Part shown: piece after piece, positions 1 to 64,000 of the stretch
How the letters are laid out: every line of letters starts with the position of its first letter
Position numbering within the stretch: position 1 is the first letter of the stretch
IMG/VR virus record: IMGVR_UViG_3300047548_001236
Coordinates: 1 to 64,000 of that record
DNA: 64,000 nucleotides
Reading direction: 5' to 3' (one strand)
Translations under genes and position numbers: made by a program
Notes under the pieces: generated by a model
What the model saw: the letters and a program-made list of their open reading frames with translations, nothing else
What the model was told of the DNA's origin: nothing
Database searches by the model: none

Positions 1-1276
1 CTTCTAGATTGTACAGCTTCATCTTCGAACGGTCAATCCCAACAACAAACCGTCTGTAGTAGTTAATGTCACCCCATCGATTCTTCAATTGTTTAATCAT
101 CACCTGGCCAAGATTGTCCAGTTCCTCTGATGTGATAAGAGCGAAGATTGCGTCAGCGGTATGGGTGATACCCATTGATTCGGACGTGTTGGTTAGATCG
201 ACGTCTGAGTTGTCATAGCCAGAACGGTTAAACTGTGAGGATGTGACGATAGCCACATTGAACTCCATTGCAAGACCACGAATCTCTTCTGCGATTGACT
301 TAACAAGAGTATACGAGTTAGCGGTGCCTGCACCCTTCACTCTAGAAGAAGCGCATATATTCAAATAGTCAACTAAAATCACGTCTGGCGTGAAGTTTTT
401 CTTCAAACGCAGTTCGTTCAACAGGTGACGGAAGTGACCCGCATGAGCAGATCCCGTCGGATATTCCTTGATGATCAGCTTGCCTGGCGTCTTGTCCTTA
501 AATCTAGACATCTTCTTCTCCAACACATGCAAAGGAAGATCCTTCACCTGGTCGAGCGTAATGTCCATGATGTTTGCATCAATACGTCTTGCAACCTCTT
601 CTTCTGCAAGTTCCATTGTGATGTACAGCACATTACGACCATACAACAGCTGCTGAGCTGCAATGTGACATTTCACAAGAGATTTACCACCACCAGTCGT
701 TGCCAACAGAACTGTCATCGACTTTCTTGGCAGACCGCCTTTCGTGATCTTGTTAAGCATATCAACGTCAAAATCAAGACGTTCGTCTTTGCGATGGTAG
801 TAGTCATAACGAGCTTCGTACTCCTCAAGGAAGTCGTGACCAATACTCGTGTCAAAGCTGATTCCGAGTGAATCAGAAAGTAGCTTCGGAATTGACCCTT
901 TGTCATACTCTTTGTCTTGACCATCAAGGATCAGAATTGCTCGACGGATCGAGTTATACAGGTCCTTGTCTTGACAGAACTTCTCCGTCTCAGCTACGAG
1001 CCAATCCAGATTTGTATTGGGGTCAACCTTCAACTCGTCGACGGACTGCATGACTTGCTTGAAGCCTTCTTCATTCAAGTCTTTACGTTTATCGAGTGAG
1101 ATTTTCAGGGCTTCGATTGAGGGAGATTGCTTGTATGTGTTGACGTACGAAGCATATGTTGTAAAGATCTTTTTCAGATCGTCTCGATCGAAATATTCTT
1201 CCTTGATATAAGGGAAGACTTTGCGACAGTAATCGTCGTTGTATATCAGGTTTGATATAATGGTTTGTTCTAACAT
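1..1276 (-). CDS. 41: Replicative DNA helicase (T4 gp41/DnaB-like), 3' end runs off the window
   Basis: Manual translation starts MLEQTIISNLIYNDDYCRKVFPYIKEEYF; Walker A-like LATTGGGKS, VDYL and SQFNR motifs; follows uvsX as in T4. Confidence 0.92.
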   Translation of the reverse strand, partial: MLEQTIISNLIYNDDYCRKVFPYIKEEYFDRDDLKKIFTTYASYVNTYKQSPSIEALKISLDKRKDLNEEGFKQVMQSVDELKVDPNTNLDWLVAETEKFCQDKDLYNSIRRAILILDGQDKEYDKGSIPKLLSDSLGISFDTSIGHDFLEEYEARYDYYHRKDERLDFDVDMLNKITKGGLPRKSMTVLLATTGGGKSLVKCHIAAQQLLYGRNVLYITMELAEEEVARRIDANIMDITLDQVKDLPLHVLEKKMSRFKDKTPGKLIIKEYPTGSAHAGHFRHLLNELRLKKNFTPDVILVDYLNICASSRVKGAGTANSYTLVKSIAEEIRGLAMEFNVAIVTSSQFNRSGYDNSDVDLTNTSESMGITHTADAIFALITSEELDNLGQVMIKQLKNRWGDINYYRRFVVGIDRSKMKLYNLE

Positions 1277-1330
1277 TTTCTCTCCTTACTGATGGGTAAT
1301 CAGGTGGGACTATTCATCCCACCTAGTATA

Positions 1331-2398
1331 TCACTCATCGTCGTCAAGATCAATGTCTTCGTCGTCCTGTTCGGTGTCGGATCCATTAGCTGTCAGTTTG
1401 AACCGATTCTCGATGAACTCTTTGAACGTCGGATCCTTGATCAGCTTTGTGAACAACTCAGTATTGTTCTCCAATTCTTTGGATCTGTAGCTCTTTTCTT
1501 CGACTTCACCTGTAGTCATATCCACCAATTGATACCAGCCCTTCTTGGCACTGGTAATGTGACCAGACTCCATAGCAAGGTCGAACAGACCAGACCACTT
1601 CTGGATACCCTTGTTCATCAACACCGTGAACGGTAGCTTGGATTTCTCCTTAACGTAGCGCGACTTTTCAATGTTAATGGTGAACTTGAATCCAGCCAGA
1701 CCCTCGTTATCTTTCTCTTGCGAGCGCGTGATAATAAAGATTTGGTTAGCAGAGTAGTAGATACCCGTACCACCGCTAACGATCGACTTAGGATACATGC
1801 CGATTTCTTTGTAGACGTGGTTGATTGCCAAGCAGGGAATCGACTTGGTTGTCAGGTATGGAGTGACAATGCGGAACAGAGACTTCAAGCTCTTAGCACG
1901 AGACATGTCAGCAACGGACTTCTCATTTTCTGCATCTTCAACTTCTTTCTTTGAAGCCAGGTTACCGATCGAGTCGATCATGATGAACACCTTTTCATTG
2001 GTTTCGACCGCTTGCAGCTTTTGCAACAAGTCGAACTTCAACTGCTCAACGTCGGTAATCGGAATGTGAAGTACGCGATCTGTATCAATGCCAAAACCAG
2101 CAAGATACTCAGGCGTCACACCAAACTCCGAGTCGTAGAACAACGCGATTCCGGTCTCATGTTTATCCAGAAATGCCTTCATGCAATAAAGGGAGAGCAT
2201 CGTCTTGAAGCTCTTCGATTCACCTGCAACAACAGTTAGACCTGGCAGTAAACCACCATCGAGAGTGCCACTAAAAGCGATGTTCAGGATTGGAAGATCG
2301 GTGGGGGTGCTGTCCTTTGCCCCGAAAAATTTTGACTTTGACAACACAGAAGCCGACTTTGTGCTTCCCGTTTTAAGCATCTTTTCTATAAGACTCAT
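1331..2398 (-). CDS. uvsX: RecA-like recombinase UvsX
   Basis: GESKSFKT P-loop, YDSEFG, DSIGNLASKKE, GGTGIYYSA motifs. Confidence 0.95.
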   Translation of the reverse strand: MSLIEKMLKTGSTKSASVLSKSKFFGAKDSTPTDLPILNIAFSGTLDGGLLPGLTVVAGESKSFKTMLSLYCMKAFLDKHETGIALFYDSEFGVTPEYLAGFGIDTDRVLHIPITDVEQLKFDLLQKLQAVETNEKVFIMIDSIGNLASKKEVEDAENEKSVADMSRAKSLKSLFRIVTPYLTTKSIPCLAINHVYKEIGMYPKSIVSGGTGIYYSANQIFIITRSQEKDNEGLAGFKFTINIEKSRYVKEKSKLPFTVLMNKGIQKWSGLFDLAMESGHITSAKKGWYQLVDMTTGEVEEKSYRSKELENNTELFTKLIKDPTFKEFIENRFKLTANGSDTEQDDEDIDLDDDE

Positions 2399-2399
2399 C

Positions 2400-2687
2400 T
2401 CATTTCCCCTCTACGATCGCTTGAAGTTTCTTTTTGTATGCTTCGATTTTCGCAGCTCGGTCGGGCCAATGAATGCTTGGCTTATCAGCGTCGCGGCTGA
2501 GGTTATCCAACAGTGGAAGAATAGCTGCATGCAATTTATGCAGTCTATTTGTCAGATCTTCAATTTTCTGTTGGCTTGTTTGTTGCTCAGCTTCGAGTCT
2601 ATCTACCTCGACGCGTATCTGCGATGTGTCATCAGCAAAGCTGAATCCGAAATCGAAGTCTTCGATTCTATCAATATGTTTTACCAT
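2400..2687 (-). CDS. Hypothetical coiled-coil protein
   Basis: 95-aa ORF tightly packed between gp32 and uvsX. Confidence 0.7.
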   Translation of the reverse strand: MVKHIDRIEDFDFGFSFADDTSQIRVEVDRLEAEQQTSQQKIEDLTNRLHKLHAAILPLLDNLSRDADKPSIHWPDRAAKIEAYKKKLQAIVEGK

Positions 2688-2737
2688 GTTTGAATGTTTA
2701 TGGGTGGAGCACTATGTACCCCACCCATAATCCCTAC

Positions 2738-3706
2738 TTAGGTGCGAGCTGCCAGAGTCTTGAAGTATTCAAGGTCGTCATCGTCTTCACCGCTCGAAGT
2801 GATCGACGGACCTTCGTCCTCCTTGATCTTAGGAGCAGGAGCCGACTTCATTTGAGGCTTGCTCAGTTTGCTCATATCAATTTCGTCATCGACGTCGTCT
2901 TCAAAGGTCGTGGCAGGAGCCGACTGAGAAGCACCAGCATCGGACGATACACCGAGTACTCGATGCAGACGAGCCTGCAGTTCATCGTAAGGCTTGAAGT
3001 TGTGAGGAGCGATAACATCCTTCAACGGATGGCATTGCTTCCAAATAGCTTCCATACGGTCGTCGTCCTCGAACAGAGCGCCAGGCGAGTCGAATTCAGA
3101 CTTATCGTAGTTAGGATATCCGTCAACAACACGGATCTTGAGGCGGAAGTTTGCACCTTCCCACAGATCGAACGGATTGACCTTTTCCTCGTCTTCGAAC
3201 GAAGGGTTCATCAGCTCGTTCAACTTATCGTACACCTTCTTACCGTACTTGAACAAGAACACTTTACCCTCATTTTCAGGATTACCGGTGTCTTTGATCA
3301 CGTAGATGTTGGAAATGTAGTGCAGACGACGCTTCTGCTTGCGGACTTGCTTGCGCTGGGGCGATTCGTCGTCAGTTGTAGAGTTCCACAGCTTTGCGTT
3401 CAGCTCAGCAACGGGATCGGGCTCGTCCATGCTGATAGTTTTGCGAGAGTTCTCGATATACCATTGGCCAGTGGGACCTTGGAAAGCATGATCCCACAGA
3501 CGAACGAAGGGGAAATCTTCTCCATCAGGTTCAGGAAGGAATCGGATAATCGCGAAGGCGTTGCCAGCTTGATCTCGAGTGGGCTTCCAGTACTTGTCCG
3601 CTTCTGGATTGGTGTAGCCCTTATTGCCTATCTTTTGAAGCTGCTCGGTCAGCTTTTCAAAGGCTTTGTTGCGGTTCTTCTTAAGCGATGCGAAAGATGA
3701 TGTCAT
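2738..3706 (-). CDS. 32: Single-stranded DNA-binding protein gp32
   Basis: AIIRFLP, WYIENS, FKYGKK, NPFDLWEGANF motifs; acidic tail. Confidence 0.95.
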   Translation of the reverse strand: MTSSFASLKKNRNKAFEKLTEQLQKIGNKGYTNPEADKYWKPTRDQAGNAFAIIRFLPEPDGEDFPFVRLWDHAFQGPTGQWYIENSRKTISMDEPDPVAELNAKLWNSTTDDESPQRKQVRKQKRRLHYISNIYVIKDTGNPENEGKVFLFKYGKKVYDKLNELMNPSFEDEEKVNPFDLWEGANFRLKIRVVDGYPNYDKSEFDSPGALFEDDDRMEAIWKQCHPLKDVIAPHNFKPYDELQARLHRVLGVSSDAGASQSAPATTFEDDVDDEIDMSKLSKPQMKSAPAPKIKEDEGPSITSSGEDDDDLEYFKTLAART

Positions 3707-3768
3707 TATGTGTCTCCTTATGTATAGACGGTGTATGTTTCGATGTATGTTCGTTGTATTACCGACTT

Positions 3769-4395
3769 CTAATGTTCGGCTTCGTATTTATGCTGTCCCA
3801 CATAGGTTTTGAGCAATGTAGCAAACTTTTTTTTGTCCACCTTGATGAAGGGAAGATACTTCGTTGCTAGCTTGATTGCATCCTGTGCAACAACGTCATA
3901 CTCCAACTGTTGCTTCCAATATGGAAAAACATTGGTAATGTGAGTCAGGATCGTAAAGAACTCCAGTGATATCTGGTTTCTAAACAGCAACGTAATTACA
4001 TACGGATGTGATCCATTAGCCACGGTGAAGTTGTCTTCCAATGTGGGTTTGAGCTTGTTTAGCTCGCTCGTGAAATGGTGAGTCAAACCATCAATTTTTC
4101 TCTTCCATTCCACGTACACCTGTTCGGCTGACTCTTCGCAGAGATCGCGGACCCATATGTTCGGATCCTTGATCAGATTTGCGAGAATGAGGTCGTTCCA
4201 ATTCCTGTTCTTCGATAGCTTGAAAAAGAAGTATGCGTCGCTTCTTGTTTGGAACGAGTCGAACGATGCTTTCACCTTACCATGGTATTTGTGAAAATCA
4301 TACGATTCAGTGGTGAAGTGCCTTTTCAAAGCTAGATATTTCAGGTATACGTCAAACGACTCTTTAGTCGCAAAGTTGACGGGGAGCGTTGTCAT
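3769..4395 (-). CDS. 59: Helicase loader gp59
   Basis: YLKYLALKRHF...YDFHKYHGK N-terminus; 33-59-32 synteny. Confidence 0.9.
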   Translation of the reverse strand: MTTLPVNFATKESFDVYLKYLALKRHFTTESYDFHKYHGKVKASFDSFQTRSDAYFFFKLSKNRNWNDLILANLIKDPNIWVRDLCEESAEQVYVEWKRKIDGLTHHFTSELNKLKPTLEDNFTVANGSHPYVITLLFRNQISLEFFTILTHITNVFPYWKQQLEYDVVAQDAIKLATKYLPFIKVDKKKFATLLKTYVGQHKYEAEH

Positions 4396-4609
4396 CTGGT
4401 TTTACCAATCTCATCTTGATAGCTTCGGACTTGATCTTTTCTTTCATGATCTGCGACCGCTTGACTATCTCTGCAACGGTTTCGATCTCAAGGTTGTGCT
4501 TGCTTGCATATTCAACAAGCGCATCGATATACGAAACCCCACGTGATAGGTATTCTGCAATTTCGTGATGTATTTTCTCTGGTGTGCGGGGTTCTATCAT
4601 TGGCATCAT
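4364..4609 (-). CDS. 33: Late transcription coactivator gp33
   Basis: SYIDALVEYA...EIETVA...KEKIKSEA motif; synteny. Confidence 0.85.
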   Translation of the reverse strand: MMPMIEPRTPEKIHHEIAEYLSRGVSYIDALVEYASKHNLEIETVAEIVKRSQIMKEKIKSEAIKMRLVKPDDNAPRQLCD

Positions 4610-4881
4610 CCGTTCAACGTTTTGATGCCATCAATCCAATTCTCAACAGCGTCTTTGACGTAATGGATTGACCTAGCTGAAAAGTCTTCGGTCTTGAACT
4701 TCTCGCCGGTAGGTTTATAGTACTCAACGATATATCCAGATTGGTTCTGGTGTATCTCTGCTTTGTATTGACCCTCTGGGGTCTCTTTGAAATATGACGT
4801 TAGAAACACTCTATTCTCCTGTGTTGTTTTTGGCCATGAACCCAAGCCGAGGACGCTCGATAAACCCATCAGCGTCGTCAA
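4606..4881 (-). CDS. Hypothetical protein (true start probably further downstream)
   Basis: ORF in operon. Confidence 0.55.
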   Translation of the reverse strand: MTTLMGLSSVLGLGSWPKTTQENRVFLTSYFKETPEGQYKAEIHQNQSGYIVEYYKPTGEKFKTEDFSARSIHYVKDAVENWIDGIKTLNG

Positions 4882-5464
4882 AGCTCTCTATATAGATATA
4901 CCCTAACTCCTTGAAATGTTCAACAATTTCCTGCTCGTTCTGCCAAATTGGAATCAACTCGTCGTATTGAGGGTCGGGTGAATGTCTCAAATGAACCTCG
5001 ATCACTTTATCGCCTATAAACTCAACGTTGATACGGGTGATGTTGTGATCGGCTGGTTCTTCGAAAAACAAGCTGGTCAAAGGTGGAAGATCGTGAATCC
5101 TCGTCCATTTCTTGAACTTGTAGAGGTTGTCAGCATCAACAGACGCTTCCCAACCCGAAACAGGAACCCATTTACCTTCCCATTGATAGTCAACAGAAAT
5201 CTGACGTCCTTGAAACTCTTCACACCAAAAATATCCGGGTGGGACAACCGTTGCATCGTCAGCATGAATCCACTTGATACGAGCACCGGCTGACATCCCA
5301 ACAATGTTCATCACTGGTCGGATCACGTAGGCAGCTGATGTTTTTGGAGCTATTCCAGCAGGTCCACAATAGTAGCCGAGCTCCTCAGCTAGCCACAGTT
5401 TGTTGAACCAATGTCTCAAACCAGGATACTTTTGATACGCTTCGATGTCCGTTGTAGCCATCAC
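4811..5464 (-). CDS. Conserved phage protein, possibly ATP-grasp-like
   Basis: WFNKLWLAEELGYYCGPAG; INVEFIGDKVIEVHLR resembles an ATP-grasp C-terminal strand. Confidence 0.55.
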   Translation of the reverse strand: MMATTDIEAYQKYPGLRHWFNKLWLAEELGYYCGPAGIAPKTSAAYVIRPVMNIVGMSAGARIKWIHADDATVVPPGYFWCEEFQGRQISVDYQWEGKWVPVSGWEASVDADNLYKFKKWTRIHDLPPLTSLFFEEPADHNITRINVEFIGDKVIEVHLRHSPDPQYDELIPIWQNEQEIVEHFKELGYIYIESFDDADGFIERPRLGFMAKNNTGE

Positions 5465-6126
5465 TCAACCTCTGGGAATAAACATTTGCTTACGAAGTAA
5501 TCGACGTCTTGCTCGTCAAGACCCAACGCTTTCATTGTTCTAGGCGTGTGGGGATTCTGCTTCTGAAAATAAGCGTAGCGGTTGTGCGCATACGAAGAAG
5601 GCATGTCGTCCTCCACGTTCATAATGTTTACATACCAACGGGTGTTGGCCGTCACTAGCGAGACCACATCCTCAATTTCCTTTTCTGTTTGAATGTTGCC
5701 AGCGGCAATCATACTACCAGAAAAAATCGCACGAGCCCAATCAGGCAACTCGCGGTTTTTCGACCAGTTGTATTTTGACGCAACATCGGAAAAGTATTTT
5801 AACGCAGGGTCATTCAAATTGACAGGAGAGAAGTCGTGAAACGCTCCTGTTACTTTTGTCGGGCCAGATATCACATCAAACCCGTATATAGGAGCTCCTG
5901 ACTGCAGGTTTGGGAATATACACACGTGCATCATCCACAGCTTCTTACTTTCGCGAGCGTCGACAACGTCAATGTGAGCGCGTCGAAACTTGTCCGACTT
6001 CCATGTCAGATTGACCCACCCAGGACGATTGAACCTATCCATCTGATCCTCTTGATACCTTTCAAGGGATCGATCAAAAATAGTTTCAATCTCCCTTTGG
6101 AGCTTTATTAGAGGATCCCACATCAT
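5461..6126 (-). CDS. pcyX: Ferredoxin-dependent bilin reductase (PcyX/PcyA-like)
   Basis: FRRAHI, MMHVCIFP, PIYGFD, GAFHDFSP, LPDWARAIFS, QKQNPHT motifs; adjacent to heme oxygenase. Confidence 0.8.
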   Translation of the reverse strand: MMWDPLIKLQREIETIFDRSLERYQEDQMDRFNRPGWVNLTWKSDKFRRAHIDVVDARESKKLWMMHVCIFPNLQSGAPIYGFDVISGPTKVTGAFHDFSPVNLNDPALKYFSDVASKYNWSKNRELPDWARAIFSGSMIAAGNIQTEKEIEDVVSLVTANTRWYVNIMNVEDDMPSSYAHNRYAYFQKQNPHTPRTMKALGLDEQDVDYFVSKCLFPEVE

Positions 6127-6670
6127 TGAATTCTTGCTCCAATTCTTCAAAAAACTCGTATATCATGTCGAAACAGCGGTTAGCCTCATCTGCCATCCCG
6201 TCGTGCAGTTTATCGCGGATTTTCTGTTTGAGAACGTCCACGTCTTCGTCAAACTGGTAGTGGAGTCCTGAACCAGGCACTAACTTACGAAGGATTTGAC
6301 CTCCAGAAAGATCGCCCATATGTCTGACGTAGATATGAGCCATCAATCTGTCAGGTTCTGACGAAATTGACCCTACATAGTCAATGTATCTATCAATGGA
6401 CTTGAGATGTTTAGGGATAGAGAACCCATGTTCTCTTTCAAGCTCAGTTAGATCTTTGGATATCTGATTCGATCTCTTGATGACCTCAATCCCATTCAAC
6501 AAACCTTTGTTTGTGGCTGCTGATTCAAGAACGTAATAGCACAACAGTTGGTTAGATAGATAGACGTAGTACTGGTAAGGAGTTATCTCCTTTTTGATCA
6601 TACGTCTGACAAAATTTGATCGCTCGGCTCTCTTGTGATTTTCAAGCGTCAGTTCTTTCAAATTATTCAT
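6086..6670 (-). CDS. hemO: Heme oxygenase
   Basis: LKELTLENHKRAE proximal His; AHIYVRHMGDLSGGQIL. Confidence 0.9.
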   Translation of the reverse strand: MNNLKELTLENHKRAERSNFVRRMIKKEITPYQYYVYLSNQLLCYYVLESAATNKGLLNGIEVIKRSNQISKDLTELEREHGFSIPKHLKSIDRYIDYVGSISSEPDRLMAHIYVRHMGDLSGGQILRKLVPGSGLHYQFDEDVDVLKQKIRDKLHDGMADEANRCFDMIYEFFEELEQEFNDVGSSNKAPKGD

Positions 6671-6879
6671 GGTTTGCATATGTTTGTGCTCGGTAATACC
6701 AAAGACGTGAGCTCTTTCGTGAACACAACAGCGTTGTTGGTTATCACTTTGCAAAGCTCGGTTTGTTTATCGACAAATTCGTGAAGGCCTTTACGGATCA
6801 CATCGTTGGTGACTGTTGCATCCACGAATTGTTTTTTCGACTGCTGAATATAGTCGATTGTCCAGTTAACGTTTAACAT
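6667..6879 (-). CDS. Hypothetical helical protein
   Basis: ORF starting MLNVNWTID with GGAG SD. Confidence 0.55.
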   Translation of the reverse strand: MLNVNWTIDYIQQSKKQFVDATVTNDVIRKGLHEFVDKQTELCKVITNNAVVFTKELTSLVLPSTNICKP

Positions 6880-6933
6880 GGTGTTAACTCCTAGCAGGGC
6901 GAGTAACACTATGCTACTCGCCCTATATTTATG

Positions 6934-7218
6934 TTACCTTGAAGATTTATCGTTTCTCACATAACGCGTGGCGTTTGTGGCGGAACTGCTATCTGATACG
7001 AAGTTGTATAGAGCAGATGCCTTGGCTACAAGATCTTCTGGAGTATACATCTTAGGTGCGTTATCGACCGCACCATTAAGTGCTCCAATGTCGACTTGTT
7101 TAGCAGCTTCGATCTGATGGTAGTACTTCTGAGCGTTGAGCTCAAGCTCTTTGTCCATCATCTCTTGAGCCATCTTGAGAACGTCAAGCCGAATCTCGAA
7201 AGGGTTCTTATTGGTCAT
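6934..7218 (-). CDS. Conserved hypothetical phage protein
   Basis: KNPFEIRLDVLKMA...A.ALYNFVS. Confidence 0.65.
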   Translation of the reverse strand: MTNKNPFEIRLDVLKMAQEMMDKELELNAQKYYHQIEAAKQVDIGALNGAVDNAPKMYTPEDLVAKASALYNFVSDSSSATNATRYVRNDKSSR

Positions 7219-8047
7219 CTTTCGTTACCGCCGATTGACGCTCTAGGTCAGTGAAGCCCATGGAAGCATATGTTGCAGATGTTTCCATTCCCGATGCATA
7301 AGCCGACTTCATACGAGTCGTCATAGCCGAAGCTGCACGGATCGTGTTTGCTGTTCCGTGTGTATCATACTGCATTGTGTTGTTGACGTTGAACCCAAGC
7401 GCGGAGCCAGCGTGGAACGCATTGATGTTAGCTCCGAGGAATATGAAGCCCCAGTTCTTGGCTTCCGCCTTTTCGACCATCGTTTTGATGTCATCATTAC
7501 GGAAAGTGCGAGATGAATTCTCTTCTCCGTCCGTGAGAACGGTGACGATCACCGATTCACGATCCGCTTTCTTAACCTTTGAAAGTTGCTCGTTGATTTT
7601 CATCATCACACCGCCCATTGCATCAAGCAGATTGGTGCCACCGCGAGGATTGTAGCTGTTGTGATCGAGCGGATTCACGTCTTTGACATTGACATGGTCA
7701 ATCGTGCATTTGACGGATGAACCATCAAACTTATATAGCGAGACAAACGTTTCGATTCCACTCTTTTCAGCGTCGACTTTTTGACCATCGAGGAATTCGT
7801 TGAATCCGGAAATGGTGTTGTCTCGGCAGCTCTGCATTGAGCTCGAGTCATCAAGAACAAAGATGATGTGGGAGGTTTTCTTGCCAGCCTTCTTGGGCTT
7901 GAACGCTTCCCCGAGAGTCGGCTTCGCTTGAACCGTCTGAGGAGCTTGTTGCACAACTGTGTGCGGGAGAATCGTAGTAGTTATATGAGGAGTTTGTACA
8001 ATTGACGGGTTGATCAAATTGTGGTAGGGGTAGTTTATATATGTCAT
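7208..8047 (-). CDS. von Willebrand factor A (MIDAS) domain protein
   Basis: FVLDDSSSM, GGTNLLDA, LTDGEENSS. Confidence 0.88.
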   Translation of the reverse strand: MTYINYPYHNLINPSIVQTPHITTTILPHTVVQQAPQTVQAKPTLGEAFKPKKAGKKTSHIIFVLDDSSSMQSCRDNTISGFNEFLDGQKVDAEKSGIETFVSLYKFDGSSVKCTIDHVNVKDVNPLDHNSYNPRGGTNLLDAMGGVMMKINEQLSKVKKADRESVIVTVLTDGEENSSRTFRNDDIKTMVEKAEAKNWGFIFLGANINAFHAGSALGFNVNNTMQYDTHGTANTIRAASAMTTRMKSAYASGMETSATYASMGFTDLERQSAVTKDDQ

Positions 8048-8108
8048 TTAGACCATAACCTTTCTGTGTTGTGTTGTGTGTTGTATTTTTCACAGAATCA
8101 TAATAAAC

Positions 8109-8168
8109 GTCACCGTTTCTGTTTCGAGGTAGGTGACCCACCCAAGAGAATCAGGCTGCGAGAGCCAT
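8109..8168 (-). pseudogene. Displaced 3' remnant of a tmRNA coding piece (...MALAA* plus pseudoknot)
   Basis: ATG GCT CTC GCA GCC TGA followed by GGGTGGGTCACCTACCTC...GGTGAC, which can form a pseudoknot. Confidence 0.6.
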
Positions 8169-8244
8169 GATATTATAAATAAGTATGGTTCGCGGATTTC
8201 GTGGTAGTCATCCCAACCATTCTAGAAACAATAGGAGTCCCAGC

Positions 8245-9036
8245 ATGTCTATTTATACACCTTATACCTATCTTATAGGATGGTCTTCAATAAGTAAATA
8301 TTATTATGGCGTCCGTTTTGCGAAAAACTGCCACCCAAGTGATTTGTGGGTGAAGTACTTCACCTCTTCCAAAACCGTAGCTGAATACCGTAAACTTTAC
8401 GGTGAGCCTGACGTGATTGAGGTTCGAAAAACATTCACAGATAAACACTCGGCAATTTTGTGGGAGGAGAGAGTGCTCCGAAAACTAGATATCAAGCACA
8501 ACGAAAAGATGCTTAATGCGAACGTTGCAGGCGCAATCGTGAAGAATCTTGATCACGCAAAAGGAAGACCGAGTAAACTCAGAGGCAGATATTGGACGGA
8601 GGAACAGAAAGCGAAGCTCAGAAAACCAAAATCAGTCCCTAGTCCGTTAAAGGGAAAACAATTGACAGATGAACATAAAGAGAAGCTCCGTGCTGCTAAA
8701 CGCGACTATAAACCGTGGAACGCTGGCAAAACTGGCCTACAGAGTCATTCGAGCGAAACAAAAGAAAAAATGCGGATGGCTAAGATCAAGTCAAAAGTCA
8801 TTATATTTTCAGAATGCCCTTGCTGTAAGGAAATAAAAGTTAAGCCAAATCAAACTTTCTGTAGCAATTCGTGTAGAGCGAAACACAACGCACAAAAATT
8901 ATCAGCTCAGGGAAAATTTGGATTTCAGAACAAGTCTAACCAAGATGCTGCGCAGTTAGCTAGAAGGCCCGTTGGGTTATACGGTGGAGCCCATACCGCA
9001 GACTCAATCAAGCAGCTAGGCGAACCTGTGGCTTGA
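8245..9036 (+). CDS. Homing endonuclease, GIY-YIG-like with NUMOD3 repeats
   Basis: YTYLIGW...YYYGVR, HSSETKEKMR repeats; late promoter TATAAATA at 8174-8181; antisense to its neighbours. Confidence 0.8.
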   Translation: MSIYTPYTYLIGWSSISKYYYGVRFAKNCHPSDLWVKYFTSSKTVAEYRKLYGEPDVIEVRKTFTDKHSAILWEERVLRKLDIKHNEKMLNANVAGAIVKNLDHAKGRPSKLRGRYWTEEQKAKLRKPKSVPSPLKGKQLTDEHKEKLRAAKRDYKPWNAGKTGLQSHSSETKEKMRMAKIKSKVIIFSECPCCKEIKVKPNQTFCSNSCRAKHNAQKLSAQGKFGFQNKSNQDAAQLARRPVGLYGGAHTADSIKQLGEPVA

Positions 9037-9336
9037 AATTATCGTTTGCAATGTTTGTTGCAGTTATTATTGTCTTCGCGGTAACGGCGCTTAGATCCCG
9101 GTAGCTCCATCCTGCCTAGTCCGCCTGTCGATCCTATTTCGAGCCCATCAAAGATACACTTGCTGATATCCTGTTAGATTTCAACTTGACCCACTACAGA
9201 TCAAAGTATCTAACACCGCTTCCGTTATCAGTCCGGTAGGTAGTTAACCTGTTTCCTTTGGCAAGTGTATCTATGGTGGACCCGCTGGGTACCGCCCCCA
9301 GGTCCAGAACGTGTTCAGTGAATATCATCACTACAA
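8962..9336 (-). ncRNA. ssrA: Circularly permuted (two-piece) tmRNA
   Basis: Acceptor piece ends GGGGGCGGTACCCAGCGGGTCCACCA (9274); intervening segment 9147-9273; coding piece starts GGGCTCGAAATAGGATCGAC (9146); tag ANDNFKPQVRLAA* (9008-9049); G3.U70 pair. Confidence 0.93.
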
Positions 9337-9339
9337 TTG

Positions 9340-9370
9340 TATTTATACTAGATCATGCTGAACAAGTCAA
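9340..9370 (-). promoter_or_regulatory. Overlapping sigma70-type (TTGACT-17-TATAAA) and T4 late (TATAAATA) promoter for tmRNA
   Basis: TTGACTTGTTCAGCATGATCTAGTATAAATA. Confidence 0.75.
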
Positions 9371-9500
9371 CCGCGATCGTATCTTCTTTGCTTTTCTTCG
9401 TAGGTGTCGTATCTTTCGGTCTCGCTTCCCATCAACTCCTCCTATGAAAAGAGGGGCTAACCATTGGCCCCTCACGAGTCTATTACGCGACCAGACGTAT

Positions 9501-9695
9501 TTATGCGTTCACCTTGCTGTTATAGAAGGCGATCACTTGTTTATCGAGAGCGGTGAGGGGTTGAGCAAACGGTGCTCCAAAACTTTCAAGCTTTTGAGAC
9601 ACCCTTGAAAGCGCATTTGCTATCTCATGGTTTGGGTATGTAGAAGCCATTTCAGCCATACCAAAAGCAAGAGTTCTTGCTATGTTCTGATTCAT
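9501..9695 (-). CDS. Hypothetical protein
   Basis: 64-aa ORF with GGAG SD. Confidence 0.6.
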   Translation of the reverse strand: MNQNIARTLAFGMAEMASTYPNHEIANALSRVSQKLESFGAPFAQPLTALDKQVIAFYNSKVNA

Positions 9696-9711
9696 GATAT
9701 CTCCAGGTCAA

Positions 9712-9743
9712 AAAGAAAGGGGAGGCCCGAAAGAGCCTCCCCT
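9712..9743 (-). terminator. Rho-independent terminator after porin gene
   Basis: GGGGAGGC...GCCTCCCC hairpin followed by T-run. Confidence 0.75.
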
Positions 9744-9749
9744 TGTTGA

Positions 9750-10343
9750 TCAGAATGCCATGCCGAGCTTGATGGCGACGTTGGTCTCGTCGGCAGCGGT
9801 GTCGAACGAACGGGTCACGCTCGGACGAACATAGAGACCGTCTTGGATGTTGTAGGTAGCACCGACTTCAACCAGACCACCTTGCTGAGCCCAGTCGTTG
9901 GTAGCGTCCCACGAATACGACACTTCACCAAATGCGCTCAGCTTGTCGTTGAAGCGGTACGATGCGCCGACCAGCGGAGTAGCCAGCCACACGCCATCGG
10001 TCGAACCCGATGCGACGGTATACGCAGCTTCCAGCTGACCATATGCAGTCACGGCATTGAACTCCTTGGACACGCCATAGGTAGCGCTGACCGTTAGATC
10101 TTCGGTGACGACACCATATTCAGCACCCAGGGTCAAGTCGGCAGTGGCACCGAGCACTTCGTGGGGCAGAACAGCGACGTCGACGCCAAGCGATGTTGCT
10201 TCACCAGCAACAGTGCCCAGGCTAAATGCAACGTTGTCACGATACAGTTCCAGCGTCGCGGTGTTGTTGTCAAAATCATCGGCCATAGCAGCAGTACCGA
10301 GAACAGCAACAGCGGCAGTAGCCAAAAGAACAGACTTCATCAT
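9750..10343 (-). CDS. Outer-membrane beta-barrel (porin-like) protein
   Basis: Signal peptide (...AAMA/DD), amphipathic beta strands, C-terminal Phe. Confidence 0.8.
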   Translation of the reverse strand: MMKSVLLATAAVAVLGTAAMADDFDNNTATLELYRDNVAFSLGTVAGEATSLGVDVAVLPHEVLGATADLTLGAEYGVVTEDLTVSATYGVSKEFNAVTAYGQLEAAYTVASGSTDGVWLATPLVGASYRFNDKLSAFGEVSYSWDATNDWAQQGGLVEVGATYNIQDGLYVRPSVTRSFDTAADETNVAIKLGMAF

Positions 10344-10390
10344 TATTTTCTCCTTGAGGTTGATTGTGGGATGGTGTTATGCCATCCCTT

Positions 10391-10861
10391 TTAAATAGTG
10401 TTGTGAGCGTAGTGGTCGCCAGCGAAGCTCGCAGCAAATGCTTGTGGCTTCATCTTGGGTTCTACGCCTGTGACACCAAGCACGTATCCTGCTGCTTGCG
10501 TAGCAACACAGTTAGAACCGTGTTTTGGGTCGGTGTTGACATCGCAGTGGATCTCAACATCAAATTCGTCAATGAACGGAGCGAGCTGAATATACAGTTC
10601 ACAAGACTTCATAACCTCATTCATGAGGCGCGTTGAAGGACGATTCTTCTTAACGTCGAAGTCGGGTTCGACAGAGCGGTGCTTGAAGACTCTACATCCT
10701 CTATTACCGTTCATGTGGACAACGCATACTGTTGCATATTTTGCGAACCAGCGACCATCCTTACGAAAACGAACGGAGTCTGTACCGATATAGACTTTTG
10801 TATCCTTGTTGAGCGAGTACAGTAAGTCGACCAACTCTTCTACTTGTGCTTGTGTGAACAT
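10391..10861 (-). CDS. RNase H-like YkuK family protein
   Basis: VYIGTDS, RLMNEV, EIHCDVN, AASFAGD. Confidence 0.8.
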   Translation of the reverse strand: MFTQAQVEELVDLLYSLNKDTKVYIGTDSVRFRKDGRWFAKYATVCVVHMNGNRGCRVFKHRSVEPDFDVKKNRPSTRLMNEVMKSCELYIQLAPFIDEFDVEIHCDVNTDPKHGSNCVATQAAGYVLGVTGVEPKMKPQAFAASFAGDHYAHNTI

Positions 10862-10941
10862 TATAACACCTCATTATCTCCTTTCTGATGTAAACGTAAT
10901 TGTTTCACATCAGTAGGTACAATTACGAAAACCTGTAGTAT

Positions 10942-11628
10942 TTATGACGTCCAACGATCGTTTGTAAACTCATGAAAGTCAACAGGACCGTTTACACCTT
11001 TGTAATATTCTCCGATCACATATCTTCCGTGATACACAGCACCGCAGTCAAGATTGACGCGATTGGGTGATTTGATCGGACCGTGCTTTCTTGGTGTATG
11101 ACCATGAGTGAGAAACAGACGATTGTCTTTACTCGGGAAACTCATCCAGTCGTCCATTCGAGTCCACAACAGACTGCCGCTACTTTGTAGCCCAGGAGGA
11201 TACGTGTCATCGTAGAACGCATGTGCAAAAACGTTATTATCCTCGAAGTGGAACTTTTTCAGTCCCCTCATCCACTCGATCACTTCTTTAGGAAACGCAG
11301 CGTGAGCTCTGTCGTAGTTGACAGGTTGAATTGAAGGGGGGCAAAAGTGAACAAACACGTTGAAGTCATAAAGGCGATCTTTGCGGTCATACGCATCCAG
11401 AAACATGTCTTCGTGGTTGCCCATCAGGCAAATGAACTCCCAGTTCTTGGGAGTATACATTACGGTCTCAACGACTTTCTTGTTGTCTGGACCACGGTCG
11501 ATGTAGTCGCCAAGGAAGATGATCTTCCCACCGTTAGGGTTGTTCTTGTACACAAAATCCAGAGCTTGATCAAGTAGATCGTCACACCCATGAATATCGG
11601 GAAATACGTAATATCTTTGTTCATCCAT
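10942..11628 (-). CDS. Ser/Thr phosphatase-type metallophosphoesterase
   Basis: DIHG, GDYIDRG, GNHE, HGHTP. Confidence 0.92.
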   Translation of the reverse strand: MDEQRYYVFPDIHGCDDLLDQALDFVYKNNPNGGKIIFLGDYIDRGPDNKKVVETVMYTPKNWEFICLMGNHEDMFLDAYDRKDRLYDFNVFVHFCPPSIQPVNYDRAHAAFPKEVIEWMRGLKKFHFEDNNVFAHAFYDDTYPPGLQSSGSLLWTRMDDWMSFPSKDNRLFLTHGHTPRKHGPIKSPNRVNLDCGAVYHGRYVIGEYYKGVNGPVDFHEFTNDRWTS

Positions 11629-11962
11629 TTTTCAATTCTTTCTGCCATACAGAGAGTTCCTTGTATGTGCTACAACCACATGGTTTCCAGTTCAAACACT
11701 TTCTACCGAGCCAACCTAACGTGATGCAATGACATTTTTGTTTACTGCAAACTCCGTAATGTTCATTCAGGTAATGCGTTAAGTCTTTGTCTTGCATCTT
11801 GTATCTGCTTTTCCGCAAAATCGAGTAGGTAGTTACTCCTGTCACGACAATCATCTTCAAGGAACAGTTTTAAGTTAACAATAGCAGACTGTATATCGTC
11901 CTCTATCGTCCCCTTCATATTGAGACCAAACAACCCCATCAATATACTCCTAATCTCTAAAA

Positions 11963-12039
11963 TGGCGCCCCCGGCAGGAGTCGAACCCGCAACCCTCGGA
12001 GTCGAAATCCGATACTCTATCCAGTTGAGCTACAGAGGC
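11963..12039 (-). tRNA. tRNA-Arg(UCG)
   Basis: Cloverleaf, loop TTTCGAC, CCA. Confidence 0.92.
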
Positions 12040-12131
12040 TAAATGAGTGGCCTAACAGACGATCTTAATGGGCATTGGCATAAGCCTGGAGGTTCCTGGT
12101 TTGCCACTCGCTACTACGAACCTTTATTCGC

Positions 12132-13274
12132 TCAGATCTCAACCACCCTTAGTGGAGGAAACCCATTGAAAGCAACGCTGCTATATGTAGTAGTGTACGC
12201 TCCAGTGTTATTTATGATCACCTTATCGCCTGTTTTTATCGTTGCAGGCAACAGAATCTTGTGTTTTTCATAAAGCACGTCAGCACTGTCGCATGTTGGA
12301 CCAGCGAGTATGAAACCCTCCACAGGTTCATTTTCCTTACCAATCACGGCGATCTGATACTTAATAGCTTCCTGCTCTGTTTCTGCCAAACCAGAGAATC
12401 TACCAATGTTCAAATACACCCATTTTGTCGAATCGTTGTTTGACTTTTGCGACACTAGGAGAACGTCTGCAGCAATTGCACCGAGGTTTGCAACCATACC
12501 TCGACCAGGTTCAACAATCAGATAGTCGACTCCTTTGAATCTCTTTTTAATCATCGTATTGAGTAATTTATTATACTTCGAAGCTGGTGTAATGTCAACA
12601 CCGTAATAGCTTGGAAAACCACCTCCTATATTCAGCACATGAAAGTCGAATCCCTGCTCACGACATTCTTTCCATATCTCGGAAATGTAGTCCAACGTCG
12701 ATGTCCACATTTGTGGGTGTTTTGTTTGACTGCCGATATGGAAGCTCAATCCAACAGGATTCAGTCCTTTTGATTTAGCACGCTCGGCGAGCGGAATTAC
12801 CATGTCACGATGGCATCCAAACTTACGGCTGAGTGGCCAATCTGCTTCCGTATCGAGAATGATCACACGGATAAACACTCTCGAACCAGGAGCGTGTTCT
12901 GCTACTTTATCAATTTCATCAGACGAATCGACGGCAAAGAGATCAATACCTACACGATGTGCAAACCGTATATCGGAAACGCTCTTAATCGTGTTACCAA
13001 AGCTGATATCGGCAGGCTTTGCTCCTGCATCTAGACACTTTTGAATTTCACCAGCGCTTGCTGCATCAAACTTGCCTCCATACGAGCTGATTGCCTTTAA
13101 AATAGAAGGGTGAGGGTTTGCTTTAACCGCATAATGCACATTGCAGTTGGTAAAGTTTTCAGTGAAACTATCATAGTTCTGTTTAAGCGGTTCGAGATCA
13201 AGAACCAAGGTGGGATAGTCAAACGAGTTGTCTCGTATGAAACGATGTAGTTTACTTTCCATGAAACCCTCCAA
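12132..13274 (-). CDS. Fold-type III PLP-dependent ornithine/lysine decarboxylase
   Basis: HYAVKAN, FDAASAGE, SFHIGSQ, NIGGGF, EPGR, GPTCDSAD, GAYT. Confidence 0.92.
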   Translation of the reverse strand: MEGFMESKLHRFIRDNSFDYPTLVLDLEPLKQNYDSFTENFTNCNVHYAVKANPHPSILKAISSYGGKFDAASAGEIQKCLDAGAKPADISFGNTIKSVSDIRFAHRVGIDLFAVDSSDEIDKVAEHAPGSRVFIRVIILDTEADWPLSRKFGCHRDMVIPLAERAKSKGLNPVGLSFHIGSQTKHPQMWTSTLDYISEIWKECREQGFDFHVLNIGGGFPSYYGVDITPASKYNKLLNTMIKKRFKGVDYLIVEPGRGMVANLGAIAADVLLVSQKSNNDSTKWVYLNIGRFSGLAETEQEAIKYQIAVIGKENEPVEGFILAGPTCDSADVLYEKHKILLPATIKTGDKVIINNTGAYTTTYSSVAFNGFPPLRVVEI

Positions 13275-13331
13275 AAAGAAAAAGGTGAACGGACAACTCC
13301 GTTCACCTATTTATTACATTTTTTTCTACTA

Positions 13332-13646
13332 TCAGGCCTTCGACAGCTTCTGGTAGTAGGTAGCGGCAGTGTTCTTGCCAACACCACGGGCCACAGCTTC
13401 GGCGATCAGCTCGCTGCGCTTGACCTTGCCGAACTTCTCAGCAAACAGGGTGCGGAAGATCGACACGGGCGATTCGATGTTGGAAGCAGTCGTGCGGCGC
13501 TTCACAACAGCTTTGACGATGGCTTCGCTGACAACGACCTTGCCATCAGCACGTTTGGTGAACACCGGATTCGCGATCTTTGCGCGAACAGCACCGCGCT
13601 TGGCGCTCGACATCGAGGAGTAGATCTTTTCAACGGTTGCGGTCAT
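13332..13646 (-). CDS. Small basic hypothetical protein
   Basis: MTATVEK... with AAGGAA SD. Confidence 0.65.
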   Translation of the reverse strand: MTATVEKIYSSMSSAKRGAVRAKIANPVFTKRADGKVVVSEAIVKAVVKRRTTASNIESPVSIFRTLFAEKFGKVKRSELIAEAVARGVGKNTAATYYQKLSKA

Positions 13647-13902
13647 CTGTTTGTTCCTTCTGTGTGAGTGTGGTTTGTTTCTTTCGATGACCCTCATATA
13701 ACCCATGACACTGGGTCGCTCAACAGGAAAAACACACCGCAACACATTTTTTTCAAAAAAACTTAGACCAGCCTTACTTTTTCTTCTGCTGCTCTCGATA
13801 CTCGGCCAATTTCTTGAAGTACTCGGCACCTTCGAGATTGTGCCATTCATCACACTTACCGGTTGGCGACTTACCGCAGTTACACTCTTGTTGTTCCATG
13901 GC

Positions 13903-14121
13903 TTACTCCTTTCGTCTGTCGGTATTTATTGGTTCATCGTCGATCAGAGCTTCGTAAAACGCCCATACGAAAAGCAGAGCTGGAGCTACGATCAATGTGA
14001 ACAAAGCTAACCACCAACAACGTCCAAAAGCCTTGACTACTCCAATAAACAGGCACTTGCTGACCCAGAATAGCAGGACAGCAAGTGCAATAAGGAATAG
14101 TAACGCTAGAGGTTGTTCCAT
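13903..14121 (-). CDS. Small membrane protein
   Basis: Two hydrophobic segments. Confidence 0.55.
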   Translation of the reverse strand: MEQPLALLFLIALAVLLFWVSKCLFIGVVKAFGRCWWLALFTLIVAPALLFVWAFYEALIDDEPINTDRRKE

Positions 14122-14265
14122 TACAGACGCGTTTTGTTGGTAACCTTATCTTGCAGATCACGGGCCCACTTCGGCTGAGGGAGATTCCACCCAACGACCA
14201 GACCAACGATACCACCGATAATGAATGCAAACATCTTTCTCATCCTTTCATGTTATAGAGATTTC

Positions 14266-14357
14266 TCAGGAACGCGTTTGCCACCATGGCGATCAGTCGA
14301 AGTTACTCGATTGACAGGAGTCGAACCTGCTATTTCGTGTTTGCTGAAACGTTCCTT
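14266..14357 (-). ncRNA. CAGCAA-stem cassette 1: permuted tRNA-elbow mimic (T arm, loop-closed acceptor, D arm)
   Basis: AGGAACG/CGTTCCT closing stem, TTCAGCAAA, GCAGGTTCGACTCCTGT. Confidence 0.7.
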
Positions 14358-14363
14358 TGTATG

Positions 14364-14435
14364 TGGCCCTTCCTGCGTGAATTGAACACGCCTTCCCTGG
14401 TTTAGGAAACCTGGCCCCGACCCAGCGGAGGAAGG
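14364..14435 (-). tRNA. tRNA-Arg(CCU), atypical D arm
   Basis: Loop TTCCTAA, 7-bp acceptor, CCA. Confidence 0.7.
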
Positions 14436-14436
14436 A

Positions 14437-15726
14437 TTATTTTGGATAGTATGTCATTTCTGAGCCGTAGTCAACATCGTAGTCTGGCTCGTCGTGTTTG
14501 AAGCCGTGCTTCTCATACCACTTGATTAGTCTTTTGGTCGATTTAATATGCTCAGGACGGTTTGAGTACGCCTTTGCGAACAAGTTGATCTTAACACCGT
14601 GTTTATCTGCAAGCCCAGTCAGATGTTTCAAAGCCTTTGTGCCTGCCCCGCTCTTTGGCGCAAGAGATACGATATCGTGCATATGAACGTCGTTGCCATC
14701 TCTCGACAGATCGACGGTTGCGCCGTGTAGAATTCTGGCTGAGCGGTGAAACGGATGCTCAGTAGAGTCATTCCCGTATTCTGCCATAAATTGCTTAGCA
14801 CGCTCACCCGTTGCACCTTTACCTAGCTTGATACGAACAGGCTCTTCGGATTCGTTTATAGAGGTCTTGTACGCAGATGCTGGTATGCGATAAAAAGCAT
14901 AGCCAGACCCTGCTTCCGTATGTCCGCCCAATTTGTTTGTGTATCTGCGATATAACTTTCCCCGAGATGGTTCGGTGCTATCTGATGTGAAAAGTACAGT
15001 ATGTATTTGCGGGTTTCTTTTTAGATGGTGAGCGATGATGTTATGCATAGTACTCATCACTTTACCCGAACTTGCACCAGCATTGCCGGTAACGCCAACG
15101 TTACCATGTTTAGTCATGAAATACACATGCGCTGTGTTTGAATTGGCTTTGTCGTGGTTGACAAAGGCAATGTACGGCGTGCCATTATGCTCAAATTCGT
15201 AATTAGCACCACCACGCTGATTAATTGCCGTAGTAGTGAATAATAGGGGACTATCTCCAGCCTCGTTTATGGAAGATTTGTAGGCACTTGCAGGGACCAC
15301 GTGGATTGTATCATAGCCCGTTGGATCGGATATTCCACCGTGCTTTTCGGCATACCGCGCGTAGAGCTTTTCACGAGAAGGTTCATCAGGAGATGACGTG
15401 AACCGTACTTCTTCGATTTCAGGGTGCTTACCTAGGTGGTGCTTGACAATATTGTGTACCGTTGATAAGACTTTGACAGCCCCATGTCTTGCTCTACCTG
15501 TTACGTTCATGTCTCCCAATTCTGGTCTTTGGGAGTAGTCAGCAAAATTGACAAAGGCTGTTGGGAACGGCGCATCGTGGTGCGCGATGTTTACACGAAA
15601 CGGCTTTCCGTTATGTTGGAATGAATAGCGGTGATACCGTTGATCATACTCGTCGTGCTCGCCATCAAACTTGAATGGCAGCGCACCATCGCCTGCTTCT
15701 TTGAGGAATTGTGAAAATGACAACAT
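14437..15726 (-). CDS. Putative internal head polyprotein: capsid-targeting-like N-terminus, two repeated domains, C-terminal GNAT
   Basis: MLSFSQFLKE start; internal SINE/AGD and SINE/SEE linkers; GAGTKAL...LIKWYEKHGF; TATAAATA upstream. Confidence 0.7.
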   Translation of the reverse strand: MLSFSQFLKEAGDGALPFKFDGEHDEYDQRYHRYSFQHNGKPFRVNIAHHDAPFPTAFVNFADYSQRPELGDMNVTGRARHGAVKVLSTVHNIVKHHLGKHPEIEEVRFTSSPDEPSREKLYARYAEKHGGISDPTGYDTIHVVPASAYKSSINEAGDSPLLFTTTAINQRGGANYEFEHNGTPYIAFVNHDKANSNTAHVYFMTKHGNVGVTGNAGASSGKVMSTMHNIIAHHLKRNPQIHTVLFTSDSTEPSRGKLYRRYTNKLGGHTEAGSGYAFYRIPASAYKTSINESEEPVRIKLGKGATGERAKQFMAEYGNDSTEHPFHRSARILHGATVDLSRDGNDVHMHDIVSLAPKSGAGTKALKHLTGLADKHGVKINLFAKAYSNRPEHIKSTKRLIKWYEKHGFKHDEPDYDVDYGSEMTYYPK

Positions 15727-15757
15727 AATGGGATCTCCTTTATGCTGTATTTATACA

Positions 15758-15847
15758 TGGCGGATGGAGAGGGAGTCGAACCCCCACGAGTCGTTATCTC
15801 CTAACGCATTTCGAATGCGCGGCCACCACCTATTGGCTTGTCCATCC
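15758..15847 (-). tRNA. tRNA-Ser(CGA)
   Basis: Long variable arm, loop TTCGAAA, CCA. Confidence 0.88.
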
Positions 15848-15854
15848 GTTATTA

Positions 15855-15928
15855 TGGTGCCCTCGAAAGGATTCGAGCCTTTTCCTCTACGATGTGAACG
15901 TAGTGTCCTCCCATTAGACGACAAGGGC
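15855..15928 (-). tRNA. tRNA-Val(CAC)
   Basis: Loop TTCACAT, CCA. Confidence 0.82.
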
Positions 15929-15933
15929 AATTT

Positions 15934-16007
15934 TGGTCCTGACTGATGGGCTCGAACCATCCCTACCGGTTCCACAGACCGGTGTGCTACCGCTATCACT
16001 AAGTCAG
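15934..16007 (-). tRNA. tRNA-His(GUG), no G-1, A73
   Basis: Loop CTGTGGA; 3' end GGACCA. Confidence 0.88.
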
Positions 16008-16016
16008 GTTGATTTT

Positions 16017-16093
16017 TGGCACCGCGCCGGGATTCAAACCCTGTCCGCCTCAGTCACAGTGAGGAATGCAAATTCAATTACACCTGTCGCGGC
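16017..16093 (-). tRNA. Atypical tRNA-His(GUG)
   Basis: Loop CTGTGAC; degenerate D and T arms; G73. Confidence 0.6.
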
Positions 16094-16130
16094 ATTGTTA
16101 TTCTATTTATACTATATCTGGTCGGACGTG

Positions 16131-16505
16131 TCAACCGATTCTTTTGGTCAATTCGGCGAGCTCTGCCTCGAGCCTTTGTTTTTGCCTAATAGCATATTCA
16201 AGATCGTACGCTTTCCGTCTGATTTCTTGAAGCTCTTTTGATCGAATCGTTTTATCAGACTCTTTCCACTCGAGAGCAGGAATTGCTTCGACTTCACTCA
16301 TCACAACTTCAAACGTCACCACTTCACAGTCGTGGTAGTAATCAGCCTTTGTTTTTCTTGAGTAGCTGGATCCAACTTGCTTCATGTGAGATGTTACATG
16401 ATTGCGCGCTTTCCACTGCTTGCCCTTTCCATTGAACGTTGGAGACGTTCCACCTGTGCTGAAAAGGCCATCGCTTTTACGTCGAATCATATAGATGGTA
16501 GTCAT
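16131..16505 (-). CDS. Hypothetical protein
   Basis: ORF in operon. Confidence 0.65.
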   Translation of the reverse strand: MTTIYMIRRKSDGLFSTGGTSPTFNGKGKQWKARNHVTSHMKQVGSSYSRKTKADYYHDCEVVTFEVVMSEVEAIPALEWKESDKTIRSKELQEIRRKAYDLEYAIRQKQRLEAELAELTKRIG

Positions 16506-16792
16506 GTATCACCCTTAGCTGGATATTTGTTATCGCGGTTCTTACCTACATGATATCCATCGCAATGTAGGCACTTGTAGTTGGAAAACCACACACCGTG
16601 CTTTTTCGTCATCGATTCCGCGGCTCTCGTGGCAGATGCTTTAGTATTATACATCACTTTTGGCTTTCCGCTACCCTGCGAAATGTGGGAATTGATGTGA
16701 AACAACCCCCACGCATTTCGAGTAATAAAGAAGTTGCGAATAAATCGTTTCAACGGCATCTGATCCTTAACAACAAGGATGATGTTTCGCAT
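16502..16792 (-). CDS. Hypothetical protein with CxxC..H zinc-finger-like end
   Basis: YKCLHCDGYHVG. Confidence 0.6.
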   Translation of the reverse strand: MRNIILVVKDQMPLKRFIRNFFITRNAWGLFHINSHISQGSGKPKVMYNTKASATRAAESMTKKHGVWFSNYKCLHCDGYHVGKNRDNKYPAKGDT

Positions 16793-16793
16793 C

Positions 16794-17483
16794 TTATACA
16801 CGATTCTTCTCCAGGAATTCGTCAACCCAAAACGGAACAGTCTGTGTTGCAAGACCAATGTAATGTTCATCAAAGTCTTTGTAGTTTTCTGATTCTTTCA
16901 GATTGAACTCAATCGTCTGAGCTTTCTTCTTAGCCACATAAACAAAACCTGCAGCAGGATAGACGTTACCCGACGTGCCTATTGCCATGAAGATGTCACA
17001 ACGACGCAGCTCGTGATCGATGTCCAGCATATAGAATGGCTCTTCACCAAACCACACGATGTCGGGACGGACGGTCAACTCTCCACACTCGTAGCAAGGA
17101 TCGTTGACTGACATATGATCTGTTGCTAGTTGCTTATGGCCACAACATTCGCAGACAGCTTGAGCGAGGGATCCGTGCATATGGAGAACTTTTGACCCAG
17201 CTTTCTCGTGCAGGTCATCGACGTTCTGAGTTACGATTGTGACCTTATGTCCACTTTGCTGCAATTTAGTCAAAGCAAAATGTGCCGCATTCGGCTGAGC
17301 AGGTGCCGCGTCTTTACGACGCTGATTGTAGAAGTCCAATACCATCTGAGGATTGCGACGATACCCTTGAAGGGTGGCAACTTCTTCAATAGAGTAGCCA
17401 CTCCACAGACCGTCAGAATCTCTAAATGTCGGTATACCGCTTTCTGCGGAGATTCCGGCTCCAGTCAAAATCACTATATGCAT
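16794..17483 (-). CDS. cobB: Sir2/CobB NAD-dependent deacylase
   Basis: TGAGISAESGIPTFR, TQNVDDLHE, HMHG, RPDIVWFGE, GTSGNVYPAA. Confidence 0.93.
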   Translation of the reverse strand: MHIVILTGAGISAESGIPTFRDSDGLWSGYSIEEVATLQGYRRNPQMVLDFYNQRRKDAAPAQPNAAHFALTKLQQSGHKVTIVTQNVDDLHEKAGSKVLHMHGSLAQAVCECCGHKQLATDHMSVNDPCYECGELTVRPDIVWFGEEPFYMLDIDHELRRCDIFMAIGTSGNVYPAAGFVYVAKKKAQTIEFNLKESENYKDFDEHYIGLATQTVPFWVDEFLEKNRV

Positions 17484-17498
17484 AATGTACGTTTCCTA

Positions 17499-17951
17499 TC
17501 ATCTGTAAGCGTCTGCTTGTATCACGTGCCGATGTTCATGGCCAAGGTCAATTGTACGGCCGCCCATTTGTTTTGTGTACCTTGTATACACCGAAGCTCT
17601 TGAGGGCTCCGTTTTATCCGAGGTAAAGTCTATTGTTTGAACGTGGGGTCGATTTCCAACATGATGTTTGATTATGTGATGGACGGTGGACATTATACGG
17701 GCAGCTTTTGTTCCCTTATCACCAGTCATTTTATATACGTGGCTTTTTCTATCATCGTGGAAAGGTTCGAATGATACTTCCGCCTCACCTTGTGTATAAT
17801 GTCTCACGTCTACAAGTAGTTTGTGGCCATCTGCATCAAACGCATACGAAGCTGAATCACCGTGCCCCAATTCTGGGGACTTTTCAACTTCCTTAAAGGA
17901 GTAAGGGTTATCACGGGATTCCATTACAACAAATTGATGAAATGTCAGCAA
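17499..17951 (-). CDS. Putative internal head protein (paralog of 14437 domains)
   Basis: MLTFHQFVVME start; STVHHII...FTSD.TEPSR..Y motif. Confidence 0.7.
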   Translation of the reverse strand: MLTFHQFVVMESRDNPYSFKEVEKSPELGHGDSASYAFDADGHKLLVDVRHYTQGEAEVSFEPFHDDRKSHVYKMTGDKGTKAARIMSTVHHIIKHHVGNRPHVQTIDFTSDKTEPSRASVYTRYTKQMGGRTIDLGHEHRHVIQADAYR

Positions 17952-17980
17952 TTGTTTATCTTTCTTCGTTGTTGCTTTTA

Positions 17981-18064
17981 TGGTGCGGTCGGAGAGATTC
18001 GAACTCTCACGCTTTGCAGCACAGCGACCTCAACGCTGCGTGTCTACCATTCCACCACGACCGC
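17981..18064 (-). tRNA. tRNA-Leu(GAG)
   Basis: Class II cloverleaf, CCA. Confidence 0.92.
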
Positions 18065-18065
18065 T

Positions 18066-18524
18066 TTATTTTCTGTATGCGTCTGCAGGTACTGTATGGA
18101 CGTTAGTATCATATACCATGTTCGACCGATGGGTTGTTCCTCCCATCCTCATTGTGTAACGGTGATACAGGGAAGCTCTTGACGGTTCCGTAGTATCGGA
18201 CGTAAACCCTATCGTCCTCAATTCTGGATGTTTGGCAACATGTCTTTTAACGATATGATGAACAGTTGAAAGAATTCTTCCAGCCTTCATCCCTTGTTCG
18301 CCTGTCATGTGAAACGTAGGCATCTCCTCGCCATATTCATCTTCGCCATGATGTGTATGAAAAGTAACGTCTGCGTCTTTACCAAAATGCGTTATCGTTG
18401 CTGTATAAGGTGTTCCGTCAGCATTGAAATGATAACGTGTTTCAACTTCATCTTCGTCGCGGAGGTGGAAGTCGTAAGGTTTATCGCCAGCTTCTGCAAG
18501 CATAAAGGTTTTGAAGGAAAGCAA
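18066..18524 (-). CDS. Putative internal head protein (paralog)
   Basis: MLSFKTFMLAE start; same FTSD..EPSR motif. Confidence 0.7.
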   Translation of the reverse strand: MLSFKTFMLAEAGDKPYDFHLRDEDEVETRYHFNADGTPYTATITHFGKDADVTFHTHHGEDEYGEEMPTFHMTGEQGMKAGRILSTVHHIVKRHVAKHPELRTIGFTSDTTEPSRASLYHRYTMRMGGTTHRSNMVYDTNVHTVPADAYRK

Positions 18525-18569
18525 TTGTATTCTCCATAAACATTCAGTCGTTCTGTATATTTATGAAAT

Positions 18570-18674
18570 TGGTATCCCAGACAGGATTCGAACCTGCACC
18601 TACGTCGACTGATAACCAGCGGTAGGCCCTAGCTTTTTATGGCCCCGGTGTTTACCCACTTCCACCACTAGGAT
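18570..18674 (-). tRNA. Degenerate Leu-like tRNA with enlarged variable arm
   Basis: Acceptor, D and T arms and CCA intact; anticodon stem poorly paired. Confidence 0.5.
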
Positions 18675-18680
18675 ATTTTT

Positions 18681-18757
18681 TGGAGGTCGACCATGGACTT
18701 GAACCACGACCCCAGCTCTTGCAAGAGCTGTACATTAACCAATTTTGCTAATCGACC
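18681..18757 (-). tRNA. tRNA-Cys-like with 8-nt anticodon loop
   Basis: CAGCT-CTTGCAAG-AGCTG; U73; CCA. Confidence 0.7.
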
Positions 18758-19117
18758 TTATTGTTTAGGATCGCGGTACATCGCTTCTCGAGTACTGTAA
18801 TCCTTGTTACGTCCTTTGTTCTCGACAAACCCATGACGCTTGTAGAACTTGATCAACCGAGACTTTGAACCACCAAAGTCTGATGAGGGAGTCAACGTCA
18901 CACGCTTTTGTTTATCATCAGCGTATGCCGTGATACGCTTCATGGCTTCTGTTCCAAGACCTTCATTCCGACGATCCTTCGGCACGATGATCTTGCCAAC
19001 GTGCAAATAGCCAGGACGACTGTGATGGACGGAGTGGTCAACACCAAGCTCATCCAGAGCCTGGCGAAGCTGATCGATATCGTTACTTTCAAGAATGTAT
19101 TGTTTGAACGAAAACAT
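18758..19117 (-). CDS. GNAT acetyltransferase with capsid-targeting-like N-terminus
   Basis: MFSFKQYILE; RRNEGLGTEAM; LIKFYKRHGF. Confidence 0.8.
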   Translation of the reverse strand: MFSFKQYILESNDIDQLRQALDELGVDHSVHHSRPGYLHVGKIIVPKDRRNEGLGTEAMKRITAYADDKQKRVTLTPSSDFGGSKSRLIKFYKRHGFVENKGRNKDYSTREAMYRDPKQ

Positions 19118-19414
19118 GGTCCACCCTTTTGGGTGTATTTATCAATAGTATTCGTACATCTGATTGAGGCAGCGCTTACACTCGCCCTTGTAGTATTCGT
19201 TCATCGTTATCCTTAGCAGCCATATTATGGCCTGCGATTTTGCTGGTATCATTTTTGTCTCTCTGTGTGTCTATGAGGCAGGTGCGGTATCCCCAGCATC
19301 TTTAAAGCCAAAAACAGGCTCGCTAGTCCCATGCTCCTTTTGAGATTAGGGCCCTAATCCCTCCAGCTGTATTTATGATCACTAGATACAGTTGGACTTT
19401 CCTTACCTCGGTTC

Positions 19415-19490
19415 TGGTGCTGGAGGTGGGATTTGAACCCACGACCTTCGCTTTACGAGAGCGCTGCTCTGGCCTCTGAGCTACACCAGC
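19415..19490 (-). tRNA. tRNA-Thr(CGU)
   Basis: Loop CTCGTAA, CCA. Confidence 0.9.
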
Positions 19491-19815
19491 ATATGATTAG
19501 TTAAGAGCACATCGAGATCAATTACACCACAATGGTTCTAAGCCAAAGCCAGGTCGCCAACTGGTTCTTCTGGTGATCAAACCAGATGTGTTTTAGATGT
19601 GGGAGCATCGTAGGCGAAGATCTTTGTTCTGTTGTAGAACTCTCCCAAGCTCTGTCTAGTCAGACGTGCTCGTAACTAACCATATAGAAACAGATACCCA
19701 CTATACGCTGACGAGGCGTTATGTGTCTGGTGATAGCGAACGAGAATGCCTTCTAATCCGTTGTTCTATCTAAGTTCCGCCCAGAACGGCTAAACGTCAA
19801 GTATCTGTTTGTATA

Positions 19816-19891
19816 TGGTGCCGCCACGAGGACTTGAACCCCGGACATCCTGATTACAAATCAGGCGCTCTACCAGCTGAGCTATGACGGC
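19816..19891 (-). tRNA. tRNA-Thr(UGU)
   Basis: Canonical cloverleaf. Confidence 0.95.
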
Positions 19892-19892
19892 G

Positions 19893-19965
19893 CAGGGGTG
19901 CCCGGATTCGAACCAGGTTTGCATCGTTTTGGAGACGAGCCGCGCACTGCCACACGCACACCCCT
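19893..19965 (-). tRNA. tRNA-Trp(CCA), no encoded CCA, abutting tRNA-Thr
   Basis: Loop CTCCAAA; acceptor AGGGGTG/CACCCCT. Confidence 0.75.
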
Positions 19966-19972
19966 ATATGTG

Positions 19973-20296
19973 TTATTTATATTTATCAACAATCGCGGCA
20001 GCTTTCTTCCGCCACTTTTTCAGCTCAATCACGCGCTCTTTGATGCTCGGATTGTTTTCGATGAATTTCAGAAGAGCCTCTTTTTTCGAGGTCCCGCGAC
20101 CATAGTTACCACCGTAAATGTAGTGAGCAATGCACCAATCGTTAGCGTTACCATTCAGACAGTAGGCGTGATATGCACCATAACGATCTCCGTTGATGCA
20201 GACGTTGCCGTGCTCGTCAAATCCCGCAACAGGGTAAAGTGCAGCGCGTTCAACAATTGCTTGAGCTTGACGCAGCGACGTGATCTTCGGAAGCAT
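19973..20296 (-). CDS. Hypothetical protein
   Basis: GAGG SD, 107 aa. Confidence 0.6.
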   Translation of the reverse strand: MLPKITSLRQAQAIVERAALYPVAGFDEHGNVCINGDRYGAYHAYCLNGNANDWCIAHYIYGGNYGRGTSKKEALLKFIENNPSIKERVIELKKWRKKAAAIVDKYK

Positions 20297-20405
20297 TCCA
20301 ATACCTCTTTCTGTATGAGGATAGGTATAGCTGATTTGGTGTTAGGCGACAACGGGCAGTTTCGCTTCATGCCCAGGAAGTTTTAGTAGGAGAATTAATC
20401 GCTGC

Positions 20406-20780
20406 TTATTGTTGATCGACCCATGCTTGAATATGCTTGAGGTCGATGTTCGGGTTGTCGTACTTTTTGACGAGTGCAAGAACTCTAGGGAGAATTTTGT
20501 TATAGAAGGTTGCTTCTTTACTCTCTTCTCTCTTAGCCTCTACGCTCTTATACGGCTTACCTGCAATGTAAGCTCTGGCGAGGAACGTCGATCGATTTTC
20601 GTTGCGCACATCCCATCTACGGTGTTCGTTCAACGAAAACCACTGGTTTGCCATACCGGCCCAGTCTTGTTCGTTCGTCTTTGCCCATTCGATCTGTCGC
20701 TTGAGCTTGTGCTCTTCGTGACGAATGATCTTTGCTTCCACGCTCAGGTGTTTGGACTTCACTTTAAGTTCGATGCTCAT
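20406..20780 (-). CDS. Conserved hypothetical phage protein
   Basis: ELKVKSKHL..EAKIIR.EE; LARAY..GKPY. Confidence 0.7.
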   Translation of the reverse strand: MSIELKVKSKHLSVEAKIIRHEEHKLKRQIEWAKTNEQDWAGMANQWFSLNEHRRWDVRNENRSTFLARAYIAGKPYKSVEAKREESKEATFYNKILPRVLALVKKYDNPNIDLKHIQAWVDQQ

Positions 20781-20838
20781 CTTAGCTTCCTTTTCTGATT
20801 TGAATTTGATTGGTAGTCTGGTTCAATTCAGAAGGTCG

Positions 20839-21108
20839 CTAAGGAGGTACCCAGTCTTCGATGATGGCATGGTTATCCTCATCGATCGTCAACCGACACT
20901 TTTTAACCTTGATCGCGCCTTTCGTGTGCGGGTTATCTGGCGTCTGCTTGGTTGTCCAAGGCTTGTTACATTCTACGCTATTGCAATAGAACGACTGTCC
21001 CTTGGCTTTGAGCACCCACATCGGAATGCTAGAGTCTTCGAGGTGTTTTTTGTTGAAGTGGAATACAATATCATCACACCTCATATCAACCTAGAAAGTC
21101 ATAGTTTT
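20839..21108 (-). CDS. Hypothetical protein
   Basis: ORF with AAGG SD. Confidence 0.55.
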
Positions 21109-21237
21109 ACCCTTTCGTTTGTTACGTTTGTCGGATATGTGAACGCTCTCCGTTCGCGTTTCAGTAACCTTCTCCACTTAGCCTTGGGCTCATCCAGCAG
21201 AGTCGGTTTAGGCTGTCACATTCAGCACTGAAATCTA

Positions 21238-21313
21238 TGGCGGCCCTGGTGGGACTCGAACCCACGACCATGAGTTTTAGAGGCTCTAGCTCTACCATCT
21301 GAGCTACAAGGCC
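21238..21313 (-). tRNA. Amber suppressor tRNA (anticodon CUA)
   Basis: Loop CT-CTA-AA, canonical D/T arms, G73, CCA; two mismatches in anticodon stem. Confidence 0.8.
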
Positions 21314-21694
21314 GTATGCTGGTTTTGAGGAGGATCCAGCAACCTCACTAATAGCAGAATCGCACGCATTGATTCCGAGTCGCCAGACATTGCGATGTGG
21401 CCATTGTAGTTATTACCTACAAATCATGGGCGATGAACACCCGCCATATATTCTGGTCGAACAAGACCTAAAAGCGAGCCTCTAGGCTGGTTGGGCTTTG
21501 ACATAATTTCACCACGTTTGAAAGCAGGGTGGCTTGTGGCTACTTTAGTGTCATACCAACCAAACGCTGATTTTATCATTCTTGGTTGCAGTATCCACCC
21601 AAATTCTTCGACCTTTCACCGGTTAAGGTCGACTGTTGCTTTCACGGGCTCCCCTGAGCGGACAGGGTAAAGCAAGCAATCAGATTCTTAAAAA

Positions 21695-21806
21695 CAGATT
21701 GAGATTTCTACTTCTTTGATAGACCAGGAAATCGAAGACTGGGGTGACCGGTGAGCCGGAGCTCTGGTGGTCGTGCTATGTTTCTTAGTTGCGGAACACT
21801 CAATCT
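21695..21806 (-). ncRNA. CCGCAA-stem cassette 2 (non-tRNA cargo)
   Basis: AGATTGAG/CTCAATCT stem plus TGTTCCGCAA. Confidence 0.55.
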
Positions 21807-21842
21807 TGAATACGTTATACTATACTCTTTAGTGAGAAACAA

Positions 21843-22020
21843 CAGGATCATTTTACGTGCTCTACTAACTGAGCTACTCTCCCATCAAAGATACACCGTT
21901 TTTACAGATTTCCCTCTTTCGAGTAACGCACCTCTGTCGATGTATCTGTGGTGGGAGAGGGTGGATTTGCACCACCGACCACGGCTTTATCGGAGCAAAA
22001 AGATTGCTGAATTGATCCTT
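21843..22020 (-). tRNA. Circularly permuted tRNA-Ile(GAU) in CAGCAA cassette 3
   Basis: 3' half 21949-21996 transcribed before 5' half 21856-21883; rejoins to 76 nt with CGGCT/AGCCG stem and loop CCGATAA. Confidence 0.85.
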
Positions 22021-22031
22021 TTGAAATTATT

Positions 22032-22157
22032 TCAGGTTCGCCTTTTACGTTGACCTAACTACTTAGTCGATCACCCCGTAGTGAAGTTGGCGGGGTGAGC
22101 AGGACTTGCACCTGCATCTACGGCTTGACATGCATAATTGTATGCTGAACCGAACCT
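22032..22157 (-). tRNA. Circularly permuted tRNA-Asp(GUC) in cassette 4
   Basis: 3' half 22088-22133, 5' half 22048-22077; stem ACGGC/GCCGT, loop ATGTCAA, G73. Confidence 0.85.
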
Positions 22158-22164
22158 TTTAATC

Positions 22165-22238
22165 TGGTGCTCCAGCGCGGTAACGATCCGCGGTCTCACC
22201 CGTACCAAGGGCGTGTAATACCTTTATACTACAGGAGC
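22165..22238 (-). tRNA. tRNA-Thr(GGU)
   Basis: Loop TTGGTAC; variant T loop. Confidence 0.85.
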
Positions 22239-22391
22239 AAAAACACTCACTTCAAACGAAGCAACCACTTAACAAACTTGGTCATCGCCATCTCGTTGTT
22301 CGGCTGAGGCGGAAGATGCCCTGCCTTCGGAGTGTCGATGTAACGCTGGATTGGGTTGGTCATATTCACTTCTCCATCATGTTGTTGAAAG

Positions 22392-22479
22392 TGGTACCCC
22401 CTGCCGGACTCGAACCGGCACGCCCTTCCGGACAGTAGATTTTAAGTCTACGGCGTCTGACCTGTTTCGCCAAGGGGGC
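22392..22479 (-). tRNA. tRNA-Leu(UAA)
   Basis: Class II cloverleaf. Confidence 0.92.
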
Positions 22480-22484
22480 ATATC

Positions 22485-22561
22485 TGGTAGTCCCTGTAGG
22501 ACTCGAACCTACAACCGACCCGTTATGAGCGGGGGGCTCTAACCAATTGAGCTAAGGGACC
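22485..22561 (-). tRNA. tRNA(CAU), Ile2 or Met
   Basis: Loop CTCATAA. Confidence 0.9.
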
Positions 22562-22568
22562 ATTATCT

Positions 22569-23030
22569 CTATTTATTGCAAAGCTCACGAGGCAGCAGGT
22601 CGAATTCAGGAAGATAATCGTTGAAATAACGACGGTAGCTTCCGACGACTGACTTGATCTTACCCTTGACCTTGCGACGCTCTTCAACGTTGCGAATACT
22701 GTTCATCAGGTTGCCGAGCAGATGACGAACCGAAGCAATGTGAGCCTGTTTGTACAGCCTCTCTGCTTCAACCTTGGAGTAACCACGTTCGACAACATAA
22801 TTGACGAAGCAACGATTACCACGTTCTTCATTGCACTTCCGGCACATCACGAACATGTTGTCCGTAGTATCTGGACCACCGTACGACTTTGCTACCATGT
22901 GGTCAACAGTCGCCATGTTGCGTTGCACTTTATCAGGATTTGCTTTCCAGACCAACTGAACGTTGCAGCAAGGGCAACGACGAAGTCCGCTTTCGAAAGC
23001 ATTCTGCAGGGCTGTTTTCTTGAAGCACAT
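22569..23030 (-). CDS. HNH endonuclease
   Basis: CPCC...ATVDHMVAKSYGG...NMFVMCRKCNEERG. Confidence 0.85.
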   Translation of the reverse strand: MCFKKTALQNAFESGLRRCPCCNVQLVWKANPDKVQRNMATVDHMVAKSYGGPDTTDNMFVMCRKCNEERGNRCFVNYVVERGYSKVEAERLYKQAHIASVRHLLGNLMNSIRNVEERRKVKGKIKSVVGSYRRYFNDYLPEFDLLPRELCNK

Positions 23031-23087
23031 TTGAGTTTTTCCTCTCTTGTGCCGTCTATATAGGGGAAGTTGGTTGTACAGGCAACA

Positions 23088-23399
23088 TCAATAATTGTGA
23101 AAAAGATCGTATGTCTTCTCAAAAATATCTGGCTTGCAAGGATAATGCTCACCATTGACACCTCGAATAATATAATCGCCAGGAAGCGCGTTCATCGTAC
23201 CTTCCAGAGTAATTATTTTGAAGATTTTACCGTCGTTCTTCACGTGATCCTGATACTGTTCGAAGGAGTTGAACCACTTGAACCAATCAGGATGCTTACC
23301 CGTGAAGTCGAGTACTTCTCTAAGGTTGTCTCCTGTGTATTGTATCGCTTCGATCACAACAGGTCTTTTAATGTATTTGTTGATCATCACGTTCTCCAT
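23088..23399 (-). CDS. Conserved phage protein (PGDYI-type)
   Basis: KRPVVIEAIQY...TLEG.M...GDYIIRG..GE.YPCKPDIF..TY. Confidence 0.8.
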   Translation of the reverse strand: MENVMINKYIKRPVVIEAIQYTGDNLREVLDFTGKHPDWFKWFNSFEQYQDHVKNDGKIFKIITLEGTMNALPGDYIIRGVNGEHYPCKPDIFEKTYDLFHNY

Positions 23400-24355
23400 T
23401 CTACTTGCAACGGGGAGTACGAGGGGATTTGCACCAGGCCCCTGAACCTTCTCCTCTTTTCAGCTCCTCAGGGAAGGAGCCTACTTCTGCACCTTGCTTA
23501 CTCCGCTCTGGAAGTAGAATATTGTTGCGGGTGAGATTACCCCGTATTGTGAGCGCCTTTCCGATGTACCACATCCCTTGCGAGGAGTGTTGTCGGGTTA
23601 TCCACAAGAGTCTTTCGATCATCTTGTATCGCTCAGTGCTGCCGTTTTTGAGGTCTGGCTGTTGACCTGTCGCATGTTACTACTCGTCCGTCTTTCCTAC
23701 GCCTGCCTTGCGAGCAGCTCAGAGGCGCTAACCTCCTACGTGATCATTCTGAACAACTACTCTAGCCTTGCGAGCCTTCGTAGGCCTGATTATCTTTCGA
23801 CTCAGGCATTAAGCACCTTTCGTAACACACCGGAGCAGACTTTCGCTTTTTGAATCTATGTTGCTTTGAACCAAAATCAAACGCTAATTTAATAGCTGCG
23901 AACCTACTGAGAAGTGCTGCTCCAGTTGCTCCACACCTTGTTAGATGCAGAATACCACACTCCTCCTGTCTTTCTCCTTGCGGGATACTCAACGTCACTT
24001 CACGAATCCGGTGTGACCCTTCCTCGTTGATGATCCTACACCGCCCTTCTACGCGAATAGTCGGACTATGTAGACACCTGTTGGACTTTTCCATTCGTTA
24101 GTTTGGCTGAAAACTGTTTGGGCGCCAACCCTCTTACACCTCACCGATCGGCTCTGGTGCTATCCTTTCGGACAGTCTTCCTAACTTACTGGATACCTCC
24201 TAGCTTCTAAGGCTAGAAGGGACTTGCTTTCGGTTTAATCCGAGTCAAGTCTATCCCAGGCTTGTATGAATGGACCATTTTACTGGCGCAGGTATGTAGG
24301 AATCCCTGCTTTGGGTGTGTTACCACACTTACCCTGACGACGTCATACCGCCATT
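23400..24355 (-). ncRNA. Candidate large structured ncRNA (about 950 nt)
   Basis: No credible ORF, many hairpins, downstream of a promoter and boxA within the tRNA island. Confidence 0.45.
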
Positions 24356-24567
24356 ACACTGTTTATATCTAACACAATGAGCAACTTACTCGTGCACATT
24401 TCAGTCACAACTGCAGGAATCGAACCTGTACTCCTATCTTTTTAATGATAGGTGCGCACCTAGCGCTGTTCAGCCTACTAATGCTCGGTCATCAACCGTC
24501 GGTACGTTAATGTACAGCATCTAGCATCGTGTTAGATAAAAACAGTGTATGTCACTGTTTTCTAAAT

Positions 24568-24578
24568 TGTCAAAGAGC
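24568..24578 (-). promoter_or_regulatory. rrn-type boxA antitermination element
   Basis: GCTCTTTGACA just downstream of a TTGACT-17-TATACA promoter. Confidence 0.65.
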
Positions 24579-24644
24579 GTGAAGACTTTCATCTTCGGTA
24601 GAGATCTGTATAAACTATTCTTTCCAGACAGTCAACAGATTTTA

Positions 24645-24768
24645 ACGGGAACATCTGATTTTTGCCGGCTGCTCTACCACTGAGCTACAAGATCCTTGTG
24701 GGGACCTTGGAGGGATTCGAACCCACGACCCGCTGGTTGGTATATCAATATTTGCTGTATTGTTCCCT
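24645..24768 (-). ncRNA. CAGCAA cassette 5: permuted tRNA-like RNA with G-1:C73-type acceptor
   Basis: T arm, CAAGGTCCCCA-CAA-GGATCTTG, then D arm; GGGAACA/TGTTCCC closing stem. Confidence 0.75.
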
Positions 24769-24938
24769 AATTGGGATTCAAGATGGGAGTCTTTTCCTCC
24801 CTGCCAGCCTGGCATTCGCTTCAATGGGGCTCTCGGTGAGTCACTCCCCTCCACGGGATGGAACAAATTCCATCGCAGCCACCGTCTACAAGCATCTAAC
24901 TACAGGCGTGTCAGTGTAGACGTTCCAACACCCTTAAT

Positions 24939-25016
24939 TGGCTCCCTCTGCTGGACTCGAACCAGCCTCATTCTTGATTAACAGTCAAGCGCCATCACCT
25001 GGACGACTCAGAGGGA
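24939..25016 (-). tRNA. tRNA-Asn(GUU), atypical D arm
   Basis: Loop CTGTTAA, CCA. Confidence 0.8.
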
Positions 25017-25404
25017 ATGAAAGGTTACAGTCGCAAACCCGTTGCCATAGCCATCCAAAGAGGCATCAGCTGAGGAACGAATGTGGTCAGCACACATGCA
25101 ACAAACGTAGAAAGAACCATCGAGCTGACCAGTTCGGTTTTGTCGTTGATTCTGACCAGAGTGGGCAGACCAAGGGAGATTCCAATGTTTTTCATCTGTT
25201 TCACCTTCACTTGAGATTTGCGTTGTAGGCTTTCGAGCCTGCTGCCTTCGCTTTGGTAGTGGCTTCGAACTTGGTCATTCCTTCGCTGATACTCTTTTTG
25301 TATTCAGCGTCGAATGCTTCCTTAGCCGCCAGCATCGCTTTCTCTTCAATGTCTAGTGTCAAAGTTGCCATGACTCAGTTCCTTTCGTTCGTCATGTGAG
25401 TAAC

Positions 25405-25674
25405 TTAGCTGATATGCTTGGACGAGTCAACAACTTTTTTCAGATATTCATAAACTTCATCATAATCGTCAAACATCCTCGTTCCATGCTTGCTCATCAC
25501 TCGGACTTTTGACCCGAAACACTGAACCAGACCAAAACCTGGATATCTTCCGTTACCGAGACGTCTAGCATTCCAGCGTGTTCTTCTCGGCACTGGTTCT
25601 ACAAAAGCATAATCGACGTTGAGGATTTCTCCGCAGGTTTCGTAGAACTTCTTCTTTTCTTCGTTTGTTTTCAT
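25405..25674 (-). CDS. Hypothetical protein
   Basis: ORF overlapping upstream stop (ATGA). Confidence 0.6.
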   Translation of the reverse strand: MKTNEEKKKFYETCGEILNVDYAFVEPVPRRTRWNARRLGNGRYPGFGLVQCFGSKVRVMSKHGTRMFDDYDEVYEYLKKVVDSSKHIS

Positions 25675-26072
25675 GGATTGTAAGGGATTGCCAGCCTTTC
25701 GTCTAACATCAGTTGGTTGATATTCACACCATCGACGTACAGCACAGCAAGATAACGTCCATACTTGTCGGGCTCATCCTTGATCGATTCAATCACGATC
25801 GTACGACCCTGAGAGATTTTAGCGCGAAGCCAATCTCGAACAGCAAGACCTCTTTCCCTTGTGGCTCCTCTAACTTCTGGAGCGTCAAGACCATACAACC
25901 TAAGACTCTTGTCTTTGATCCAGATGGAAAATCCGAGGTCGATGTCTACTGTTAGCGTGTCGCCGTCGTATACGGAAACAACCTCTACCTCGTAGATATA
26001 GTTTCGAGTGGCTTGTTGTGCATGAGCAGATGTTGCAAACAACAACGCACATATGGAAAGTATTTTGATCAT
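25671..26072 (-). CDS. Thermonuclease (SNase-like) with signal peptide
   Basis: VYDGDT, LRLYGLDAPE, DKYGRYLA. Confidence 0.9.
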   Translation of the reverse strand: MIKILSICALLFATSAHAQQATRNYIYEVEVVSVYDGDTLTVDIDLGFSIWIKDKSLRLYGLDAPEVRGATRERGLAVRDWLRAKISQGRTIVIESIKDEPDKYGRYLAVLYVDGVNINQLMLDERLAIPYNP

Positions 26073-26740
26073 GTGAAGTCTACACCAAACGCGATACTGA
26101 TTCTTGTAAAGTTAGTTTTCTTGGTTGGACTAACCATGTGAGGCATCCAGCAAGGAAACAATACGAGGGTGCCTTCCTTTGGCGTGATACAGATTGGGTT
26201 ACCAAAAAATGGATACCGCTGAACGTTATCTTTCATGATAACTGGAGTTTTTGCGAAGTGGATAGGATCAAGAAACACAAGATCGCCAGGATCTGGACGG
26301 CTTGCAGACTTGATCAACACCTCTTCATCTAAGGGAACGTCCACATCTAGGTTGTCTTTATCAATGCCGCTGGTTGGAAAATACACGCCAGCAAGCATGT
26401 CTTTAGCATTATGAGAGTGGGGCATGTGATATGCGTATCCGTCATTGTTAATGTTACCCCAGTACGTTCTAGAGTTGGGAGTTCCGCTAATTCCAAAGAA
26501 CGATTGTGAGCTGAGAACAATATTGTCAATGATCTGCTTCAAAGACTTAAAGCTGTCATACCGATCTTGAAGTCCCGCGACTGTTTGATCGATATCGACA
26601 CCTGAACGCATTTGTAAAGGGTCGATGTTCGCAACGTGCAGTAGATCGTGGATCAGTTGTTTGTTCAGTTCTTTAGATTTCTCTCCAAGCGACATGTATG
26701 CGATTGGATTGGGAAAAGCTGACATTGTCTGTAGTTTCAT
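26069..26740 (-). CDS. Putative 2OG-Fe(II) oxygenase
   Basis: WGNIN...HMPHSH, GVYF, LVLFPCWMPHMV, RISIAF. Confidence 0.85.
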   Translation of the reverse strand: MKLQTMSAFPNPIAYMSLGEKSKELNKQLIHDLLHVANIDPLQMRSGVDIDQTVAGLQDRYDSFKSLKQIIDNIVLSSQSFFGISGTPNSRTYWGNINNDGYAYHMPHSHNAKDMLAGVYFPTSGIDKDNLDVDVPLDEEVLIKSASRPDPGDLVFLDPIHFAKTPVIMKDNVQRYPFFGNPICITPKEGTLVLFPCWMPHMVSPTKKTNFTRISIAFGVDFT

Positions 26741-26756
26741 ATTGTTCTCCGATTAT

Positions 26757-26830
26757 TGGAGCGGGTGAAGGGAATCGAACCCTCATCTTCTGAGTGGAAG
26801 TCAGTGGCTCTGCCATTGAGCTACACCCGC
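26757..26830 (-). tRNA. tRNA-Gly(UCC)
   Basis: Canonical. Confidence 0.92.
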
Positions 26831-26843
26831 ATCAATGGCCGCA

Positions 26844-27947
26844 TCAAGCGGCCATATCTACTTCATAAAGGAATCTTGTGTTCGGCATCAGCTTGCGATT
26901 GTAGGAAGTCGATTGAACGAACACGTCATACGGAAGACCATTAGGACTAACGTTGCCACGCATACCATAAGGAATTCCGATCATTTCTCGGGCGCGAGCA
27001 CCAGTGTACATATCACCAGTCAGCTTGTCTCGCAGCACGACTTCTTTGTTTGGTTGGATTTCTTCACGCTTGGTGAATTCGTAGAACCCACGACCAGTTT
27101 GGAAGATCAGGTTATGATCCTGCACAAACTCTTTAATGACGCGAGGAGCTGAACCGACATCCATCACCTGGAATCTGCCTGGATCGACCGGCTTGAGATC
27201 AGCCGACATATTCTGGTCGATCTTAACATAACGTCCCTTTGCATCGCGAGGACGGTTGGTGAGAACACCAAACGACTTGTCCAAAGTACGGTTCATGCGA
27301 CCGCTATTAGCTACAACTTCTTCATACTCACGAACGCGCTCTTCGGATACCTGACGATATACGATAGCGTTCACGAGGCTCAAGATGTCAGTGAACTGAT
27401 CCAAATACAGATGGTATCCATTACCGATACGAGCCAACTCTGAGTAGTAAGGAGGAGCTTCTGGCCTGGACAAGCATTGAATGGTATAAATCTGGATTCC
27501 CATGTCAGCCAACTTGCGAGCTTCTTGTCTCCAGTCGATACGATCTCTGTTGTCGCGATAGTTTGGCGTGTGAGCAATCTCATCGCCAATCATTACAAGA
27601 ATTTTACGAGCGTTCAATGACCAGTTGAAAGCAGTCTGTGCTTGACGAAGCACTAGTTCATAGGCTTCACCGCCGTTACCGCCACCACCAGTTGGATTGA
27701 CATTTCGCACGAATTGTGTAAGAGTGTAGAGATCCGTAGTCAGATCGACTTGCTTGGTAATGTACCCATAGCGATGGAGATCGCAGTAGTCGCCGTTTGC
27801 ACCAAGGCCGATTCTGAGATTGGGGATTTCTTTAAAAAGAGAACCTACAGTGTTCTCCAGGTTTCGCCTGACTTGGTCTAGGCAGGGGTACATCGACCCG
27901 GTAGTGTCAAAATTGAAAACGATTTCGAGCTTATCTTGCGTATTCAT
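26844..27947 (-). CDS. vWA domain protein
   Basis: FNFDTTGSM, GDYCD, GGG..EAYE, LVMIGD. Confidence 0.88.
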   Translation of the reverse strand: MNTQDKLEIVFNFDTTGSMYPCLDQVRRNLENTVGSLFKEIPNLRIGLGANGDYCDLHRYGYITKQVDLTTDLYTLTQFVRNVNPTGGGGNGGEAYELVLRQAQTAFNWSLNARKILVMIGDEIAHTPNYRDNRDRIDWRQEARKLADMGIQIYTIQCLSRPEAPPYYSELARIGNGYHLYLDQFTDILSLVNAIVYRQVSEERVREYEEVVANSGRMNRTLDKSFGVLTNRPRDAKGRYVKIDQNMSADLKPVDPGRFQVMDVGSAPRVIKEFVQDHNLIFQTGRGFYEFTKREEIQPNKEVVLRDKLTGDMYTGARAREMIGIPYGMRGNVSPNGLPYDVFVQSTSYNRKLMPNTRFLYEVDMAA

Positions 27948-28078
27948 GTGTATTCTCCGTATGTTTTGTATATGTGCGTATATTTTTGTATGAACAATGT
28001 GTAGGCACGATGTAGTAATGCGTTCACAACACTATTTATACACGGTTACGCATACGATACAGCACCTACGAAGAAAAA

Positions 28079-28177
28079 TATCCTGGTTGGACTCGAACCA
28101 ACGGCCTGCGCTTTATTCCCAGCGTTTGGGTCCTTCACCATGAGGGAGCACTGCTCTACCGACTGAGCTACAGGATG
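28079..28177 (-). ncRNA. tRNA-like RNA with 34-nt anticodon loop, no CCA
   Basis: Canonical D and T arms; two hairpins in the anticodon loop. Confidence 0.6.
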
Positions 28178-28190
28178 TTTCGGAATTCGT

Positions 28191-28248
28191 TGGTACCCCC
28201 GGCCGGACTCGAACCGGCAAGCCCGAAGGCGCTTCATTTTGAGTGAAA
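28191..28248 (-). pseudogene. 3' remnant of tRNA-Leu(CAA)
   Basis: TTTCA-CTCAAAA-TGAAG, variable arm, T arm, CCA; 5' half absent. Confidence 0.8.
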
Positions 28249-28284
28249 TCTCTACTAATATAAATACCCCAAAAGGATGTAGAA

Positions 28285-29100
28285 ATGCACTTGTTATTTG
28301 ACTGCGTCGAGGGAAAGAACCCCGAAGATATCATACCCCGTAAGTATCGTGCCTTGATCAAACTGCTTGGGAAGCATACTCCCACATATCATGATCTTCA
28401 ACAATTTCGTGATAAGGTTCATGATATGATTCATGTCACTGGTTACAGTCCTAGTCAGATACAGAACCTCTTGGGGGTCGAATATTCTGATTTTGGTATG
28501 TTTATTAAGCGCTGTCTCGGCATCAAGCTTAAACATATACGCGACGCTAACATCGCATCTGCTGTTAGGATGGGTAGAAACACATCAGACGAAAAGCAAC
28601 GTTACATGAAATCGTGTGAGTTTTCTTTCGATCCATATTCTTATCCGGATGTTCCGGGGTATCAACTATTACTCGACCGTGGTATATATCACCCCAAGAG
28701 TAACCCAACCGGGGTGTGTAGAGACCATATGGTATCGAAAGAGTATGGTTGGAGGAACCACATACCACCTAATGTGATTTCAAGTGTGTACAATTGTGAA
28801 TTTCTGTTGCATCACGACAATGTCAAAAAGAGTACAGCATGCTCGATTACACCAAATATGCTGTACGAAAGAATAGCAAGTGCTAGTTTTGATCCCCTGG
28901 TAAAAACTACACATATGCTATCTAAAACCGTCGAACACAAGACAAAAATTTCTAAAACCCTTTCCACATACATGTGTGTTACAGATGGCACTTGTAATAT
29001 CAGGATATTGAAGACAGACCCAATACCAGAGGGGTTTAGGAGAGGTATGACTAGAAAGCGTAAAATGGTAGGCGTGGTCGGACTCGAACCGACAGAATGA
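28285..29100 (+). CDS. Putative HNH-like homing endonuclease
   Basis: RDHMVS...NCEFL...N..K; C-terminal TDG...IPEGFRRG motif; TATAAATA at 28259. Confidence 0.7.
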   Translation: MHLLFDCVEGKNPEDIIPRKYRALIKLLGKHTPTYHDLQQFRDKVHDMIHVTGYSPSQIQNLLGVEYSDFGMFIKRCLGIKLKHIRDANIASAVRMGRNTSDEKQRYMKSCEFSFDPYSYPDVPGYQLLLDRGIYHPKSNPTGVCRDHMVSKEYGWRNHIPPNVISSVYNCEFLLHHDNVKKSTACSITPNMLYERIASASFDPLVKTTHMLSKTVEHKTKISKTLSTYMCVTDGTCNIRILKTDPIPEGFRRGMTRKRKMVGVVGLEPTE

Positions 29101-29146
29101 CGCTCTTTTTGAGAGAGCCGACTTTACCAAATTTGCCCACACGCCC
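29066..29146 (-). tRNA. tRNA-Leu(CAA), short variable region
   Basis: GCTCT-CTCAAAA-AGAGC; CCA. Confidence 0.88.
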
Positions 29147-29154
29147 ATTTTTAT

Positions 29155-29227
29155 TCAGGATGGCCTTCTGTAAGCTACTACAAATTGGAGGTTTGTTGCT
29201 TTCTGAGATATTGGCTGAAACCATCTT
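29155..29227 (-). ncRNA. CAGC-stem cassette 6
   Basis: GATGG/CCATC stem plus TTTCAGCCAA. Confidence 0.5.
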
Positions 29228-29236
29228 ATAATTTAT

Positions 29237-29321
29237 TCAGGATCAATGTTTGTGGAATCGAACCACTTCGACAAGTTTTTCAAGACTCGTTTTATCCGAA
29301 GATGTTGCGGAACTGATCCTT
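29237..29321 (-). ncRNA. CCGCAA cassette 7 carrying anticodon-like arm and T arm
   Basis: AGGATCA/TGATCCT; CGAGTCTTGAAAAACTTG; GTGGTTCGATTCCAC. Confidence 0.7.
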
Positions 29322-29713
29322 TATTTGTCTTTACATACTATCAAACAGTTCCTCATGGAAGTCAATAATTAATTTGCCCAGCCGCTTCCTGGGCGATGTA
29401 CCTACTTTGACCTTACGTCCTAGACCGGTACCCGGTGCTCGCGCGGACCCAAGCCACTAGTGCTCTCCATATTTATAGACCCATGGGCTGATGATGGGTC
29501 TTTCTTACATAGGTTGAGTCTGATATGCATTTTAAGATCCCCGCTTATACTCTGCTCGGATCACGTTTGAAGTTAGACTTCAACTCGTCTTAGACGGACC
29601 ATCCCGTTGCTTTCAGAGGTTAAACCACCTATGTGAGTCATGTCCCGGGTCCCCGTACGGTGAACCTATTACCCCCTCGAGGCAAGCCTCACTACAGGAC
29701 GGGCATTTCATAC

Positions 29714-29830
29714 TTACGAGCTGGCTTTCTTATCGTTGTAAGCCTTGAGCTTCGCAAGAAACTCTTCTTCTGTTAGCGAGTGCCAACCAACACATTTGCC
29801 AGTCGGCGATCGTCCACATCCACAGTCCAT
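29714..29830 (-). CDS. 38-aa CDGSH-like Fe-S/Zn mini-protein
   Basis: MDCGCGRSPTGKCVGWHSLTEEEF...; AAGGA SD; below the ORF-track size cutoff. Confidence 0.7.
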   Translation of the reverse strand: MDCGCGRSPTGKCVGWHSLTEEEFLAKLKAYNDKKASS

Positions 29831-29852
29831 TTTCATTATCCTTTGTTTTGTT

Positions 29853-29981
29853 TCTGGATCATCTTTGATGCGTCGTTGCGTTTACCATTCCGCCACACGA
29901 ACATTGGCTCGTGGTAGGACTCGAACCTACAATTGCTTGTGCAATACGATTTTACAATGCAGAGTTGCTGTACTGATCCAT
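29853..29981 (-). ncRNA. CAGCAA cassette 8: permuted class-II tRNA-like RNA (Tyr-GUA or Leu-like)
   Basis: TTGTAAA loop, variable arm, T arm, CCA in loop, then D arm GGCGGAATGGTAAACGC. Confidence 0.72.
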
Positions 29982-29989
29982 TAATTGAA

Positions 29990-30433
29990 TTATACCTCTT
30001 CAAAAGCCTTTAGTTTCCACTGGAGAGTTTCGTGGATATCAATTTGACCTTCAAGGAAGTTAAGCACACCACGTTCATTCAATTCTTCCGCCATTTTTGC
30101 AGCCGTACGCAGCTCATCAAGAACTACTTCGTTATCAGATGCAAGACGAATAAACATGAACTTAGCGCTTGGGATAGCAATCTCGTCGGAGATTGCGCTT
30201 AGCTCCGAGAATCTTTTCAACGATCCTGGGGTGAATGCTCCCATTGCACGGATATGCTCAGCGTAGAGATCTACAGAGTTCCACGTGTCTGTATATACTG
30301 TTCCGAAGAACGTGTGATACTGGTCAAAGTTTGGACCTGTAACGTTCCAGTGATAGTTATGTGCTTTCAGGTAGAAAGCAAATACAGATGCGAGAACTTT
30401 CTTCATCTGTTCTATGAGTTGTTGTTTGTCCAT
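29990..30433 (-). CDS. dps: Dps/ferritin-like DNA protection protein
   Basis: KAHNYHWNVTGPNF..YH..F; D..AEHIR. Confidence 0.92.
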   Translation of the reverse strand: MDKQQLIEQMKKVLASVFAFYLKAHNYHWNVTGPNFDQYHTFFGTVYTDTWNSVDLYAEHIRAMGAFTPGSLKRFSELSAISDEIAIPSAKFMFIRLASDNEVVLDELRTAAKMAEELNERGVLNFLEGQIDIHETLQWKLKAFEEV

Positions 30434-30450
30434 GTTAGGGCCCTCTCGAA

Positions 30451-30819
30451 TTACGGATATCTGTTGATTGAAGGATAGTTGCCAGTCTTAGCAAGATGGA
30501 ATCCGCGGTCGACAGCACCTTGTAGCGTGTCATGTGGCTCTTTTCCAAGAGCACCATATGCACCAGTACGTAGGTAATACTTTCCATCACCCTCCTGTCT
30601 GATTACAACAACTTCATCCCCATCCTTTTCAACCTCATGAACAACGTGAGGATCTTCTCTGTGAATCTTAGAAACGTAAACAGAGTATCCTTTGGAACGA
30701 AGATCACGTACTTCTGGATGTTGGTTCAGTGGAGGAATATCATCATTGTATCCGACATCCGCCTCCGACAAGTTAGCACGAATAGCCTGCTCGACAAGCA
30801 GCTTGATATTGGTCATTGT
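30451..30819 (-). CDS. Late hypothetical protein, possible internal protein
   Basis: TATAAATA upstream; LVE/LSE motifs near N-terminus. Confidence 0.55.
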   Translation of the reverse strand, partial: TMTNIKLLVEQAIRANLSEADVGYNDDIPPLNQHPEVRDLRSKGYSVYVSKIHREDPHVVHEVEKDGDEVVVIRQEGDGKYYLRTGAYGALGKEPHDTLQGAVDRGFHLAKTGNYPSINRYP

Positions 30820-30859
30820 GTTCCCCTTGTAGTATACTGACACAACAGTATTTATACTA

Positions 30860-31075
30860 CTAGGCTAGTTCACCTTTTTCAGCGACGCAAGCACCATCAA
30901 TAGACGTGACCGTGTACATTGATGACAGAATGACAAACAAATCCTGGCTCATTTGATTCACTCGAATGTTACAGTTTTCGATGGTGTTGTAAGGTCCCCA
31001 TTCATCTTCAACCACAGCACATCGTTCGGATGTAGGGGTCACCATCAAGCATACAAGAACCATTGCCTTAAACAT
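30860..31075 (-). CDS. Small Cys-containing hypothetical protein
   Basis: MFKAMVLVC...D.WGPY...C. Confidence 0.6.
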   Translation of the reverse strand: MFKAMVLVCLMVTPTSERCAVVEDEWGPYNTIENCNIRVNQMSQDLFVILSSMYTVTSIDGACVAEKGELA

Positions 31076-31331
31076 AGACACATCTCCTTTTGAATACAAC
31101 TCTAAGCAAGAGCACGTTTGTACTCAGGGCGTGCAGATGCTATGCCTTGATATTTATTTCAGAACAGCCGCAGTCCTCGATGATCATCATACTGCCACAA
31201 CCACATGTTGCACGTTCCCTGGCTCGTCCACGATCCACCGCCAGGTCTCTAAGCTGCTCTAGGATAATCACCTGCCGGCTTCTACCCTAGCCTCACGGTT
31301 TGTTCTAGAATTTATCCACTTTGGCTTATTT

Positions 31332-31425
31332 TGGTGCCCATGACAGGATTCGAACCTGCATGCCCCTTTTACAAGGCGGCGCCATCTCAGGGCGCTGTGG
31401 CTACCAGAAGTTACACCACATGGGC
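31332..31425 (-). tRNA. tRNA-Leu(GAG), second copy
   Basis: Loop CTGAGAT, long variable arm. Confidence 0.82.
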
Positions 31426-31520
31426 AGAATATTGGTCGGTCTCTCCCTGATGTCACACCTTTGCAGAGCGGTCTCTACAACCGTAAAGGATGCTTCGATG
31501 TTTACAGAGCCTTTGGATAA

Positions 31521-31626
31521 TGGTGGTCTCAGCAGGATTCGAACCTGCACCGCGCCGGAAGCACATTCCGGTGTTCACCCGAGGTTTCACTCTGCAGCGC
31601 TACTACCCTCAACGAACTCCGAGACC
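31521..31626 (-). ncRNA. tRNA-like RNA with acceptor, T arm and CCA but aberrant body
   Basis: GGTCTCG/TGAGACC-A-CCA; GCAGGTTCGAATCCTGC. Confidence 0.6.
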
Positions 31627-31631
31627 ATAAT

Positions 31632-31712
31632 TGGTGCTGATGGAGGGACTCGAACCCTCAAAAACTCACTTTCTGAAAATGAGATGTCTACCTGAAATTG
31701 CATCACATCAGC
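31632..31712 (-). tRNA. tRNA-Leu(CAG), short variable region
   Basis: Loop TTCAGAA. Confidence 0.8.
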
Positions 31713-31717
31713 GTTAT

Positions 31718-31793
31718 TGGATGCCCCGCTTGGACTCGAACCAAGGTTTTCGCGCTCAGAACGCGACGTCCTACCGGCATAGACGACGGGGCA
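31718..31793 (-). tRNA. tRNA-Gln(CUG)
   Basis: Loop TTCTGAG; U1-A72. Confidence 0.88.
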
Positions 31794-31797
31794 AAGA

Positions 31798-32523
31798 TTA
31801 TATGGTGCGGCCGAAGTTCCACCCGTCAGGGAGAGTGTCTCCTTTAGCCATTTTCCTATTGTTGTGACCGTCTGTTATCCAAACAGAGTTCTCTGTTTTT
31901 CCACGCACCCAACCTTCTGGTATATCGGAATCGTTAGTTAGACGTTTATTCGTTTTACCGTCGGTTATCCACATAAACGGTTGTCTCTTTCCTTTATTCC
32001 GCTCTTTAGAGCGGTAATTTGAATCTTTCCATTTCTGAGAAATACTTTCTGATATTTTCTGTTTATGTTCTTCGGTTTTTGCCACACCTTTGTGGAGTTT
32101 GCTATTGTGTTCAGCTATACGCTTTTTGTGATCAACCGTCAACTTGCGCCCAACACCGTGCTTATTCCCTTTCATGGCGCGTGAAATAAGTTTTTTTGTT
32201 GATTCGTTATGTGTTCTACCCTCGAACGTCAACCCATTGATCTGTTTACCGCCCAGACCACCCCCAACGCAAATGTTATATGTATCAGAACGCGCGACAA
32301 AATCTTCGTTAACTATTTCTCGTTCTTTTTGAATTGCAGCGTCAAGAGTATCGAAGCGGTACATTACTTCCTTAGAAAAGGTGTCTCTACCATACTTTAC
32401 AATAGCCCTTTTTAATAGTTTTCCGGAACCCATATATCCGTCATCAACATCGTCGGTTTTATGAAGTCCAATGTATATTTTACCATTAGCCAAATTAGTA
32501 ACTTTGTAAATGGTGTAATCCAT
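31798..32523 (-). CDS. Seg-like GIY-YIG homing endonuclease with NUMOD3
   Basis: TIYKVTNLANGKIYIG, YMGSG, HNESTKKLIS. Confidence 0.9.
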   Translation of the reverse strand: MDYTIYKVTNLANGKIYIGLHKTDDVDDGYMGSGKLLKRAIVKYGRDTFSKEVMYRFDTLDAAIQKEREIVNEDFVARSDTYNICVGGGLGGKQINGLTFEGRTHNESTKKLISRAMKGNKHGVGRKLTVDHKKRIAEHNSKLHKGVAKTEEHKQKISESISQKWKDSNYRSKERNKGKRQPFMWITDGKTNKRLTNDSDIPEGWVRGKTENSVWITDGHNNRKMAKGDTLPDGWNFGRTI

Positions 32524-32556
32524 GTGCTAATACCTCCAGCACATATTTATGATTTT

Positions 32557-32584
32557 GGAGATTTTACCATTAAACTACCTCCCA
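32557..32584 (-). pseudogene. 5' remnant of a tRNA (Gln-like)
   Basis: TGGGAGGTAGTTTAATGGTAAAATCTCC, truncated by the HEG promoter. Confidence 0.6.
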
Positions 32585-32779
32585 TCGCTCTTCTTTGAAC
32601 TGCACCGGCTGCATTCGGATCCTTGGCCGAGGCGTTCTGGCATGCAGCAGCGTACCCGTCGATGCAGTCCAAAGAAGAGTCGGTTATTACTGGTTTCCTC
32701 ACCGAAAGGTCTTTAATACACCAGTCCTATTGTCAGTCATTAAAAAGATCGTACGTCAGACTGACAATTGAGTACGATC

Positions 32780-33154
32780 TCATCCCACCGTGTCGATATG
32801 AGTCAACCGAGACGGTTCAATTTTTCCGTGATGAATATATCCATGTCCGTCTGTTCCAGGTGCAAACTTGCTCGACCAATCACTCATATCATCTGTTTCA
32901 TGATCTTTATGAAGTGGTAGGTTACTCGAATCAACTTTCCATATATCCATGGACTTGCCATCATCTGCATGGAGATTAGCAAACCACTTGGCATTATTTA
33001 AGTCTTTCCACACATACACCTTTCCAGATCTAGTGTCAAGACCTTTTTGCTTGATGGTATTATGTCTGTCAGCCAGCGACACGTGGTAGCTTGTATCGAT
33101 ACTGTGAGTCGTTTGCTCGTGTAGCTTGGTAATAAATTGGATGAAACTATCCAT
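32780..33154 (-). CDS. Putative internal protein, ADP-ribosyltransferase-like fold
   Basis: MDSFIQFI..LHE start; YHVS...IKQKGL...VYV. Confidence 0.55.
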   Translation of the reverse strand: MDSFIQFITKLHEQTTHSIDTSYHVSLADRHNTIKQKGLDTRSGKVYVWKDLNNAKWFANLHADDGKSMDIWKVDSSNLPLHKDHETDDMSDWSSKFAPGTDGHGYIHHGKIEPSRLTHIDTVG

Positions 33155-33184
33155 CACTTTCTCCGATTGTTTGATATCGGATAT

Positions 33185-33472
33185 TTATTGTTGTGATTGT
33201 TTCAGAAGAGCTTCTCTACGTCTCGCGACCTTGAGGTTACGGATCAACGTTTTTACTTCTGTTGGAGCTTTGAGATTGCATTCCATGCAAGCAGAGAGCG
33301 CTTTTACTCTAACCTCACGATCGGAAATGGTAGACACAACATCCACATAATGAAAGTAGTCGCTAACGTGTCTCATAACCTTGGATTGTAGTGCCGGATC
33401 ATTGCTTACGATCCTTTGCAGCAACAAAGCAGCTTCCGACTTTCCAAACAGATAATCCATTTCACACTCCAT
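33185..33472 (-). CDS. Hypothetical protein
   Basis: ORF. Confidence 0.5.
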   Translation of the reverse strand: MECEMDYLFGKSEAALLLQRIVSNDPALQSKVMRHVSDYFHYVDVVSTISDREVRVKALSACMECNLKAPTEVKTLIRNLKVARRREALLKQSQQ

Positions 33473-34010
33473 GCTAATTCGAATGACTGGCCCCACCTAT
33501 CTCGCCGTCAAACCGATCCTACCATTTTACCCTGGATTTACCCAGTCAAAAATAGGACCCTCCGTGATTCCGTTGGGAGGAGCAACCCTCCCGGAGTAAC
33601 AATCGAAGTGATGAGCTTCTACAAATTCGGTGTGTTACCAACCTAGCCATTTCCCAGTATAGCCTACTGCCCAACGCCTTCACGATCGGTTGGCAATCGA
33701 ATCCTGATAACCCGCAGATTCCTAGGGTATTGCAAGGGATGTTCATCACACATCCACAGGCCATATTCTTTATGCCGCTTCGAGTTTCCATTGAATTTGC
33801 AGTAACACTTCTTGCAGCCTATGATACTCGACCCGAGCATCAAGCCGTTCTGCAGCAGTGTAATCGGGATTTCTCGTTTCTTCGTGCTTGATAGACATTT
33901 GACGAGAGATCTCAACCCACTGCTTGATTAAACTATCGCGGTCCACGTCGAACTCCTAATCTTGTAAGCAGGACATACGTCCTTTTCGATTCGCAGTCAA
34001 CGTGTTTTTG

Positions 34011-34070
34011 CGGGATCATCTTGCTTTTCAACCAAAATGAAAGTTTGTATTTGTTGCGGAACTGATCCCT
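34011..34070 (-). ncRNA. CCGCAA cassette 9 displaying only an anticodon stem-loop
   Basis: GGGATCA/TGATCCC; TTTCA-TTTTGGT-TGAAA. Confidence 0.7.
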
Positions 34071-34074
34071 TTAT

Positions 34075-34149
34075 TGGTGCAGCTTAGAGGATTCGAACCT
34101 CTGACATCTGTCGAGTCAGGACAGCACTCTACCACTGAGTTAAAGCTGC
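34075..34149 (-). tRNA. tRNA-Val(GAC)
   Basis: Loop CTGACTC. Confidence 0.88.
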
Positions 34150-34156
34150 GTTATTC

Positions 34157-34232
<76 letters not shown>

Positions 34233-34369
34233 AAATATGCTCCTGGTGGGAATTGAACCCACTTCGGTCTAGAAGTTAACTTCTCTCACTGGCTCACCAG
34301 CTCGTTCGACCTACCGAGTATGTTTCAACTCTGCATTTCCCTGTGTAGCGAACTGCACAGGCAGGAGTA

Positions 34370-34430
34370 TGTGTTTGGCTCTACCACCTAATTGGCGACT
34401 TAGCTTCGTAAAGGTTAACACGAAGTACCA
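34370..34430 (-). repeat. Three-way-junction leader motif, copy 1 of 4
   Basis: GGTA-stem-CTAAGTC-stem-AGAGCCAAACACA. Confidence 0.7.
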
Positions 34431-34435
34431 GTATT

Positions 34436-34747
34436 TCATTTTTGTCTTGCTTTTGCAAAACGTGCTTGTTGTCGCTTCCATGAACGATCAGCTTTTGCCT
34501 GTTCAGCAAACACATAAGCCTTGTGTTCTGCTACCCGTCGATCATACTCCTCTTCTGTTTCCAGTCGAAGCTCGAGAATGCCGATGCCGTTACTCCCCTC
34601 CAACACGATTTCATTATCGGGGTTAGCATCTTTCGTGAACTCTTCGATCTTATCGAGTAGATCTGAAACGGTTACATATCCAGTGTTGATCGTGGTTCCT
34701 CGTACTTCAATGATCCTACGATGTAATGCTTGTTCGAGAATACTCAC
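34436..34747 (-). CDS. Hypothetical protein
   Basis: AAGGAA SD; R.ETEEEY..R motif. Confidence 0.6.
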   Translation of the reverse strand: MSILEQALHRRIIEVRGTTINTGYVTVSDLLDKIEEFTKDANPDNEIVLEGSNGIGILELRLETEEEYDRRVAEHKAYVFAEQAKADRSWKRQQARFAKARQK

Positions 34748-34773
34748 GACAGATTCCTTTCATGAACATATTT

Positions 34774-34848
34774 TGGTCAGTCTGGCGGGGATCGAACCCG
34801 CGACCTCTAGGCTCCCGACCCAGCACTCTCCCGCTGAGCTACAGACTG
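34774..34848 (-). tRNA. tRNA-Pro(GGG) with C33/A37
   Basis: Loop TCGGGAG; C1-G72, A73. Confidence 0.82.
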
Positions 34849-34854
34849 ATGAAT

Positions 34855-34931
34855 TGGTCAGGGTAGTCGGATTCGAACCGACGGTCTCCGGAGTCCAGGT
34901 CCGGCACTTTACCAAACTAAGCTACACCCTG
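34855..34931 (-). tRNA. tRNA-Pro(UGG) with C33/A37
   Basis: Loop CCTGGAC; C1-G72, A73. Confidence 0.82.
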
Positions 34932-35092
34932 TTTATTTTACTCTACGAACTTTGAAGCTCTCAGTTGTCCAATCGCCTCTTTTCTTCCACTTCATTCTGA
35001 CATCGAACACCGATGTTGCCTCAATCGTTGAATAATATTCAAATCTGAACCCATTATTCACGAGAATCTCGAACATCGTGTGATCTTTCCTA

Positions 35093-35317
35093 TCAGAAGT
35101 ACACATGAAGGTTTTTGCTTACTTTGCCTTCACCTTGAAACAGCTCCGAACCAGTCAGGAGGATCGTTTCACCCTGTTCCGTCTTGACGGTAACAGAAAG
35201 GTCAGTACCAGCCTTGGTACGAACACTCTCAATGTGACCGTAGAACGGCTGGTCGTTGTAAACACCCGTGACAACCGAACCATTTGCATTCCACAGAGCG
35301 TTCATGAAGCTGTTCAT
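35093..35317 (-). CDS. Early hypothetical protein
   Basis: AAGGAG SD, sigma70-type promoter upstream. Confidence 0.65.
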   Translation of the reverse strand: MNSFMNALWNANGSVVTGVYNDQPFYGHIESVRTKAGTDLSVTVKTEQGETILLTGSELFQGEGKVSKNLHVYF

Positions 35318-35539
35318 CTGTCGATCTCCTTTGTTGCGTTCCTTTTAGCTGATTTGAACAGCCACGTCAACGCACAAAACAGATATTTTTGAAAAATTGC
35401 AGTAGCAGCGCTCGCTTAGCACGACGGGGTCGAAAGCTGTCATTAGACATCCTGCAAGTCGGTCTTATCCGCAAACCGTCACCCAACAAGGACAGCCCAA
35501 TATCGGAATGACGGCGGTCCTAGATGCTCTTGTGAAACT

Positions 35540-35623
35540 TGGTGCTGACGGTGAGACTCGAACTCACGGTGGGTTTCCCGACGGATTACAAAACCGTTCC
35601 AATCGCCGCTATGGGACGTCAGC
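35540..35623 (-). tRNA. tRNA-Thr(UGU) with long variable arm
   Basis: Loop TTTGTAA; GGGAAACCC variable hairpin. Confidence 0.75.
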
Positions 35624-35632
35624 ATATATTTT

Positions 35633-35770
35633 TCTGGATCAACTTTTTGCTGTATACTGTGCTGCTATTACACTAATCCGCCATAGTTAGATTTGGTGGC
35701 GGACCTAGGATTTGCACCTAGACTAGTCGTTTATGATACGAAAAGCTAATTTGTTGCTGGAATGATCCAT
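35633..35770 (-). tRNA. Circularly permuted tRNA-Met(CAU) in cassette 10
   Basis: 3' half 35694-35740, 5' half 35656-35682; stem GT|CGT/ACGAC, loop ATCATAA. Confidence 0.85.
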
Positions 35771-35777
35771 TATTGAT

Positions 35778-35856
35778 TGGAGCGGGCAGGGAGAGTTGAA
35801 CTCCGCGTTCTACGGCTTGGAAGGCCGCTGGTCGCCCCTTGACCTTGTCTACCCGC
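35778..35856 (-). tRNA. tRNA-Gly(UCC), atypical
   Basis: Loop CTTCCAA; U73; odd D arm. Confidence 0.75.
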
Positions 35857-35867
35857 ATTTTTTGTTT

Positions 35868-35943
35868 TGGTCGGGGTGGCCAGACTCGAACTGACGACTT
35901 TTAGTACCCAAAACTAACGCTCTACCACCTGAGCTACACCCCG
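35868..35943 (-). tRNA. tRNA-Pro(UGG)
   Basis: Loop TTTGGGT. Confidence 0.9.
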
Positions 35944-36323
35944 TAATGTACTTTTCTATGACAGTTGGAACACAAGACTATACACTTCTGTGCTTCCTCG
36001 TAAAAGAGGCGCCGTCCTCTTGCATCGCTCGGATGCAAGTCTTTAACGGTAGGATCGAGATGGTGCAGATCAAGTACCGCAGGGTGATTCTCACCACAGT
36101 GAGCACATCCTCTCGATACCTTATACTCTCTCACCTCATCGGCAAATTTATCTCGTGCCTTTTTACGTATTACGTCATACTTCTGTTTCTTTTTAGCCTC
36201 AGATAAAGCACTAAATGCGTTTGAGCACTTCTTACAATACCGTTGATAGCCATCAGGCGACTTCGCTTGTTTGTAGAAGTTACCCAACGGTTTAGTTTGT
36301 TGGCACTGTAGACACGTTTTCAT
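35934..36323 (-). CDS. HNH endonuclease whose stop codon lies inside tRNA-Pro
   Basis: CAHCGE..LDLHHLDP...KCIVLCSNCHRKVH; TATAAATA upstream. Confidence 0.88.
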   Translation of the reverse strand: MKTCLQCQQTKPLGNFYKQAKSPDGYQRYCKKCSNAFSALSEAKKKQKYDVIRKKARDKFADEVREYKVSRGCAHCGENHPAVLDLHHLDPTVKDLHPSDARGRRLFYEEAQKCIVLCSNCHRKVHYGV

Positions 36324-36468
36324 ACGAACCCCCGTTTTGGGGTATTTATATAAACCCGAATCTCACCATATTCTAACTGTAGGGGTCTGAATCCTACAGC
36401 AGAGAAGGAAAGGGATAATCGTCAAAGGCTCTACAGACTATAGCCTCGGATCAGTGCGCTATTCCTTC

Positions 36469-36750
36469 TTATTCTTCGTACTTGGCCACTCCGCGAATGT
36501 ATTGCCAGCCATACCAATGGCGACCAACACGCGAATCAGTAATACGGATGTTGTGATCTTCCGGATTGTGACCATGCTTCTTCATGACGTCGATCAGCTT
36601 CTGCAGCTCACCTTGTACGTCTGCTTCGGTCAACATCGCACCGACGTTCCGAGCGCCTTCCTTTGCACACGGGTTGGTGTAGCACTGCCACACTCCAATA
36701 CCGGCTTCGCGAAGCATCGAACGGAACTGCTTGGTGGTCATCGTCAGCAT
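36469..36750 (-). CDS. Early hypothetical protein
   Basis: AGGAG SD before MLTMTTK. Confidence 0.6.
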   Translation of the reverse strand: MLTMTTKQFRSMLREAGIGVWQCYTNPCAKEGARNVGAMLTEADVQGELQKLIDVMKKHGHNPEDHNIRITDSRVGRHWYGWQYIRGVAKYEE

Positions 36751-36828
36751 TTGAGATTCTCCTGTGCTTGTGTTAAAGCATATATACGAGATTGCTGAAC
36801 GCTTGTCAACCAGTTTCTTGAAAATAAT

Positions 36829-36913
36829 TGGTGCCCGTGGAGGGACTCGAACCCCCATGCTTTACAGCGCTTGGACCTAAACCAAGTGTGTCTGCCAATT
36901 CCACCACACGGGC
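36829..36913 (-). tRNA. tRNA-Leu(UAG)
   Basis: Class II cloverleaf. Confidence 0.93.
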
Positions 36914-36920
36914 TAAGCTA

Positions 36921-37187
36921 TCAATCTCTCATAGGATAGATGCCTTCGGTCACGATAAACTTCTTCACTTCTCCTTGACGCCAATCACGCTTGACACCAT
37001 GTTCGTCTAGCGGTCTCAGATCTGGTAAAGCAAAATCGTGTACAGCATCGCCACCGTATGTGATTCCCAATAGCGAGAAAAGTGCTTCGTTGTTTTTGAT
37101 TGGCAGCTTTCTACCATCACATGGTAGTGTGTACATAGGTGTCCATGTAACTGCCATTTCTAATATCGTACTGATGTACAATTCCAT
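36921..37187 (-). CDS. Stand-alone phage tail-collar domain protein
   Basis: CDGRKLPI..NEALFSLLG.TYGGD...FALPDLR. Confidence 0.85.
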   Translation of the reverse strand: MELYISTILEMAVTWTPMYTLPCDGRKLPIKNNEALFSLLGITYGGDAVHDFALPDLRPLDEHGVKRDWRQGEVKKFIVTEGIYPMRD

Positions 37188-37409
37188 TTTTCAATACCTC
37201 CATAACGCACCGTGCGTTGAGGTATTTATTAAGTGTTATACAGAGCCCGTCGCCACAACATCGACAGCATTATCTACATATTTTCGGCCGTGTAGTTATA
37301 GACTTGCGTCCTTAGGGTACATCATTACAGTTACTCGAAGAACCGCGTGTTCCTTTTACTACAGCCGCTAAACCGTAGCACCTTTCACTTACTGACACTC
37401 TGTATTGTT

Positions 37410-37485
37410 TGGCTGGGGATCCAGGATTCGAACCTGGAACCTGCGGTACCAAAAACCGTTGCTCTGCCAATTGAGCTAATCCCCA
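37410..37485 (-). tRNA. tRNA-Gln(UUG)
   Basis: Loop TTTTGGT; U1-A72. Confidence 0.9.
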
Positions 37486-37486
37486 A

Positions 37487-37924
37487 TCATCTCTTTGGAA
37501 ACTGATCTAGGTTCAGATAGCTGACTTCGACCGTTTCATCTCCTCTTAGCTTTGCGGCCATCACAGCATGATGGCCATCGTCGATGTAGTGCTTTCCTTT
37601 ATGTGTCACAACTCTGATATGAGTCGGTTTTGTCTCACCGATCTTCATTCTCAGCGTTTCGACATTCTCCGTTCTGACGAACGGCTGTGTCGGAAGCAAC
37701 TCTTCAACACGCATGTTTGCCTTTGTAAACATACCTCTATAGACCGAACGCGTCAGTTTTGCTTCTACACGCATTTCACGAACAGCAACGGACTCAACCT
37801 TACGAGAGTCAAATGCTGTCAGCGGAATGTGCATGCCTTTGACAACCTTTTCCCATTTACCAAAACGAGAACGTTTGCCATAACGGCGTGCTACACGAAT
37901 AGCTAGCTGAACGGGGTCTACCAT
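37487..37924 (-). CDS. ParB/Srx-like domain protein
   Basis: LLPTQ...YIDDGHHAVMAA. Confidence 0.7.
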   Translation of the reverse strand: MVDPVQLAIRVARRYGKRSRFGKWEKVVKGMHIPLTAFDSRKVESVAVREMRVEAKLTRSVYRGMFTKANMRVEELLPTQPFVRTENVETLRMKIGETKPTHIRVVTHKGKHYIDDGHHAVMAAKLRGDETVEVSYLNLDQFPKR

Positions 37925-37991
37925 AGCATTCTCCTTTGTTGTCCATATAGACGTGGCACAGTGAAAATGCAACGGTGTAAGAGGCCAATAT

Positions 37992-38068
37992 TGGTTGCGG
38001 GGGTAGGATTTGAACCTACGACCTCCTGGTTATGAGCCAGGCGAGCTACCAGACTGCTCTACCCCGCA
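37992..38068 (-). tRNA. Initiator-type tRNA-fMet(CAU)
   Basis: GCGGGGTAGAGCAGTCTGGTAGCTCG; ...CCCCGCAACCA. Confidence 0.9.
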
Positions 38069-38117
38069 AAAAATTCAGGTTACAGTTTGCTTTTATTAGC
38101 CCCGTAACACGGCTATT

Positions 38118-38205
38118 TGGCGGAGCGTCTGGGAGTTGAACCCAGTGGACCCTTACAGGTCCTACAGATTAGCAATCTGCTGCATTACCGTCCTGCCCAC
38201 GCTCC
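38118..38205 (-). tRNA. tRNA-Ser(GCU)
   Basis: Class II, loop TTGCTAA. Confidence 0.9.
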
Positions 38206-38215
38206 ATTATATAAT

Positions 38216-38291
38216 TGGTAGCCGAGGAGGGATTCGAACCCCCGACATTTTCGGTGTAAACGAAACGCTACTACCACTGAGCTACTCGGCT
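38216..38291 (-). tRNA. tRNA-Val(UAC)
   Basis: Loop TTTACAC. Confidence 0.9.
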
Positions 38292-38298
38292 ATATTCT

Positions 38299-38429
38299 CT
38301 GGATCAACTTTTTGCTACGCGTTCTATCTACTAAACTAACCCCTGTCAGTAATATGGTCAGGGGTGTAGGATTTGCACCTACGTCTCGATCTCCCAAAGA
38401 TATGCTAATTAGTTGCTGTAATGATCCAT
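38299..38429 (-). tRNA. Circularly permuted tRNA-Pro(UGG) in cassette 11
   Basis: 3' half 38355-38401, 5' half 38318-38345; stem CG|ATC/GATCG, loop TTTGGGA, C1-G72, A73. Confidence 0.87.
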
Positions 38430-38436
38430 CAGAATG

Positions 38437-38703
38437 TTATTTCTTCTTAGACTTCATCTTCTCTTCGTACCTAAACTTACCACTTCTGATGAACCAAGTC
38501 AAGTCTTTTGGCGTCACTTGTAAAGACATAGGGACATCAAAGTCACAATCTCCTGCATGGAAACCACACGAACAGTAGCTACCAGCTCGAATAGAACCGA
38601 CTTCATCGTTCTTCCAAGCTCCAACGTGCCGAATCTTAGTGTGTGTCTTTCCGATGGAATACTCATAGGTCTTTCCATCAACTTCAATCTTACGGTACGA
38701 CAT
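38437..38703 (-). CDS. Hypothetical protein
   Basis: AAGGAG SD, MSYRKIEVDG. Confidence 0.65.
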   Translation of the reverse strand: MSYRKIEVDGKTYEYSIGKTHTKIRHVGAWKNDEVGSIRAGSYCSCGFHAGDCDFDVPMSLQVTPKDLTWFIRSGKFRYEEKMKSKKK

Positions 38704-38749
38704 GTATATCTCCTTTACAGGGTGGCTTGGCAACATTGCCAATTGAATT

Positions 38750-38824
38750 TGGAGCGGGAGATGGGATTCGAACCCACGACATTTTCCTTGGCAAGGAAAC
38801 ACTCTACCCCTGAGTTACACCCGC
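38750..38824 (-). tRNA. tRNA-Gly(GCC)
   Basis: Canonical. Confidence 0.92.
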
Positions 38825-38924
38825 ATTTATATGCACATCCCCTACCTGCGATTGCACATCGACCAGTCTCAAACAAAAGGTCCTACCGACGTATCCTATC
38901 GCGCGAACTCGATACGTTTCTCAA

Positions 38925-39018
38925 TGGAGCCCTGAATAGGATTCGAACCTACATTTGCCTTTTACAGCTCATTCCAGTTACCTTTCTCGACGTTCGTAGC
39001 GTCGGGGGATACCAGGGC
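38925..39018 (-). ncRNA. D-armless tRNA-like RNA with ACG anticodon arm and long variable region
   Basis: GCCCTGG-TATCCCC-CGACG(CTACGAA)CGTCG...T arm-CCA. Confidence 0.65.
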
Positions 39019-39068
39019 ATGTTATTTCAGCCGGAAATTCTTTAGTCGGACGCCGGATCGCCTCTGTT

Positions 39069-39422
39069 TGGTGGACTGTATCGGATTTGAACCGACATTG
39101 TAAGGTTATCTGACACCAGATGGTCGTTACCGACATGGATTTACACAGGCCCCACGGTTACCGTTGTTTACTAGTCAACAGCCCATTGGTGCCTAAGTCG
39201 TACATGCTAAAGTCAGCAAGACGAACATAGGACTTTATCTTGGTGGATCTGACGGGACTCGAACCCGCGTAACTCTGCCTTGTGTACCCCTAACGAATTA
39301 AGGTGGCAGTGTGATTCCTCACGTACACTAACAGACCCATAATTTGGTGGAACAGGGAAGTCGTGTAGTCGCTCCCAGGCGGCCCATATTGGCCCCGCAG
39401 TTATACACTCTGCGCATGCCCC
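39069..39422 (-). ncRNA. Three tRNA-like RNAs with G3.U70 Ala-type acceptors and aberrant bodies
   Basis: 39069-39184, 39241-39338, 39345-39422; each GGG.../...TCC-A-CCA. Confidence 0.65.
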
Positions 39423-39433
39423 ATAGTTAACTT

Positions 39434-39509
39434 TGGTGGAGCCTATCGGGATCGAACCGATGACCTTCTGAGTGCAAGTCAGACGCTCTCCCAACTGAGC
39501 TAAGGCCCC
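39434..39509 (-). tRNA. tRNA-Ala(UGC)
   Basis: Canonical. Confidence 0.95.
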
Positions 39510-39618
39510 AAATAGTATAAACAGGTTCGACCGCGGCACTCCATCGAAGCTCCCCTACTGCCTAAATCCGCGGTACTTCAAACGGCATGTTCAGGGCTCA
39601 GTTTCGCCTGTTTATTAT

Positions 39619-39699
39619 TGGTGGAGCCACCGAGGGTACGATCCCGGCTGATTTCCGCATTGCAAGTGCGGTGACCACCCCATAGCAGTCCCTGGCCCC
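39619..39699 (-). tRNA. tRNA-Ala(UGC), atypical
   Basis: Loop CTTGCAA; variant D/T arms. Confidence 0.7.
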
Positions 39700-39938
39700 G
39701 AATTCATTGGGTATTTCTGTTTTTAACGTGGCGCACACCCTACGTCCACATCATACTGGTTCTCACGTATCGAACCGAATGTCGTCTAGCATTACGACCC
39801 CTGCTTTGCTTGTTGCAGCGCCTAGGTAGCTAAATCAAACGAGTATAGACAGGGCTGTTTGCAGCTTTGACCATGAAGGAGACTATGCTCAGCGACATGG
39901 GACACCCTCACAAGGGGTGATTACATCACTATCTATTC

Positions 39939-40012
39939 TGGCGACCCATAGGGGAATCGAACCCCTAACCTCGGATAGACAATCCGGTATGATACCACTT
40001 CATCAATGGGCC
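39939..40012 (-). tRNA. tRNA-Asp(GUC)
   Basis: Loop TTGTCTA; G73. Confidence 0.88.
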
Positions 40013-40019
40013 ATTTATT

Positions 40020-40095
40020 TGGCTCCCAGTGCAGGGCTCGAACCTGCGACCCGATGATTAACAGTCATCTGCTCTACCAACTGAGCTAACTGGGA
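40020..40095 (-). tRNA. tRNA-Asn(GUU)
   Basis: Canonical. Confidence 0.93.
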
Positions 40096-40392
40096 ACATT
40101 CTGCCCGTGCTGTCCACGCGAATCGGACTTAACCTTATGCGCTTTCTACTCTGCCGGCGGGCTTCGGCTAGCTGTATTCTAGTTGTAGCTGGTTTGACAG
40201 GGTTCAGGAGGCTTTACGGTGGCACCATCTCCGGACTTTATTTAACCACGTCCGCCGTTAGTCAAACTAGTTAGAACAAGAACGAGCCTTTTCAAGACAT
40301 GCTCAGGTCAATACTCGTTACTGTACTATTCTATTTATAGGGCAATCAAGTCTTATGGTTTCATCAACCCGCTTGATCTTTGTTTGATTCTT

Positions 40393-40623
40393 TTACGCTA
40401 CTTGCGTTTCCGTGTCAACCACTTTTTTACGCTTTTGCTTCTTTTGTTTTTCCAGAAGCCGTTTGGCTTGCAGCCGATCTTGTGCTTCCTGATCTTCTTT
40501 TTGTGAGTGTGCCGTTCTCGCGAACTTTGCTACTTGGCGTCGAAGTCGTGCTGCGATGGATCGCTTCCAACGTTCAGCTCGCGAAGGTTTTTCGATGTGG
40601 ATATCTACTTCTTCATCAGTCAT
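40393..40623 (-). CDS. Basic hypothetical protein
   Basis: GGAG SD before MTDEEVD. Confidence 0.5.
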   Translation of the reverse strand: MTDEEVDIHIEKPSRAERWKRSIAARLRRQVAKFARTAHSQKEDQEAQDRLQAKRLLEKQKKQKRKKVVDTETQVA

Positions 40624-40651
40624 GGCATTCACTCCATTATCGTTGTTGTTA

Positions 40652-40742
40652 TGGCGGAGCCGCAGGGATTCGAACCCTGGGGACGAAAAAGACGCCCACT
40701 GCCTTTCCAAGGCAGCGCGATAGACCACTCTGCCACAGCTCC
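40652..40742 (-). tRNA. tRNA-Ser(GGA)
   Basis: Class II. Confidence 0.92.
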
Positions 40743-40752
40743 ATAGTAATAA

Positions 40753-40842
40753 TGGCGGAAGCGGTGGGATTCGAACCCACGGAACGATTTCTCGTTCGCT
40801 AGTTTTCAAGACTAGAATCTTAAACCACTCGATCACGCTTCC
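40753..40842 (-). tRNA. tRNA-Ser(UGA)
   Basis: Class II. Confidence 0.92.
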
Positions 40843-40845
40843 ATA

Positions 40846-40994
40846 TGTGTTCGGCTCTACTAGCGGACGCAACTAGCGATTTAACTACAGTTTTGTAAAG
40901 CGTCTCTCTGTAGTACCATAATAGTCATTGGCTCTGGCCCGGAATGCGTGGGCGACTTAGCAGAGAGAATCTATACCTTCCCCTCTCTGTACCA
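40846..40994 (-). repeat. Three-way-junction leader motif, tandem copies 2 and 3
   Basis: 40846-40918 and 40928-40994. Confidence 0.7.
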
Positions 40995-41003
40995 GAAAAT
41001 TAT

Positions 41004-41621
41004 CTAAGGTGTGTAATTACGACACTCTGATAATGACTGTATGAATACAATATTTTTGTAGGTATTCATCAGAATATGAACTTTCTCTGTCTGCGCTTTG
41101 AAAGCAGCGGGATTTTTAGGGTCGAGATACACGTCATATTTTGGCAGATAAAAATCAGGAAAATAATTGTGAGTCACTCCTGCTGTATCTATCCAAGGTA
41201 TAGGGTCTGGCCTAACCCATTCGATATTCAGTTCATCGAGCCTTTGAGCAAGTGCTAGTTCCCACGATGAGTCTAACATAACACCCTTATATTCGACAAC
41301 CCCTTTTCGCAGTCTTCTGTGCTTTGATGCGAGAGCTTTTACTCTGGTTTTTTGTTTCGATTCATCTGTATGTTTTCTACCGAGAAATGTTCTATGATCG
41401 ACGTGATCATACACACCGTTTTTATGGTGTTCAGACACTTTTTCAGCAGCTCTTTTTCTACCCTCTATGGTTTTAGCATTTCTTGCTTTTTCCATATTAT
41501 TAACGTAGGCGTTTCTTTTAGGATTTGAGTCACACCATCTACTGTGATTAGCCATCCAACCTTTTGGTTTATCGTCTAGATCATATGTTGTGTTGCAGTG
41601 TTTGCAAGACCCTTGCTTCAT
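41004..41621 (-). CDS. Putative PD-(D/E)XK homing endonuclease with NUMOD3
   Basis: GRKHTDESKQK; DSSWE...YFPDFYLP...YLDPK; late promoter upstream. Confidence 0.75.
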   Translation of the reverse strand: MKQGSCKHCNTTYDLDDKPKGWMANHSRWCDSNPKRNAYVNNMEKARNAKTIEGRKRAAEKVSEHHKNGVYDHVDHRTFLGRKHTDESKQKTRVKALASKHRRLRKGVVEYKGVMLDSSWELALAQRLDELNIEWVRPDPIPWIDTAGVTHNYFPDFYLPKYDVYLDPKNPAAFKAQTEKVHILMNTYKNIVFIQSLSECRNYTP

Positions 41622-41674
41622 TATAGCCTCCTTTTGAGACTATTTATAAAACGAAGGCTCTCGTTCTATCCAAA

Positions 41675-41800
41675 TGGCGACCCCGGTAGGACTCGAACCT
41701 ACAACCTACTGATTAGATCGTGCCTTAGAAGATTCGCACTTCACTGGGCTTCCATACCCTCAGGCCAAGTCAGTTGCTCTATCCATTGAGCTACGGAGTC
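41675..41800 (-). tRNA. tRNA-Arg(UCU) interrupted by a 50-nt insert in the anticodon
   Basis: Removing 41717-41766 restores a 76-nt cloverleaf with loop CTTCTAA. Confidence 0.85.
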
Positions 41801-41804
41801 GCTA

Positions 41805-41868
41805 TGTGTTTGGCTCTACCTCTAGGAACAAAGGCGACTTAGCTGCTTTAACCGCCAAGCAGTACCGA
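41805..41868 (-). repeat. Three-way-junction leader motif, copy 4
   Basis: GGTA-CTGCTT..AAGCAG-CTAAGTC-GCCT..AGGT-AGAGCCAAACACA. Confidence 0.7.
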
Positions 41869-41874
41869 TATATA

Positions 41875-41951
41875 TGGTAGGGGATACCGGACTTGAACCG
41901 ATAACCTGCGGATTATGAGTCCGACGCTCTAACCAATTGAGCTAATCCCCC
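41875..41951 (-). tRNA. tRNA(CAU), Ile2 or Met
   Basis: Loop CTCATAA. Confidence 0.9.
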
Positions 41952-42112
41952 ACTCTGTTTAGAATGATACACAATGCCATGATGTTCTCTGCTGTGTTTC
42001 AAGCAACACTTTCATGTCTACTCCAGATGGCGCACGCTATGTGTATCAATCAAAACAGAATTGATACTTACACTATTTAAGTGATATCGTCAACTATTAT
42101 TCTACTTTCAAC

Positions 42113-42211
42113 TGTGCGTGGGAGGAATCGAACCTCTGCCTGGCATCTTGCTGCCTACCCCGTATCCCTACGTCTCGGTCTTCCTGTGCTCCCACTACAC
42201 CATCACGCACA
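42113..42211 (-). ncRNA. tRNA-like RNA with D and T arms, expanded anticodon region, no CCA
   Basis: GTGCGTG/CACGCAC stem extended by a long flanking helix. Confidence 0.55.
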
Positions 42212-42463
42212 TGTAAAAGTAGAATTCTGTTTTCAGCTGCACTTTACAACGGAGCGACCGTTTTAACCTAGCCGTATCGAACGGCGACTCCCTTGCGCAA
42301 AGGTGAGCTCATTCCCCGATCGGAGATAAAGTACATGTGAAAACAGAATTTTCAGTGTTCCAAAGGAACACCTCCAACAAAGGAACTCACGGACACATTC
42401 GTCAGTTTGTTCTTCTGTCTCAGTTTCATGATCGGATTTCTCCTAGAAACATTCGTGCCAAAT

Positions 42464-42474
42464 TGTCAAAGAGC
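42464..42474 (-). promoter_or_regulatory. boxA antitermination element heading the tRNA operon
   Basis: GCTCTTTGACA downstream of a TTGACG...TAATCT promoter. Confidence 0.65.
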
Positions 42475-42531
42475 GTTTCGTTTGTGTCGTTAGATTAGCT
42501 TAGCTTCTTCGTAACGTCAACCCGAAAATTA

Positions 42532-42680
42532 AGAAACCCAGGATTTTTGATCCTGGGTCACTTTGAAGTAGAGATGTCGGTTTATCTTTACGTCGAAGTG
42601 ACCCTAAACATAGGGAGTGCACGGGCTACGCCGCGTCCCTGATTTCTATCTAGTGAGGATATGGAAGGTGAAGAAGTCAT
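42532..42680 (-). promoter_or_regulatory. Candidate leader-peptide attenuator (30-aa ORF, antiterminator, terminator)
   Basis: ORF 42588-42680; GGGTCACTT/AAGTGACCC overlaps terminator ACCCAGGAT-CAAAA-ATCCTGGGT-TTCTT. Confidence 0.55.
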
Positions 42681-42756
42681 TGGTCTCTCTTGGTTTGTGT
42701 TAGAGGTATTTATACCTTTTTGCAGCTATGATCAACGGGATTTGCAACTTTTTTTG

Positions 42757-43164
42757 TTATTTTTCTTCGATTGATATGATTCGATGTGGTGGCACATTTT
42801 CAGTGTGTAGGGATATATCCGCGCCCGTCAAATCGCCTGGATGTTTGTTGAGCAAGTCTTCGTGTGGATTGTCGGGATCGTATGCCATATCTGGTGTGAT
42901 GTGATGGGGGTGATTATCGTGTGGAGGTATTCTAAACTTGACGATGGTCTTTTTAACACTCGTGACAAAATTTGATGGCTGTCCTATAGTAGCAAAGATT
43001 CCATAGTCTCCGTTTATACCATGTTTCCGAAACGAATCAGCTACATGTCCGGGCGATTCATGGTAGGCGATTATACCGTTGGGCCAATGCTTACGTATAC
43101 GATCGTGAAACTCTCGTTCGTAATGATCATTGTCTTCCGTGATAAATTGCTTGAACGTTTTCAT
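42757..43164 (-). CDS. Putative internal head protein, ART-like
   Basis: MKTFKQFITE resembles T4 CTS MKTYQEFIAE; AYHES...KHGI...GIFAT. Confidence 0.65.
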   Translation of the reverse strand: MKTFKQFITEDNDHYEREFHDRIRKHWPNGIIAYHESPGHVADSFRKHGINGDYGIFATIGQPSNFVTSVKKTIVKFRIPPHDNHPHHITPDMAYDPDNPHEDLLNKHPGDLTGADISLHTENVPPHRIISIEEK

Positions 43165-43645
43165 ATCAGTGGATCCCCTTTCGTTGTGTTATTTATTGGA
43201 AAGGGGATCTGAGCGTTTATTCTGGTTGAGTGAGCACGTCGATCATGCTTAACATCTTCTTCGTTGAATGCGTTACGTTCTGGCTAAAAGTCCCAGATCT
43301 GTCTTTTAGGACCTGGCATGTTTTACCATCTTCCATAAGGAAGAGAACAAATGCGGCATATTGCATCTTTTGAAGGTGCGATTCGCGACGCTCGAGAGCA
43401 AGAGCTTCTAACATATGATCATGTGTGCTGTAAATATAGAGGTTTGAAGGGTTTGCGATCACATACATTATGCGTCCTCGGTAATCTTCGTAAGATGTTC
43501 GCTCAGTTGTTCTGCCGTGAGAAGCTGACCGACAGCATTTCCAGGCCGGTCCTTACGGACAAGAAACTTATCGCCTTCCCAGTGACCTGCAAAGTGAGCG
43601 TGAAATAAACGCCAACCATGCGCTTCACGGAACTCACGGTCGCTC

Positions 43646-43885
43646 TTAGCAATCAGAATGTTCATCATATTCTCCTCTACAGATTCTAACAATGTGCTTT
43701 GGTGAGACGATCTTGCAGATCGCTTCGATCTCCTGAATTCGTCGTTTGGGGATGTCGTAATGTGGATACGGTGTGGAATGAAACCAACACCTATCAATCC
43801 CTAGCTGGTTAGCCATCAGATGGAGATTCTCCAGACTGTAAGGCAGGCACACCAGATGTCTCTTTCTGTCGCATACGAATACCAT
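43646..43885 (-). CDS. DUF4031-like protein
   Basis: HL...LENLH.MA..LGI.R.WF....HYDIP. Confidence 0.7.
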   Translation of the reverse strand: MVFVCDRKRHLVCLPYSLENLHLMANQLGIDRCWFHSTPYPHYDIPKRRIQEIEAICKIVSPKHIVRICRGEYDEHSDC

Positions 43886-44249
43886 CTTTGTACTCCTTCT
43901 TCAACAGCCATCTAGTATTTTTATCAACCATGAACCACTCCTTGTGTTTCGCCTGCTTCCAAGGAACAGTCGATGCGATCCACGAAGGCCCATCAAAGTA
44001 CATCGTCGGAAAACGATCTACGATCTCATTTACTACTTCTTTGATCATTGACCATTCAATGCACCTCACATACCACCGAAGCTGGATGTATCGCTGGCAA
44101 GCAACGTGCATGTGTTCGTAATAGAACTGCCGAGCTTGCTCGTTATCACTAGTGATATATTCATCACCAATATCGATTGGTTCGGACTTGAAGTTATAAC
44201 GCTCAACCCGCATCTGTGTGGGGCCTGCAATGATCTTATACTTCATCAC
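43809..44249 (-). CDS. Hypothetical protein
   Basis: ORF in operon. Confidence 0.55.
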   Translation of the reverse strand: MMKYKIIAGPTQMRVERYNFKSEPIDIGDEYITSDNEQARQFYYEHMHVACQRYIQLRWYVRCIEWSMIKEVVNEIVDRFPTMYFDGPSWIASTVPWKQAKHKEWFMVDKNTRWLLKKEYKDGIRMRQKETSGVPALQSGESPSDG

Positions 44250-44617
44250 AATTCCTTCGCAAACTTCTCAACGAGATGAACGCTCTTAGAAAACGCTTCC
44301 ACTTCCCACCACCGTTGCATATACGGAATGTCGTGGCAGTTATCCATCCAGTGGCCGAGGTTTTCTTTCATATACTGCTTGACATGAATCATCTCGTGAG
44401 CAATCGTCGTGAAGATCTCACCGATGTTACGTTTACCGGTTTTGACAAGAATCACAAATTCGGATTCTGTGACATCCATGCAGAGACCATAGACACCATC
44501 GAGATCGTCTTCTCCGTGAATTGAAATGCTATCAGGCTGAATCTGCAGTTCCTTGCAGAGCCACAAAACAAACTTCTGAACGAGCGTTGCGTTGGTGATT
44601 TCAGTTTTGAGAAGCAT
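44246..44617 (-). CDS. HExxH metallopeptidase-like protein
   Basis: TIAHEMIHVKQY...WWEVEA. Confidence 0.7.
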   Translation of the reverse strand: MLLKTEITNATLVQKFVLWLCKELQIQPDSISIHGEDDLDGVYGLCMDVTESEFVILVKTGKRNIGEIFTTIAHEMIHVKQYMKENLGHWMDNCHDIPYMQRWWEVEAFSKSVHLVEKFAKEL

Positions 44618-44754
44618 CTGATTTCCTCCTTGATGCTTCTCATATATTTGAAATAAATGCAGACGTCAACAGGCTTTTGAAACAAACTGGATTTCAAAAC
44701 AACCTTTAATATTTCATAGAGCGTATCTCTAGTATACGTCGGTTGACCAAAAAA

Positions 44755-46635
44755 TCAACCTTTGTCTCTGTAGTATCGGTGAGTTACATGGCGTGGCTCA
44801 CCTCGCTTCTTTGCTAGAGCAGTTAGAGCTGCGTCCTGCACGCGATATGAGTCGTCGTTTTTGTAAGCATTCTCGAGCTGTTCTATAGTTGCCTTGCGAT
44901 GCTTGACTGCGTGTTCGCGTGTAAGCCAGTTGGGGCTCTGCAGTGCTTGAGCAACATGAGATTCATCTGCTTTTCTGTGCTTCAATGCGGCCTGGTGGAT
45001 GTGTGTCTCGTCTATCCACGATTGGTCAGTGTGGTTGAGAGCTTTTGTTAGTAGCTCTTTATCAGCATTCTTGTGTGAAACGACTGTCTTCTTAACGTAA
45101 GCAGAAGGATCTTCAAATCCTGCGTGCAGATCCGATGCTGTGTTTTCAGGATGTGCGTATGCAGCCTCACGTACAGTCCACGCAGGATCGGACTTCGCCA
45201 TCTTTATGTGCTCGGCTGTTGCCTTTGGATGTGTGACGACCGCAACACGAGCTATTGCACGATCGTTGGATTTCTTGTTCAAGACCCGAGTTAGAGTCTC
45301 TGGCGATGTCGATGGATGTTTCAAAACGTAAGCGACAGCGTTTCCAGATGTGGATGTGTCAACAATTTTATCAATGTGGTGCGATCGTGTGTTGGGATGG
45401 TCAGCAACTGCTGCTGTAATACTAACGTTATCAGCTGCCTCTGGACGCGATAGAATATCGTCAATATCTTTTGAAGTAGCATTTTGGTTTTTACGTAGTG
45501 CCGCTGCTGCTGTCATTAGATTAGAATGAGACATTCCAGCTCGAATTACTCTTGGTGTTGCATTTGGATGGTTAATAGCCATGTATGCAGATTGAGGATC
45601 TGTTTGGTTGTTCACAGCGTCCATCAGGTGGCGCTCTGTTGCTTGAGGGCTCTTCATGGCAGCTTGTCTAACCAAATTATGTTTGTCGCGAAGCGCCATA
45701 GTAATATGTTGAGGGATTATCTTATTTACATCTGTGAGAGCGGCAATGCGACTCTCATCATTACCCGTTTTAAGAATGTGTGTAATATGCGCCGATGTGA
45801 AATCTGGATGTCTTGCTACAAATCTTTTGACATCAGGATGTTGAGAGTCAAAGTTCTTCACCATCTGAACAATGTGTTGTTTAGTGATGGCGGGATGAAC
45901 GGTACGTGTCACATGATTATCATTGTAAACATCAGGGTGTTTTGTGAAAATGCCCGACGAGTATGGCCCACTTAGTTCTTTCGCTATACGATGAGAATCT
46001 TCCGTAAATTTTGGGTGACTAACTCCATATTCAGCATCGACGCTGTACATCGTGTGCCCTTGTTCGTTATGGTGCGGATGAAGAGTAGCACGGTATATTT
46101 CTTGGCCGTTTTGATCGTGGACAAAGTGAACGACCGTACCGTGCTTGATCTCATGCTTGAGGTAACGACGATTGATCCCATTGACAACATTCTTGCAGCT
46201 AATGTCTTTCCATGAATGTCCTCTCGGATGCTCGGCGTTAGGTGTGGGGTTTGTTTGTCCAGCAACTTCGGTTCCACGAACAGTCGTCGTCTTGTGATTA
46301 GTGTAGCCTGTTTGACGAACAGGGTCCTTGTCAAATTGCAGACGTAGGCTGTTGTCTTTGACAGCTCTACCTATCCGAACGTCACGACCATATTTGTCTT
46401 TAATGGAGCCACGAATGTAGTCATCATGAGATATGTCATGTCCGAGATGTCGTTCGATTTGACGATGGATTTCAGACTTATCGTCGTTCTTGATCTCACC
46501 ATGGACCTTATCGATGTCCTTGCCAAAGAAGTGATCGGTTGCTTCACGAGCTTTCGGTGTCATCTTTGTCTTAGCGTATTGATCACGCTGTTCGTCAGTC
46601 AAATACTCAAGAAGAAATGTCTTGAATCCAAACAC
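44755..46635 (-). CDS. Large HEAT/LRV-repeat protein with capsid-targeting-like N-terminus
   Basis: MFGFKTFLLE; about 24-aa repeats (VR.AA..HP.AT..HI..AL). Confidence 0.75.
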   Translation of the reverse strand: MFGFKTFLLEYLTDEQRDQYAKTKMTPKAREATDHFFGKDIDKVHGEIKNDDKSEIHRQIERHLGHDISHDDYIRGSIKDKYGRDVRIGRAVKDNSLRLQFDKDPVRQTGYTNHKTTTVRGTEVAGQTNPTPNAEHPRGHSWKDISCKNVVNGINRRYLKHEIKHGTVVHFVHDQNGQEIYRATLHPHHNEQGHTMYSVDAEYGVSHPKFTEDSHRIAKELSGPYSSGIFTKHPDVYNDNHVTRTVHPAITKQHIVQMVKNFDSQHPDVKRFVARHPDFTSAHITHILKTGNDESRIAALTDVNKIIPQHITMALRDKHNLVRQAAMKSPQATERHLMDAVNNQTDPQSAYMAINHPNATPRVIRAGMSHSNLMTAAAALRKNQNATSKDIDDILSRPEAADNVSITAAVADHPNTRSHHIDKIVDTSTSGNAVAYVLKHPSTSPETLTRVLNKKSNDRAIARVAVVTHPKATAEHIKMAKSDPAWTVREAAYAHPENTASDLHAGFEDPSAYVKKTVVSHKNADKELLTKALNHTDQSWIDETHIHQAALKHRKADESHVAQALQSPNWLTREHAVKHRKATIEQLENAYKNDDSYRVQDAALTALAKKRGEPRHVTHRYYRDKG

Positions 46636-46664
46636 TATCGTGTCCCCTCTTCATAAATAGGTTT

Positions 46665-46934
46665 ATGTTTATTTATGTTATAGGGACAGTTGAAAAGCAG
46701 AAGATCGGGTTCAGCAAGGATGTTGGACGCCGACTACGTGCGTTGCAAACAGGCAATAGCGAAAAACTAGTAATTCACCATTCTGTGCAAGTTCCAGACG
46801 AACAAGCGCGATACGTCGAAAAGACAATCCATCACGAATACAACTACTTGAGAATCAAGGGTGAGTGGTTCAAAATGACTCCTGATCAAGCTAAGATGTG
46901 CATCGAGCATGCAGCGATTAGATGGGCGAGTTGA
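46665..46934 (+). CDS. GIY-YIG (T5orf172/Mug113-like) protein
   Basis: IYVIG...KIGFS..V.RRL..LQTGN...GEWF. Confidence 0.85.
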   Translation: MFIYVIGTVEKQKIGFSKDVGRRLRALQTGNSEKLVIHHSVQVPDEQARYVEKTIHHEYNYLRIKGEWFKMTPDQAKMCIEHAAIRWAS

Positions 46935-46980
46935 ATTCAGATAAATACATCTGATTCAATCCCTCTATTAGGAGAACACA

Positions 46981-47343
46981 ATGTCCAAGTCTGATATTCG
47001 TACAATTGTCAACGAAGCATTCAAGGCTGCTCTAACTGAACAAGTCGATGAAGCTTTTGGAATTTTCAACAGACGTCGCGAAGAACCTCAAGGAATGTCT
47101 GCAAATGATGTCTCAATGAGAGAGCGCCATCATAGAAACATGACCGTCAAGCATACTGAGCTCGCCGATGATTTCGACAATGCAGGAAACCGCGAAGCTG
47201 GTGACTTCCATACAGCAGCCGCTGAGGCTCATAGCCGTGCTGCTAAAGCCCTTCAATTCCATCACCAAGATCCAGAAGGATACAAGAAAGCATCGGACGC
47301 TGCTGACAGGGCCTCGATGAGAGCAGACGTATTCATCAAATAA
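46981..47343 (+). CDS. Late hypothetical protein, possible internal protein
   Basis: ATAAATA and AGGAG upstream; VNE/LTE/VDE motifs. Confidence 0.6.
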   Translation: MSKSDIRTIVNEAFKAALTEQVDEAFGIFNRRREEPQGMSANDVSMRERHHRNMTVKHTELADDFDNAGNREAGDFHTAAAEAHSRAAKALQFHHQDPEGYKKASDAADRASMRADVFIK

Positions 47344-47357
47344 GATAAGGGCGCTGG

Positions 47358-47660
47358 TTAGGCGCCCTTTTTGTAAATCCGATGCTTAGCGATATGCCAC
47401 TTCTCGGTGACGAAGCCAAACTCAGTTTCGTCCGTCACAACATGAGCGACAATGCCCTTGACAAGAGCGCGACGCGTCTGAGTCGCGCCGGGCGGACCAA
47501 CATACACCAGATGAGGAAAGTGAACCAGTTTGCCGCCGTGCGCAGGAACGTGAAGAACAAACTCGGGATTGTCCGTATATTCGAACGTCTTACCATACTG
47601 ACGCTCAATGAACGAACCAGTAATGTCAGAAATCTGAACGTCGACCGGTGCATAAGCCAT
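47358..47660 (-). CDS. Hypothetical protein
   Basis: GGAG SD. Confidence 0.6.
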   Translation of the reverse strand: MAYAPVDVQISDITGSFIERQYGKTFEYTDNPEFVLHVPAHGGKLVHFPHLVYVGPPGATQTRRALVKGIVAHVVTDETEFGFVTEKWHIAKHRIYKKGA

Positions 47661-47733
47661 GTTACATCTCCTCTGTGGCAGGAATCACATACCACAAACA
47701 GAAATTGTGTACAACAAGAAAAAGGGCGCTAAA

Positions 47734-48630
47734 CTAGCGCCCTTCATATTTCTCTAATACTGCTTTCAGCTCTGCAATCATTCGGTCGACTGGAACCTCG
47801 CGTTTGACAGCATTGTCCAGAGAACCGTAATGATGCTCTAGGCAATTCATGAGAAGCTCTTTGACTGCTTCCTCGTCAGGGGCGTGCTGCAAGGTCGACT
47901 TGACGTACAGCTCTTCAAGATGCCTTTCAGCTTCGTTGAACCAATTGCGTAGCTTCTCCTCAGTCCATTCCCCACGACGGATCGATTTCAGGATCTCACG
48001 ATTCGCTTCGATATCAAGATCATGCTCGACAAGGATCTGCTGAGCTTCAAGAGCAAGTCGAACAACGTGATACGCAAACTTCACATCATAGCCAAACTCG
48101 TCGATTGAAGCCTGACGCTTTGGGTTCGAGGCATTAGCTTTCGTGCCGATCTTGTGAAGCTGAGCGTACGCGTATCCACGGAACTTGTGGTAGCTACCCT
48201 TATGGAGGAACAACTTGCGATTGTCTCGAACCATTTGCCCAATCTTCGATGCATACAGAACGCACCGTTGTGGGACAAACAAACTGTCGCACATGTTCGG
48301 GTTGTTTTCCATACACAGGTGGAAGTACTTCACGATCGAATAGATACTGAAATCGTATTCCTGACGAGCCTCAGCATCCATGATGTGGTGTTCCTGATAT
48401 TGTTCGAATCGCTGGATCTGTCGACCGAACCCAAGGATTTCTCCTCTTAGATGAGGGAAGACATCTTCCTTAGGCGGAATACAGAAACCATACACGTCCA
48501 TATCAGACGTATCGCTAGACACGCCATAGGCAACAGAACCCATGATCACCTCATAGTGAACATTCTGAGGCAGCCACTTAGGAGGAGCGATGAGCCCCTT
48601 TTGCTTCATTAGTTGAACACGAGATGCCAT
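47734..48630 (-). CDS. Pol-beta superfamily nucleotidyltransferase
   Basis: GSVAYG...SDMDVYG; NPN; YDVKFAYH..RL. Confidence 0.88.
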   Translation of the reverse strand: MASRVQLMKQKGLIAPPKWLPQNVHYEVIMGSVAYGVSSDTSDMDVYGFCIPPKEDVFPHLRGEILGFGRQIQRFEQYQEHHIMDAEARQEYDFSIYSIVKYFHLCMENNPNMCDSLFVPQRCVLYASKIGQMVRDNRKLFLHKGSYHKFRGYAYAQLHKIGTKANASNPKRQASIDEFGYDVKFAYHVVRLALEAQQILVEHDLDIEANREILKSIRRGEWTEEKLRNWFNEAERHLEELYVKSTLQHAPDEEAVKELLMNCLEHHYGSLDNAVKREVPVDRMIAELKAVLEKYEGR

Positions 48631-48633
48631 GTG

Positions 48634-49068
48634 TCATTCCTTTTGATCGAGAGCTTTACCCGATTCAATCCAACGAAAAAGATCGTCAGTTGAAGGGTTG
48701 TTAAACATTTGACGGAGAATCAAATACTCCATGCCTTTTGATGCAAGATGCTCGAGGGTCTTGCTGTCTCCATCGAGAGTGATCGTTACACTGTCCTCGT
48801 CCTCAATAATCTCGAAGTCGTCGCCGTCAGTGGTATCAAAATCCAGGCCTACGTCAAACTCTTGCAGATCGTCTTGCAGTTCATCAAGTAGCTCAGCGTG
48901 TTGTGCTGCAGTCGAGTAATACTCGTGGACAATCAACAAGCTGTTGATGAGTGCTTTGCCTTCGTAGTCGACTTCATGGGTACTTGCAACAACGCAAAGC
49001 GAATCAGCAAGACTTTGCCGGACGAGCTCAGAGACAGAGTCACTATCGACCGTTACGGTATATTCCAT
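48634..49068 (-). CDS. Acidic hypothetical protein
   Basis: ORF with SD. Confidence 0.6.
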   Translation of the reverse strand: MEYTVTVDSDSVSELVRQSLADSLCVVASTHEVDYEGKALINSLLIVHEYYSTAAQHAELLDELQDDLQEFDVGLDFDTTDGDDFEIIEDEDSVTITLDGDSKTLEHLASKGMEYLILRQMFNNPSTDDLFRWIESGKALDQKE

Positions 49069-49486
49069 TGTATTTCTCCTTGTATGTAGCCATCATATAT
49101 TGCTCGAGTTCGAAGGCTTGCCTTTCCCAAGGCAACTCAAAATAGTCAACCTCATGAACATTACCATTCCATGTGGACTTACGCGATCCTTCACCTAATG
49201 TCAACATACCACTTATGATCTGATTAACGTGAACCATTTCGTGAAATAACGTTGCGATGATGTCCTCTTTCGATGCGCGACGATTGACACGTATAGTTGC
49301 TTGTGTGTCATCATCCTGTTCAACGTCAGCATCCCCGTACTGTGGAAATACGATATCATATGTAAACAGTATCTCAATAGAAATGTCCTCGGGAATCCCG
49401 AGGACATCGCACGCATGGTTGATCACTGTATCGAGCTGCTCATATGATAACTTTCGAGTTGGTAAGTTATCAGCGAAATATATCAT
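49043..49486 (-). CDS. HExxH metallopeptidase-like protein
   Basis: TLFHEMVHVNQ...PWERQA. Confidence 0.7.
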   Translation of the reverse strand: MIYFADNLPTRKLSYEQLDTVINHACDVLGIPEDISIEILFTYDIVFPQYGDADVEQDDDTQATIRVNRRASKEDIIATLFHEMVHVNQIISGMLTLGEGSRKSTWNGNVHEVDYFELPWERQAFELEQYMMATYKEKYNGIYRNGR

Positions 49487-50835
49487 CAGCTAATCTCTTC
49501 GAGGTCGTCGATGAACTGCTCTTTCGGAGTAGTCGTCTTCCAGTATTTGATCTGCTTCTCAACGTCTTTGATCTGCTTTGCCAGCTCCTTGACCATCTCG
49601 TCAGTCAGGCTGAGCAGGTTGATGGTCAGCAGCCGATCGACGTCACTCGCCAGAGCGCTTGTCGTAGAAAGGATTTGTTTTTCAACGTCAGCCTTCTTCT
49701 TGTTCTTGAACTGGATTTTTTCATCCAACACAGCCTGGATGAACTGCATCTTGACATCGAGCCAACGTGCTTCCTCGGTGTTCAATTGCAGTTGATTGTC
49801 GATACGCTTCTGCAGAATCGTTGAACGGTAGTCGCAAAAGTCGACGATCAAATCCCGCTCATCAACATATTCTTTCAGACGTCCGTTGTGATCGATGACA
49901 GTCAGGTTCTCAGAAAGCGGCTTAGACAGCTTGAACTCTTTGATGATCTTATCATCGTCCCAAAGAGCAGAGATCTGCTGCTTTAGTTTAACCTCAAAGC
50001 GGAATCCATCTTTATCGCACATATCATCGTAGCTGACGATGTCTCCCTTCTCTTCGAGCTTGTCGAGCACTTCGACATAACCCTCACGGTCGAAACCGTA
50101 TGGGATCTCAGTGATCAGAAGAACCGTCTTGCTCTTGCGTTCAAACTTGCCGTTGCAGTAGTACTTCTGCTCTTGCTCATTATAGATCACCTCACCGTTG
50201 AAATGAGGATATTTGACTTTCGTCCGCTTCTTGATCTTGCCTGTCGTGACGTATTCCTTACACGCTTTGATAAGATCGACAGGGTCACGAGGAAGGATGT
50301 TGGTTGCGAAACCTGTTGCAATCCCTTTGATCCCATTTGCGAGAACCAAAGGAATCACTGGAACGTAGAATGCAGGCGGCTCATGTTCCGGATCAGGGTG
50401 AACAGGTGACAGCTTAACGTCCTTGATATACTTGTCAAAGTTGCTATGCAGCTTCGAGTATGTGTAACGCGGAGCAGCAGCGGACTGAACTAGCCTCGTG
50501 CCAAAGCTACCACGTCCTTCAACGAGGCAGATGTTGTTCGACCATTCAGCCGCCATCAATTGACCAGCACCTGCAGCGGCAGACTCGCCGTGGTTGTATC
50601 CATAGTCAGAAACAACGCCAGCGATTGCACTGACCTTCTTGAACTCGCGCTTCGAATTGACAATCGAGCTGTATAGGTAGAATCGTTGAACAGGCTTCAA
50701 TCCGTCAATCATATTCGGGATTGCACGAGATTCGACGGTATACATAGCAAACGAACGCCACTCGTTGTTGGCAATCGAAGATACAGGATAGAGACGAACA
50801 TCGTCGTCTTGGAAGAATTGTGTAAGATTGCTCAT
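49486..50835 (-). CDS. 52: DNA topoisomerase II medium subunit gp52
   Basis: RAIPNMIDGLKPVQR, YNHGE, AAPRY. Confidence 0.95.
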   Translation of the reverse strand: MSNLTQFFQDDDVRLYPVSSIANNEWRSFAMYTVESRAIPNMIDGLKPVQRFYLYSSIVNSKREFKKVSAIAGVVSDYGYNHGESAAAGAGQLMAAEWSNNICLVEGRGSFGTRLVQSAAAPRYTYSKLHSNFDKYIKDVKLSPVHPDPEHEPPAFYVPVIPLVLANGIKGIATGFATNILPRDPVDLIKACKEYVTTGKIKKRTKVKYPHFNGEVIYNEQEQKYYCNGKFERKSKTVLLITEIPYGFDREGYVEVLDKLEEKGDIVSYDDMCDKDGFRFEVKLKQQISALWDDDKIIKEFKLSKPLSENLTVIDHNGRLKEYVDERDLIVDFCDYRSTILQKRIDNQLQLNTEEARWLDVKMQFIQAVLDEKIQFKNKKKADVEKQILSTTSALASDVDRLLTINLLSLTDEMVKELAKQIKDVEKQIKYWKTTTPKEQFIDDLEEIS

Positions 50836-52664
50836 TTTGTCATAAACTCCTTGCGTAGGTTCGAGTCGTTACCAAACATCATCTGGAAGTATTCAGACTT
50901 GTCGACAACAACAGTATCGAACACAGGCTCGTTGAGAATCCGACTATACTCCTGTTCGGTCAAAGATCCAAGCCCTTTGATGTAGCGGTGCGTGTATCCC
51001 TTGCTGTTCTGCTTGAACGTGTTTGCTTCTTCATATGTGTAGAACCACTTGGTGTCCTTGCCGTTGGAAGAGATCATGATCGGGGAGCGAGTGATTTTAA
51101 CACGCTTCTCTTCGAGAAGTCTCGGCCAGAACTTGTACAAGAATGCGACAATCAGCGGCGAGATGTGACCGCTACCATCATGGTCGGAGTCAGTCAATGT
51201 CGCAATGCTTTGATACGTCATGCTATCGACACTGTCTGGATCACTGATATCCAAGCCAAGCACAGCAACAAGCTCGCTCAGCTCCTTGTTCTTCAACACC
51301 TCGGCGGGCTTCATATCCCACGTGTTGAGGATCACACCACGAAGAGGATATGCACCGATCTTAGAAGGATCGCGAACCTTGAGCAAGAAGCCCATAGCTG
51401 AATCCCCCTCGACCAAGCACAGAGTAGCTTTGTCGTTGTTTGCTGCAATGTGTTTTGCAACCTTGACCTTTTTCAGCTTTTTCTGCTCTTTCTTAGCATC
51501 GCGATATTCATCTGCTTCCTTCTTGGCAATCTGAGCGGCAATGACAGGCTCGACAATATCATCAGCAGCCATTAGCTTCTTGGCGATGTACTTGAAGTCG
51601 TGAGCCGTAGATCCTTCAAAGTGCTCTTTGACATTCCCTGCCGAGTTGGTCAAGCGCTCTTTAGTTTGGCTGTCAAACTTGGGATTGACGAAGTTGCGAG
51701 CAAACATAACAAACGTGAGGCCATTCTTCACTACTGATTTTGCGACTTCAATCTTATGCTTCTTCTTAATCATTGCGAGAAGCTCGTCCACGACGCCGTT
51801 AACAATAAAGTCGACATATGCGCCACCCTGACGAGTGTTGACCCCATTGACGAAGCTGGTCGTCCGGAATCCATCGTCCGATGCAGTGAAGAAGAACGAC
51901 AGGTTGTCTGTCTTTTCGATGATCACGGAAGCCTGCTCATCAGCGTAGAGAGCAGCGTACTTCTTGAGATCGTTGACCTCGATCTTGTTCTTATTGAACG
52001 AAAAGGTGATCTCAGGAAAGGCCATTTGAAGGCTAGTCAGACGATCGTGGATCAATTCCACGGTGTCGAAATCAGCCAGAGACTTGCACTCAAACAGAGA
52101 GAAGTCTGGAATGAATGTCACAGACGTGCCGCTTCCTGCGTGACGTGACTTACGCTTTACATCGATGTTTAACCCACCGTCGGTGCAATTGACCTCGACG
52201 ATCTTCCCTTCTCTCCAGGTGTGACCTTTGAAGGACGTAGAAAGGAAGTTGGTAGCAGACGATCCGACCCCGTTGGTTCCGATCGTCACTCGCTCGCTGT
52301 CGAAAGACGTTCCAGCATTGACACGAGTCCAAGCTGCAACCGGACGAAGGATCTTTTCGCCAGACGCAGCATCGAGAATCTCATCCTGAGGAATCCCACG
52401 TCCGTTGTCTGTGATAGTGACAGCATCCTCATCGACCGAGACGTCGATACGGTTTGCATGCTTGAAATTTGTTCTGATTGCTTCGTCGATGGAGTTGTCG
52501 AGAATCTCATCGATCATTTTGGAAAGTGCGGGAACGTATGTCGCTTTCTTCCACTTTCCGAGTACGAATCTCTCTACTTCTTCTTTCGAGGAAGATCCCA
52601 TGTACATCCCCACACGCAGCCTCACGTGATCTCTTGGAGATAGAATCTGAAATTTTTCCGTCAT
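50832..52664 (-). CDS. 39: DNA topoisomerase II large subunit (fused gp39+60)
   Basis: EILDNSIDE, DNGRGIP, EGDSA, PLRG, DSDHDG, YIKGLG. Confidence 0.95.
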   Translation of the reverse strand: MTEKFQILSPRDHVRLRVGMYMGSSSKEEVERFVLGKWKKATYVPALSKMIDEILDNSIDEAIRTNFKHANRIDVSVDEDAVTITDNGRGIPQDEILDAASGEKILRPVAAWTRVNAGTSFDSERVTIGTNGVGSSATNFLSTSFKGHTWREGKIVEVNCTDGGLNIDVKRKSRHAGSGTSVTFIPDFSLFECKSLADFDTVELIHDRLTSLQMAFPEITFSFNKNKIEVNDLKKYAALYADEQASVIIEKTDNLSFFFTASDDGFRTTSFVNGVNTRQGGAYVDFIVNGVVDELLAMIKKKHKIEVAKSVVKNGLTFVMFARNFVNPKFDSQTKERLTNSAGNVKEHFEGSTAHDFKYIAKKLMAADDIVEPVIAAQIAKKEADEYRDAKKEQKKLKKVKVAKHIAANNDKATLCLVEGDSAMGFLLKVRDPSKIGAYPLRGVILNTWDMKPAEVLKNKELSELVAVLGLDISDPDSVDSMTYQSIATLTDSDHDGSGHISPLIVAFLYKFWPRLLEEKRVKITRSPIMISSNGKDTKWFYTYEEANTFKQNSKGYTHRYIKGLGSLTEQEYSRILNEPVFDTVVVDKSEYFQMMFGNDSNLRKEFMTK

Positions 52665-52891
52665 ATATTTACACCTTATCGTTATATGTATTCGTATGTT
52701 GTTTTGTCCATATGTGTTTTGCGAGTATCTCGACGTTATCGTGCATCAGAAAATATTTACGCTCGATGAGATACTTAGCCTTTTCAATGAAAAGGTCTTT
52801 ATCAGCTTGCGAAATTTTTTCCCATTTCAACTCTTCTACCATGTCGCGCACCTACTTATATAACTACAACAAAGCCTACCAGAAGAAAACA

Positions 52892-53299
52892 CTACCGGTA
52901 GCGCTGGACGTTCACACCAAGTTTTTGCAATAATGTTATCCCTGCAGCGTCACGGTACATTTCATCGTAGTACACCTCTTTAATTCCAGCTGTGTACATC
53001 TGCTTGGCACACTCAACACATGGGGAATGCGTAACGAAAAACACCGCCCCTTCCGAACTTTCAGTGCACTTTGCTAGCTTAGCAATGCAGTTGGCCTCGG
53101 CATGCAATACTTCGATTTTTGTCTTACCGTTTTCGTCCTCACATGTATTGTCAAACCCTGGAGGGGTTCCATTGTACCCTATCGAAAGGATTCTTCCATC
53201 TTTAACAGCTATCGCGCCTACTTTAAGCCTCTGTGCCTTTGACAGAGAGGCAAAAACATGAGCCACTTGCATATAAGCATCTTTCATTTCTTGCTTCAT
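52892..53299 (-). CDS. cd: dCMP deaminase
   Basis: GYNG, HAEAN, SPCVECAK. Confidence 0.92.
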   Translation of the reverse strand: MKQEMKDAYMQVAHVFASLSKAQRLKVGAIAVKDGRILSIGYNGTPPGFDNTCEDENGKTKIEVLHAEANCIAKLAKCTESSEGAVFFVTHSPCVECAKQMYTAGIKEVYYDEMYRDAAGITLLQKLGVNVQRYR

Positions 53300-54165
53300 C
53301 GCTTGATCCTTCCTTTAACAAACCCGTCGGGAATGATTTCACCCTCTTTGAACTGGGTCTCAGTGTCTCCGTTATTGTACCACGATCTCTTGAGTCTCAC
53401 AATTTTACCAGATCTAACATCATCCCAGTAAGACGTTGCTATTCGAGATAGGTGACCTGATTCAGCATTTCGCTTGCCTTGTACTTTACCACCAAGCGAC
53501 GATGACTTTCGACGTAGCTCATCGTCAAGAAAGCACCCCGTTCTCTTTTCGTGCAATGCCTTTTTAACGTTTTTTATTCGCTTTTCTTCATCAACCATTG
53601 CACGAATGCGGTCCATGTGGCCGTTCTCTGCATTTCGTCTACCCTGGACAGAACCCCCCATTGACGCATACATCTTCTGTTGTTCTTCCGTTAGGGAAAG
53701 CCACCCTGTTTTATTTTCGTACATTGATTTCTTCAACGCTTCGACGCGCTTCTCGTGATCTATCATTGAGCGGATTCTTTCCATGTGACCGCTCTCAACA
53801 TTTCGGGCCCCTTGCATTTTTCCTCCAATGGAGTTGTATGTGATAAGGGTACCGTCTGTTTCATACCCCAAGGTGAGGTTATTGTTATGCATGTTCAAAA
53901 ATGATGGATTGTTGGCCGCATTCACCCTTTTCAAAAACCTTGTCTCGTACTGGTATGCTTGTTCGGGTGTATCAAACACTCTTATCTTCACTATTTCAAA
54001 TGAAGTGATACCTTCATCGGCTATTATCTGATTTACGACCTTAGATGAAGTCGTGTAGCCATTCTCTTTTAGGAGATTATCGGGATTTGAATGTTTTGAT
54101 CTCTTGCTTCCAGCGTAGTACACGCCTGAGCTCTTGTGCCGGATTATGTAAAAATATGGTTTCAT
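53296..54165 (-). CDS. GIY-YIG-like homing endonuclease with three internal repeats
   Basis: YFYIIR...YYAGS; GG..QG.RN.E.GH repeated three times; late promoter upstream. Confidence 0.75.
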   Translation of the reverse strand: MKPYFYIIRHKSSGVYYAGSKRSKHSNPDNLLKENGYTTSSKVVNQIIADEGITSFEIVKIRVFDTPEQAYQYETRFLKRVNAANNPSFLNMHNNNLTLGYETDGTLITYNSIGGKMQGARNVESGHMERIRSMIDHEKRVEALKKSMYENKTGWLSLTEEQQKMYASMGGSVQGRRNAENGHMDRIRAMVDEEKRIKNVKKALHEKRTGCFLDDELRRKSSSLGGKVQGKRNAESGHLSRIATSYWDDVRSGKIVRLKRSWYNNGDTETQFKEGEIIPDGFVKGRIKR

Positions 54166-54482
54166 AGTAGACCTCCTATTGAACTCTACCACTATTTATA
54201 TTTTTGTTCATCTCGGCATGTATAACAAGACTACCTTGATCAAGCCACCAAAGTGATGGCCTTATTAAGGTAGTCTTTCTTCAACTGAACCTTGTCCTGA
54301 CGGCGAATCGCCTTCTTGGACTTCTGGTGAACGCCGCCACCGTTACGGTTGATCAGATGCTGAACGAACGGGTTGCGTTCCTTCGGCGCTTGTTTCTTCT
54401 TGGTCTTCATCTTGTGCCTCCACATAGAAATGCTTGCTGTTGTACACCACATACAGCAAGCATATGTATCTTTCAACAGGGC

Positions 54483-54827
54483 CTAGAGTAGTTTCAGATT
54501 GCCGGTGATTGGTTGAAGGTTTTCGTGCGTGTCTGGCCCAACAGCAATGCACGTATTGGTCGGAACGCCGTTGAATACGGTTAGTCCCGAGTCGGTGATC
54601 AATTCAGCTATCAGACCAGCTTCGCGCGCTTTGTTATAGACCTCCAGCAATTCTTCTTCACTATTGACTCCTACAGCAATTTTTGTGAAAAGTCCACTGA
54701 GCCATTCTTTCACACGAGGATCATCCATATGAAGTAGAGTTGCTTTCATTGATGCATGTGCACCTTGTGCGATCTCTTTGCCTCTAGGCATCTTAAGATC
54801 TTTACGCATCACAATAATCTGTTTCAT
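54483..54827 (-). CDS. pth2: Peptidyl-tRNA hydrolase, Pth2 type
   Basis: KQIIVMRKDLKM..GK..AQGAHA; DSGLT; TCIAVGP. Confidence 0.92.
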   Translation of the reverse strand: MKQIIVMRKDLKMPRGKEIAQGAHASMKATLLHMDDPRVKEWLSGLFTKIAVGVNSEEELLEVYNKAREAGLIAELITDSGLTVFNGVPTNTCIAVGPDTHENLQPITGNLKLL

Positions 54828-55321
54828 TTTGCCTCTCTTACACCGTATCGCAAACGGTATTGGGTTTTGTATGGATACCACATGCCATGCATCGGTTTGA
54901 ACGTCGTTGGGTCGGTATAGAACCGTTCGACGGTCCGTTCAGCTTCCAGATTATCCACATATTCCTTGAGAACCATGTACAGAGGACCTGTGTTCGACAT
55001 TGCAAACAAATGGTCTTCTGTAGGCATGGCTACCGTTCTAGCCATGTACAAATTATCGTGGAAAATTGCAGTGGGTCCTGTCATGAAAGCCTTTTGAGCT
55101 TTCGCAAAGCGCTCACACACATCATCGAATTCCGGAGGCTTTCGAGTTACAGACCAAGCGTTTGGGGTGGAAGGGGTTTCAACAGCGAGGTGTCGATCCA
55201 TCACAGACTTCCACTCGTCATACGACGTTGTGATGGTGCACTCAAAGCCGTTCAGTGGTGTATCTTCGAACAGGCTGTCCTTACGAGAGGGGATTACCTG
55301 CACACTTTCAATTTGCATCAT
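54824..55321 (-). CDS. Hypothetical protein
   Basis: ORF in operon. Confidence 0.55.
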   Translation of the reverse strand: MMQIESVQVIPSRKDSLFEDTPLNGFECTITTSYDEWKSVMDRHLAVETPSTPNAWSVTRKPPEFDDVCERFAKAQKAFMTGPTAIFHDNLYMARTVAMPTEDHLFAMSNTGPLYMVLKEYVDNLEAERTVERFYTDPTTFKPMHGMWYPYKTQYRLRYGVREAK

Positions 55322-55829
55322 TGTTCTTCTCTCCATCTTGCTCTGCAGTCGGGGCAATGAAAATCAATCCAGTAGCTGTCTGCAGTCGGATCGTAGTTTC
55401 CTGTGTTGCTCCCGTGTTTCTTTGTAAGTCCAGGGTGTTGACAGGTTGCCTGTAGTTTGGCCAATTCTCCATCGAGCTTTTCACTGCGACGGTCAATACC
55501 TGCTAGCTTCTTACGGATCTCTTCTTGGGTCATTTCGTTGCTTTCTTGGGAAAACAGGTGCACTTTGTTCCGCACGGTTTTCCTACAATACAAAAATTGT
55601 TGGGGCAGATCTTTTTGATTGCTCTAACCTTTCCAAGTAATGTCAATTCACCACCCACCATACTTCATCTTTTGAATGTCTTGGAGAGCTTGAATCAGCA
55701 TACCGATGTTCTTAATGGAGACGGAAGAAGTTTCCTCCCGTCCCCAATAATTATCGGTGTGCGTGATGGTGACTTCTTCGCCGCCATCGTAAGCGATGGT
55801 GGTATGTTCATCAACGCGGCAACGATATG

Positions 55830-56468
55830 TCACTTTTGCTTCTCCTCAAGCACTTTACGAGCCATGTCATGGTTTGCTCTTTCAAAAACACGACCCAGAC
55901 CGTAGTAAACCTGTTCCCAAACCCAAATAAACGGTTTGTGAGACAGCTCCCACACAATGCTTGCAGGCCACAGAAGAACCCAGGACGATACACGATCTTT
56001 GTTCTTACGAACAGAGTAGGGATAGCTGTCTGAATTCAGGAAGGTATCGAAGGATACATCAGCTGTCGATTTTTCATCTTTTTCACTCGGCGACATCACG
56101 ACATCACGAGCTTTGCGCTTCCAGTCAAGTTCTTCACGAGTTTTCCGGTCTGCCCAGGCGGCATACGAAATCTGGATGTTCTCTTTATTTTTGTTGATGT
56201 AGTTCGGTAGCTTCCACATTCTGGTGTAGACTGCACCGACAGCCACATACAGAACCAAATAGACAATCAACATCAACGGATTTGCTGCAATTGAAGCAAG
56301 AATCGGAATGTTGAACACCCACTCACCAACCGCCCATGCAAGCGCAATCACACCAAGGCCGATGAAGAAGCTGTCAGTTTCACTGGCCCAAACGAGGCCT
56401 CCCAGCACAATTAACAGATACAAACCAAGCCAAAAACCAGCCACGCTTGCGAAGATCATTTCAACCAT
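55830..56468 (-). CDS. Membrane protein
   Basis: Several hydrophobic helices. Confidence 0.7.
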   Translation of the reverse strand: MVEMIFASVAGFWLGLYLLIVLGGLVWASETDSFFIGLGVIALAWAVGEWVFNIPILASIAANPLMLIVYLVLYVAVGAVYTRMWKLPNYINKNKENIQISYAAWADRKTREELDWKRKARDVVMSPSEKDEKSTADVSFDTFLNSDSYPYSVRKNKDRVSSWVLLWPASIVWELSHKPFIWVWEQVYYGLGRVFERANHDMARKVLEEKQK

Positions 56469-56471
56469 TAT

Positions 56472-57065
56472 TCACTCCTTATTTTTACGGTTATCAAACC
56501 ATTGCTTCCATACTTTACGAGAGACTGTATCATACAGATCTTCATACCCTGTTTCAACCGCCTCGTCAGAACCGCCCAGCTTCACGTGAAACATAGCTGG
56601 AGCTCCATGATTTTGTTTGCAGAATGTTTCGGCTTGCTCGAGATTGTCTGCTATCTTCATCAACTCGTGCGAACCTTCGAAGAACTCGCCCTGCCAGTTT
56701 AGCTTGAGGCCATAGCAGATCACGTCGATCTCCCAGTAGTCGACCAACATAGCAAGATCCCACACCTGTTCCTTCGTCAGGAACTGGGCTTCGTCGATTA
56801 GTATGAAGTCGGGCTTGGGTTGGTTGGATTGAAACAACCGGAAGACACGAACGCTAGGAAGAATGTCTTTAGATACGATCACGCATTCTTCTTCAATCCC
56901 AAGACGACTTGAAATCGTGGTCGTCCGGTCGTCAATCTCGGGTTTCATCAGAAGAGTCTTAAAACCCTTTTGCTTAAGCATGTAGTTTTTGGTCAGTAGA
57001 CTCAAGCTCTTACCCGAATTCATGCTCGAAAATATGAACGTTAGCTTACACATTTCTTCTCCCAC
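56472..57065 (-). CDS. tk: Thymidine kinase
   Basis: SSMNSGKS, ISSRLG, LIDEAQFL, CYGL, FEGS. Confidence 0.92.
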   Translation of the reverse strand: MGEEMCKLTFIFSSMNSGKSLSLLTKNYMLKQKGFKTLLMKPEIDDRTTTISSRLGIEEECVIVSKDILPSVRVFRLFQSNQPKPDFILIDEAQFLTKEQVWDLAMLVDYWEIDVICYGLKLNWQGEFFEGSHELMKIADNLEQAETFCKQNHGAPAMFHVKLGGSDEAVETGYEDLYDTVSRKVWKQWFDNRKNKE

Positions 57066-57568
57066 TGCCCCATGATAGACATGGCATGCTTCATTTGTTT
57101 CATAAGGATACCGTTTTCGGAGTCACACCGAATCCAACGTTTGATTCCAAGAGTGGTGTTGAAATCGTAGTTGCTGTCGTCAAACAGCAAGAAGTCGTTA
57201 TAGGGTCCAAACTCTTTCAGATAGTCTGCAACCTCGACGGCACGACCATTCAGACGGTTGTATTTATCAAGCTCGTTCAACGGGTTGGTTTTCCAGTTGG
57301 GCCATGGGAATTTTCCCCGAAATCCCGCGTTCCTGAACGAAGAGTTGATCCAGTGGTAGTATACCGGATCGTCGTGTTTAATGTGGTTTTTCCACGTAGA
57401 AATCAGAACAAAGTCGACGTTGTAAAGATCGTCGATCTTGTTCATGAAATCGATGGCGATAGGATCAAAGCGATCCCACATCATGTGGTTAGTGCACGTG
57501 TGACCTAATTGCACACGTGCACTACAGAATACACCATCGATGTCGAGGAAGATTGCGTATTTAGACAT
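57041..57568 (-). CDS. HAD phosphatase (Swiss-army-knife RNA repair type)
   Basis: IFLDIDGV, LISTW, R..EV..YL, LFDD. Confidence 0.8.
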   Translation of the reverse strand: MSKYAIFLDIDGVFCSARVQLGHTCTNHMMWDRFDPIAIDFMNKIDDLYNVDFVLISTWKNHIKHDDPVYYHWINSSFRNAGFRGKFPWPNWKTNPLNELDKYNRLNGRAVEVADYLKEFGPYNDFLLFDDSNYDFNTTLGIKRWIRCDSENGILMKQMKHAMSIMGQWEKKCVS

Positions 57569-57784
57569 CTCACTCCCCAAAGAAACCAGCTTCGTAACCG
57601 TACACCATATATGCATCCTCAGCGCGTTTACTCCACAGAGCAATCGCAGCTTCGTTACCCGAAGCGACAGCAGCGTGCATCATCGCCAGGCAGAAGTCAT
57701 AAACGTTGCGCAGATTCATCAGCATTGGTCGATCTCCTTTGTTGAAATCAATATAGGCGACTCCTGTATGAGTGGCAACAGCAA

Positions 57785-58078
57785 TCACTCTTCCCAACGA
57801 TGGGTTTCATAATCCCAGTGTCGATGGTCATACACCTTGATATTGAACATAACCCCAAGCGTTTCTACTCGGAAGTCGGGACCCTGATGATCCGACCCCC
57901 ACCAATGCAGATCGATGAGAAAGTCAAATACAGTTTGGAACGACTTGAAGTTTGTGATCTGGATTTCTGCACTCTTATTTTTGGTTAGTGTCCAGTGCTT
58001 ATAGAAGTAGTCCACTTGTGATTTTTCTTTGATAGGCGGACTATAAAACAGGTTATCTATTTTCAGAGAAAGTCTCAT
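57785..58078 (-). CDS. Hypothetical protein
   Basis: DH.GP...YDHRHWD. Confidence 0.55.
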   Translation of the reverse strand: MRLSLKIDNLFYSPPIKEKSQVDYFYKHWTLTKNKSAEIQITNFKSFQTVFDFLIDLHWWGSDHQGPDFRVETLGVMFNIKVYDHRHWDYETHRWEE

Positions 58079-58614
58079 CACTCTCTCCCGTGATGATCGA
58101 TCGGCTTCCACGTCTTCTTTTTCATGATTCGACGAACATCGTCCATATTCAGCGGCATGTAGTTGTGACAGTCGACGCCGACGTCGAAGCTCAGAGCGTT
58201 AGGATCGTCAGGTAGAGATCCATGGCTATGGCCATATAGCATCCAGGCACCATGGTGAGACTTATTCCACACGCGCATTGAGTAGTGGCACAGAACGATG
58301 AACTGGCCATCGATAGTCATTTCGTGGTAGTCCTTAATCCACTGCCACCCTTTCAGGCGACGTCCTACCTTGTCGTGATTGCCAAGCACAAGGTGCTTAC
58401 GACCATTGAGACGATCGAGAATCGACTGGCCCTTTTCTTGATCCATGAAACAGAAGTCGCCGACGTGAAACACATCATCGTCGACACCAATCCTGCTGTT
58501 CCAGTTCTCGATCATTTTTGAATCCATTTCTTCCTTGGATTTGAAAGGTCGATTACTGTATTTGATAATGTTGGCGTGCCCAAAATGGGTATCGGACGTA
58601 AACCATGTAGTCAT
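58078..58614 (-). CDS. Calcineurin-like phosphoesterase
   Basis: FTSDTHFGH, VGDF, GNHD, HY, YGHSH, DVGVD. Confidence 0.9.
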   Translation of the reverse strand: MTTWFTSDTHFGHANIIKYSNRPFKSKEEMDSKMIENWNSRIGVDDDVFHVGDFCFMDQEKGQSILDRLNGRKHLVLGNHDKVGRRLKGWQWIKDYHEMTIDGQFIVLCHYSMRVWNKSHHGAWMLYGHSHGSLPDDPNALSFDVGVDCHNYMPLNMDDVRRIMKKKTWKPIDHHGRE

Positions 58615-58806
58615 TTTGCTATTCTCCACAATCCATTCTCCACGGGCACATCGAAAGCATCAGAGTGGAGCAATCATCTTCACCAAAACACGGAGGTGGA
58701 GGTTGCTGTCTGAGCTTCCTGATCTGCTCGAAGAGTTCTTGTTGTTTTTGTTTGTTTCCTAGACGTTCCTGAACAACAGATTCGTCTAGCAATTGTTGAA
58801 TCCTGC

Positions 58807-59106
58807 TCACACCCCAGCTTTCTCTTTCCACTTGGCAAGTTTCCGGCTGTTGAGAGCTTTTAGGTAATGTTCGTCGGCCAGCACACCGTAATGAATGTAG
58901 ATGATGTCGATCATACAGTTGATCACATCCAGAGCTTCGCCAACTACACCGTCGACACCTTGCTGCTTATATGACTTGCCCTCAGCAATCTGAACCTCTT
59001 GGGCCAATTCGCCGAGCTCCGTCATCGCATGGGTCAACACGTCTTGGATGGTACGTCCGTTGTCGACCTGACGTGACGTTTCGAGGATTTCAGAAACAAG
59101 TGTCAT
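58807..59106 (-). CDS. MazG-like NTP pyrophosphohydrolase
   Basis: TELGELAQE...GEALDV. Confidence 0.75.
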   Translation of the reverse strand: MTLVSEILETSRQVDNGRTIQDVLTHAMTELGELAQEVQIAEGKSYKQQGVDGVVGEALDVINCMIDIIYIHYGVLADEHYLKALNSRKLAKWKEKAGV

Positions 59107-59284
59107 TCAGCTACTCCAATGATGTCTTCGTCAGTTTCTTTGTCGTCCCAGCGATACCATCCTTTATCGTTTCGGCATGTTTGCTTTCCAGTCGTGTCAG
59201 CAAATACTGTGACGCCGCTTGACTTACGGACAAAGGTGTATTGTCTACCCTTGCGATCGACGTAGTTTTGATTTTCTTCGAACT

Positions 59285-59686
59285 TCATTCGATGCCGTCC
59301 AACTCTTTTTGCAGCTTTTCGAGTTGCTTCCGCTTGCGTTCCAGCTCTGTAGCCTTACGCTTTTCTTCGCGTGCAATTCGAGCCTTCTCTTCCTTTTCTT
59401 GCTGCTTACGCAGTTTCTCCTGCCGCGCTTCGTAAAGCTCTTTAGCCTTTTCCAAATGCTGCTCGACAGTCGATGGAGTAATCTCCTCAACCAATCGTAG
59501 AAGGTAATTTGCTTTTAGTTCGTACCGATATTGGTTAGCAAAACTGATCAACTTTTCTAGCTCAGCCACTCGTTTATCGTCCACCTCGTGCCAATCAATA
59601 CCGTCTGTGATAGTCCGAACAGTTTCGGTGCTTTCGTAGTCGTATTGCTCGTCACTATAGACTTTGACAATCTTAATTCGTCTCAT
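59285..59686 (-). CDS. Hypothetical coiled-coil protein
   Basis: ORF in operon. Confidence 0.6.
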   Translation of the reverse strand: MRRIKIVKVYSDEQYDYESTETVRTITDGIDWHEVDDKRVAELEKLISFANQYRYELKANYLLRLVEEITPSTVEQHLEKAKELYEARQEKLRKQQEKEEKARIAREEKRKATELERKRKQLEKLQKELDGIE

Positions 59687-60792
59687 ACTGTATCCTCATT
59701 GTGCTTGATACCATTCACGTCATGGTTGTTGCTTCCATAGAACCAGTGCTTTTGCGTCGCTACGTGGTTCGCTCGAACGAATTTTGCAACTGATGTCTTG
59801 AAGTCTTTGTATTCAAAACTATCAGCCAGCCTTACTACGTAACCTTCGTGGATGTCACGGTCGGTCTTTTCATTGTAGAGCTTCTTGATTGCCGCTTCGT
59901 CCCAGATCCCGTCAAACAAGACTGGCACCATCGGCATATCAAGCAAAGAGAACCATTCAATGGTATCGTCCCAGCTTAGACATTGATTATACTCGTTCCA
60001 AATCGAAAAGCCAAGTAGATATCCAGGCAGATCTTCATATTTGATCGAATGGACTGCATAAAGGTTCTCAGCGCAAACACGCCATCCTTCTGGCAGCTCA
60101 TATGAGCGCCGCATCCAGAAATTCTTTGCCCAATCTCGAGTGTAGTGACTACGACCATCAACGGACCGTGCGTGGCAGTAGTCCCGATACCCCGAGAAGT
60201 TTTCACCATCCATCTTGCGAGTAACAATCACTCGCTTCCCCTCGAACACCGAGAGATCGCTCATCGTCCGATCGTCTTCGGTTTTGCCTGGAGACCACGG
60301 AAGGTGATAGGTGCGAGGATATTTGACGTATTCGACAAAACGAATCGGCTCCAGATCACCAACGAGCTCTTCACCCATCGACAGATATTCAAACCGATTG
60401 TAGTCGGCCAGAACCTTACGAACGGATTCGTCGTTGTAAAGAGGTCCTTTTGTACGTCGACCATCTGTTAGGATCACATTACCCCACTTATCGTAGACGT
60501 GATCAGGATACATGTCTTCCGGCAGCGCAATCTTCTCGATCTTTGCCGCCCGACGAACATCCTCGACGCTCAGCCAAGTCGTTTCGGCTTTATAGTGACA
60601 CCCATCTTTACCGTCGTCGCAGAGCGTTGCTCCATTGTCTAGGTAATATCCGCCATCTGTCCAGAGACGACGTTCGATGACGTGATGAGCATCAATCTTG
60701 TGCCCGTTGTGAAGCCCATTTCCACAGACAACACAACGGTGCCGGTCTCGTTCGAATACCAAATTTCTGAAATCGTCTCTTGATAGTAGCAT
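59683..60792 (-). CDS. HNH-domain / ATP-dependent RNA ligase fusion
   Basis: CVVC...DAHH...NGATLC..CH N-terminus; KYPRTYHLPWSPG, KMDGEN, EGYVVR, KFVR. Confidence 0.85.
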   Translation of the reverse strand: MLLSRDDFRNLVFERDRHRCVVCGNGLHNGHKIDAHHVIERRLWTDGGYYLDNGATLCDDGKDGCHYKAETTWLSVEDVRRAAKIEKIALPEDMYPDHVYDKWGNVILTDGRRTKGPLYNDESVRKVLADYNRFEYLSMGEELVGDLEPIRFVEYVKYPRTYHLPWSPGKTEDDRTMSDLSVFEGKRVIVTRKMDGENFSGYRDYCHARSVDGRSHYTRDWAKNFWMRRSYELPEGWRVCAENLYAVHSIKYEDLPGYLLGFSIWNEYNQCLSWDDTIEWFSLLDMPMVPVLFDGIWDEAAIKKLYNEKTDRDIHEGYVVRLADSFEYKDFKTSVAKFVRANHVATQKHWFYGSNNHDVNGIKHNEDTV

Positions 60793-61398
60793 AACATTAC
60801 TCTTAATTCTTGCGAATGGAAGGGACGAGTCGGCCAGTATACTGCTTACCGAATACATCAACGGTTGCAATTTGATTGTTGGCGTAACCCACAAGGAGAC
60901 CCTGGACGTAGGTGTTATTGTAGACGATGGTTCTGATCATGCGATGACCTCGTACACACGGTGATATTCACCGTCTTGATTCGCCCATTGTTTTGTTTTA
61001 CGAAGCACCCGCTGAGCATCTACCTTGACGCCAATGAACGTCACCATATTGTCGATCTCGTCGATTGCATCCTTGAGCTTATCGTTACGAGTCGATAGTT
61101 GGGATCCACCTTGGCAGGTCACCTCCACGACAAACTCATCATTGAAGTGTTTTGGCATCAGAACTTTATCCATATTACTGACCTTTCTGGCTGAGTTTGC
61201 GGATGACGATGTCACGGTTGGTGATGGCAGCGGCAATCTTCTTGATTGCATCTTCCTTGGATTCGTTATCCAGGATCATCTTGACGAATGCTTCATTCAT
61301 TTTGGTGGTCGTTTCCATGATCTTGCTCCTCATTTGATAAACAACATATAGAAGGTTCGACGGACGCAGTCAACAAAAAAAGGGCCGAAGCCCTCTTT

Positions 61399-61896
61399 TC
61401 ACCAATAATCCCAAACATACTGCTTACCGAGATAGGTATCGGGGTAAGGTTTTTGCTCCCAGCTATCATCGTCCTTAATGATTTTACGAGCAAGCTCGCG
61501 GTTCAGACGGCGCAGATCGCTGGCACAGTGCTTCTTGTAGGAACGATTCAGATCGCCGTCATAGAAACGACCGTCACGTTTGAACTTTTTATATTCTTCG
61601 GTCGCATACTTCACTTCTTCGTCGTGATCGTATTCCACGTAGGTGATACGAACATTTTTGAACTCGTATTCAGTTGGTTGGCTTGGAGGAAACCAGCTGG
61701 TGCAAGGACGACCATACAGCCAATGGCCGTAAGCGGTTTCCCACTCTTCCATGGCCTTTTCGTAGGCCTTGCGACCACCTTCGGTCATGTAGTATTCCCA
61801 ACGGCGACGCTTTTTGACCACGTTAATGTGGTCATTAATGTATTTGACAAGGCTCTCCTGTTCGGTGATGGAGCTCTTGCGATAGGTTCTAGACAT
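61399..61896 (-). CDS. Hypothetical protein
   Basis: MSRTYRK...; AAGGAG SD. Confidence 0.65.
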   Translation of the reverse strand: MSRTYRKSSITEQESLVKYINDHINVVKKRRRWEYYMTEGGRKAYEKAMEEWETAYGHWLYGRPCTSWFPPSQPTEYEFKNVRITYVEYDHDEEVKYATEEYKKFKRDGRFYDGDLNRSYKKHCASDLRRLNRELARKIIKDDDSWEQKPYPDTYLGKQYVWDYW

Positions 61897-61957
61897 TTAC
61901 TTCTCCTTCTAGCTATGATAGCTCAGAAGTCGTCGTAAAACTTTCTATAATGGATCA

Positions 61958-62482
61958 TCAGATCTTTCCTTCAATGGTTTCGAGTACGCGTGATACTACA
62001 AATTGCTCTTGGCTGTCAACAGGTACATCCCACACAGGCCAAGGAGATTGGCGAATGAAATTGGTGATTGCATCTCCAGCTTCTTGTGCATACTGTTGAT
62101 CCGGTGTTCTGCCTCGAGGGTCATAGTTGTCACGACCTGGTAGAACGAAAAAGATGGATTCGAACTTAGTGTCTGCAATGTGCTTGAATAGATCGACGCC
62201 GTGATTGTCAAACTGGTTTTGTCCATAAAACAGAGAGCAGTATAGAGGACTATCAGTTACAACAACATCGACATTCTCAAATTGCTTGATCCGCCGATAT
62301 TTCTCTGAGAATACAAGAAGCTCATCAGACAGTGTCCAGTAATCCTGGCGACGATGGAGCTCTTTTGTATACTCGATAACCAATTCAACATCCATCGACA
62401 GCGCTTTGAGCTCTCTGAACACTCCTGCTGCGAGTGTTGATTTACCTGCACTAGGCGGTCCTGTAAAGTTAACGAGAAGCAT
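61958..62482 (-). CDS. P-loop kinase (NadR/AAA_28-like)
   Basis: GPPSAGKST, EYTKE, VVTDSPL. Confidence 0.8.
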   Translation of the reverse strand: MLLVNFTGPPSAGKSTLAAGVFRELKALSMDVELVIEYTKELHRRQDYWTLSDELLVFSEKYRRIKQFENVDVVVTDSPLYCSLFYGQNQFDNHGVDLFKHIADTKFESIFFVLPGRDNYDPRGRTPDQQYAQEAGDAITNFIRQSPWPVWDVPVDSQEQFVVSRVLETIEGKI

Positions 62483-62494
62483 GATATATACTCT

Positions 62495-63004
62495 TTATGG
62501 AGTTGTCTTGTTGGAAAATTGCTCAACGATAGTGTAATCGTTGCGTGTGATCGTTATTTGATTGGAAATGAGCACGCTTTTGTGTTCGATGATCTTCTTG
62601 AGTCCGTTACTATCAAACCCAAGCATTGCAAGCTGTGGCAGCCCCATAAACCGTACAAACTCGTCGATGTCGATGATCTGGTCGCGGATTGGAACGGTCT
62701 TAGTTATGAGTATTTTGTATTGCCCTTCTTGTAACTTCTGACCTCGTGAAGTCATACGAGCGATGTTCAGATCTTTTGTCCACGTTGTATAGTCACTGAG
62801 TTGTGCACGGGAACGGTAAGCATTATCAATGAATGTATCATCTACGACGATAGCAAGGTGCAACAGCTTTGTATAATTGCGCAATTGGTTTGGAATTTGC
62901 GTTTTGTTTGACTCGAGCTGTCCTGCAGCTCGAGAGGTTTGACTGCTGAGCCAAGTGTTCAGCGATTGTTTGAAGTTTTCAGAGCCGACGTAGCTTATTG
63001 GCAC
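62495..63004 (-). CDS. Hypothetical protein
   Basis: 169-aa ORF. Confidence 0.55.
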   Translation of the reverse strand: MPISYVGSENFKQSLNTWLSSQTSRAAGQLESNKTQIPNQLRNYTKLLHLAIVVDDTFIDNAYRSRAQLSDYTTWTKDLNIARMTSRGQKLQEGQYKILITKTVPIRDQIIDIDEFVRFMGLPQLAMLGFDSNGLKKIIEHKSVLISNQITITRNDYTIVEQFSNKTTP

Positions 63005-63155
63005 CTAATGCGTTCCTCTCTAGTAAGTGAATTCAAGGTCCGTGTTGCCCAGCCTTTGGTTTTAAACCTTTGTGGATAGGCTACAGTGCAGTCAGGCCAA
63101 CGGATACTCCACGATCCATCGACACATTCGATATGACACTGATACCACATATTTA

Positions 63156-63629
63156 TCACTCCAAGATGTATACATACGGTTTGACGTTCTTCAACTCTGA
63201 TTCGATGATAGCAGCAATCACGTTCCAATCACCGCCTCCAAGACCTGCGCCAATTTGGGGCATTGCAACTGCTGAAATACCGTAGATTTCAAAGAAGCTG
63301 TTGATTTTACTCATCGACTCAGCAACTGCATCATAGCTAACATAGCGCTGTCCATCACGACCATAAAGGTTTTGCGTGATTGCGTTAACAATAACTTTGT
63401 AGTTGTCGGGGTCGTTCACACGATCGCCACAAGGAACCGTAATGACGTCTCCCAGCTTTAAGTGATGGTGCTGTTCGTAAGCAGAACGATAGCGGTCATA
63501 CGCCTTCGGATACTTCTCGCGAATAATCTTCGCAACGCCAGATCCCATAACACCTTGAGCATTGCACCCATGTACAATCACTTTGATTGGGGTCTGGAAC
63601 AGATCGCCTTTGACATATTCAATTTGCAT
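63156..63629 (-). CDS. Macro domain (ADP-ribose processing) protein
   Basis: GDLF, HGCNAQGVMGSGVA, MPQIGAGLGGGDW. Confidence 0.92.
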   Translation of the reverse strand: MQIEYVKGDLFQTPIKVIVHGCNAQGVMGSGVAKIIREKYPKAYDRYRSAYEQHHHLKLGDVITVPCGDRVNDPDNYKVIVNAITQNLYGRDGQRYVSYDAVAESMSKINSFFEIYGISAVAMPQIGAGLGGGDWNVIAAIIESELKNVKPYVYILE

Positions 63630-63852
63630 TTTCGAGGTCCTCCGGCATATCAATTTGGATTACTGTGTTGGCGTCCACGCAGAGGCGGTATCTTCCATCA
63701 TCTGTAACAGCTATCCCTCCAGCTTGTTCGCACAATGCTACTTTTCGATTGTGTTCGGGCACAGCAACAAAAAAAGCATAACTCACCATTGTACCAATGA
63801 TGCTGACCATAACTCCTGCAAAGATCGCCCATAGAGTTGTTTCTGTATCCAT
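63619..63852 (-). CDS. Small membrane protein
   Basis: N-terminal transmembrane helix; AGGAG SD. Confidence 0.55.
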   Translation of the reverse strand: MDTETTLWAIFAGVMVSIIGTMVSYAFFVAVPEHNRKVALCEQAGGIAVTDDGRYRLCVDANTVIQIDMPEDLENAN

Positions 63853-64000
63853 TTACTTCGCTCCTTCTAACATCTCCAAATGCTTGCGAACGTAACGCAT
63901 AAACAGAGGAGCGTAATCTTCGGCCTTGAACGTAGCGTTCCCAATATCAGAGATCGGAACAGGAAATGCAAAGTGATCTTGCGTTTCATACCAGAGGTTG

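Follow-up and report, generated by a model that had tools for sequence, protein, structure and literature searches.

The bldA tRNA-Leu(UAA) of Streptomyces controls UUA-containing regulators such as adpA. In prfB, an early in-frame stop codon acts as a sensor of termination capacity in autoregulation; and the lambda bar minigenes illustrate, together with Pth, how very short, stop-ended ORFs promote peptidyl-tRNA drop-off. In TAG-recoded (code 15) crAss-like and Lak phages a phage-encoded tRNA-CUA reads UAG, for which a role in timing control has been proposed (bioRxiv 10.1101/2021.08.26.457843; PMC9523058), and both standard-code phages bearing suppressors and a model of recoding have been described (bioRxiv 10.1101/2021.08.26.457843). 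The Xanthomonas jumbo phage XacN1 carries two CUA tRNAs in each terminal repeat (Yoshikawa et al. 2018, PMC5852040); in silico read-through of 18 of its TAG stops led its authors to no target (PMC5852040), and none was reported for the single CUA tRNA of Ralstonia phage RsoM2USA (PMC8504454). Engineered circuits, namely amber-suppressor AND gates and leak dampeners, place an amber codon early in a gene, which is then on only when a suppressor tRNA is made alongside it (PMC7969014, PMC11669171).

The locus considered here lies within a 64-kb stretch of DNA (termed here the window) that comprises the first 64 kb of a jumbo phage genome of 282,855 bp (IMG/VR virus record G000, termed here G0). 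It consists of a tRNA gene with anticodon CUA and, directly downstream, an ORF whose fourth codon is TAG--an arrangement that probably constitutes a two-part cassette, in which the suppressor tRNA would gate translation of its neighbour. As in the code 15 phages, a phage tRNA-CUA would read UAG; unlike those phages, in which many genes contain many in-frame TAGs and coding density increases under code 15, G0 uses the standard code and the cassette involves one TAG at codon 4 of a single adjacent gene. As with bldA (see also PMC10732093), the availability of a dedicated tRNA would control a few genes containing its rare codon, but bldA reads a sense codon in distant genes, whereas the cassette places a stop codon, as a gate at codons 3-5, within a neighbouring target. 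With prfB and bar it shares the early in-frame stop and the very short ORF--and a sister cassette would gate a PTH2-like hydrolase--though, unlike prfB, it involves no frameshift. The engineered amber gates are synthetic; the phage cassette would be their natural and widespread counterpart. Searches of open-access papers and bioRxiv preprints found no description of a suppressor tRNA paired with an amber-gated neighbour, and the cassette is, as far as was found, an undescribed variant of tRNA-dependent translational control.

The CUA tRNA and its relatives

The tRNA gene occupies positions 21238-21313 on the minus strand, an assignment based on ARAGORN, Rfam, the sequence itself, its homologues and covariation. 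ARAGORN reports a 76-nt tRNA with anticodon cta at position 34, and Rfam family RF00005 matches it with 60.9 bits, against a gathering score of 29. The predicted cloverleaf has a 7-bp acceptor stem, a D arm (GCUC/GAGC) with GG in its loop, a T arm (GUGGG-UUCGAGU-CCCAC), a 5-nt variable loop, discriminator G73 and an encoded CCA; its anticodon loop, CUCUAAA (C32-U33-C34-U35-A36-A37-A38), has the seven nucleotides, the U33 and the purine at position 37 that are looked for in a suppressor. The preliminary description, which had recognized an amber suppressor-type tRNA with good D and T arms and a CCA end, was thus correct on this point. ARAGORN labels the gene 'Pyl' because of the anticodon alone. 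A pylT tRNA has a short D loop without GG, a 3-nt variable loop and an elongated anticodon stem; the canonical D loop with GG, the 5-nt variable loop and the TTCGA T loop of the window tRNA depart from this architecture.

Three Watson-Crick pairs (G28-C42, A29-U41 and G30-C40) make up the entire anticodon stem, A27/A43 and C31/A39 being mismatched. This weakness, along with a tRNA body that resembles tRNAs for Lys, Arg(UCU), Met and Gly(UCC), is what might be expected if the tRNA had no decoding role at all, that is, if it were a decoy or substitute directed against anticodon nucleases of the host or against further defences that target tRNAs, or else a degenerating copy. Such an interpretation is extremely improbable given how the molecule has been conserved. 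Among 14 related CUA tRNAs, 15 of the 21 cloverleaf pairs show compensatory changes (a level reached in none of 500 shuffles) and pairing is complete (100%) in the acceptor, D and T stems; the loop CUCUAAA does not vary among all eight aligned CUA tRNAs that lie beside genes of the family described below, despite their quite different bodies. Moreover, a decoy could do without a constant amber anticodon and without an amber codon in the adjacent gene.

The origin of the tRNA offers little indication of the amino acid with which it would be charged. A recent paralogue is rejected, the best other G0 tRNA matching at only 56 of 76 bases; the nearest phage paralogue of the body is a tRNA-Lys(UUU) of the Xanthomonas phage Xoo-sp13; and the cellular tRNAs that share the anticodon arm--Arg(UCU), Gly(UCC), Lys and Met--do so in similar numbers and with similar identity. 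The E. coli tRNA collection yielded nothing useful on ancestry. Assignment by descent was therefore abandoned, since the body is ambiguous among Lys, Arg(UCU), Met and Gly(UCC); the way CUA tRNAs are known to behave would suggest Lys or Gln, but only as a guess.

In GenBank the window tRNA is best matched by a tRNA of Xoo-sp13 that lacks annotation (84%) and by one annotated as 'tRNA-Sup' in XacN1. The anticodon arm, GAGC-CUCUAAA-ACUC with its C31/A39 mismatch, is identical in the window tRNA, both XacN1 copies, Xoo-sp13 and six IMG/VR loci (L044, L045_b, L047, L048_b, L049_b and L050), and the acceptor stems of the G0 and Xanthomonas phage CUA tRNAs differ from each other through compensatory changes. 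An exact-pattern search of IMG/VR found no near-identical tRNAs; relatives were retrieved with a looser pattern of the anticodon arm, and the further lineage members so obtained often stand in tandem with a second, unrelated CUA tRNA. (L045, L046, L048, which is genome G002, and L049 each carry two or three unrelated CUA tRNA types in tandem, all with the loop CUCUAAA; one of these types has a perfect GUCGA/UCGAC anticodon stem.) Judging from these alignments, the window tRNA is a new member of an XacN1-type suppressor lineage. The setting of 'tRNA-Sup' in XacN1 is alike as well: a homologous tRNA (84% identity) in a jumbo phage that uses the standard code and carries a large block of tRNA genes (PMC5852040).

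According to ARAGORN, G0 has 51 tRNA genes, every one of them on the minus strand and 38 of them inside the window. Several other elements occur among them. A GOLLD RNA (RF02032, 194.9 bits) lies inside the tRNA block at 23528-23965 on the minus strand, and a GOLLD RNA is also found close to the CUA tRNAs of XacN1; the contigs that match it in two metatranscriptomes from sediment have depths of 1240 and 2285, versus 24-43 for the neighbouring coding region. A permuted tmRNA (RF04321, 90.4 bits) without an ARAGORN call is located at 9008-9335 (minus strand); permuted tmRNAs are found close to the CUA tRNA in XacN1, Xoo-sp13, L044 and L049, and the tmRNA of G001 is one-piece. Directly upstream of the CUA tRNA is an ORF-free stretch of 851 nt (21314-22164, minus strand) whose predicted folding is much stronger than that of shuffles (z = -6.6); it contains T-arm, 3'-acceptor and CCA pieces, followed by a 5'-acceptor and D-arm piece, and has only a weak Rfam tmRNA match at 21875-21976. 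Its make-up suggests a tRNA-like (or tmRNA-like) element that is permuted or split. Four-base anticodons are reported by ARAGORN at 18681-18757 (tgca, minus strand) and at position 293620 of G001 (aaac, plus strand), possibly tRNAs with 8-nt loops. Over-long Rfam tRNA matches (32-58 bits) that lack an ARAGORN call, at 41678-41800, 28078-28177, 31635-31712 and 18573-18674 on the minus strand, may hold introns or insertions. Homing-endonuclease-like genes lie between the tRNA genes at 22569-23030, 31798-32523 and 35934-36323 (minus strand), one of the three being an HNH gene by Pfam, and one GIY-YIG-like and one HNH-like by motif only.

Genetic code and TAG stop codons

The G0 genome, which is rated 100% complete and has a G+C content of 45.4%, is best read in the standard code. 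With greedily assigned ORFs its coding density is 0.931 under the standard code versus 0.937 with TAG as sense, a gain that does not exceed the gain from taking TGA or TAA as sense; with a stricter, codon-usage-trained gene caller, coverage goes from 0.883 to 0.875 once TAG is sense. The comparison set consisted of the whole genomes of XacN1 and Xoo-sp13 and of the IMG/VR jumbo phages G001 (IMGVR_UViG_3300032132_000001) and G002, each of which has only about 13-48 proteins in common with G0. Against these four related phages, none of 54 conserved G0 segments contains an in-frame TAG flanked by aligned sequence--which agrees with the earlier statement that core genes are not interrupted by TAG--and the same holds for 52 conserved segments of G001. 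A TAG-recoded (code 15) phage is rejected for G0 on both grounds, namely the lack of a density benefit and the lack of in-frame TAGs in conserved segments. The neighbouring ORFs of related cassette loci, too, are largely in the standard code.

Among the 383 G0 genes called by the codon-usage-trained caller, 212 end in TGA, 149 in TAA and 22 in TAG. The TAG share of stops is 5.7% in G0, 3.4% in Xoo-sp13, 2.0% in XacN1 and 5.4% in G002. Depletion of TAG was considered as a signature of suppressor carriage and, within this comparison of suppressor-carrying phages, is seen in these four genomes, but it fails in G001. (The latter genome, of 395 kb, has two CUA tRNAs and a PTH2-like gene with an amber leader, reads as standard code and ends about 31% of its genes in TAG.) Because G001 keeps 31% TAG stops alongside two CUA tRNAs, TAG avoidance is unreliable as a signature, and suppression in that phage must therefore be weak or context-dependent.

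These figures bear on the possibility that the CUA tRNA is a general, low-level suppressor without a dedicated target, serving as insurance against amber nonsense mutations, as a step towards TAG recoding (the Borges model) or to overrun host UAG codons. The rarity of TAG as a stop in G0, Xoo-sp13, XacN1 and G002 would fit such a role, as would the published model and the standard-code phages that bear suppressors (bioRxiv 10.1101/2021.08.26.457843); the tmRNA in these phages could clear the non-stop products. Nevertheless, general suppression as the whole explanation seems unlikely: TAG makes up 31% of stops in G001, no in-frame TAG occurs in the roughly 50 conserved genes of either G0 or G001, and a strictly conserved, TAG-specific leader beside the tRNA in two unrelated families is left unexplained. 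General suppression is compatible with the gated cassette, the two not being mutually exclusive.

A second possibility is programmed read-through at the C-terminus, in which the tRNA would extend TAG-ended genes--pth2, cd, the nucleotidyltransferase and nucleases--into functional, longer isoforms. The preliminary description had listed genes that end in TAG and proposed regulated read-through. The gene calls agree for those at 47734 (nucleotidyltransferase), 52892 (cd), 54483 (pth2) and 41004 (nuclease); the listed ORF at 35934-36323 on the minus strand is likewise present, with an HNH-like Cys/His pattern, and its end at 35934 overlaps the 5' part of a tRNA-Pro. Of the 22 genes among 383 that end in TAG, 12 fall in the window (Fisher p = 0.0013), a clustering that is absent from XacN1 and Xoo-sp13, and two of the TAG-ended genes, pth2 (54483-54881) and a gp4-like gene (107098-107553), share their reading frame with the ORF that follows. 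What makes C-terminal extension very unlikely is the behaviour of homologues. For four G0 genes (the nucleotidyltransferase at 47734, cd at 52892, pth2 at 54483 and the gp4-like gene at 107098), the XacN1 and Xoo-sp13 homologues stop at the matching position but use TAA or TGA, and no conserved tail follows, contrary to the conserved extensions that had been envisaged. In all five genomes the lengths of read-through after TAG match those after TAA and TGA, with no signal of back-up stops or of long extensions, and the 18 TAG stops considered by the XacN1 authors revealed nothing (PMC5852040). Early matches that seemed to span TAGs turned out to be antisense shadows of opposite-strand genes, and an apparent 'extension' of the cd gene rested on a weak and unconvincing alignment. 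Regulated read-through thus survives in another form, as a probable gate at a conserved amber codon, codon 4 of the adjacent gene, and not as C-terminal extension of the listed genes. As to a counter to release-factor-related defence, which had been suggested alongside it, no RF-1-domain protein and no release-factor link was found in G0, which is evidence neither for nor against it.

Two of these genes have peculiarities of their own. The canonical PTH2 gene (PF01981, 107.7 bits; region 54240-54881, minus strand) ends in TAG in frame with a following ORF of 80 codons, which is very basic and matches no family, an arrangement not kept in XacN1 or Xoo-sp13; the notion that this ORF (54240-54476) is ArfA-like has no Pfam or PHROG support. 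Outside the window, in the region 106489-107553 (minus strand), is the TAG-ended gene that we take to encode a T4 gp4-like head completion protein; the start of the next gene lies two codons past its TAG in the same frame, and its relatives use TAA.

Amber leaders in two gene families

The preliminary description missed a feature of the ORF that directly follows the tRNA, namely a TAG, in frame, as its fourth codon. A spacer of 135 nt (21103-21237, minus strand) separates the 3' end of the tRNA from the ATG of a leader mini-ORF, and a Shine-Dalgarno-like AAGGG (21110-21114, minus strand) lies 7 nt ahead of that ATG. The leader (21091-21102, minus strand) reads ATG (21100-21102), ACT, TTC, TAG (21091-21093), and its TAG is in frame with the ORF body (20842-21090, minus strand), which begins GTT GAT ATG (21082-21084) and encodes an 81-residue all-beta domain with the motif FHFNKKHLEDSSIPMW; nine codons separate the TAG from the FHF of this motif. 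Sites of the form SD-ATG-(1-4 codons)-TAG-long ORF number only three in the whole 283-kb genome, one of them being that directly after the CUA tRNA; simple arithmetic gives a probability of about 0.002 that one of three such sites would lie by chance in the 300 nt downstream of the tRNA. At the end of the domain a second TAG (20839-20841) is followed by 18 sense codons up to a TAA (20782-20784), this segment spanning 20782-20841 on the minus strand. The closest relative (L289) has a TAA after the matching last residue (...EDWAPP), and therefore the second TAG of G0 sits at the true stop position; the 18-codon stretch, which shares sequence with the SD of the gene that follows, may be a minor tail produced by read-through.

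The body of the G0 protein has no Pfam or PHROG match. An AF2 model is a confident all-beta domain (pLDDT 90.4), for which no significant fold relatives were found in the PDB (best VIA Z 3.4; best Foldseek E 0.085) and whose neighbours in the structure atlas are viral hypothetical proteins. Long homologues have in addition a ferredoxin-like (ACT/RRM-like) C-terminal domain, itself with weak matches (Z about 5), and an acidic tail. Sequencing runs from freshwater, sediment and wastewater contain related or nearly identical DNA. A relative with 90-92% identity is represented in two metatranscriptomes from sediment by contigs that span 20396/20469-21212, that is, the gated ORF and the next gene; these contigs stop 26 nt short of the tRNA 3' end, though contig ends are only suggestive and cannot prove transcript ends or levels.

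The leader is best understood by comparing the G0 protein with its family, termed here FHFNKKH after a motif that in G0 reads FHFNKKHLED. The family has many members: the 180-residue homologue L297 has at least 1499 related protein clusters, and 400 IMG/VR stretches encode relatives. The leader was compared in 46 distinct loci. A TAG stands 9-10 codons ahead of the motif in all 46, and TAA or TGA in none; an in-frame ATG is present 1-6 codons upstream of the TAG in 44, mostly as SD-ATG-NNN-TAG. A CUA tRNA lies upstream on the same strand within 2.5 kb, mostly 127-426 nt away, in 33 of the 46 loci, the other 13 having none within the fetched flank, and CUA is the anticodon of 62 of the 67 tRNAs found. 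For the closest relatives of the G0 protein the association is complete: all 14 IMG/VR loci have a CUA tRNA upstream on the same strand, and of the four sequence groups into which they fall, three carry leaders of the form M-x-(x)-TAG, most of them without a start codon past the TAG (L289, L297 and L302, for example, have no ATG between the TAG and the domain). In the remaining subgroup (L293/L294) the TAG is lost and the CUA tRNA is kept. Among cultured phages, Rhizobium phage RHph_I1_18 has an unannotated ORF with an M-S-E-F-M-TAG leader beside a tRNA(cta); in Atu_ph07 and Phosso the FHFNKKH domain is fused behind another N-terminal part, has no TAG and is located two genes after a PTH2-like gene. 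Gene callers place the starts of FHFNKKH proteins at internal codons, which fits an unrecognized TAG leader. The gene neighbourhoods of the cassette include no constant partner.

A second, unrelated gene has the same kind of leader. In G001, L044 and L050 a PTH2-like domain is encoded downstream of a CUA tRNA, in a frame that is entered through a TAG and has no other start codon; the leaders are M-P-D-T-TAG, M-K-A-TAG and M-K-S-TAG, and that of G002 is M-C-L-TAG. This family, which includes XacN1, Xoo-sp13, G001 and G002, is related to phrog_1866. The homologous gene of XacN1 and Xoo-sp13 has, upstream of its annotated start and in the same reading frame, the sequence SD-ATG-AAG-(AAG)-TAG followed by four codons; unlike in G0, this gene is far from the tRNA, whereas the gated gene of G0 encodes a different protein directly beside it. 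No PTH2-like gated gene was found in G0, which has only its canonical pth2 (54483-54881). From an alignment of the domain (A3), 80 IMG/VR loci were obtained; the nearest in-frame upstream stop is TAG in 64, TGA in nine and TAA in seven. The TAG precedes the domain by 0-9 codons in all but four of the 64, mostly as SD-ATG-NNN-TAG. A CUA tRNA is present in 59 of the 80 loci and lacking within the fetched flank of the other 21; CUA is by far the commonest anticodon (62 of 206 tRNAs), and 45 of 60 distinct CUA tRNA sequences have the loop CUCUAAA.

A mini-ORF in this position could instead act by itself, through termination and re-initiation or through RF1-dependent stalling, with the CUA tRNA a mere passenger. 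Certain features of the loci would allow this: the TAG of most FHFNKKH loci is followed directly by ATT, ATC or ATA, of which ATT is a rare start codon, and in G0, XacN1 and Xoo-sp13 an ATG lies 2-4 codons past the TAG. Re-initiation, however, could use any stop codon, and the stop is TAG in all 110 leader-type loci (46 plus 64); nor would a passenger account for the prevalence of anticodon CUA in both families (62/67 and 62/206 tRNAs), and PTH2-like genes have no start-like codon directly behind their TAG. A leader that works independently of the tRNA is, on this evidence, quite improbable.

A candidate amber gate

At the level of sequence, then, the in-frame TAG and the tRNA are established, and so is the fact that both they and their linkage are conserved in two unrelated protein families. 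From these we infer expression of the cassette, charging of the tRNA, actual read-through and a purpose for the gate. In the proposed mechanism, ribosomes would start at the SD-preceded ATG at 21102, translate three codons and meet UAG. In the absence of the suppressor, RF1 would terminate translation, releasing a tripeptide; in the presence of charged tRNA-CUA, an amino acid would be inserted at a non-conserved leader position, and the ribosome would continue into the FHFNKKH-domain protein. The neighbour's output would thereby depend on how much of the phage tRNA is present and in what functional state, or on how it competes with RF1. The gate might serve as a timer, as a means of coupling dose to tRNA supply, or as a sensor of tRNA integrity, of termination status or of RF1 competition. 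Because the TAG lies within a non-conserved leader, the inserted residue should not matter, and its identity is probably unimportant; this indifference fits the free variation of the acceptor stem and discriminator while the loop CUCUAAA stays fixed. A link between the cassette and peptidyl-tRNA drop-off or translation quality control, hinted at by the PTH2-like product and the tmRNA, is speculation by analogy.

Several observations count against the cassette. The G0 ORF has an ATG (21082-21084) two codons past the leader TAG, so that a start codon does stand between TAG and domain--as is also the case in the PTH2-like gene of XacN1 and Xoo-sp13--and the protein could therefore be made without suppression. 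Likewise adverse are the TAG-less subgroup L293/L294, the loci without a tRNA, the 31% TAG stops of G001, the weak anticodon stem of the G0 tRNA and the failure of the gated protein to match any family or fold. A gated cassette nevertheless seems to us the likely reading of the G0 locus. Its extension to many phages is one towards which we incline only slightly: a private tRNA-CUA would be selected to open one ATG-x-TAG neighbour (an FHFNKKH or a PTH2-like gene) in standard-code genomes, much as a key opens an 'amber lock', the pair operating as an AND gate or as a sensor of tRNA versus RF1.

If the broader proposal is true, it would explain the orphan suppressor tRNAs of XacN1-like and other phages, and such pairs may seed full TAG recoding. 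Published reports have repeatedly left the suppressor tRNAs of standard-code phages without a target, explicitly so for XacN1 in 2018; the cassette offers them a concrete, testable job, one suggested by more than 100 loci in two families and open to bench experiments in the cultured carriers XacN1, Xoo-sp13 and Rhizobium phage RHph_I1_18. If confirmed, gene callers would be systematically missing or truncating such genes, and the FHFNKKH and PTH2-like proteins would be under an unusual form of phage control. More generally, the cassette would then represent a natural case of stop-codon-gated gene control by a dedicated tRNA, and a plausible first step towards TAG recoding.

What the first reader, a model, noticed from the sequence alone, without database searches (positions are those of the whole stretch)
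21884..21948. Permuted tRNA-Ile and permuted tmRNA share the same intervening-sequence ends
Seen: the tmRNA reads CCA-TAGATACAC...GTGTATCTTTGAT-GGG (9273 to 9147) and the permuted tRNA-Ile reads CCA-CAGATACAT...GTGTATCTTTGAT-GGG. Both spacers close with an AGATACA/TGTATCT helix and share the TTGAT leader before position 1. Inference: the permuted tRNA uses, or derives from, the two-piece tmRNA processing route. This suggests a mechanism for maturation and origin.
Basis: seen in the sequence. Interest (0 to 1): 0.85.

Follow-up and report, generated by a model that had tools for sequence, protein, structure and literature searches.

The report
tmRNA-type spacer inside phage Y-RNA-like tRNA mimic
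The shared spacer ends are real, but the "permuted tRNA-Ile" is better read as a Y-RNA-like tRNA mimic whose acceptor loop carries the spacer that T4-like phages use in their two-piece tmRNAs, so both RNAs are probably cut open in the same way.

Summary
The 16-mer GTGTATCTTTGATGGG occurs exactly twice in the window, at the 3' ends of the two spacers (0.04 expected by chance). Both spacers start CCA-N-AGATACA.

It is part of a wider rule. In 99 unbiased phage two-piece tmRNA spacers, a covarying helix starts 1 nt after CCA and ends 5 nt before G1 in 94, followed by a near-invariant leader WUGAU. AGATACA/TGTATCT is only the commonest helix variant.

The "permuted tRNA-Ile" (21839-22023, minus strand) belongs to a large phage RNA family with YrlA/Y-RNA architecture:
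- a covarying terminal stem;
- a conserved CAGCAA motif;
- a T arm, acceptor hairpin and D arm in permuted order.

The window holds at least six full copies. Relatives lie directly upstream of a Ro60-like protein gene in 40 of 80 phage loci. In seven members, including this one, the acceptor loop is replaced by NCCA plus a tmRNA-type spacer. In one related phage the spacer interiors of the tmRNA and the Y-like RNA are homologous.

The most likely mechanism is RNase P cleavage at G1 plus 3' trimming to CCA, giving a two-piece RNA, as shown for M. smegmatis YrlA. This step is inferred, not shown.

Decoding as tRNA-Ile is unlikely: C33, G55, a split anticodon stem, and relatives with closed acceptor stems all argue against it. 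I class it as a new variant of a known kind.

The parts
21839..22023 (-).
   Evidence: Covariance model R1 scores 76.2 bits, E 2e-15, full length. MFE -65.7 kcal/mol, z -5.8.
22013..22019 (-). Terminal (outer) stem, 5' strand AGGATCA; pairs with 21844-21850
   Evidence: Helix 1 is paired in 98.5% of cells over 48 distinct sequences, and 6 of 7 pairs show double changes.
22004..22009 (-). Conserved single-stranded CAGCAA motif directly after the outer stem (family signature; candidate protein-binding site)
   Evidence: Present in nearly all 49 aligned members while the stem sequence covaries.
21982..21996 (-). Anticodon-like hairpin GCT-CCGATAA-AGC plus CG (nt 42-43), which pairs with C27 G28 of the downstream piece. 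The loop has GAU, A37 and A38 but C33.
   Evidence: A split anticodon arm is found in 13 of 49 members.
21960..21976 (-). T arm GGTGG-TGCAAAT-CCACC (G at position 55)
   Evidence: Among the tRNA-like RNAs of the window, TGCAA T loops are seen only in Y-like copies, never in the 38 ordinary tRNAs.
21949..21959 (-). Acceptor 3' strand CTCTCCC, discriminator A73, encoded CCA
21884..21948 (-). 65-nt intervening sequence: N77 (C), helix AGATACATCG (21947-21938) / CGGTGTATCT (21898-21889), leader TTGAT (21888-21884)
   Evidence: The helix has 10 bp in the 1 nt / 5 nt register.
21844..21883 (-). Downstream piece: acceptor 5' strand GGGAGAG (G1 = 21883), D arm GCTC-AGTTAGTA-GAGC, A26, C27 G28, TAAAA, outer stem 3' strand TGATCCT
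8962..9374 (-). Two-piece (permuted) tmRNA gene: T arm and acceptor 3' strand with CCA at 9276-9274, G1 at 9146, tag ORF at 9049-9008 (ANDNFKPQVRLAA*)
   Evidence: Rfam tmRNA_permuted 90.4 bits (threshold 47) and alpha_tmRNA 74 bits (threshold 50). Tag translated.
9147..9273 (-). 127-nt tmRNA intervening sequence: N77 (T), helix AGATACACTTGC (9272-9261) / GCAAGTGTATCT (9163-9152), leader TTGAT (9151-9147)
22029..22161 (-). Yrl-1: tandem Y-RNA-like tRNA mimic directly upstream of Yrl-2. Outer stem AGGTTCG/CGAACCT. The acceptor stem is followed by GCCA and a 10-nt linker.
   Evidence: R1 82 bits.
24642..24771 (-). Further Y-RNA-like copy (outer stem GGGAACA/TGTTCCC; CCCA plus a 4-nt linker)
   Evidence: R1 95.9 bits. 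Rfam YrlA scores 35.8 bits on its core, E 2e-6, below the threshold of 69.
38295..38432 (-). Further Y-RNA-like copy, Pro-like (anticodon loop UGG, C1-G72, ACCA plus a 9-nt linker)
   Evidence: R1 64.5 bits.
35630..35773 (-). Further Y-RNA-like copy, Met-like (CAU loop, ACCA plus an 11-nt linker)
   Evidence: R1 59.2 bits.
29850..29984 (-). Further Y-RNA-like copy (Leu-like D arm, closed acceptor hairpin)
   Evidence: R1 53.2 bits.

Best explanation
The 65-nt spacer at 21884-21948 is an intervening sequence of the type that T4-like (roseophage-type) phages use in their circularly permuted, two-piece tmRNA genes. Here it sits in the acceptor loop of a Y-RNA-like tRNA mimic (YrlA architecture).

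That mimic has a terminal stem formed by its 5' and 3' ends, a conserved CAGCAA motif, an Ile-like anticodon hairpin, a T arm, an acceptor stem and a D arm, in permuted order.

Both precursors fold into one long rod. The NCCA end is partly paired with the leader UGAU, and the spacer helix stacks on that.

The inferred maturation has three steps:
1. RNase P recognises the 12-bp stack of T arm and acceptor stem and cuts 5' of G1.
2. The spacer, now a 3' trailer, is removed by a nick at N77 and/or by exonucleases, back to the encoded CCA.
3. The two pieces stay together through the acceptor stem, two base pairs of the split anticodon stem, the terminal stem and D/T-loop contacts, just as the two tmRNA pieces do.

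The product would be a two-piece Y-like RNA with a free tRNA-type CCA end. It probably serves a phage Ro60-like protein (gene not found in this window) and/or proteins that recognise tRNA, rather than decoding Ile codons.

What is shown: the sequence identity of the ends, the family-wide spacer architecture with covariation, membership in the RNA family, and the synteny of that family with a Ro60-like gene. What is inferred: every cleavage step, the two-piece state, the function and the protein partner.
For: 1. Motif specificity: there are two exact copies only, with 0.04 expected.

2. Spacer rule. In an unbiased sample of 99 unique phage permuted-tmRNA spacers, 94 have a helix of at least 6 bp in the register 1 nt after CCA and 5 nt before G1. 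The mean is 10.2 contiguous bp, against 3.7 for shuffled partners. Compensatory changes are frequent (pair 2 AU 59 / GC 36; pair 4 UA 47 / CG 39; pair 7 AU 67 / UA 23). The leader is U-4 in 98, G-3 in 96, A-2 in 89 and U-1 in 96 of 99. The cultured roseophage DSS3_MAL1, whose ssrA is annotated, has the same layout with a different helix, AUGCUCAC/GUGAGCAU.

3. The Y-like elements with long spacers obey the same rule with helices of different sequence: window Yrl-2, L137a, L137b, L533, L204 and L671 have 6-12 bp in the same register, and the divergent L106 element has the same ends. Where the discriminator is G (L204) the leader ends in C, so N73 and N-1 covary.

4. Family. Model R1 finds 49 members at E < 1e-7. 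Of their cells 94.2% are paired against 61.5% in shuffles, 25 of 28 pairs have double changes, and the covariation score is 0.77 against at most 0.135 for slid partners. Rfam YrlA hits relatives at E 2e-6, below its threshold.

5. Twenty of 49 members encode N73-CCA directly after the acceptor 3' strand, against a chance of 1 in 64 per sequence.

6. Precedent: M. smegmatis YrlA, which has a 7-bp acceptor stem, is cut by RNase P in vivo and in vitro and gains CCA, and both halves stay bound to Rsr (PMC4201824).

7. Ro60 link. All 85 R1 hits in 80 loci centred on a DUF2828/DUF7788 gene lie on the gene's strand, and 40 loci have a hit ending within 400 nt upstream of the gene. The AlphaFold model of that protein (pLDDT 88) has TROVE/Ro60 structures as its five best PDB matches, E 4e-10 to 4e-7.

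8. Origin. The tmRNA and Y-like spacer interiors are homologous in contig IMGVR_UViG_3300042375_000763 (z 5.9). All three contigs that could be checked and that carry a spacer-bearing Y-like RNA also carry a permuted tmRNA.
Against: - No RNA ends have been mapped. RNase P cleavage and CCA exposure are inferred only.
- The near-invariant UGAU leader and the sequence-conserved base of the helix are more than RNase P is known to need, so another sequence-specific factor may act.
- The Ro60-binding motif GNCGAAN0-1G (CGAA) of known YrlA RNAs is absent.
- Rfam YrlA does not hit Yrl-2 and stays below its threshold on relatives.
- No Ro60-like gene lies in the window (tblastn), and the rest of the roughly 283-kb genome could not be read.
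- In this window the two spacer interiors are unrelated (z 0.5). The shared AGATACA helix could in part be coincidence of the commonest variant, which about a quarter of phage tmRNA spacers carry.
- Anticodon-like loops with U33 and a purine at 37 in 10 of 13 split-arm members leave room for real tRNA function.
Confidence: 0.68

Rival explanations
1. It is a true permuted (two-piece or religated) tRNA-Ile gene. After spacer removal the product is charged with isoleucine and decodes AUY codons. The terminal stem serves only to hold the halves together or to process them, perhaps with nick sealing by the phage RNA ligase.
For: - All the tRNA parts are present: a 7-bp acceptor stem, A73, an encoded CCA, a D arm, a composite 5-bp anticodon stem, a 7-nt loop with GAU-A37-A38, and a variable loop and T stem resembling tRNA-Ile.
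- No standard tRNA-Ile(GAU) lies in the window.
- Thirteen of 49 relatives have split anticodon arms, with U33 in 10 and a purine at 37 in all 13, and with varied anticodons. Ten of these 13 have NCCA, against 10 of the other 36.
- GAA is conserved across three diverged Phe-like orthologues.
- Unpermuted copies resemble resident tRNAs of the same anticodon, Pro and Met.
- An Rnl2-type RNA ligase is encoded at 59683-60894.
Against: - This copy has C33 instead of the universal U33, and G55 instead of U55.
- The anticodon stem is interrupted between nt 28 and 29 by a three-way junction.
- The same acceptor stem GGGAGAG/CUCUCCC-A73 goes with different 'anticodons' (GAU, GAA, UAG) or with none.
- Close relatives with anticodon-like loops have closed acceptor hairpins and cannot be charged (L376).
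- The terminal stem plus CAGCAA is conserved even in copies that lack a tRNA domain, and it is syntenic with a Ro60-like gene.
- Two window copies duplicate anticodons already served by ordinary tRNAs.
- ARAGORN and the Rfam tRNA model do not call it.
Confidence: 0.12
2. The spacer is removed by a dedicated sequence- or structure-specific endonuclease, phage-encoded or host RNase III-like, that recognises the conserved rod (NCCA/UGAU with a C-A mismatch, plus the RRRYAYWY helix). RNase P with generic trimming would not be the route. The Y-like RNA would have borrowed that recognition module from the tmRNA.
For: - The leader UGAU and the first 8 bp of the helix are conserved in sequence well beyond ordinary tRNA leaders.
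- The spacing is fixed at 1 nt and 5 nt.
- N73 and N-1 covary, which indicates that the paired rod forms.
- The rod is about 22-24 bp long.
- The motif is essentially phage-specific: at least 71 viral loci, against three tmRNA loci (on two MAG contigs) in 185,579 species' genomes.
Against: - No nuclease gene co-occurs with phage tmRNA loci; only gp32 and one neighbouring ORF recur.
- RNase III leaves 2-nt overhangs, which do not fit a 4-nt ACCA end.
- RNase P processing of two-piece tmRNA and of YrlA has published support (PMC11915505, PMC4201824).
- Y-like members with short linkers and NCCA lack the helix yet keep the tRNA-like RNase P determinants.
Confidence: 0.15
3. The shared ends mark a small mobile or recombining DNA cassette with 8-bp inverted termini that inserted independently into the tmRNA gene and the tRNA-like gene. 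They would not be an RNA processing signal.
For: - The ends are inverted repeats.
- The interiors are hypervariable.
- Spacer interiors are shared between a tmRNA and a Y-like RNA in one genome, and between Y-like RNAs of different body type, L204 and L137a, z 18.
Against: - The position is always exactly between A76+1 and G1-5.
- The helix is kept by compensatory changes with many different sequences.
- The leader pairs with NCCA and covaries with the discriminator.
- There are no target-site duplications, no ORF, and no other copies in the window.
- DNA-level exchange may explain how the spacer spread, but not why its architecture is conserved.
Confidence: 0.05

Closest known systems
YrlA / bacterial and phage Y RNA-like RNAs (Rfam RF02553; Chen et al. 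2014, PMC4201824; Thermus phage phiLo Yrl1/Yrl2, PMC12135203)
   Same: - A terminal stem formed by the 5' and 3' ends, with an internal loop holding a conserved motif.
- A permuted tRNA-like module: T arm, acceptor hairpin, D arm.
- Several copies per genome, placed next to tRNAs and directly upstream of a Ro60-type gene.
- M. smegmatis YrlA is cut by RNase P at the acceptor stem and carries CCA, giving two halves.
   Different: - The conserved motif is CAGCAA, not GNCGAAN0-1G / CGAA.
- The Rfam score is below threshold.
- The partner gene is a DUF2828/DUF7788 protein that resembles Ro60 only by fold.
- Here the CCA is encoded and is followed by a 65-nt spacer of tmRNA type.
- Many members carry a split but otherwise canonical anticodon arm, with bodies resembling particular tRNA species.
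Two-piece (circularly permuted) tmRNA of Alphaproteobacteria and their phages (Rfam RF01849, RF04321; PMC11915505)
   Same: - Gene order: acceptor 3' half with CCA, then the intervening sequence, then G1 and the 5' half.
- The pieces are held together by base pairing.
- Processing is by tRNA-maturing enzymes.
- The window's own tmRNA has the same spacer ends.
   Different: - The Y-like element has a true D arm and no G3:U70.
- It has no tag ORF and no pseudoknots.
- It has a different terminal stem.
- The Rfam consensus for bacterial alpha tmRNA shows uuuuau before G1 rather than the phage UGAU, and shows no conserved helix. This was not surveyed in bacterial genomes here.
Circularly permuted tRNA genes of Cyanidioschyzon merolae and some archaea (Soma 2014, PMC3978253)
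   Same: The 3' half precedes the 5' half, a spacer lies between CCA and position 1, and RNase P-type end maturation opens the acceptor end.
   Different: - Those genes are matured through a bulge-helix-bulge motif, the splicing endonuclease, a ligase and a circular intermediate, and give a continuous decoding tRNA.
- Here there is no BHB motif.
- The break lies in the anticodon stem at 28/29, with a conserved protein-binding-type stem.
- The host is a bacteriophage, which lacks that endonuclease.

Membership tests
Two-piece (permuted) tmRNA (window 8962-9374) | Score above the Rfam curated threshold for a permuted tmRNA model | tested here: met
   RF04321 scores 90.4 bits (threshold 47) and RF01849 scores 74 bits (threshold 50).
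Two-piece (permuted) tmRNA (window 8962-9374) | G3:U70 and A73-CCA acceptor end, and a tag ORF that resumes at GCA and ends ...LAA-stop | tested here: met
   The acceptor is GGGCUCG/CGGGUCC-ACCA. The tag is ANDNFKPQVRLAA*.
Phage-type tmRNA intervening sequence (defined here) | CCA, one nucleotide, a helix of at least 6 bp, WUGAU, G1 | tested here: met
   The rule holds in 94 of 99 unbiased phage tmRNA spacers. The window tmRNA has 12 bp and Yrl-2 has 10 bp in the same register.
YrlA / Y RNA-like | Terminal 5'/3' stem plus permuted tRNA-like module (T arm, acceptor hairpin, D arm) | tested here: met
   Yrl-2 scores 76.2 bits with R1. On 48 distinct sequences 94.2% of cells pair, and 25 of 28 pairs show double changes.
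YrlA / Y RNA-like | Rfam RF02553 gathering score (69 bits) | tested here: not met
   Yrl-2 gets no hit at E up to 10. Relatives score 36.7 bits (L144) and 35.8 bits (window 24668-24733), E about 2e-6.
YrlA / Y RNA-like | Ro60-binding motif GNCGAAN0-1G (CGAA) in the terminal stem or loop | tested here: not met
   The 5' strand reads GGAUCAAUUCAGCAA. The stem sequence covaries, and the conserved motif is CAGCAA.
YrlA / Y RNA-like | Encoded next to a Ro60 (TROVE plus vWA) gene | tested here: inconclusive
   For the family the feature is met: 40 of 80 loci have a hit within 400 nt upstream of a gene for a Ro60-fold protein, and all 85 hits lie on the gene's strand. No such gene lies in this window.
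YrlA / Y RNA-like | Physical binding to Ro60/Rsr | not testable with these tools
   This needs co-immunoprecipitation or a gel-shift assay.
Elongator tRNA-Ile(GAU) | Detected as a tRNA by ARAGORN or Rfam; continuous cloverleaf | tested here: not met
   There is no call at 21839-22023. ARAGORN calls it only after artificial rejoining, and then with shifting anticodons. The anticodon stem is split at 28/29.
Elongator tRNA-Ile(GAU) | Universal U33 and T-loop U54-U55-C56 | tested here: not met
   The anticodon loop is CCGAUAA (C33) and the T loop is UGCAAAU (G55). All 38 ordinary tRNAs of the window have TTC T loops.
Elongator tRNA-Ile(GAU) | Aminoacylation by IleRS and use on the ribosome | not testable with these tools
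   This needs charging assays.
Permuted tRNA genes of the eukaryotic/archaeal type | Bulge-helix-bulge motif at the junction of the precursor ends | tested here: not met
   The ends form a plain 7-bp stem followed by a large internal loop. This was judged by inspection only.

The most novel reading that the evidence does not exclude
The NCCA-bearing members of this phage family, including the Ile-like copy at 21839-22023, are matured into two-piece tRNA-like molecules that keep the identity of a particular tRNA species (Ile, Phe, Pro, Met, Asn and others). These molecules are actually aminoacylated. They would then act either as the first permuted or split tRNAs known outside archaea and eukaryotes, or as charged Y RNAs that link a Ro60-like protein to the translation or tRNA-surveillance machinery, for example as decoys for host anticodon nucleases.
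Probability: 0.2. Interest if true: 0.9.

Novelty: new variant of a known kind. Interest (0 to 1): 0.68.

Why it matters
Three things follow if this holds.

1. Phage two-piece tmRNAs would have a precise, conserved and so far undescribed processing module: CCA-N-helix-WUGAU-G1, with the leader pairing to NCCA. That makes the maturation of permuted tmRNA directly testable, including in cultured roseophages such as DSS3_MAL1.

2. The same module has been transplanted into a different class of tRNA-like RNA. This is a natural experiment showing that the module is portable and sufficient to open an acceptor hairpin.

3. T4-like phages carry multi-copy sets of Y-RNA-like tRNA mimics in their tRNA arrays. 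Many have an encoded CCA and anticodon arms resembling particular tRNA species, and the family is linked to a Ro60-fold protein now filed as DUF2828/DUF7788. This widens the Ro60/Y-RNA system in phages and raises the question whether Y RNAs can be charged or act as tRNA decoys in phage-host conflict.

It also warns annotators: 'permuted tRNA' calls in phage tRNA arrays may be Y-like RNAs.

Tried and rejected
- Megablast of 20000-24000 against cultured phages gave no match. Distant blastn of the Y-like pair also gave none.
- The single metagenome scan (GGATCAATTCAGCAAN{10,30}GGTC) returned 120 rows, none with a tRNA-like continuation.
- The exact 15-mer scan GGATCAATTCAGCAA in viral contigs returned mostly chance hits; only L060, L137, L144 and L172 were real.
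- A profile search of the PDB by sequence with the DUF2828 protein found nothing. Only the fold comparison showed Ro60.
- tblastn of the Ro60-like protein against the window found nothing significant; the best hit was E 1.5, in a vWA protein.
- A search for a nuclease gene co-occurring with phage tmRNA loci found none.
- Small self-cleaving ribozyme: I compared the spacer ends with the hammerhead core by eye and rejected it (no CUGANGA/GAAA core; the interior is hypervariable in length and sequence). Other ribozyme classes were not compared in detail.
- RNase III as the enzyme that makes the final ends: rejected because its 2-nt overhang does not fit a 4-nt ACCA end.
- ARAGORN on artificially rejoined halves is too permissive. 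It gave Ile, Ser, Lys and undetermined calls depending on the join, so I did not use it as evidence.
- ARAGORN's tmRNA mode misses the permuted tmRNA.
- The review PMC10870794 is not held.
Full report
1. THE OBSERVATION

On the minus strand the window carries a permuted tmRNA. Rfam tmRNA_permuted scores 90.4 bits and alpha_tmRNA 74 bits. Its tag is ANDNFKPQVRLAA.

The acceptor 3' half ends in CCA at 9276-9274. A 127-nt spacer (9273-9147) follows, then G1 at 9146.

At 21951-21949 a second tRNA-like 3' half ends in ACCA. A 65-nt spacer follows at 21948-21884, exactly the reported coordinates, and then GGGAGAG-TA-GCTC....

Both spacers begin N-AGATACA and end GTGTATCT-TTGAT before GGG. The 16-mer GTGTATCTTTGATGGG matches only these two places, both exactly, even when 2 mismatches are allowed. 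The expectation is 0.04, and no shuffle out of 100 reached 2 matches.

RNAfold gives both precursors the same rod (z -5.8 and -4.1):
- a 7-bp acceptor stem;
- A73:U-1;
- a C74/A-2 mismatch;
- C75:G-3 and A76:U-4;
- an N77/U-5 mismatch;
- a 10-12-bp spacer helix.

The spacer interiors are unrelated (z 0.5).

2. THE SPACER ENDS ARE A FAMILY-WIDE SIGNATURE OF PHAGE TWO-PIECE tmRNAs

In 71 of them an upstream CCA-N-AGATA-type match accompanies the 16-mer, and nearly all of these are spacers of permuted tmRNAs. Their tmRNA bodies and spacer interiors differ widely, yet nearly all also start CCA-N-AGATACA.

To remove the bias of that query I sampled phage tmRNAs by their body only, with the pattern TCCACCA-N90-120-AAATAGGATCGAC. 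This gave 99 unique spacers:
- In 94 of 99, a helix of at least 6 bp starts exactly 1 nt after CCA and ends exactly 5 nt before G1. The mean is 10.2 contiguous bp, against 3.7 when 5' and 3' ends of different spacers are combined.
- Compensatory changes are abundant: pair 2 AU 59 / GC 36; pair 4 UA 47 / CG 39; pair 7 AU 67 / UA 23; pair 8 CG 52 / UA 23 / UG 17.
- The leader W-U-G-A-U is almost invariant: U-4 in 98, G-3 in 96, A-2 in 89 and U-1 in 96 of 99.

AGATACA/TGTATCT is only the commonest helix variant, found in about a quarter of the spacers.

The cultured roseophage DSS3_MAL1, whose ssrA is annotated, shows the same layout with the helix AUGCUCAC/GUGAGCAU.

In one genome for each of 185,579 prokaryotic species, the exact motif in a tmRNA context occurs at only three loci, on two MAG contigs that may themselves be phage DNA.

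Ordinary tRNAs of this window have AT-rich leaders, and only 2 of 38 have TGAT. So UGAU is not a general feature of tRNA leaders in this phage.

3. WHAT THE 'PERMUTED tRNA-Ile' IS

Its outer ends, AAAGGATCAATTCAGCAA ... AAAATGATCCTG, recur in other phage contigs. There the same body has an acceptor stem simply closed by a 4-17-nt loop, with no CCA and no spacer (L144, L375, L376, L379, among others).

L144 hits Rfam YrlA (Y RNA-like) at 36.7 bits, E 2e-6, below the threshold of 69. The best window copy scores 35.8 bits.

A covariance model built from six closed forms (R1) finds six full copies in the window, all on the minus strand inside the tRNA array:
- 24642-24771 (95.9 bits);
- 22029-22161, Yrl-1, in tandem with the finding (82 bits);
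- 21839-22023, Yrl-2, the finding (76.2 bits);
- 38295-38432 (64.5 bits);
- 35630-35773 (59.2 bits);
- 29850-29984 (53.2 bits).

It also finds three reduced or weaker copies.

Forty-nine members at E < 1e-7 were aligned (A5). On that alignment 94.2% of cells pair, against 61.5% in shuffles. Twenty-five of 28 pairs show changes on both sides. The covariation score is 0.77, against at most 0.135 with slid partners. The alignment is fitted to the model, which favours the structure somewhat.

The family signature has three parts:
- a 6-7-bp terminal stem whose sequence covaries (GGAUCA/UGAUCC, GGGAAC/GUUCCC, GGUUCG/CGAACC, GGACUA/UAGUCC and others);
- a conserved single-stranded CAGCAA directly after that stem;
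- an A-rich 3' strand.

This is the YrlA architecture. However, the published Ro60-binding motif GNCGAAN0-1G (PMC4201824), also described as CGAA (PMC12135203), is not present.

4. LINK TO A Ro60-LIKE PROTEIN

In L375, L377 and L106 a protein of about 471 aa with DUF2828 and DUF7788 domains is encoded just downstream of such RNAs. At least 574 viral loci encode relatives of it.

I ran R1 over the best 80 of these loci. All 85 hits at E < 1e-3 lie on the gene's strand, and 40 loci have a hit ending within 400 nt upstream of the start codon.

An AlphaFold model of the protein (34 sequences, pLDDT 88, pTM 0.88) has TROVE/Ro60 structures as its five best PDB matches:
- 9kop;
- 1yvr, the Ro autoantigen;
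- 9l5y, Ro60 of Thermus phage phiLo;
- 9nen;
- 9nfa.

These match at E 4e-10 to 4e-7 and TM 0.5-0.63.

The family therefore behaves like Y RNAs of a divergent phage Ro60. No such gene lies in this window.

5. OPEN ACCEPTOR ENDS IN THE FAMILY

Twenty of 49 members encode N73-CCA immediately after the acceptor 3' strand, where chance would give 1 in 64 per sequence. In most of them a 3-11-nt linker follows before position 1.

Six members have long spacers of 54-104 nt that obey the tmRNA rule, with 6-12 bp in the 1 nt / 5 nt register and a UGAU leader. They are window Yrl-2, L137a, L137b, L533, L204 and L671. L106 is a divergent seventh.

Their helices differ in sequence: AGAUACAUCG, AGAUGUAUUG, GGAUACUG, GGGUACACUA and GACUC. 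In L204 the discriminator is G and the leader ends in C, so N73 and N-1 covary and the paired rod is probably real.

All three contigs that could be checked (the window's, L533/L429 and L204/L418) also encode a permuted tmRNA with this spacer type.

In L533/L429 the spacer interiors of the tmRNA and the Y-like RNA are homologous (z 5.9; 0 of 300 shuffles). The L204 and L137a spacers are homologous to each other although the RNA bodies are of different subtypes (z 18).

The spacer has therefore moved between tmRNA and Y-like genes, and among Y-like genes. In the window itself only the functional ends are still alike.

6. IS IT A tRNA-Ile?

Points for:
- The upstream piece has a hairpin GCU-CCGAUAA-AGC followed by CG. 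That CG pairs with C27 G28 of the downstream piece, giving a composite 5-bp anticodon stem with a GAU loop.
- The variable loop and T stem resemble tRNA-Ile.
- No standard tRNA-Ile lies in the window.
- Thirteen of 49 members have such split anticodon arms. U33 is present in 10 and a purine at position 37 in all 13. The anticodons are varied: CUU, GAU, GAA three times, GUU, UGG twice, UAG, UAC, CAU and CCA twice.
- Ten of these 13 also have NCCA, against 10 of the other 36 members.
- Rejoined window copies resemble resident tRNAs of the same type: the UGG copy has C1-G72 and A73 like tRNA-Pro, the CAU copy resembles tRNA-Met, and one copy has a Leu-type D arm.

Points against:
- This copy has C33 and a UGCAAAU T loop (G55). 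No ordinary tRNA of the window has such a T loop.
- The stem is broken by a three-way junction.
- The same acceptor stem GGGAGAG/CUCUCCC-A73 goes with GAU, GAA, UAG or with no anticodon arm at all.
- The closed-acceptor relative L376 has a perfect CUU loop but no acceptor end.
- The terminal stem with CAGCAA is conserved even in copies that have no tRNA domain.

I conclude that it is an Ile-like tRNA mimic on a Y-RNA scaffold. Decoding is not excluded, and I give it about 0.1.

7. MECHANISM

Shown:
- the sequence identity of the spacer ends;
- the structure rule and its covariation;
- membership in the RNA family;
- the synteny of the family with a Ro60-like gene.

Inferred:
- RNase P cuts 5' of G1. 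The precedents are the statement that permuted tmRNA transcripts are cleaved by tRNA-processing enzymes (PMC11915505) and the RNase P cleavage and CCA tailing of M. smegmatis YrlA, which has a 7-bp acceptor stem (PMC4201824).
- The spacer then becomes a 3' trailer and is removed back to CCA.
- The two pieces stay paired.

The strong conservation of UGAU and of the base of the helix is more than RNase P is known to require. A dedicated factor, or an RNase III-type first cut, therefore remains a serious rival (0.15). No nuclease gene co-occurs with the tmRNA loci.

8. COMPARISON AND NOVELTY

Already known:
- phage Y RNA-like RNAs and phage Ro60 (PMC4201824, PMC12135203);
- a two-piece, CCA-tailed YrlA;
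- permuted tmRNAs.

As far as the searched literature shows, these appear to be new:
- the precise spacer architecture of phage two-piece tmRNAs;
- its presence inside Y-like RNAs;
- the CAGCAA-type family with a DUF2828 Ro60-fold partner;
- the frequent encoded CCA and the anticodon arms resembling particular tRNA species.

Verdict: a real feature, a new variant of a known kind.

Noticed in passing
window 23528-23965 (-): A full-length GOLLD RNA (Rfam RF02032, 194.9 bits against a threshold of 150) lies inside the tRNA array, 1.5 kb from the finding.
   Followed up: no
window 24642-24771, 22029-22161, 38295-38432, 35630-35773, 29850-29984 (-); reduced or weaker copies at 14263-14360, 34007-34073, 29234-29324 (-): Copies of the Y-RNA-like family (terminal stem plus CAGCAA) are scattered through the tRNA array. 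There are five full copies besides the finding and three reduced or weaker ones. Four of the five full copies encode N73-CCA after the acceptor stem. The reduced copies lack part or all of the tRNA-like domain.
   Followed up: partly
window 21238-21313 (-) and 18681-18757 (-): There is a suppressor-type tRNA with anticodon CUA, which ARAGORN calls 'Pyl'. There is also a tRNA with an 8-nt anticodon loop, read as the four-base anticodon UGCA.
   Followed up: no
window 41675-41800, 39241-39338, 28077-28178, 18570-18674 (-): These tRNA genes carry insertions: ARAGORN places inserts of 50, 18, 4 and 5 nt in or next to the anticodon loop, and the genes are 98-126 nt long. Most are seen only by Rfam or by ARAGORN's intron mode. 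The nature of the inserts is unknown.
   Followed up: no
window 9200-9211 (-), inside the tmRNA spacer: The 12-mer AGATACTTTGAT joins the 5'-end motif (AGATAC) directly to the 3'-end motif (TTTGAT), like an 'empty' spacer junction. It could be a remnant of a nested or duplicated spacer, or it could be chance.
   Followed up: no
window 59683-60894 (-): A 403-aa protein has an RNA ligase domain (PF09414, E 2e-25). It could matter for any nick-sealing of split tRNA-like RNAs.
   Followed up: no
window 1331-3706, 49486-52664 (-): T4-like core genes are present: UvsX/RecA-like, gp32, and topoisomerase II large and medium subunits. gp32 homologues lie near the tmRNA in 57 of 179 phage tmRNA loci. 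The phage is a large T4-like virus, and its nearest cultured tmRNA relatives are roseophages (DSS3_MAL1, MD18).
   Followed up: partly
window 22569-23030 (-), 25671-26072 (-), 10391-10861 (-): An HNH endonuclease, a staphylococcal-nuclease-like protein and an RNase H-like (PF04308) protein are encoded between the tRNA and ncRNA genes. None co-occurs with phage tmRNA loci elsewhere.
   Followed up: partly
L085 and L116 (viral contigs), tmRNA spacers: Some phage tmRNA spacers contain T-arm-like segments (GGTTCGATTCC) in their interior. This may mean nested tRNA-like pieces.
   Followed up: no
L595-L674 (viral contigs), gene at about 2501-3900: The Pfam families DUF2828 and DUF7788 together form a Ro60-like (TROVE plus vWA, DVSGSM MIDAS motif) protein. 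It is found in at least 574 viral contigs and is nearly always preceded by Y-like RNAs. Sequence search of the PDB misses the relationship; fold search finds it.
   Followed up: yes

Follow-up and report, generated by a model that had tools for sequence, protein, structure and literature searches.

The window analysed here is a stretch of 64,000 nucleotides, the first 64 kb of a virus record (IMGVR_UViG_3300047548_001236) of 282,855 bp that is complete according to CheckV. It contains 38 tRNA genes and a permuted tmRNA gene, each of them on the minus strand. The topoisomerase II subunits of the phage are T4-type and ~45% identical to those of T4-like phages. Among the tRNA genes lies a long region with a promoter, a boxA and a leader at its upstream end and a small protein gene at its downstream end (Table 1). 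The segment 24355..23520 (-) is, with a probability of roughly 0.95, a GOLLD RNA gene with a core of 836 nt. The tRNA island around it belongs to a T4-like jumbo phage of 283 kb, which probably infects an alphaproteobacterium.

Table 1. Features at and around the GOLLD RNA gene, in the 5' to 3' order of the minus strand
Feature	Position	Strand	Remarks
Putative sigma-70-type promoter	24607..24635	-	-35 TTGACT at 24635..24630, 17-nt spacer, -10 TATACA at 24612..24607
boxA GCTCTTTGACAA	24567..24578	-	Exact match to GYTCTTTRAMAA; predicted Nus-factor loading site of the rRNA-operon type
Hairpin just after boxA	24539..24561	-	AAAACAGUG / CACUGUUUU, loop ACAUA; boxB/boxC-like position
Leader, boxA to GOLLD	24356..24538	-	T-arm-like hairpin GGTTCGATTCC at 24426..24416; conserved with locus L018 only
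GOLLD 5' domain	23909..24355	-	Mostly outside the Rfam model; conserved in 10-14 relatives
Linker	23841..23908	-	68 nt between the 5' and 3' domains; no tRNA
GOLLD 3' domain	23520..23840	-	Universally conserved half; RF02032 match
3' appendage	23397..23521	-	~120 nt; 10-bp closing stem (23521-23512 with 23406-23397), variable interior
Downstream protein gene, phrog_419	23088..23387	-	99 aa; PHROG match 1.6e-33; GGAG 7 nt before the ATG at 23387

The Rfam model RF02032 (GOLLD) matches 23965..23528 (-) over model positions 1-416 of 416 with 194.9 bits and an E value of 2e-53 (cmscan), while the gathering score of the model is 150 bits. There is no second such match in the 283-kb record, and an Rfam scan of the whole window finds GOLLD, the tmRNA and tRNAs. 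The earlier note, made from the letters of this DNA, had proposed a giant non-coding RNA beside phage tRNA genes, with GOLLD and ROOL as candidates, and had named a cmscan with GOLLD, ROOL, OLE and intron models as the check. The full-length match decides for GOLLD, and the other families return nothing. The minus strand that was implied is that of the match. The limits given, 23400-24355, are nearly exact, since 24355 is the first conserved base of GOLLD and 23400 lies only a few bases from the end of the 3' appendage. The covariance-model score, the pairing of the 3' domain, the size and domain layout, the lack of coding and the location in a phage tRNA island all agree with membership in the family. 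This copy is thus an additional member of a known family, and its identification is routine and obtainable from any Rfam scan.

Dense structure, which the note had seen as many short inverted repeats, is found on the minus strand. The segment 24355..23520 (-) folds with a minimum free energy of -268.7 kcal/mol (z = -3.70), and none of 20 shuffled sequences folds as well. The plus strand of the same segment gives a z of only -0.62, so folding better than that of shuffled sequences is confined to the minus strand.

The structure was compared with that of relatives, which are 16 related IMG/VR loci (denoted by L and a number) obtained from two pattern scans of viral contigs and filtered with nhmmer. 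The first scan gave 63 loci, 12 of which are true GOLLD relatives according to nhmmer; the remainder are likely chance matches and were ignored. Five relatives were added by the second scan, in which L067, L068, L072 and L073 did not match. The alignment used for structure, A1, has 15 sequences: the window copy and 14 relatives. Its RNAalifold consensus contains 208 pairs, 128 of them with compensatory changes. As a control for covariation, the 3' partner was slid by 1-3 columns and double changes were recounted.

Both halves of the RNA are supported by covariation. In the 5' domain, 108 consensus pairs are 97.9% canonical, and double changes occur in 60 pairs vs 12-17 in the slid control. The structure of the 5' half is therefore supported though it is not modelled by Rfam. 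This domain begins with AATGGCGGTATGACGTCGTCA, which resembles the start of the env-38 cryo-EM construct in a by-eye comparison with the printed construct sequence, and it contains a GAAA loop (GUCC-GAAA-GGAU) that is nearly invariant among relatives. The 3' domain has 76 pairs, 97.5% of them canonical, with 54 double changes vs 10-18 in the slid control. A covarying helix formed by CUGGAGCAGC (23925..23916) and GUCUGCUCCGG (23840..23830) closes the linker between the domains. Since this helix crosses the first helix of the Rfam model, a pseudoknot is placed at the domain junction. Candidate cage-contact loops are UUAGCG with its central GC, the invariant UCGCAAG on the neighbouring hairpin, and GAAA; the numbering of these loops in the structural paper was mapped from its text alone. 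In that paper the contacts are made by L21a, which has a GC/CG dinucleotide, the conserved L21b, and the GAAA of L11a (PMC12286853).

The boundaries of the core are given by comparison. Conservation of GOLLD starts at AATGGCGG, whose first base is window position 24355, and it stops a few bases past the last hairpin, GGGG-UAAUCUCA-CCC, at ~23520. In two relatives, L070 and L071, GOLLD is followed at once by an intrinsic terminator, exactly at the point equivalent to ~23520, and the 3' edge of GOLLD proper is thereby fixed. These two edges give the core length of 836 nt.

The linker of the window copy has no tRNA by ARAGORN and none by Rfam at E<=1. Of the 14 relatives in A1, 13 carry a tRNA or tRNA-like gene in the linker, the exception being L036. 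ARAGORN reads these as Ser-UGA, Leu-UAG or an odd anticodon loop, and one of them scores 53.8 bits in Rfam. As the linker here is a bare 68 nt, a covalently tethered tRNA seems not to be essential to the action of the cage.

Past the 3' edge of the core, the transcript would continue into a stem-closed appendage. The T-loop-like GGTGCAAATCC that the earlier note reported near the 3' end is present at 23435..23425 (-); it lies inside the appendage and outside the conserved GOLLD core, and it is common to only one relative, L009. Folded alone, the appendage has a z of only -1.3, which is not significant, and its support is therefore comparative. Some relatives have an equivalent stem-closed module with different stems (GAUACAC/GUGUAUC or GAUAUG/CAUAUC). 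The module is missing from L065/L069 and from L027/L032, and L070/L071 have the intrinsic terminator in its place. The 3' appendage is lineage-specific and optional rather than a defining part of GOLLD.

The downstream gene belongs to phrog_419. A scan of the minus strand for terminator-like sites between GOLLD and this gene found none, and the gene is probably co-transcribed with GOLLD. An HNH endonuclease gene at 22569..23030 (-), possibly a homing element, separates the GOLLD unit from the next tRNA cluster. Many relatives have another conserved RNA just 3' of GOLLD, a hairpin of ~70 nt (GUUGAACAGUUUUCGAG...CCAUUUCCGAGACUGUUCAAC) that is absent from the window. The copy in L065 is at ~7820..7892 (-), and others are in L040, L042, L004, L033, L027, L032, L009 and L066. 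This hairpin RNA gives no Rfam family at E<=1.

Upstream of GOLLD, a promoter and a boxA are both present, where they had been described from the sequence, and their position is conserved in relatives. The promoter aligns with TTGACA-17-TATATT of the relatives. Its -10 hexamer, TATACA, does not have the usual final T, and it was not listed by the promoter scan because the hexamer ends in A. The scan did make a call at 24573..24544, which was rejected, as here the boxA itself had been misread as a -35 element. The -10 is followed by ACGCTCTTTGACAATTT, and the boxA begins ~30 nt past the -10. All 11 loci for which upstream sequence is available have a boxA-like motif 133-335 nt upstream of the start of GOLLD, in each case ~35-40 nt after a -10-like hexamer. 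The motifs are GCTCTTTGAAAA, GTTCTTTGAAAA, GCTCTTTAAAAA and one-mismatch variants of these. The element thus has the features of an rrn-type boxA: the pattern GYTCTTT(A/G)A.A in an untranslated leader 3' of a promoter, a conserved position, and a sequence of the rRNA-leader type. The gammaproteobacterial boxA consensus is GYTCTTTAANA (PMC5725501), and the boxA motif of the 16S-leader type differs from it at one position. At the site of the hairpin that follows boxA, most of the aligned relatives have a shorter one, UAAACA-CUG-UGUUUA. In the remaining leader (24356..24538) no tRNA is called by ARAGORN or Rfam.

A second, near-identical boxA is found in the same phage as an 18-mer at 42480..42463 (-), and its 12-nt core at 42474..42463 is identical. 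The GOLLD boxA differs from this 18-mer, CGCTCTTTGACAATTTGG, by one base (TTTAG for TTTGG). The segment 42566..42463 (-) consists of a terminator-like hairpin (ACCCAGGAT..ATCCTGGGT followed by Ts), a TTGACG-17-TAATCT promoter and the second boxA. This unit heads a large tRNA island of roughly 8 kb; therefore boxA seems to lead both RNA-gene operons of the phage.

The 18-mer CGCTCTTTGACAATTTGG occurs 105 times in species-representative genomes vs roughly 17 expected, a rough estimate. In 14 of the 105 occurrences the 5' end of a 16S rRNA gene lies 160-295 nt downstream; these are found in Alsobacter, Thalassovita, Parvularcula, and MAGs of Caulobacterales and Rhodobacterales. By its occurrence in alphaproteobacterial 16S leaders, the motif is recognised as a true boxA of rRNA leaders. 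In the roseophage DSS3_MAL1, the same boxA sequence heads a tRNA-GOLLD-tmRNA cluster, ~1.5 kb upstream of GOLLD and before the tRNAs. No boxA with <=1 mismatch was found within ~2 kb upstream of GOLLD in MD18, phiCbK and PG07, and the link between boxA and GOLLD is therefore specific to a clade. The rRNA-leader boxA, the alpha-type permuted tmRNA and the likeness to roseophage GOLLDs together point to an alphaproteobacterial host.

Several other RNA genes of the window are unusual. The two-piece permuted tmRNA gene at 8962..9374 (-) is of the alphaproteobacterial type (tmRNA_permuted 90.4 bits, alpha_tmRNA 74 bits), and a tmRNA adjoins GOLLD also in DSS3_MAL1 and in locus L006. A tRNA at 21238..21313 (-), labelled Pyl by ARAGORN, has the anticodon CUA and would read the amber stop, and another at 18681..18757 (-) is called with the four-base anticodon tgca. 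Three Rfam matches to the 71-position tRNA model are 100-123 nt long (41678..41800, 28078..28177 and 18573..18674, all on the minus strand), and a tRNA-like sequence with a large insert is found at ~42210..42115 (-). These may be tRNA genes that contain introns or are otherwise interrupted.

Just upstream of the GOLLD promoter, the sequence at 24786..24702 (-) is weakly tRNA-like (25.6 bits with the Rfam tRNA model, below the cut-off; no ARAGORN call) and is probably a decayed tRNA. Its anticodon loop is CAGCAAA (GCA, Cys), its D loop is short and its variable region has 19 nt. Overlapping it is a tRNA-like module of permuted order, 24767..24647 (-), whose core (24733..24668) has a T arm, an acceptor stem closed by a CCA-containing loop, and a canonical D arm; around the module lies a 7-bp outer stem, GGGAACA/UGUUCCC. 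The core scores 35.8 bits with the Rfam model of YrlA, a bacterial Y RNA, for which the cut-off is 69. As the score is below threshold and the phage has no Rsr/TROVE gene, a Y RNA is not claimed. The YrlA model also gives below-cut-off matches in 11 of 14 control genomes, and another of its matches in this phage runs across the boundary between two neighbouring tRNA genes. The module may represent a Y-RNA-like gene, or else the point at which two decayed copies of one tRNA meet.

Self-assembly of GOLLD into a cage is known only for env-38, a GOLLD RNA of 833 nt (PMC12286853). This RNA forms a closed 14-mer with D7 symmetry, 380 A across, in which the caps consist of 5' domains and the rings of 3' domains, with the linker in the interior (Kretsch et al., Nature 2025, PMC12286853). 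The 14-mer forms at nanomolar concentration, and GOLLD levels rise during phage lysis (PMC12286853). Few other natural RNAs are known to build a cage without protein. Note that the constant company of GOLLD, tRNAs and tmRNA, points to translation during infection.

A possible route of production can be outlined from the order of the elements. Host RNA polymerase would start near 24600 and transcribe the boxA which, by analogy with rRNA operons, would load the NusB/NusE antitermination complex. This complex may keep Rho from the long untranslated transcript and assist its folding during synthesis. Since transcription would continue through the next gene into the tRNAs, GOLLD would be cut out by processing. 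By homology with env-38, 14 copies may then come together, with no protein involved, as a D7 cage, with the 5' domains as caps, the 3' domains as rings and the linker pointing inward. The sequence of the 5' domain is strongly unlike that of env-38, and the 14-mer stoichiometry is therefore an extrapolation for this subfamily.

The proposal for the clade as a whole is that these large aquatic phages make GOLLD in the way that bacteria make rRNA, from a promoter and a host-type boxA recruiting the Nus complex, which would act against Rho and chaperone both folding and cage assembly. The same device would head the tRNA island, and the tethered tRNA would be dispensable cargo. We give this proposal about an even chance. 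A literature search did not find a link between GOLLD RNA and boxA, the papers with both words being unrelated ones on plants; as far as could be found, boxA-led, rRNA-like expression of GOLLD is unreported. Beyond one more member of the family, the locus offers a covariation-backed model for a type of 5' domain that is not modelled by Rfam, and a natural variant without linker tRNA and with an optional 3' appendage. The clade-wide boxA leader is a testable clue to how so long an untranslated RNA is produced.

The alternative that survives best, unlikely though it is, holds that GOLLD is not a cage. It would instead serve a tRNA operon as a structured spacer or a scaffold for processing, comparable to the rRNA of an rrn operon, or act as a decoy for host defences that target RNA. 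The rrn-like layout fits this idea, as promoter, boxA, large RNA, embedded tRNA (in relatives) and distal tRNAs follow one another. In some loci the GOLLD flanks are also complementary in the manner of an rRNA leader-trailer stem, with duplex energies better than those of shuffled sequences in L040/L042 (p<=0.01) and in L065 and L009 (p ~0.04). However, the flanks of the window copy do not pair significantly better than shuffled sequences (p ~0.19), and neither do those of four other loci (L018, L061, L070 and L071). Moreover, the solved structure is a specific closed 14-mer at nanomolar concentration (PMC12286853), and a linker without tRNA counts against a pure scaffold for tRNA delivery.

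It is much less probable that this copy is a non-functional remnant of GOLLD in decay, whose missing linker tRNA would be the first sign of erosion. The tRNA that 13 of 14 relatives carry is indeed missing here, and decayed tRNA-like pieces lie just upstream. Yet the copy scores higher with the GOLLD model than a relative that has an intact linker tRNA (182.3 bits). Pairing is ~98% canonical in both domains, the invariant loops are present, and the promoter and boxA are intact.

A protein-coding gene with incidental RNA structure has a negligible probability. The longest frames in 23400-24355 are 110, 91, 86, 83 and 73 aa, and a Pfam search of the frames in this interval gave no match at E<=0.1. 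The 110-aa frame at 24094..23762 starts with ATG and is on the same strand as GOLLD, but in each of the 14 relatives a stop interrupts it within 6 codons. The relatives have 2-7 stops in total each and, in most cases, length changes that are not multiples of three. The substitutions, on the other hand, keep base pairs. The claim that the region has no convincing ORF is thus upheld. Equally negligible is a large RNA other than GOLLD (ROOL, OLE, a group I or II intron or an rRNA fragment): ROOL likewise adjoins phage tRNA genes and the earlier note could not assign the family by eye, but a permissive cmscan of 23000-25400 with all 4227 Rfam families finds in the GOLLD interval only GOLLD, with no ROOL, OLE or intron at E<=1.

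Among known systems, ROOL is also a large phage-encoded RNA near tRNA islands and an RNA-only cage (PMC12286853), but it is unrelated in sequence and fold and has no Rfam match in the region. With the GOLLD family of RF02032 the window copy shares a full-length model match and the location in a phage tRNA island. It shares with env-38 a size of ~830 nt, a variable 5' domain followed by a linker and a conserved 3' domain, and a similar 5' terminus. Candidate counterparts of L11a, L21a and L21b are the GAAA loop and two hairpin loops next to each other, UUAGCG and UCGCAAG, as mapped from the text. Unlike env-38, the window copy has a 5' domain of very dissimilar sequence, no linker tRNA and an extra 3' appendage of ~120 nt. 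While env-38 lies directly 3' of a tRNA-Met, the window copy has its own promoter and boxA leader.

The GOLLDs of the roseophages DSS3_MAL1 and MD18 and of the Caulobacter phage phiCbK are included in the alignment of Kretsch et al. (PMC12286853). These phages are siphoviruses of 149-216 kb with alphaproteobacterial hosts, and their linker tRNA is annotated as Arg or Gly. The 3' domains of MD18 and DSS3_MAL1 are 66-71% identical to that of the window copy (blastn). Save for the linker tRNA, GOLLD is unannotated in the GenBank records of MD18 (MT270409.1, 22339-22806), DSS3_MAL1 (MN602268.1, 7420-7883) and phiCbK (JX100813.1, 102288-102774). Among these three phages, a boxA was found in DSS3_MAL1 only, where it does not directly precede GOLLD.

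Bacterial rRNA operons differ from the window locus in that its product is not rRNA and a leader-trailer processing stem is not clearly present. Their leaders nevertheless have the same arrangement, a promoter and a boxA followed by a long structured untranslated RNA with tRNAs, and the boxA itself is as in alphaproteobacterial 16S leaders.
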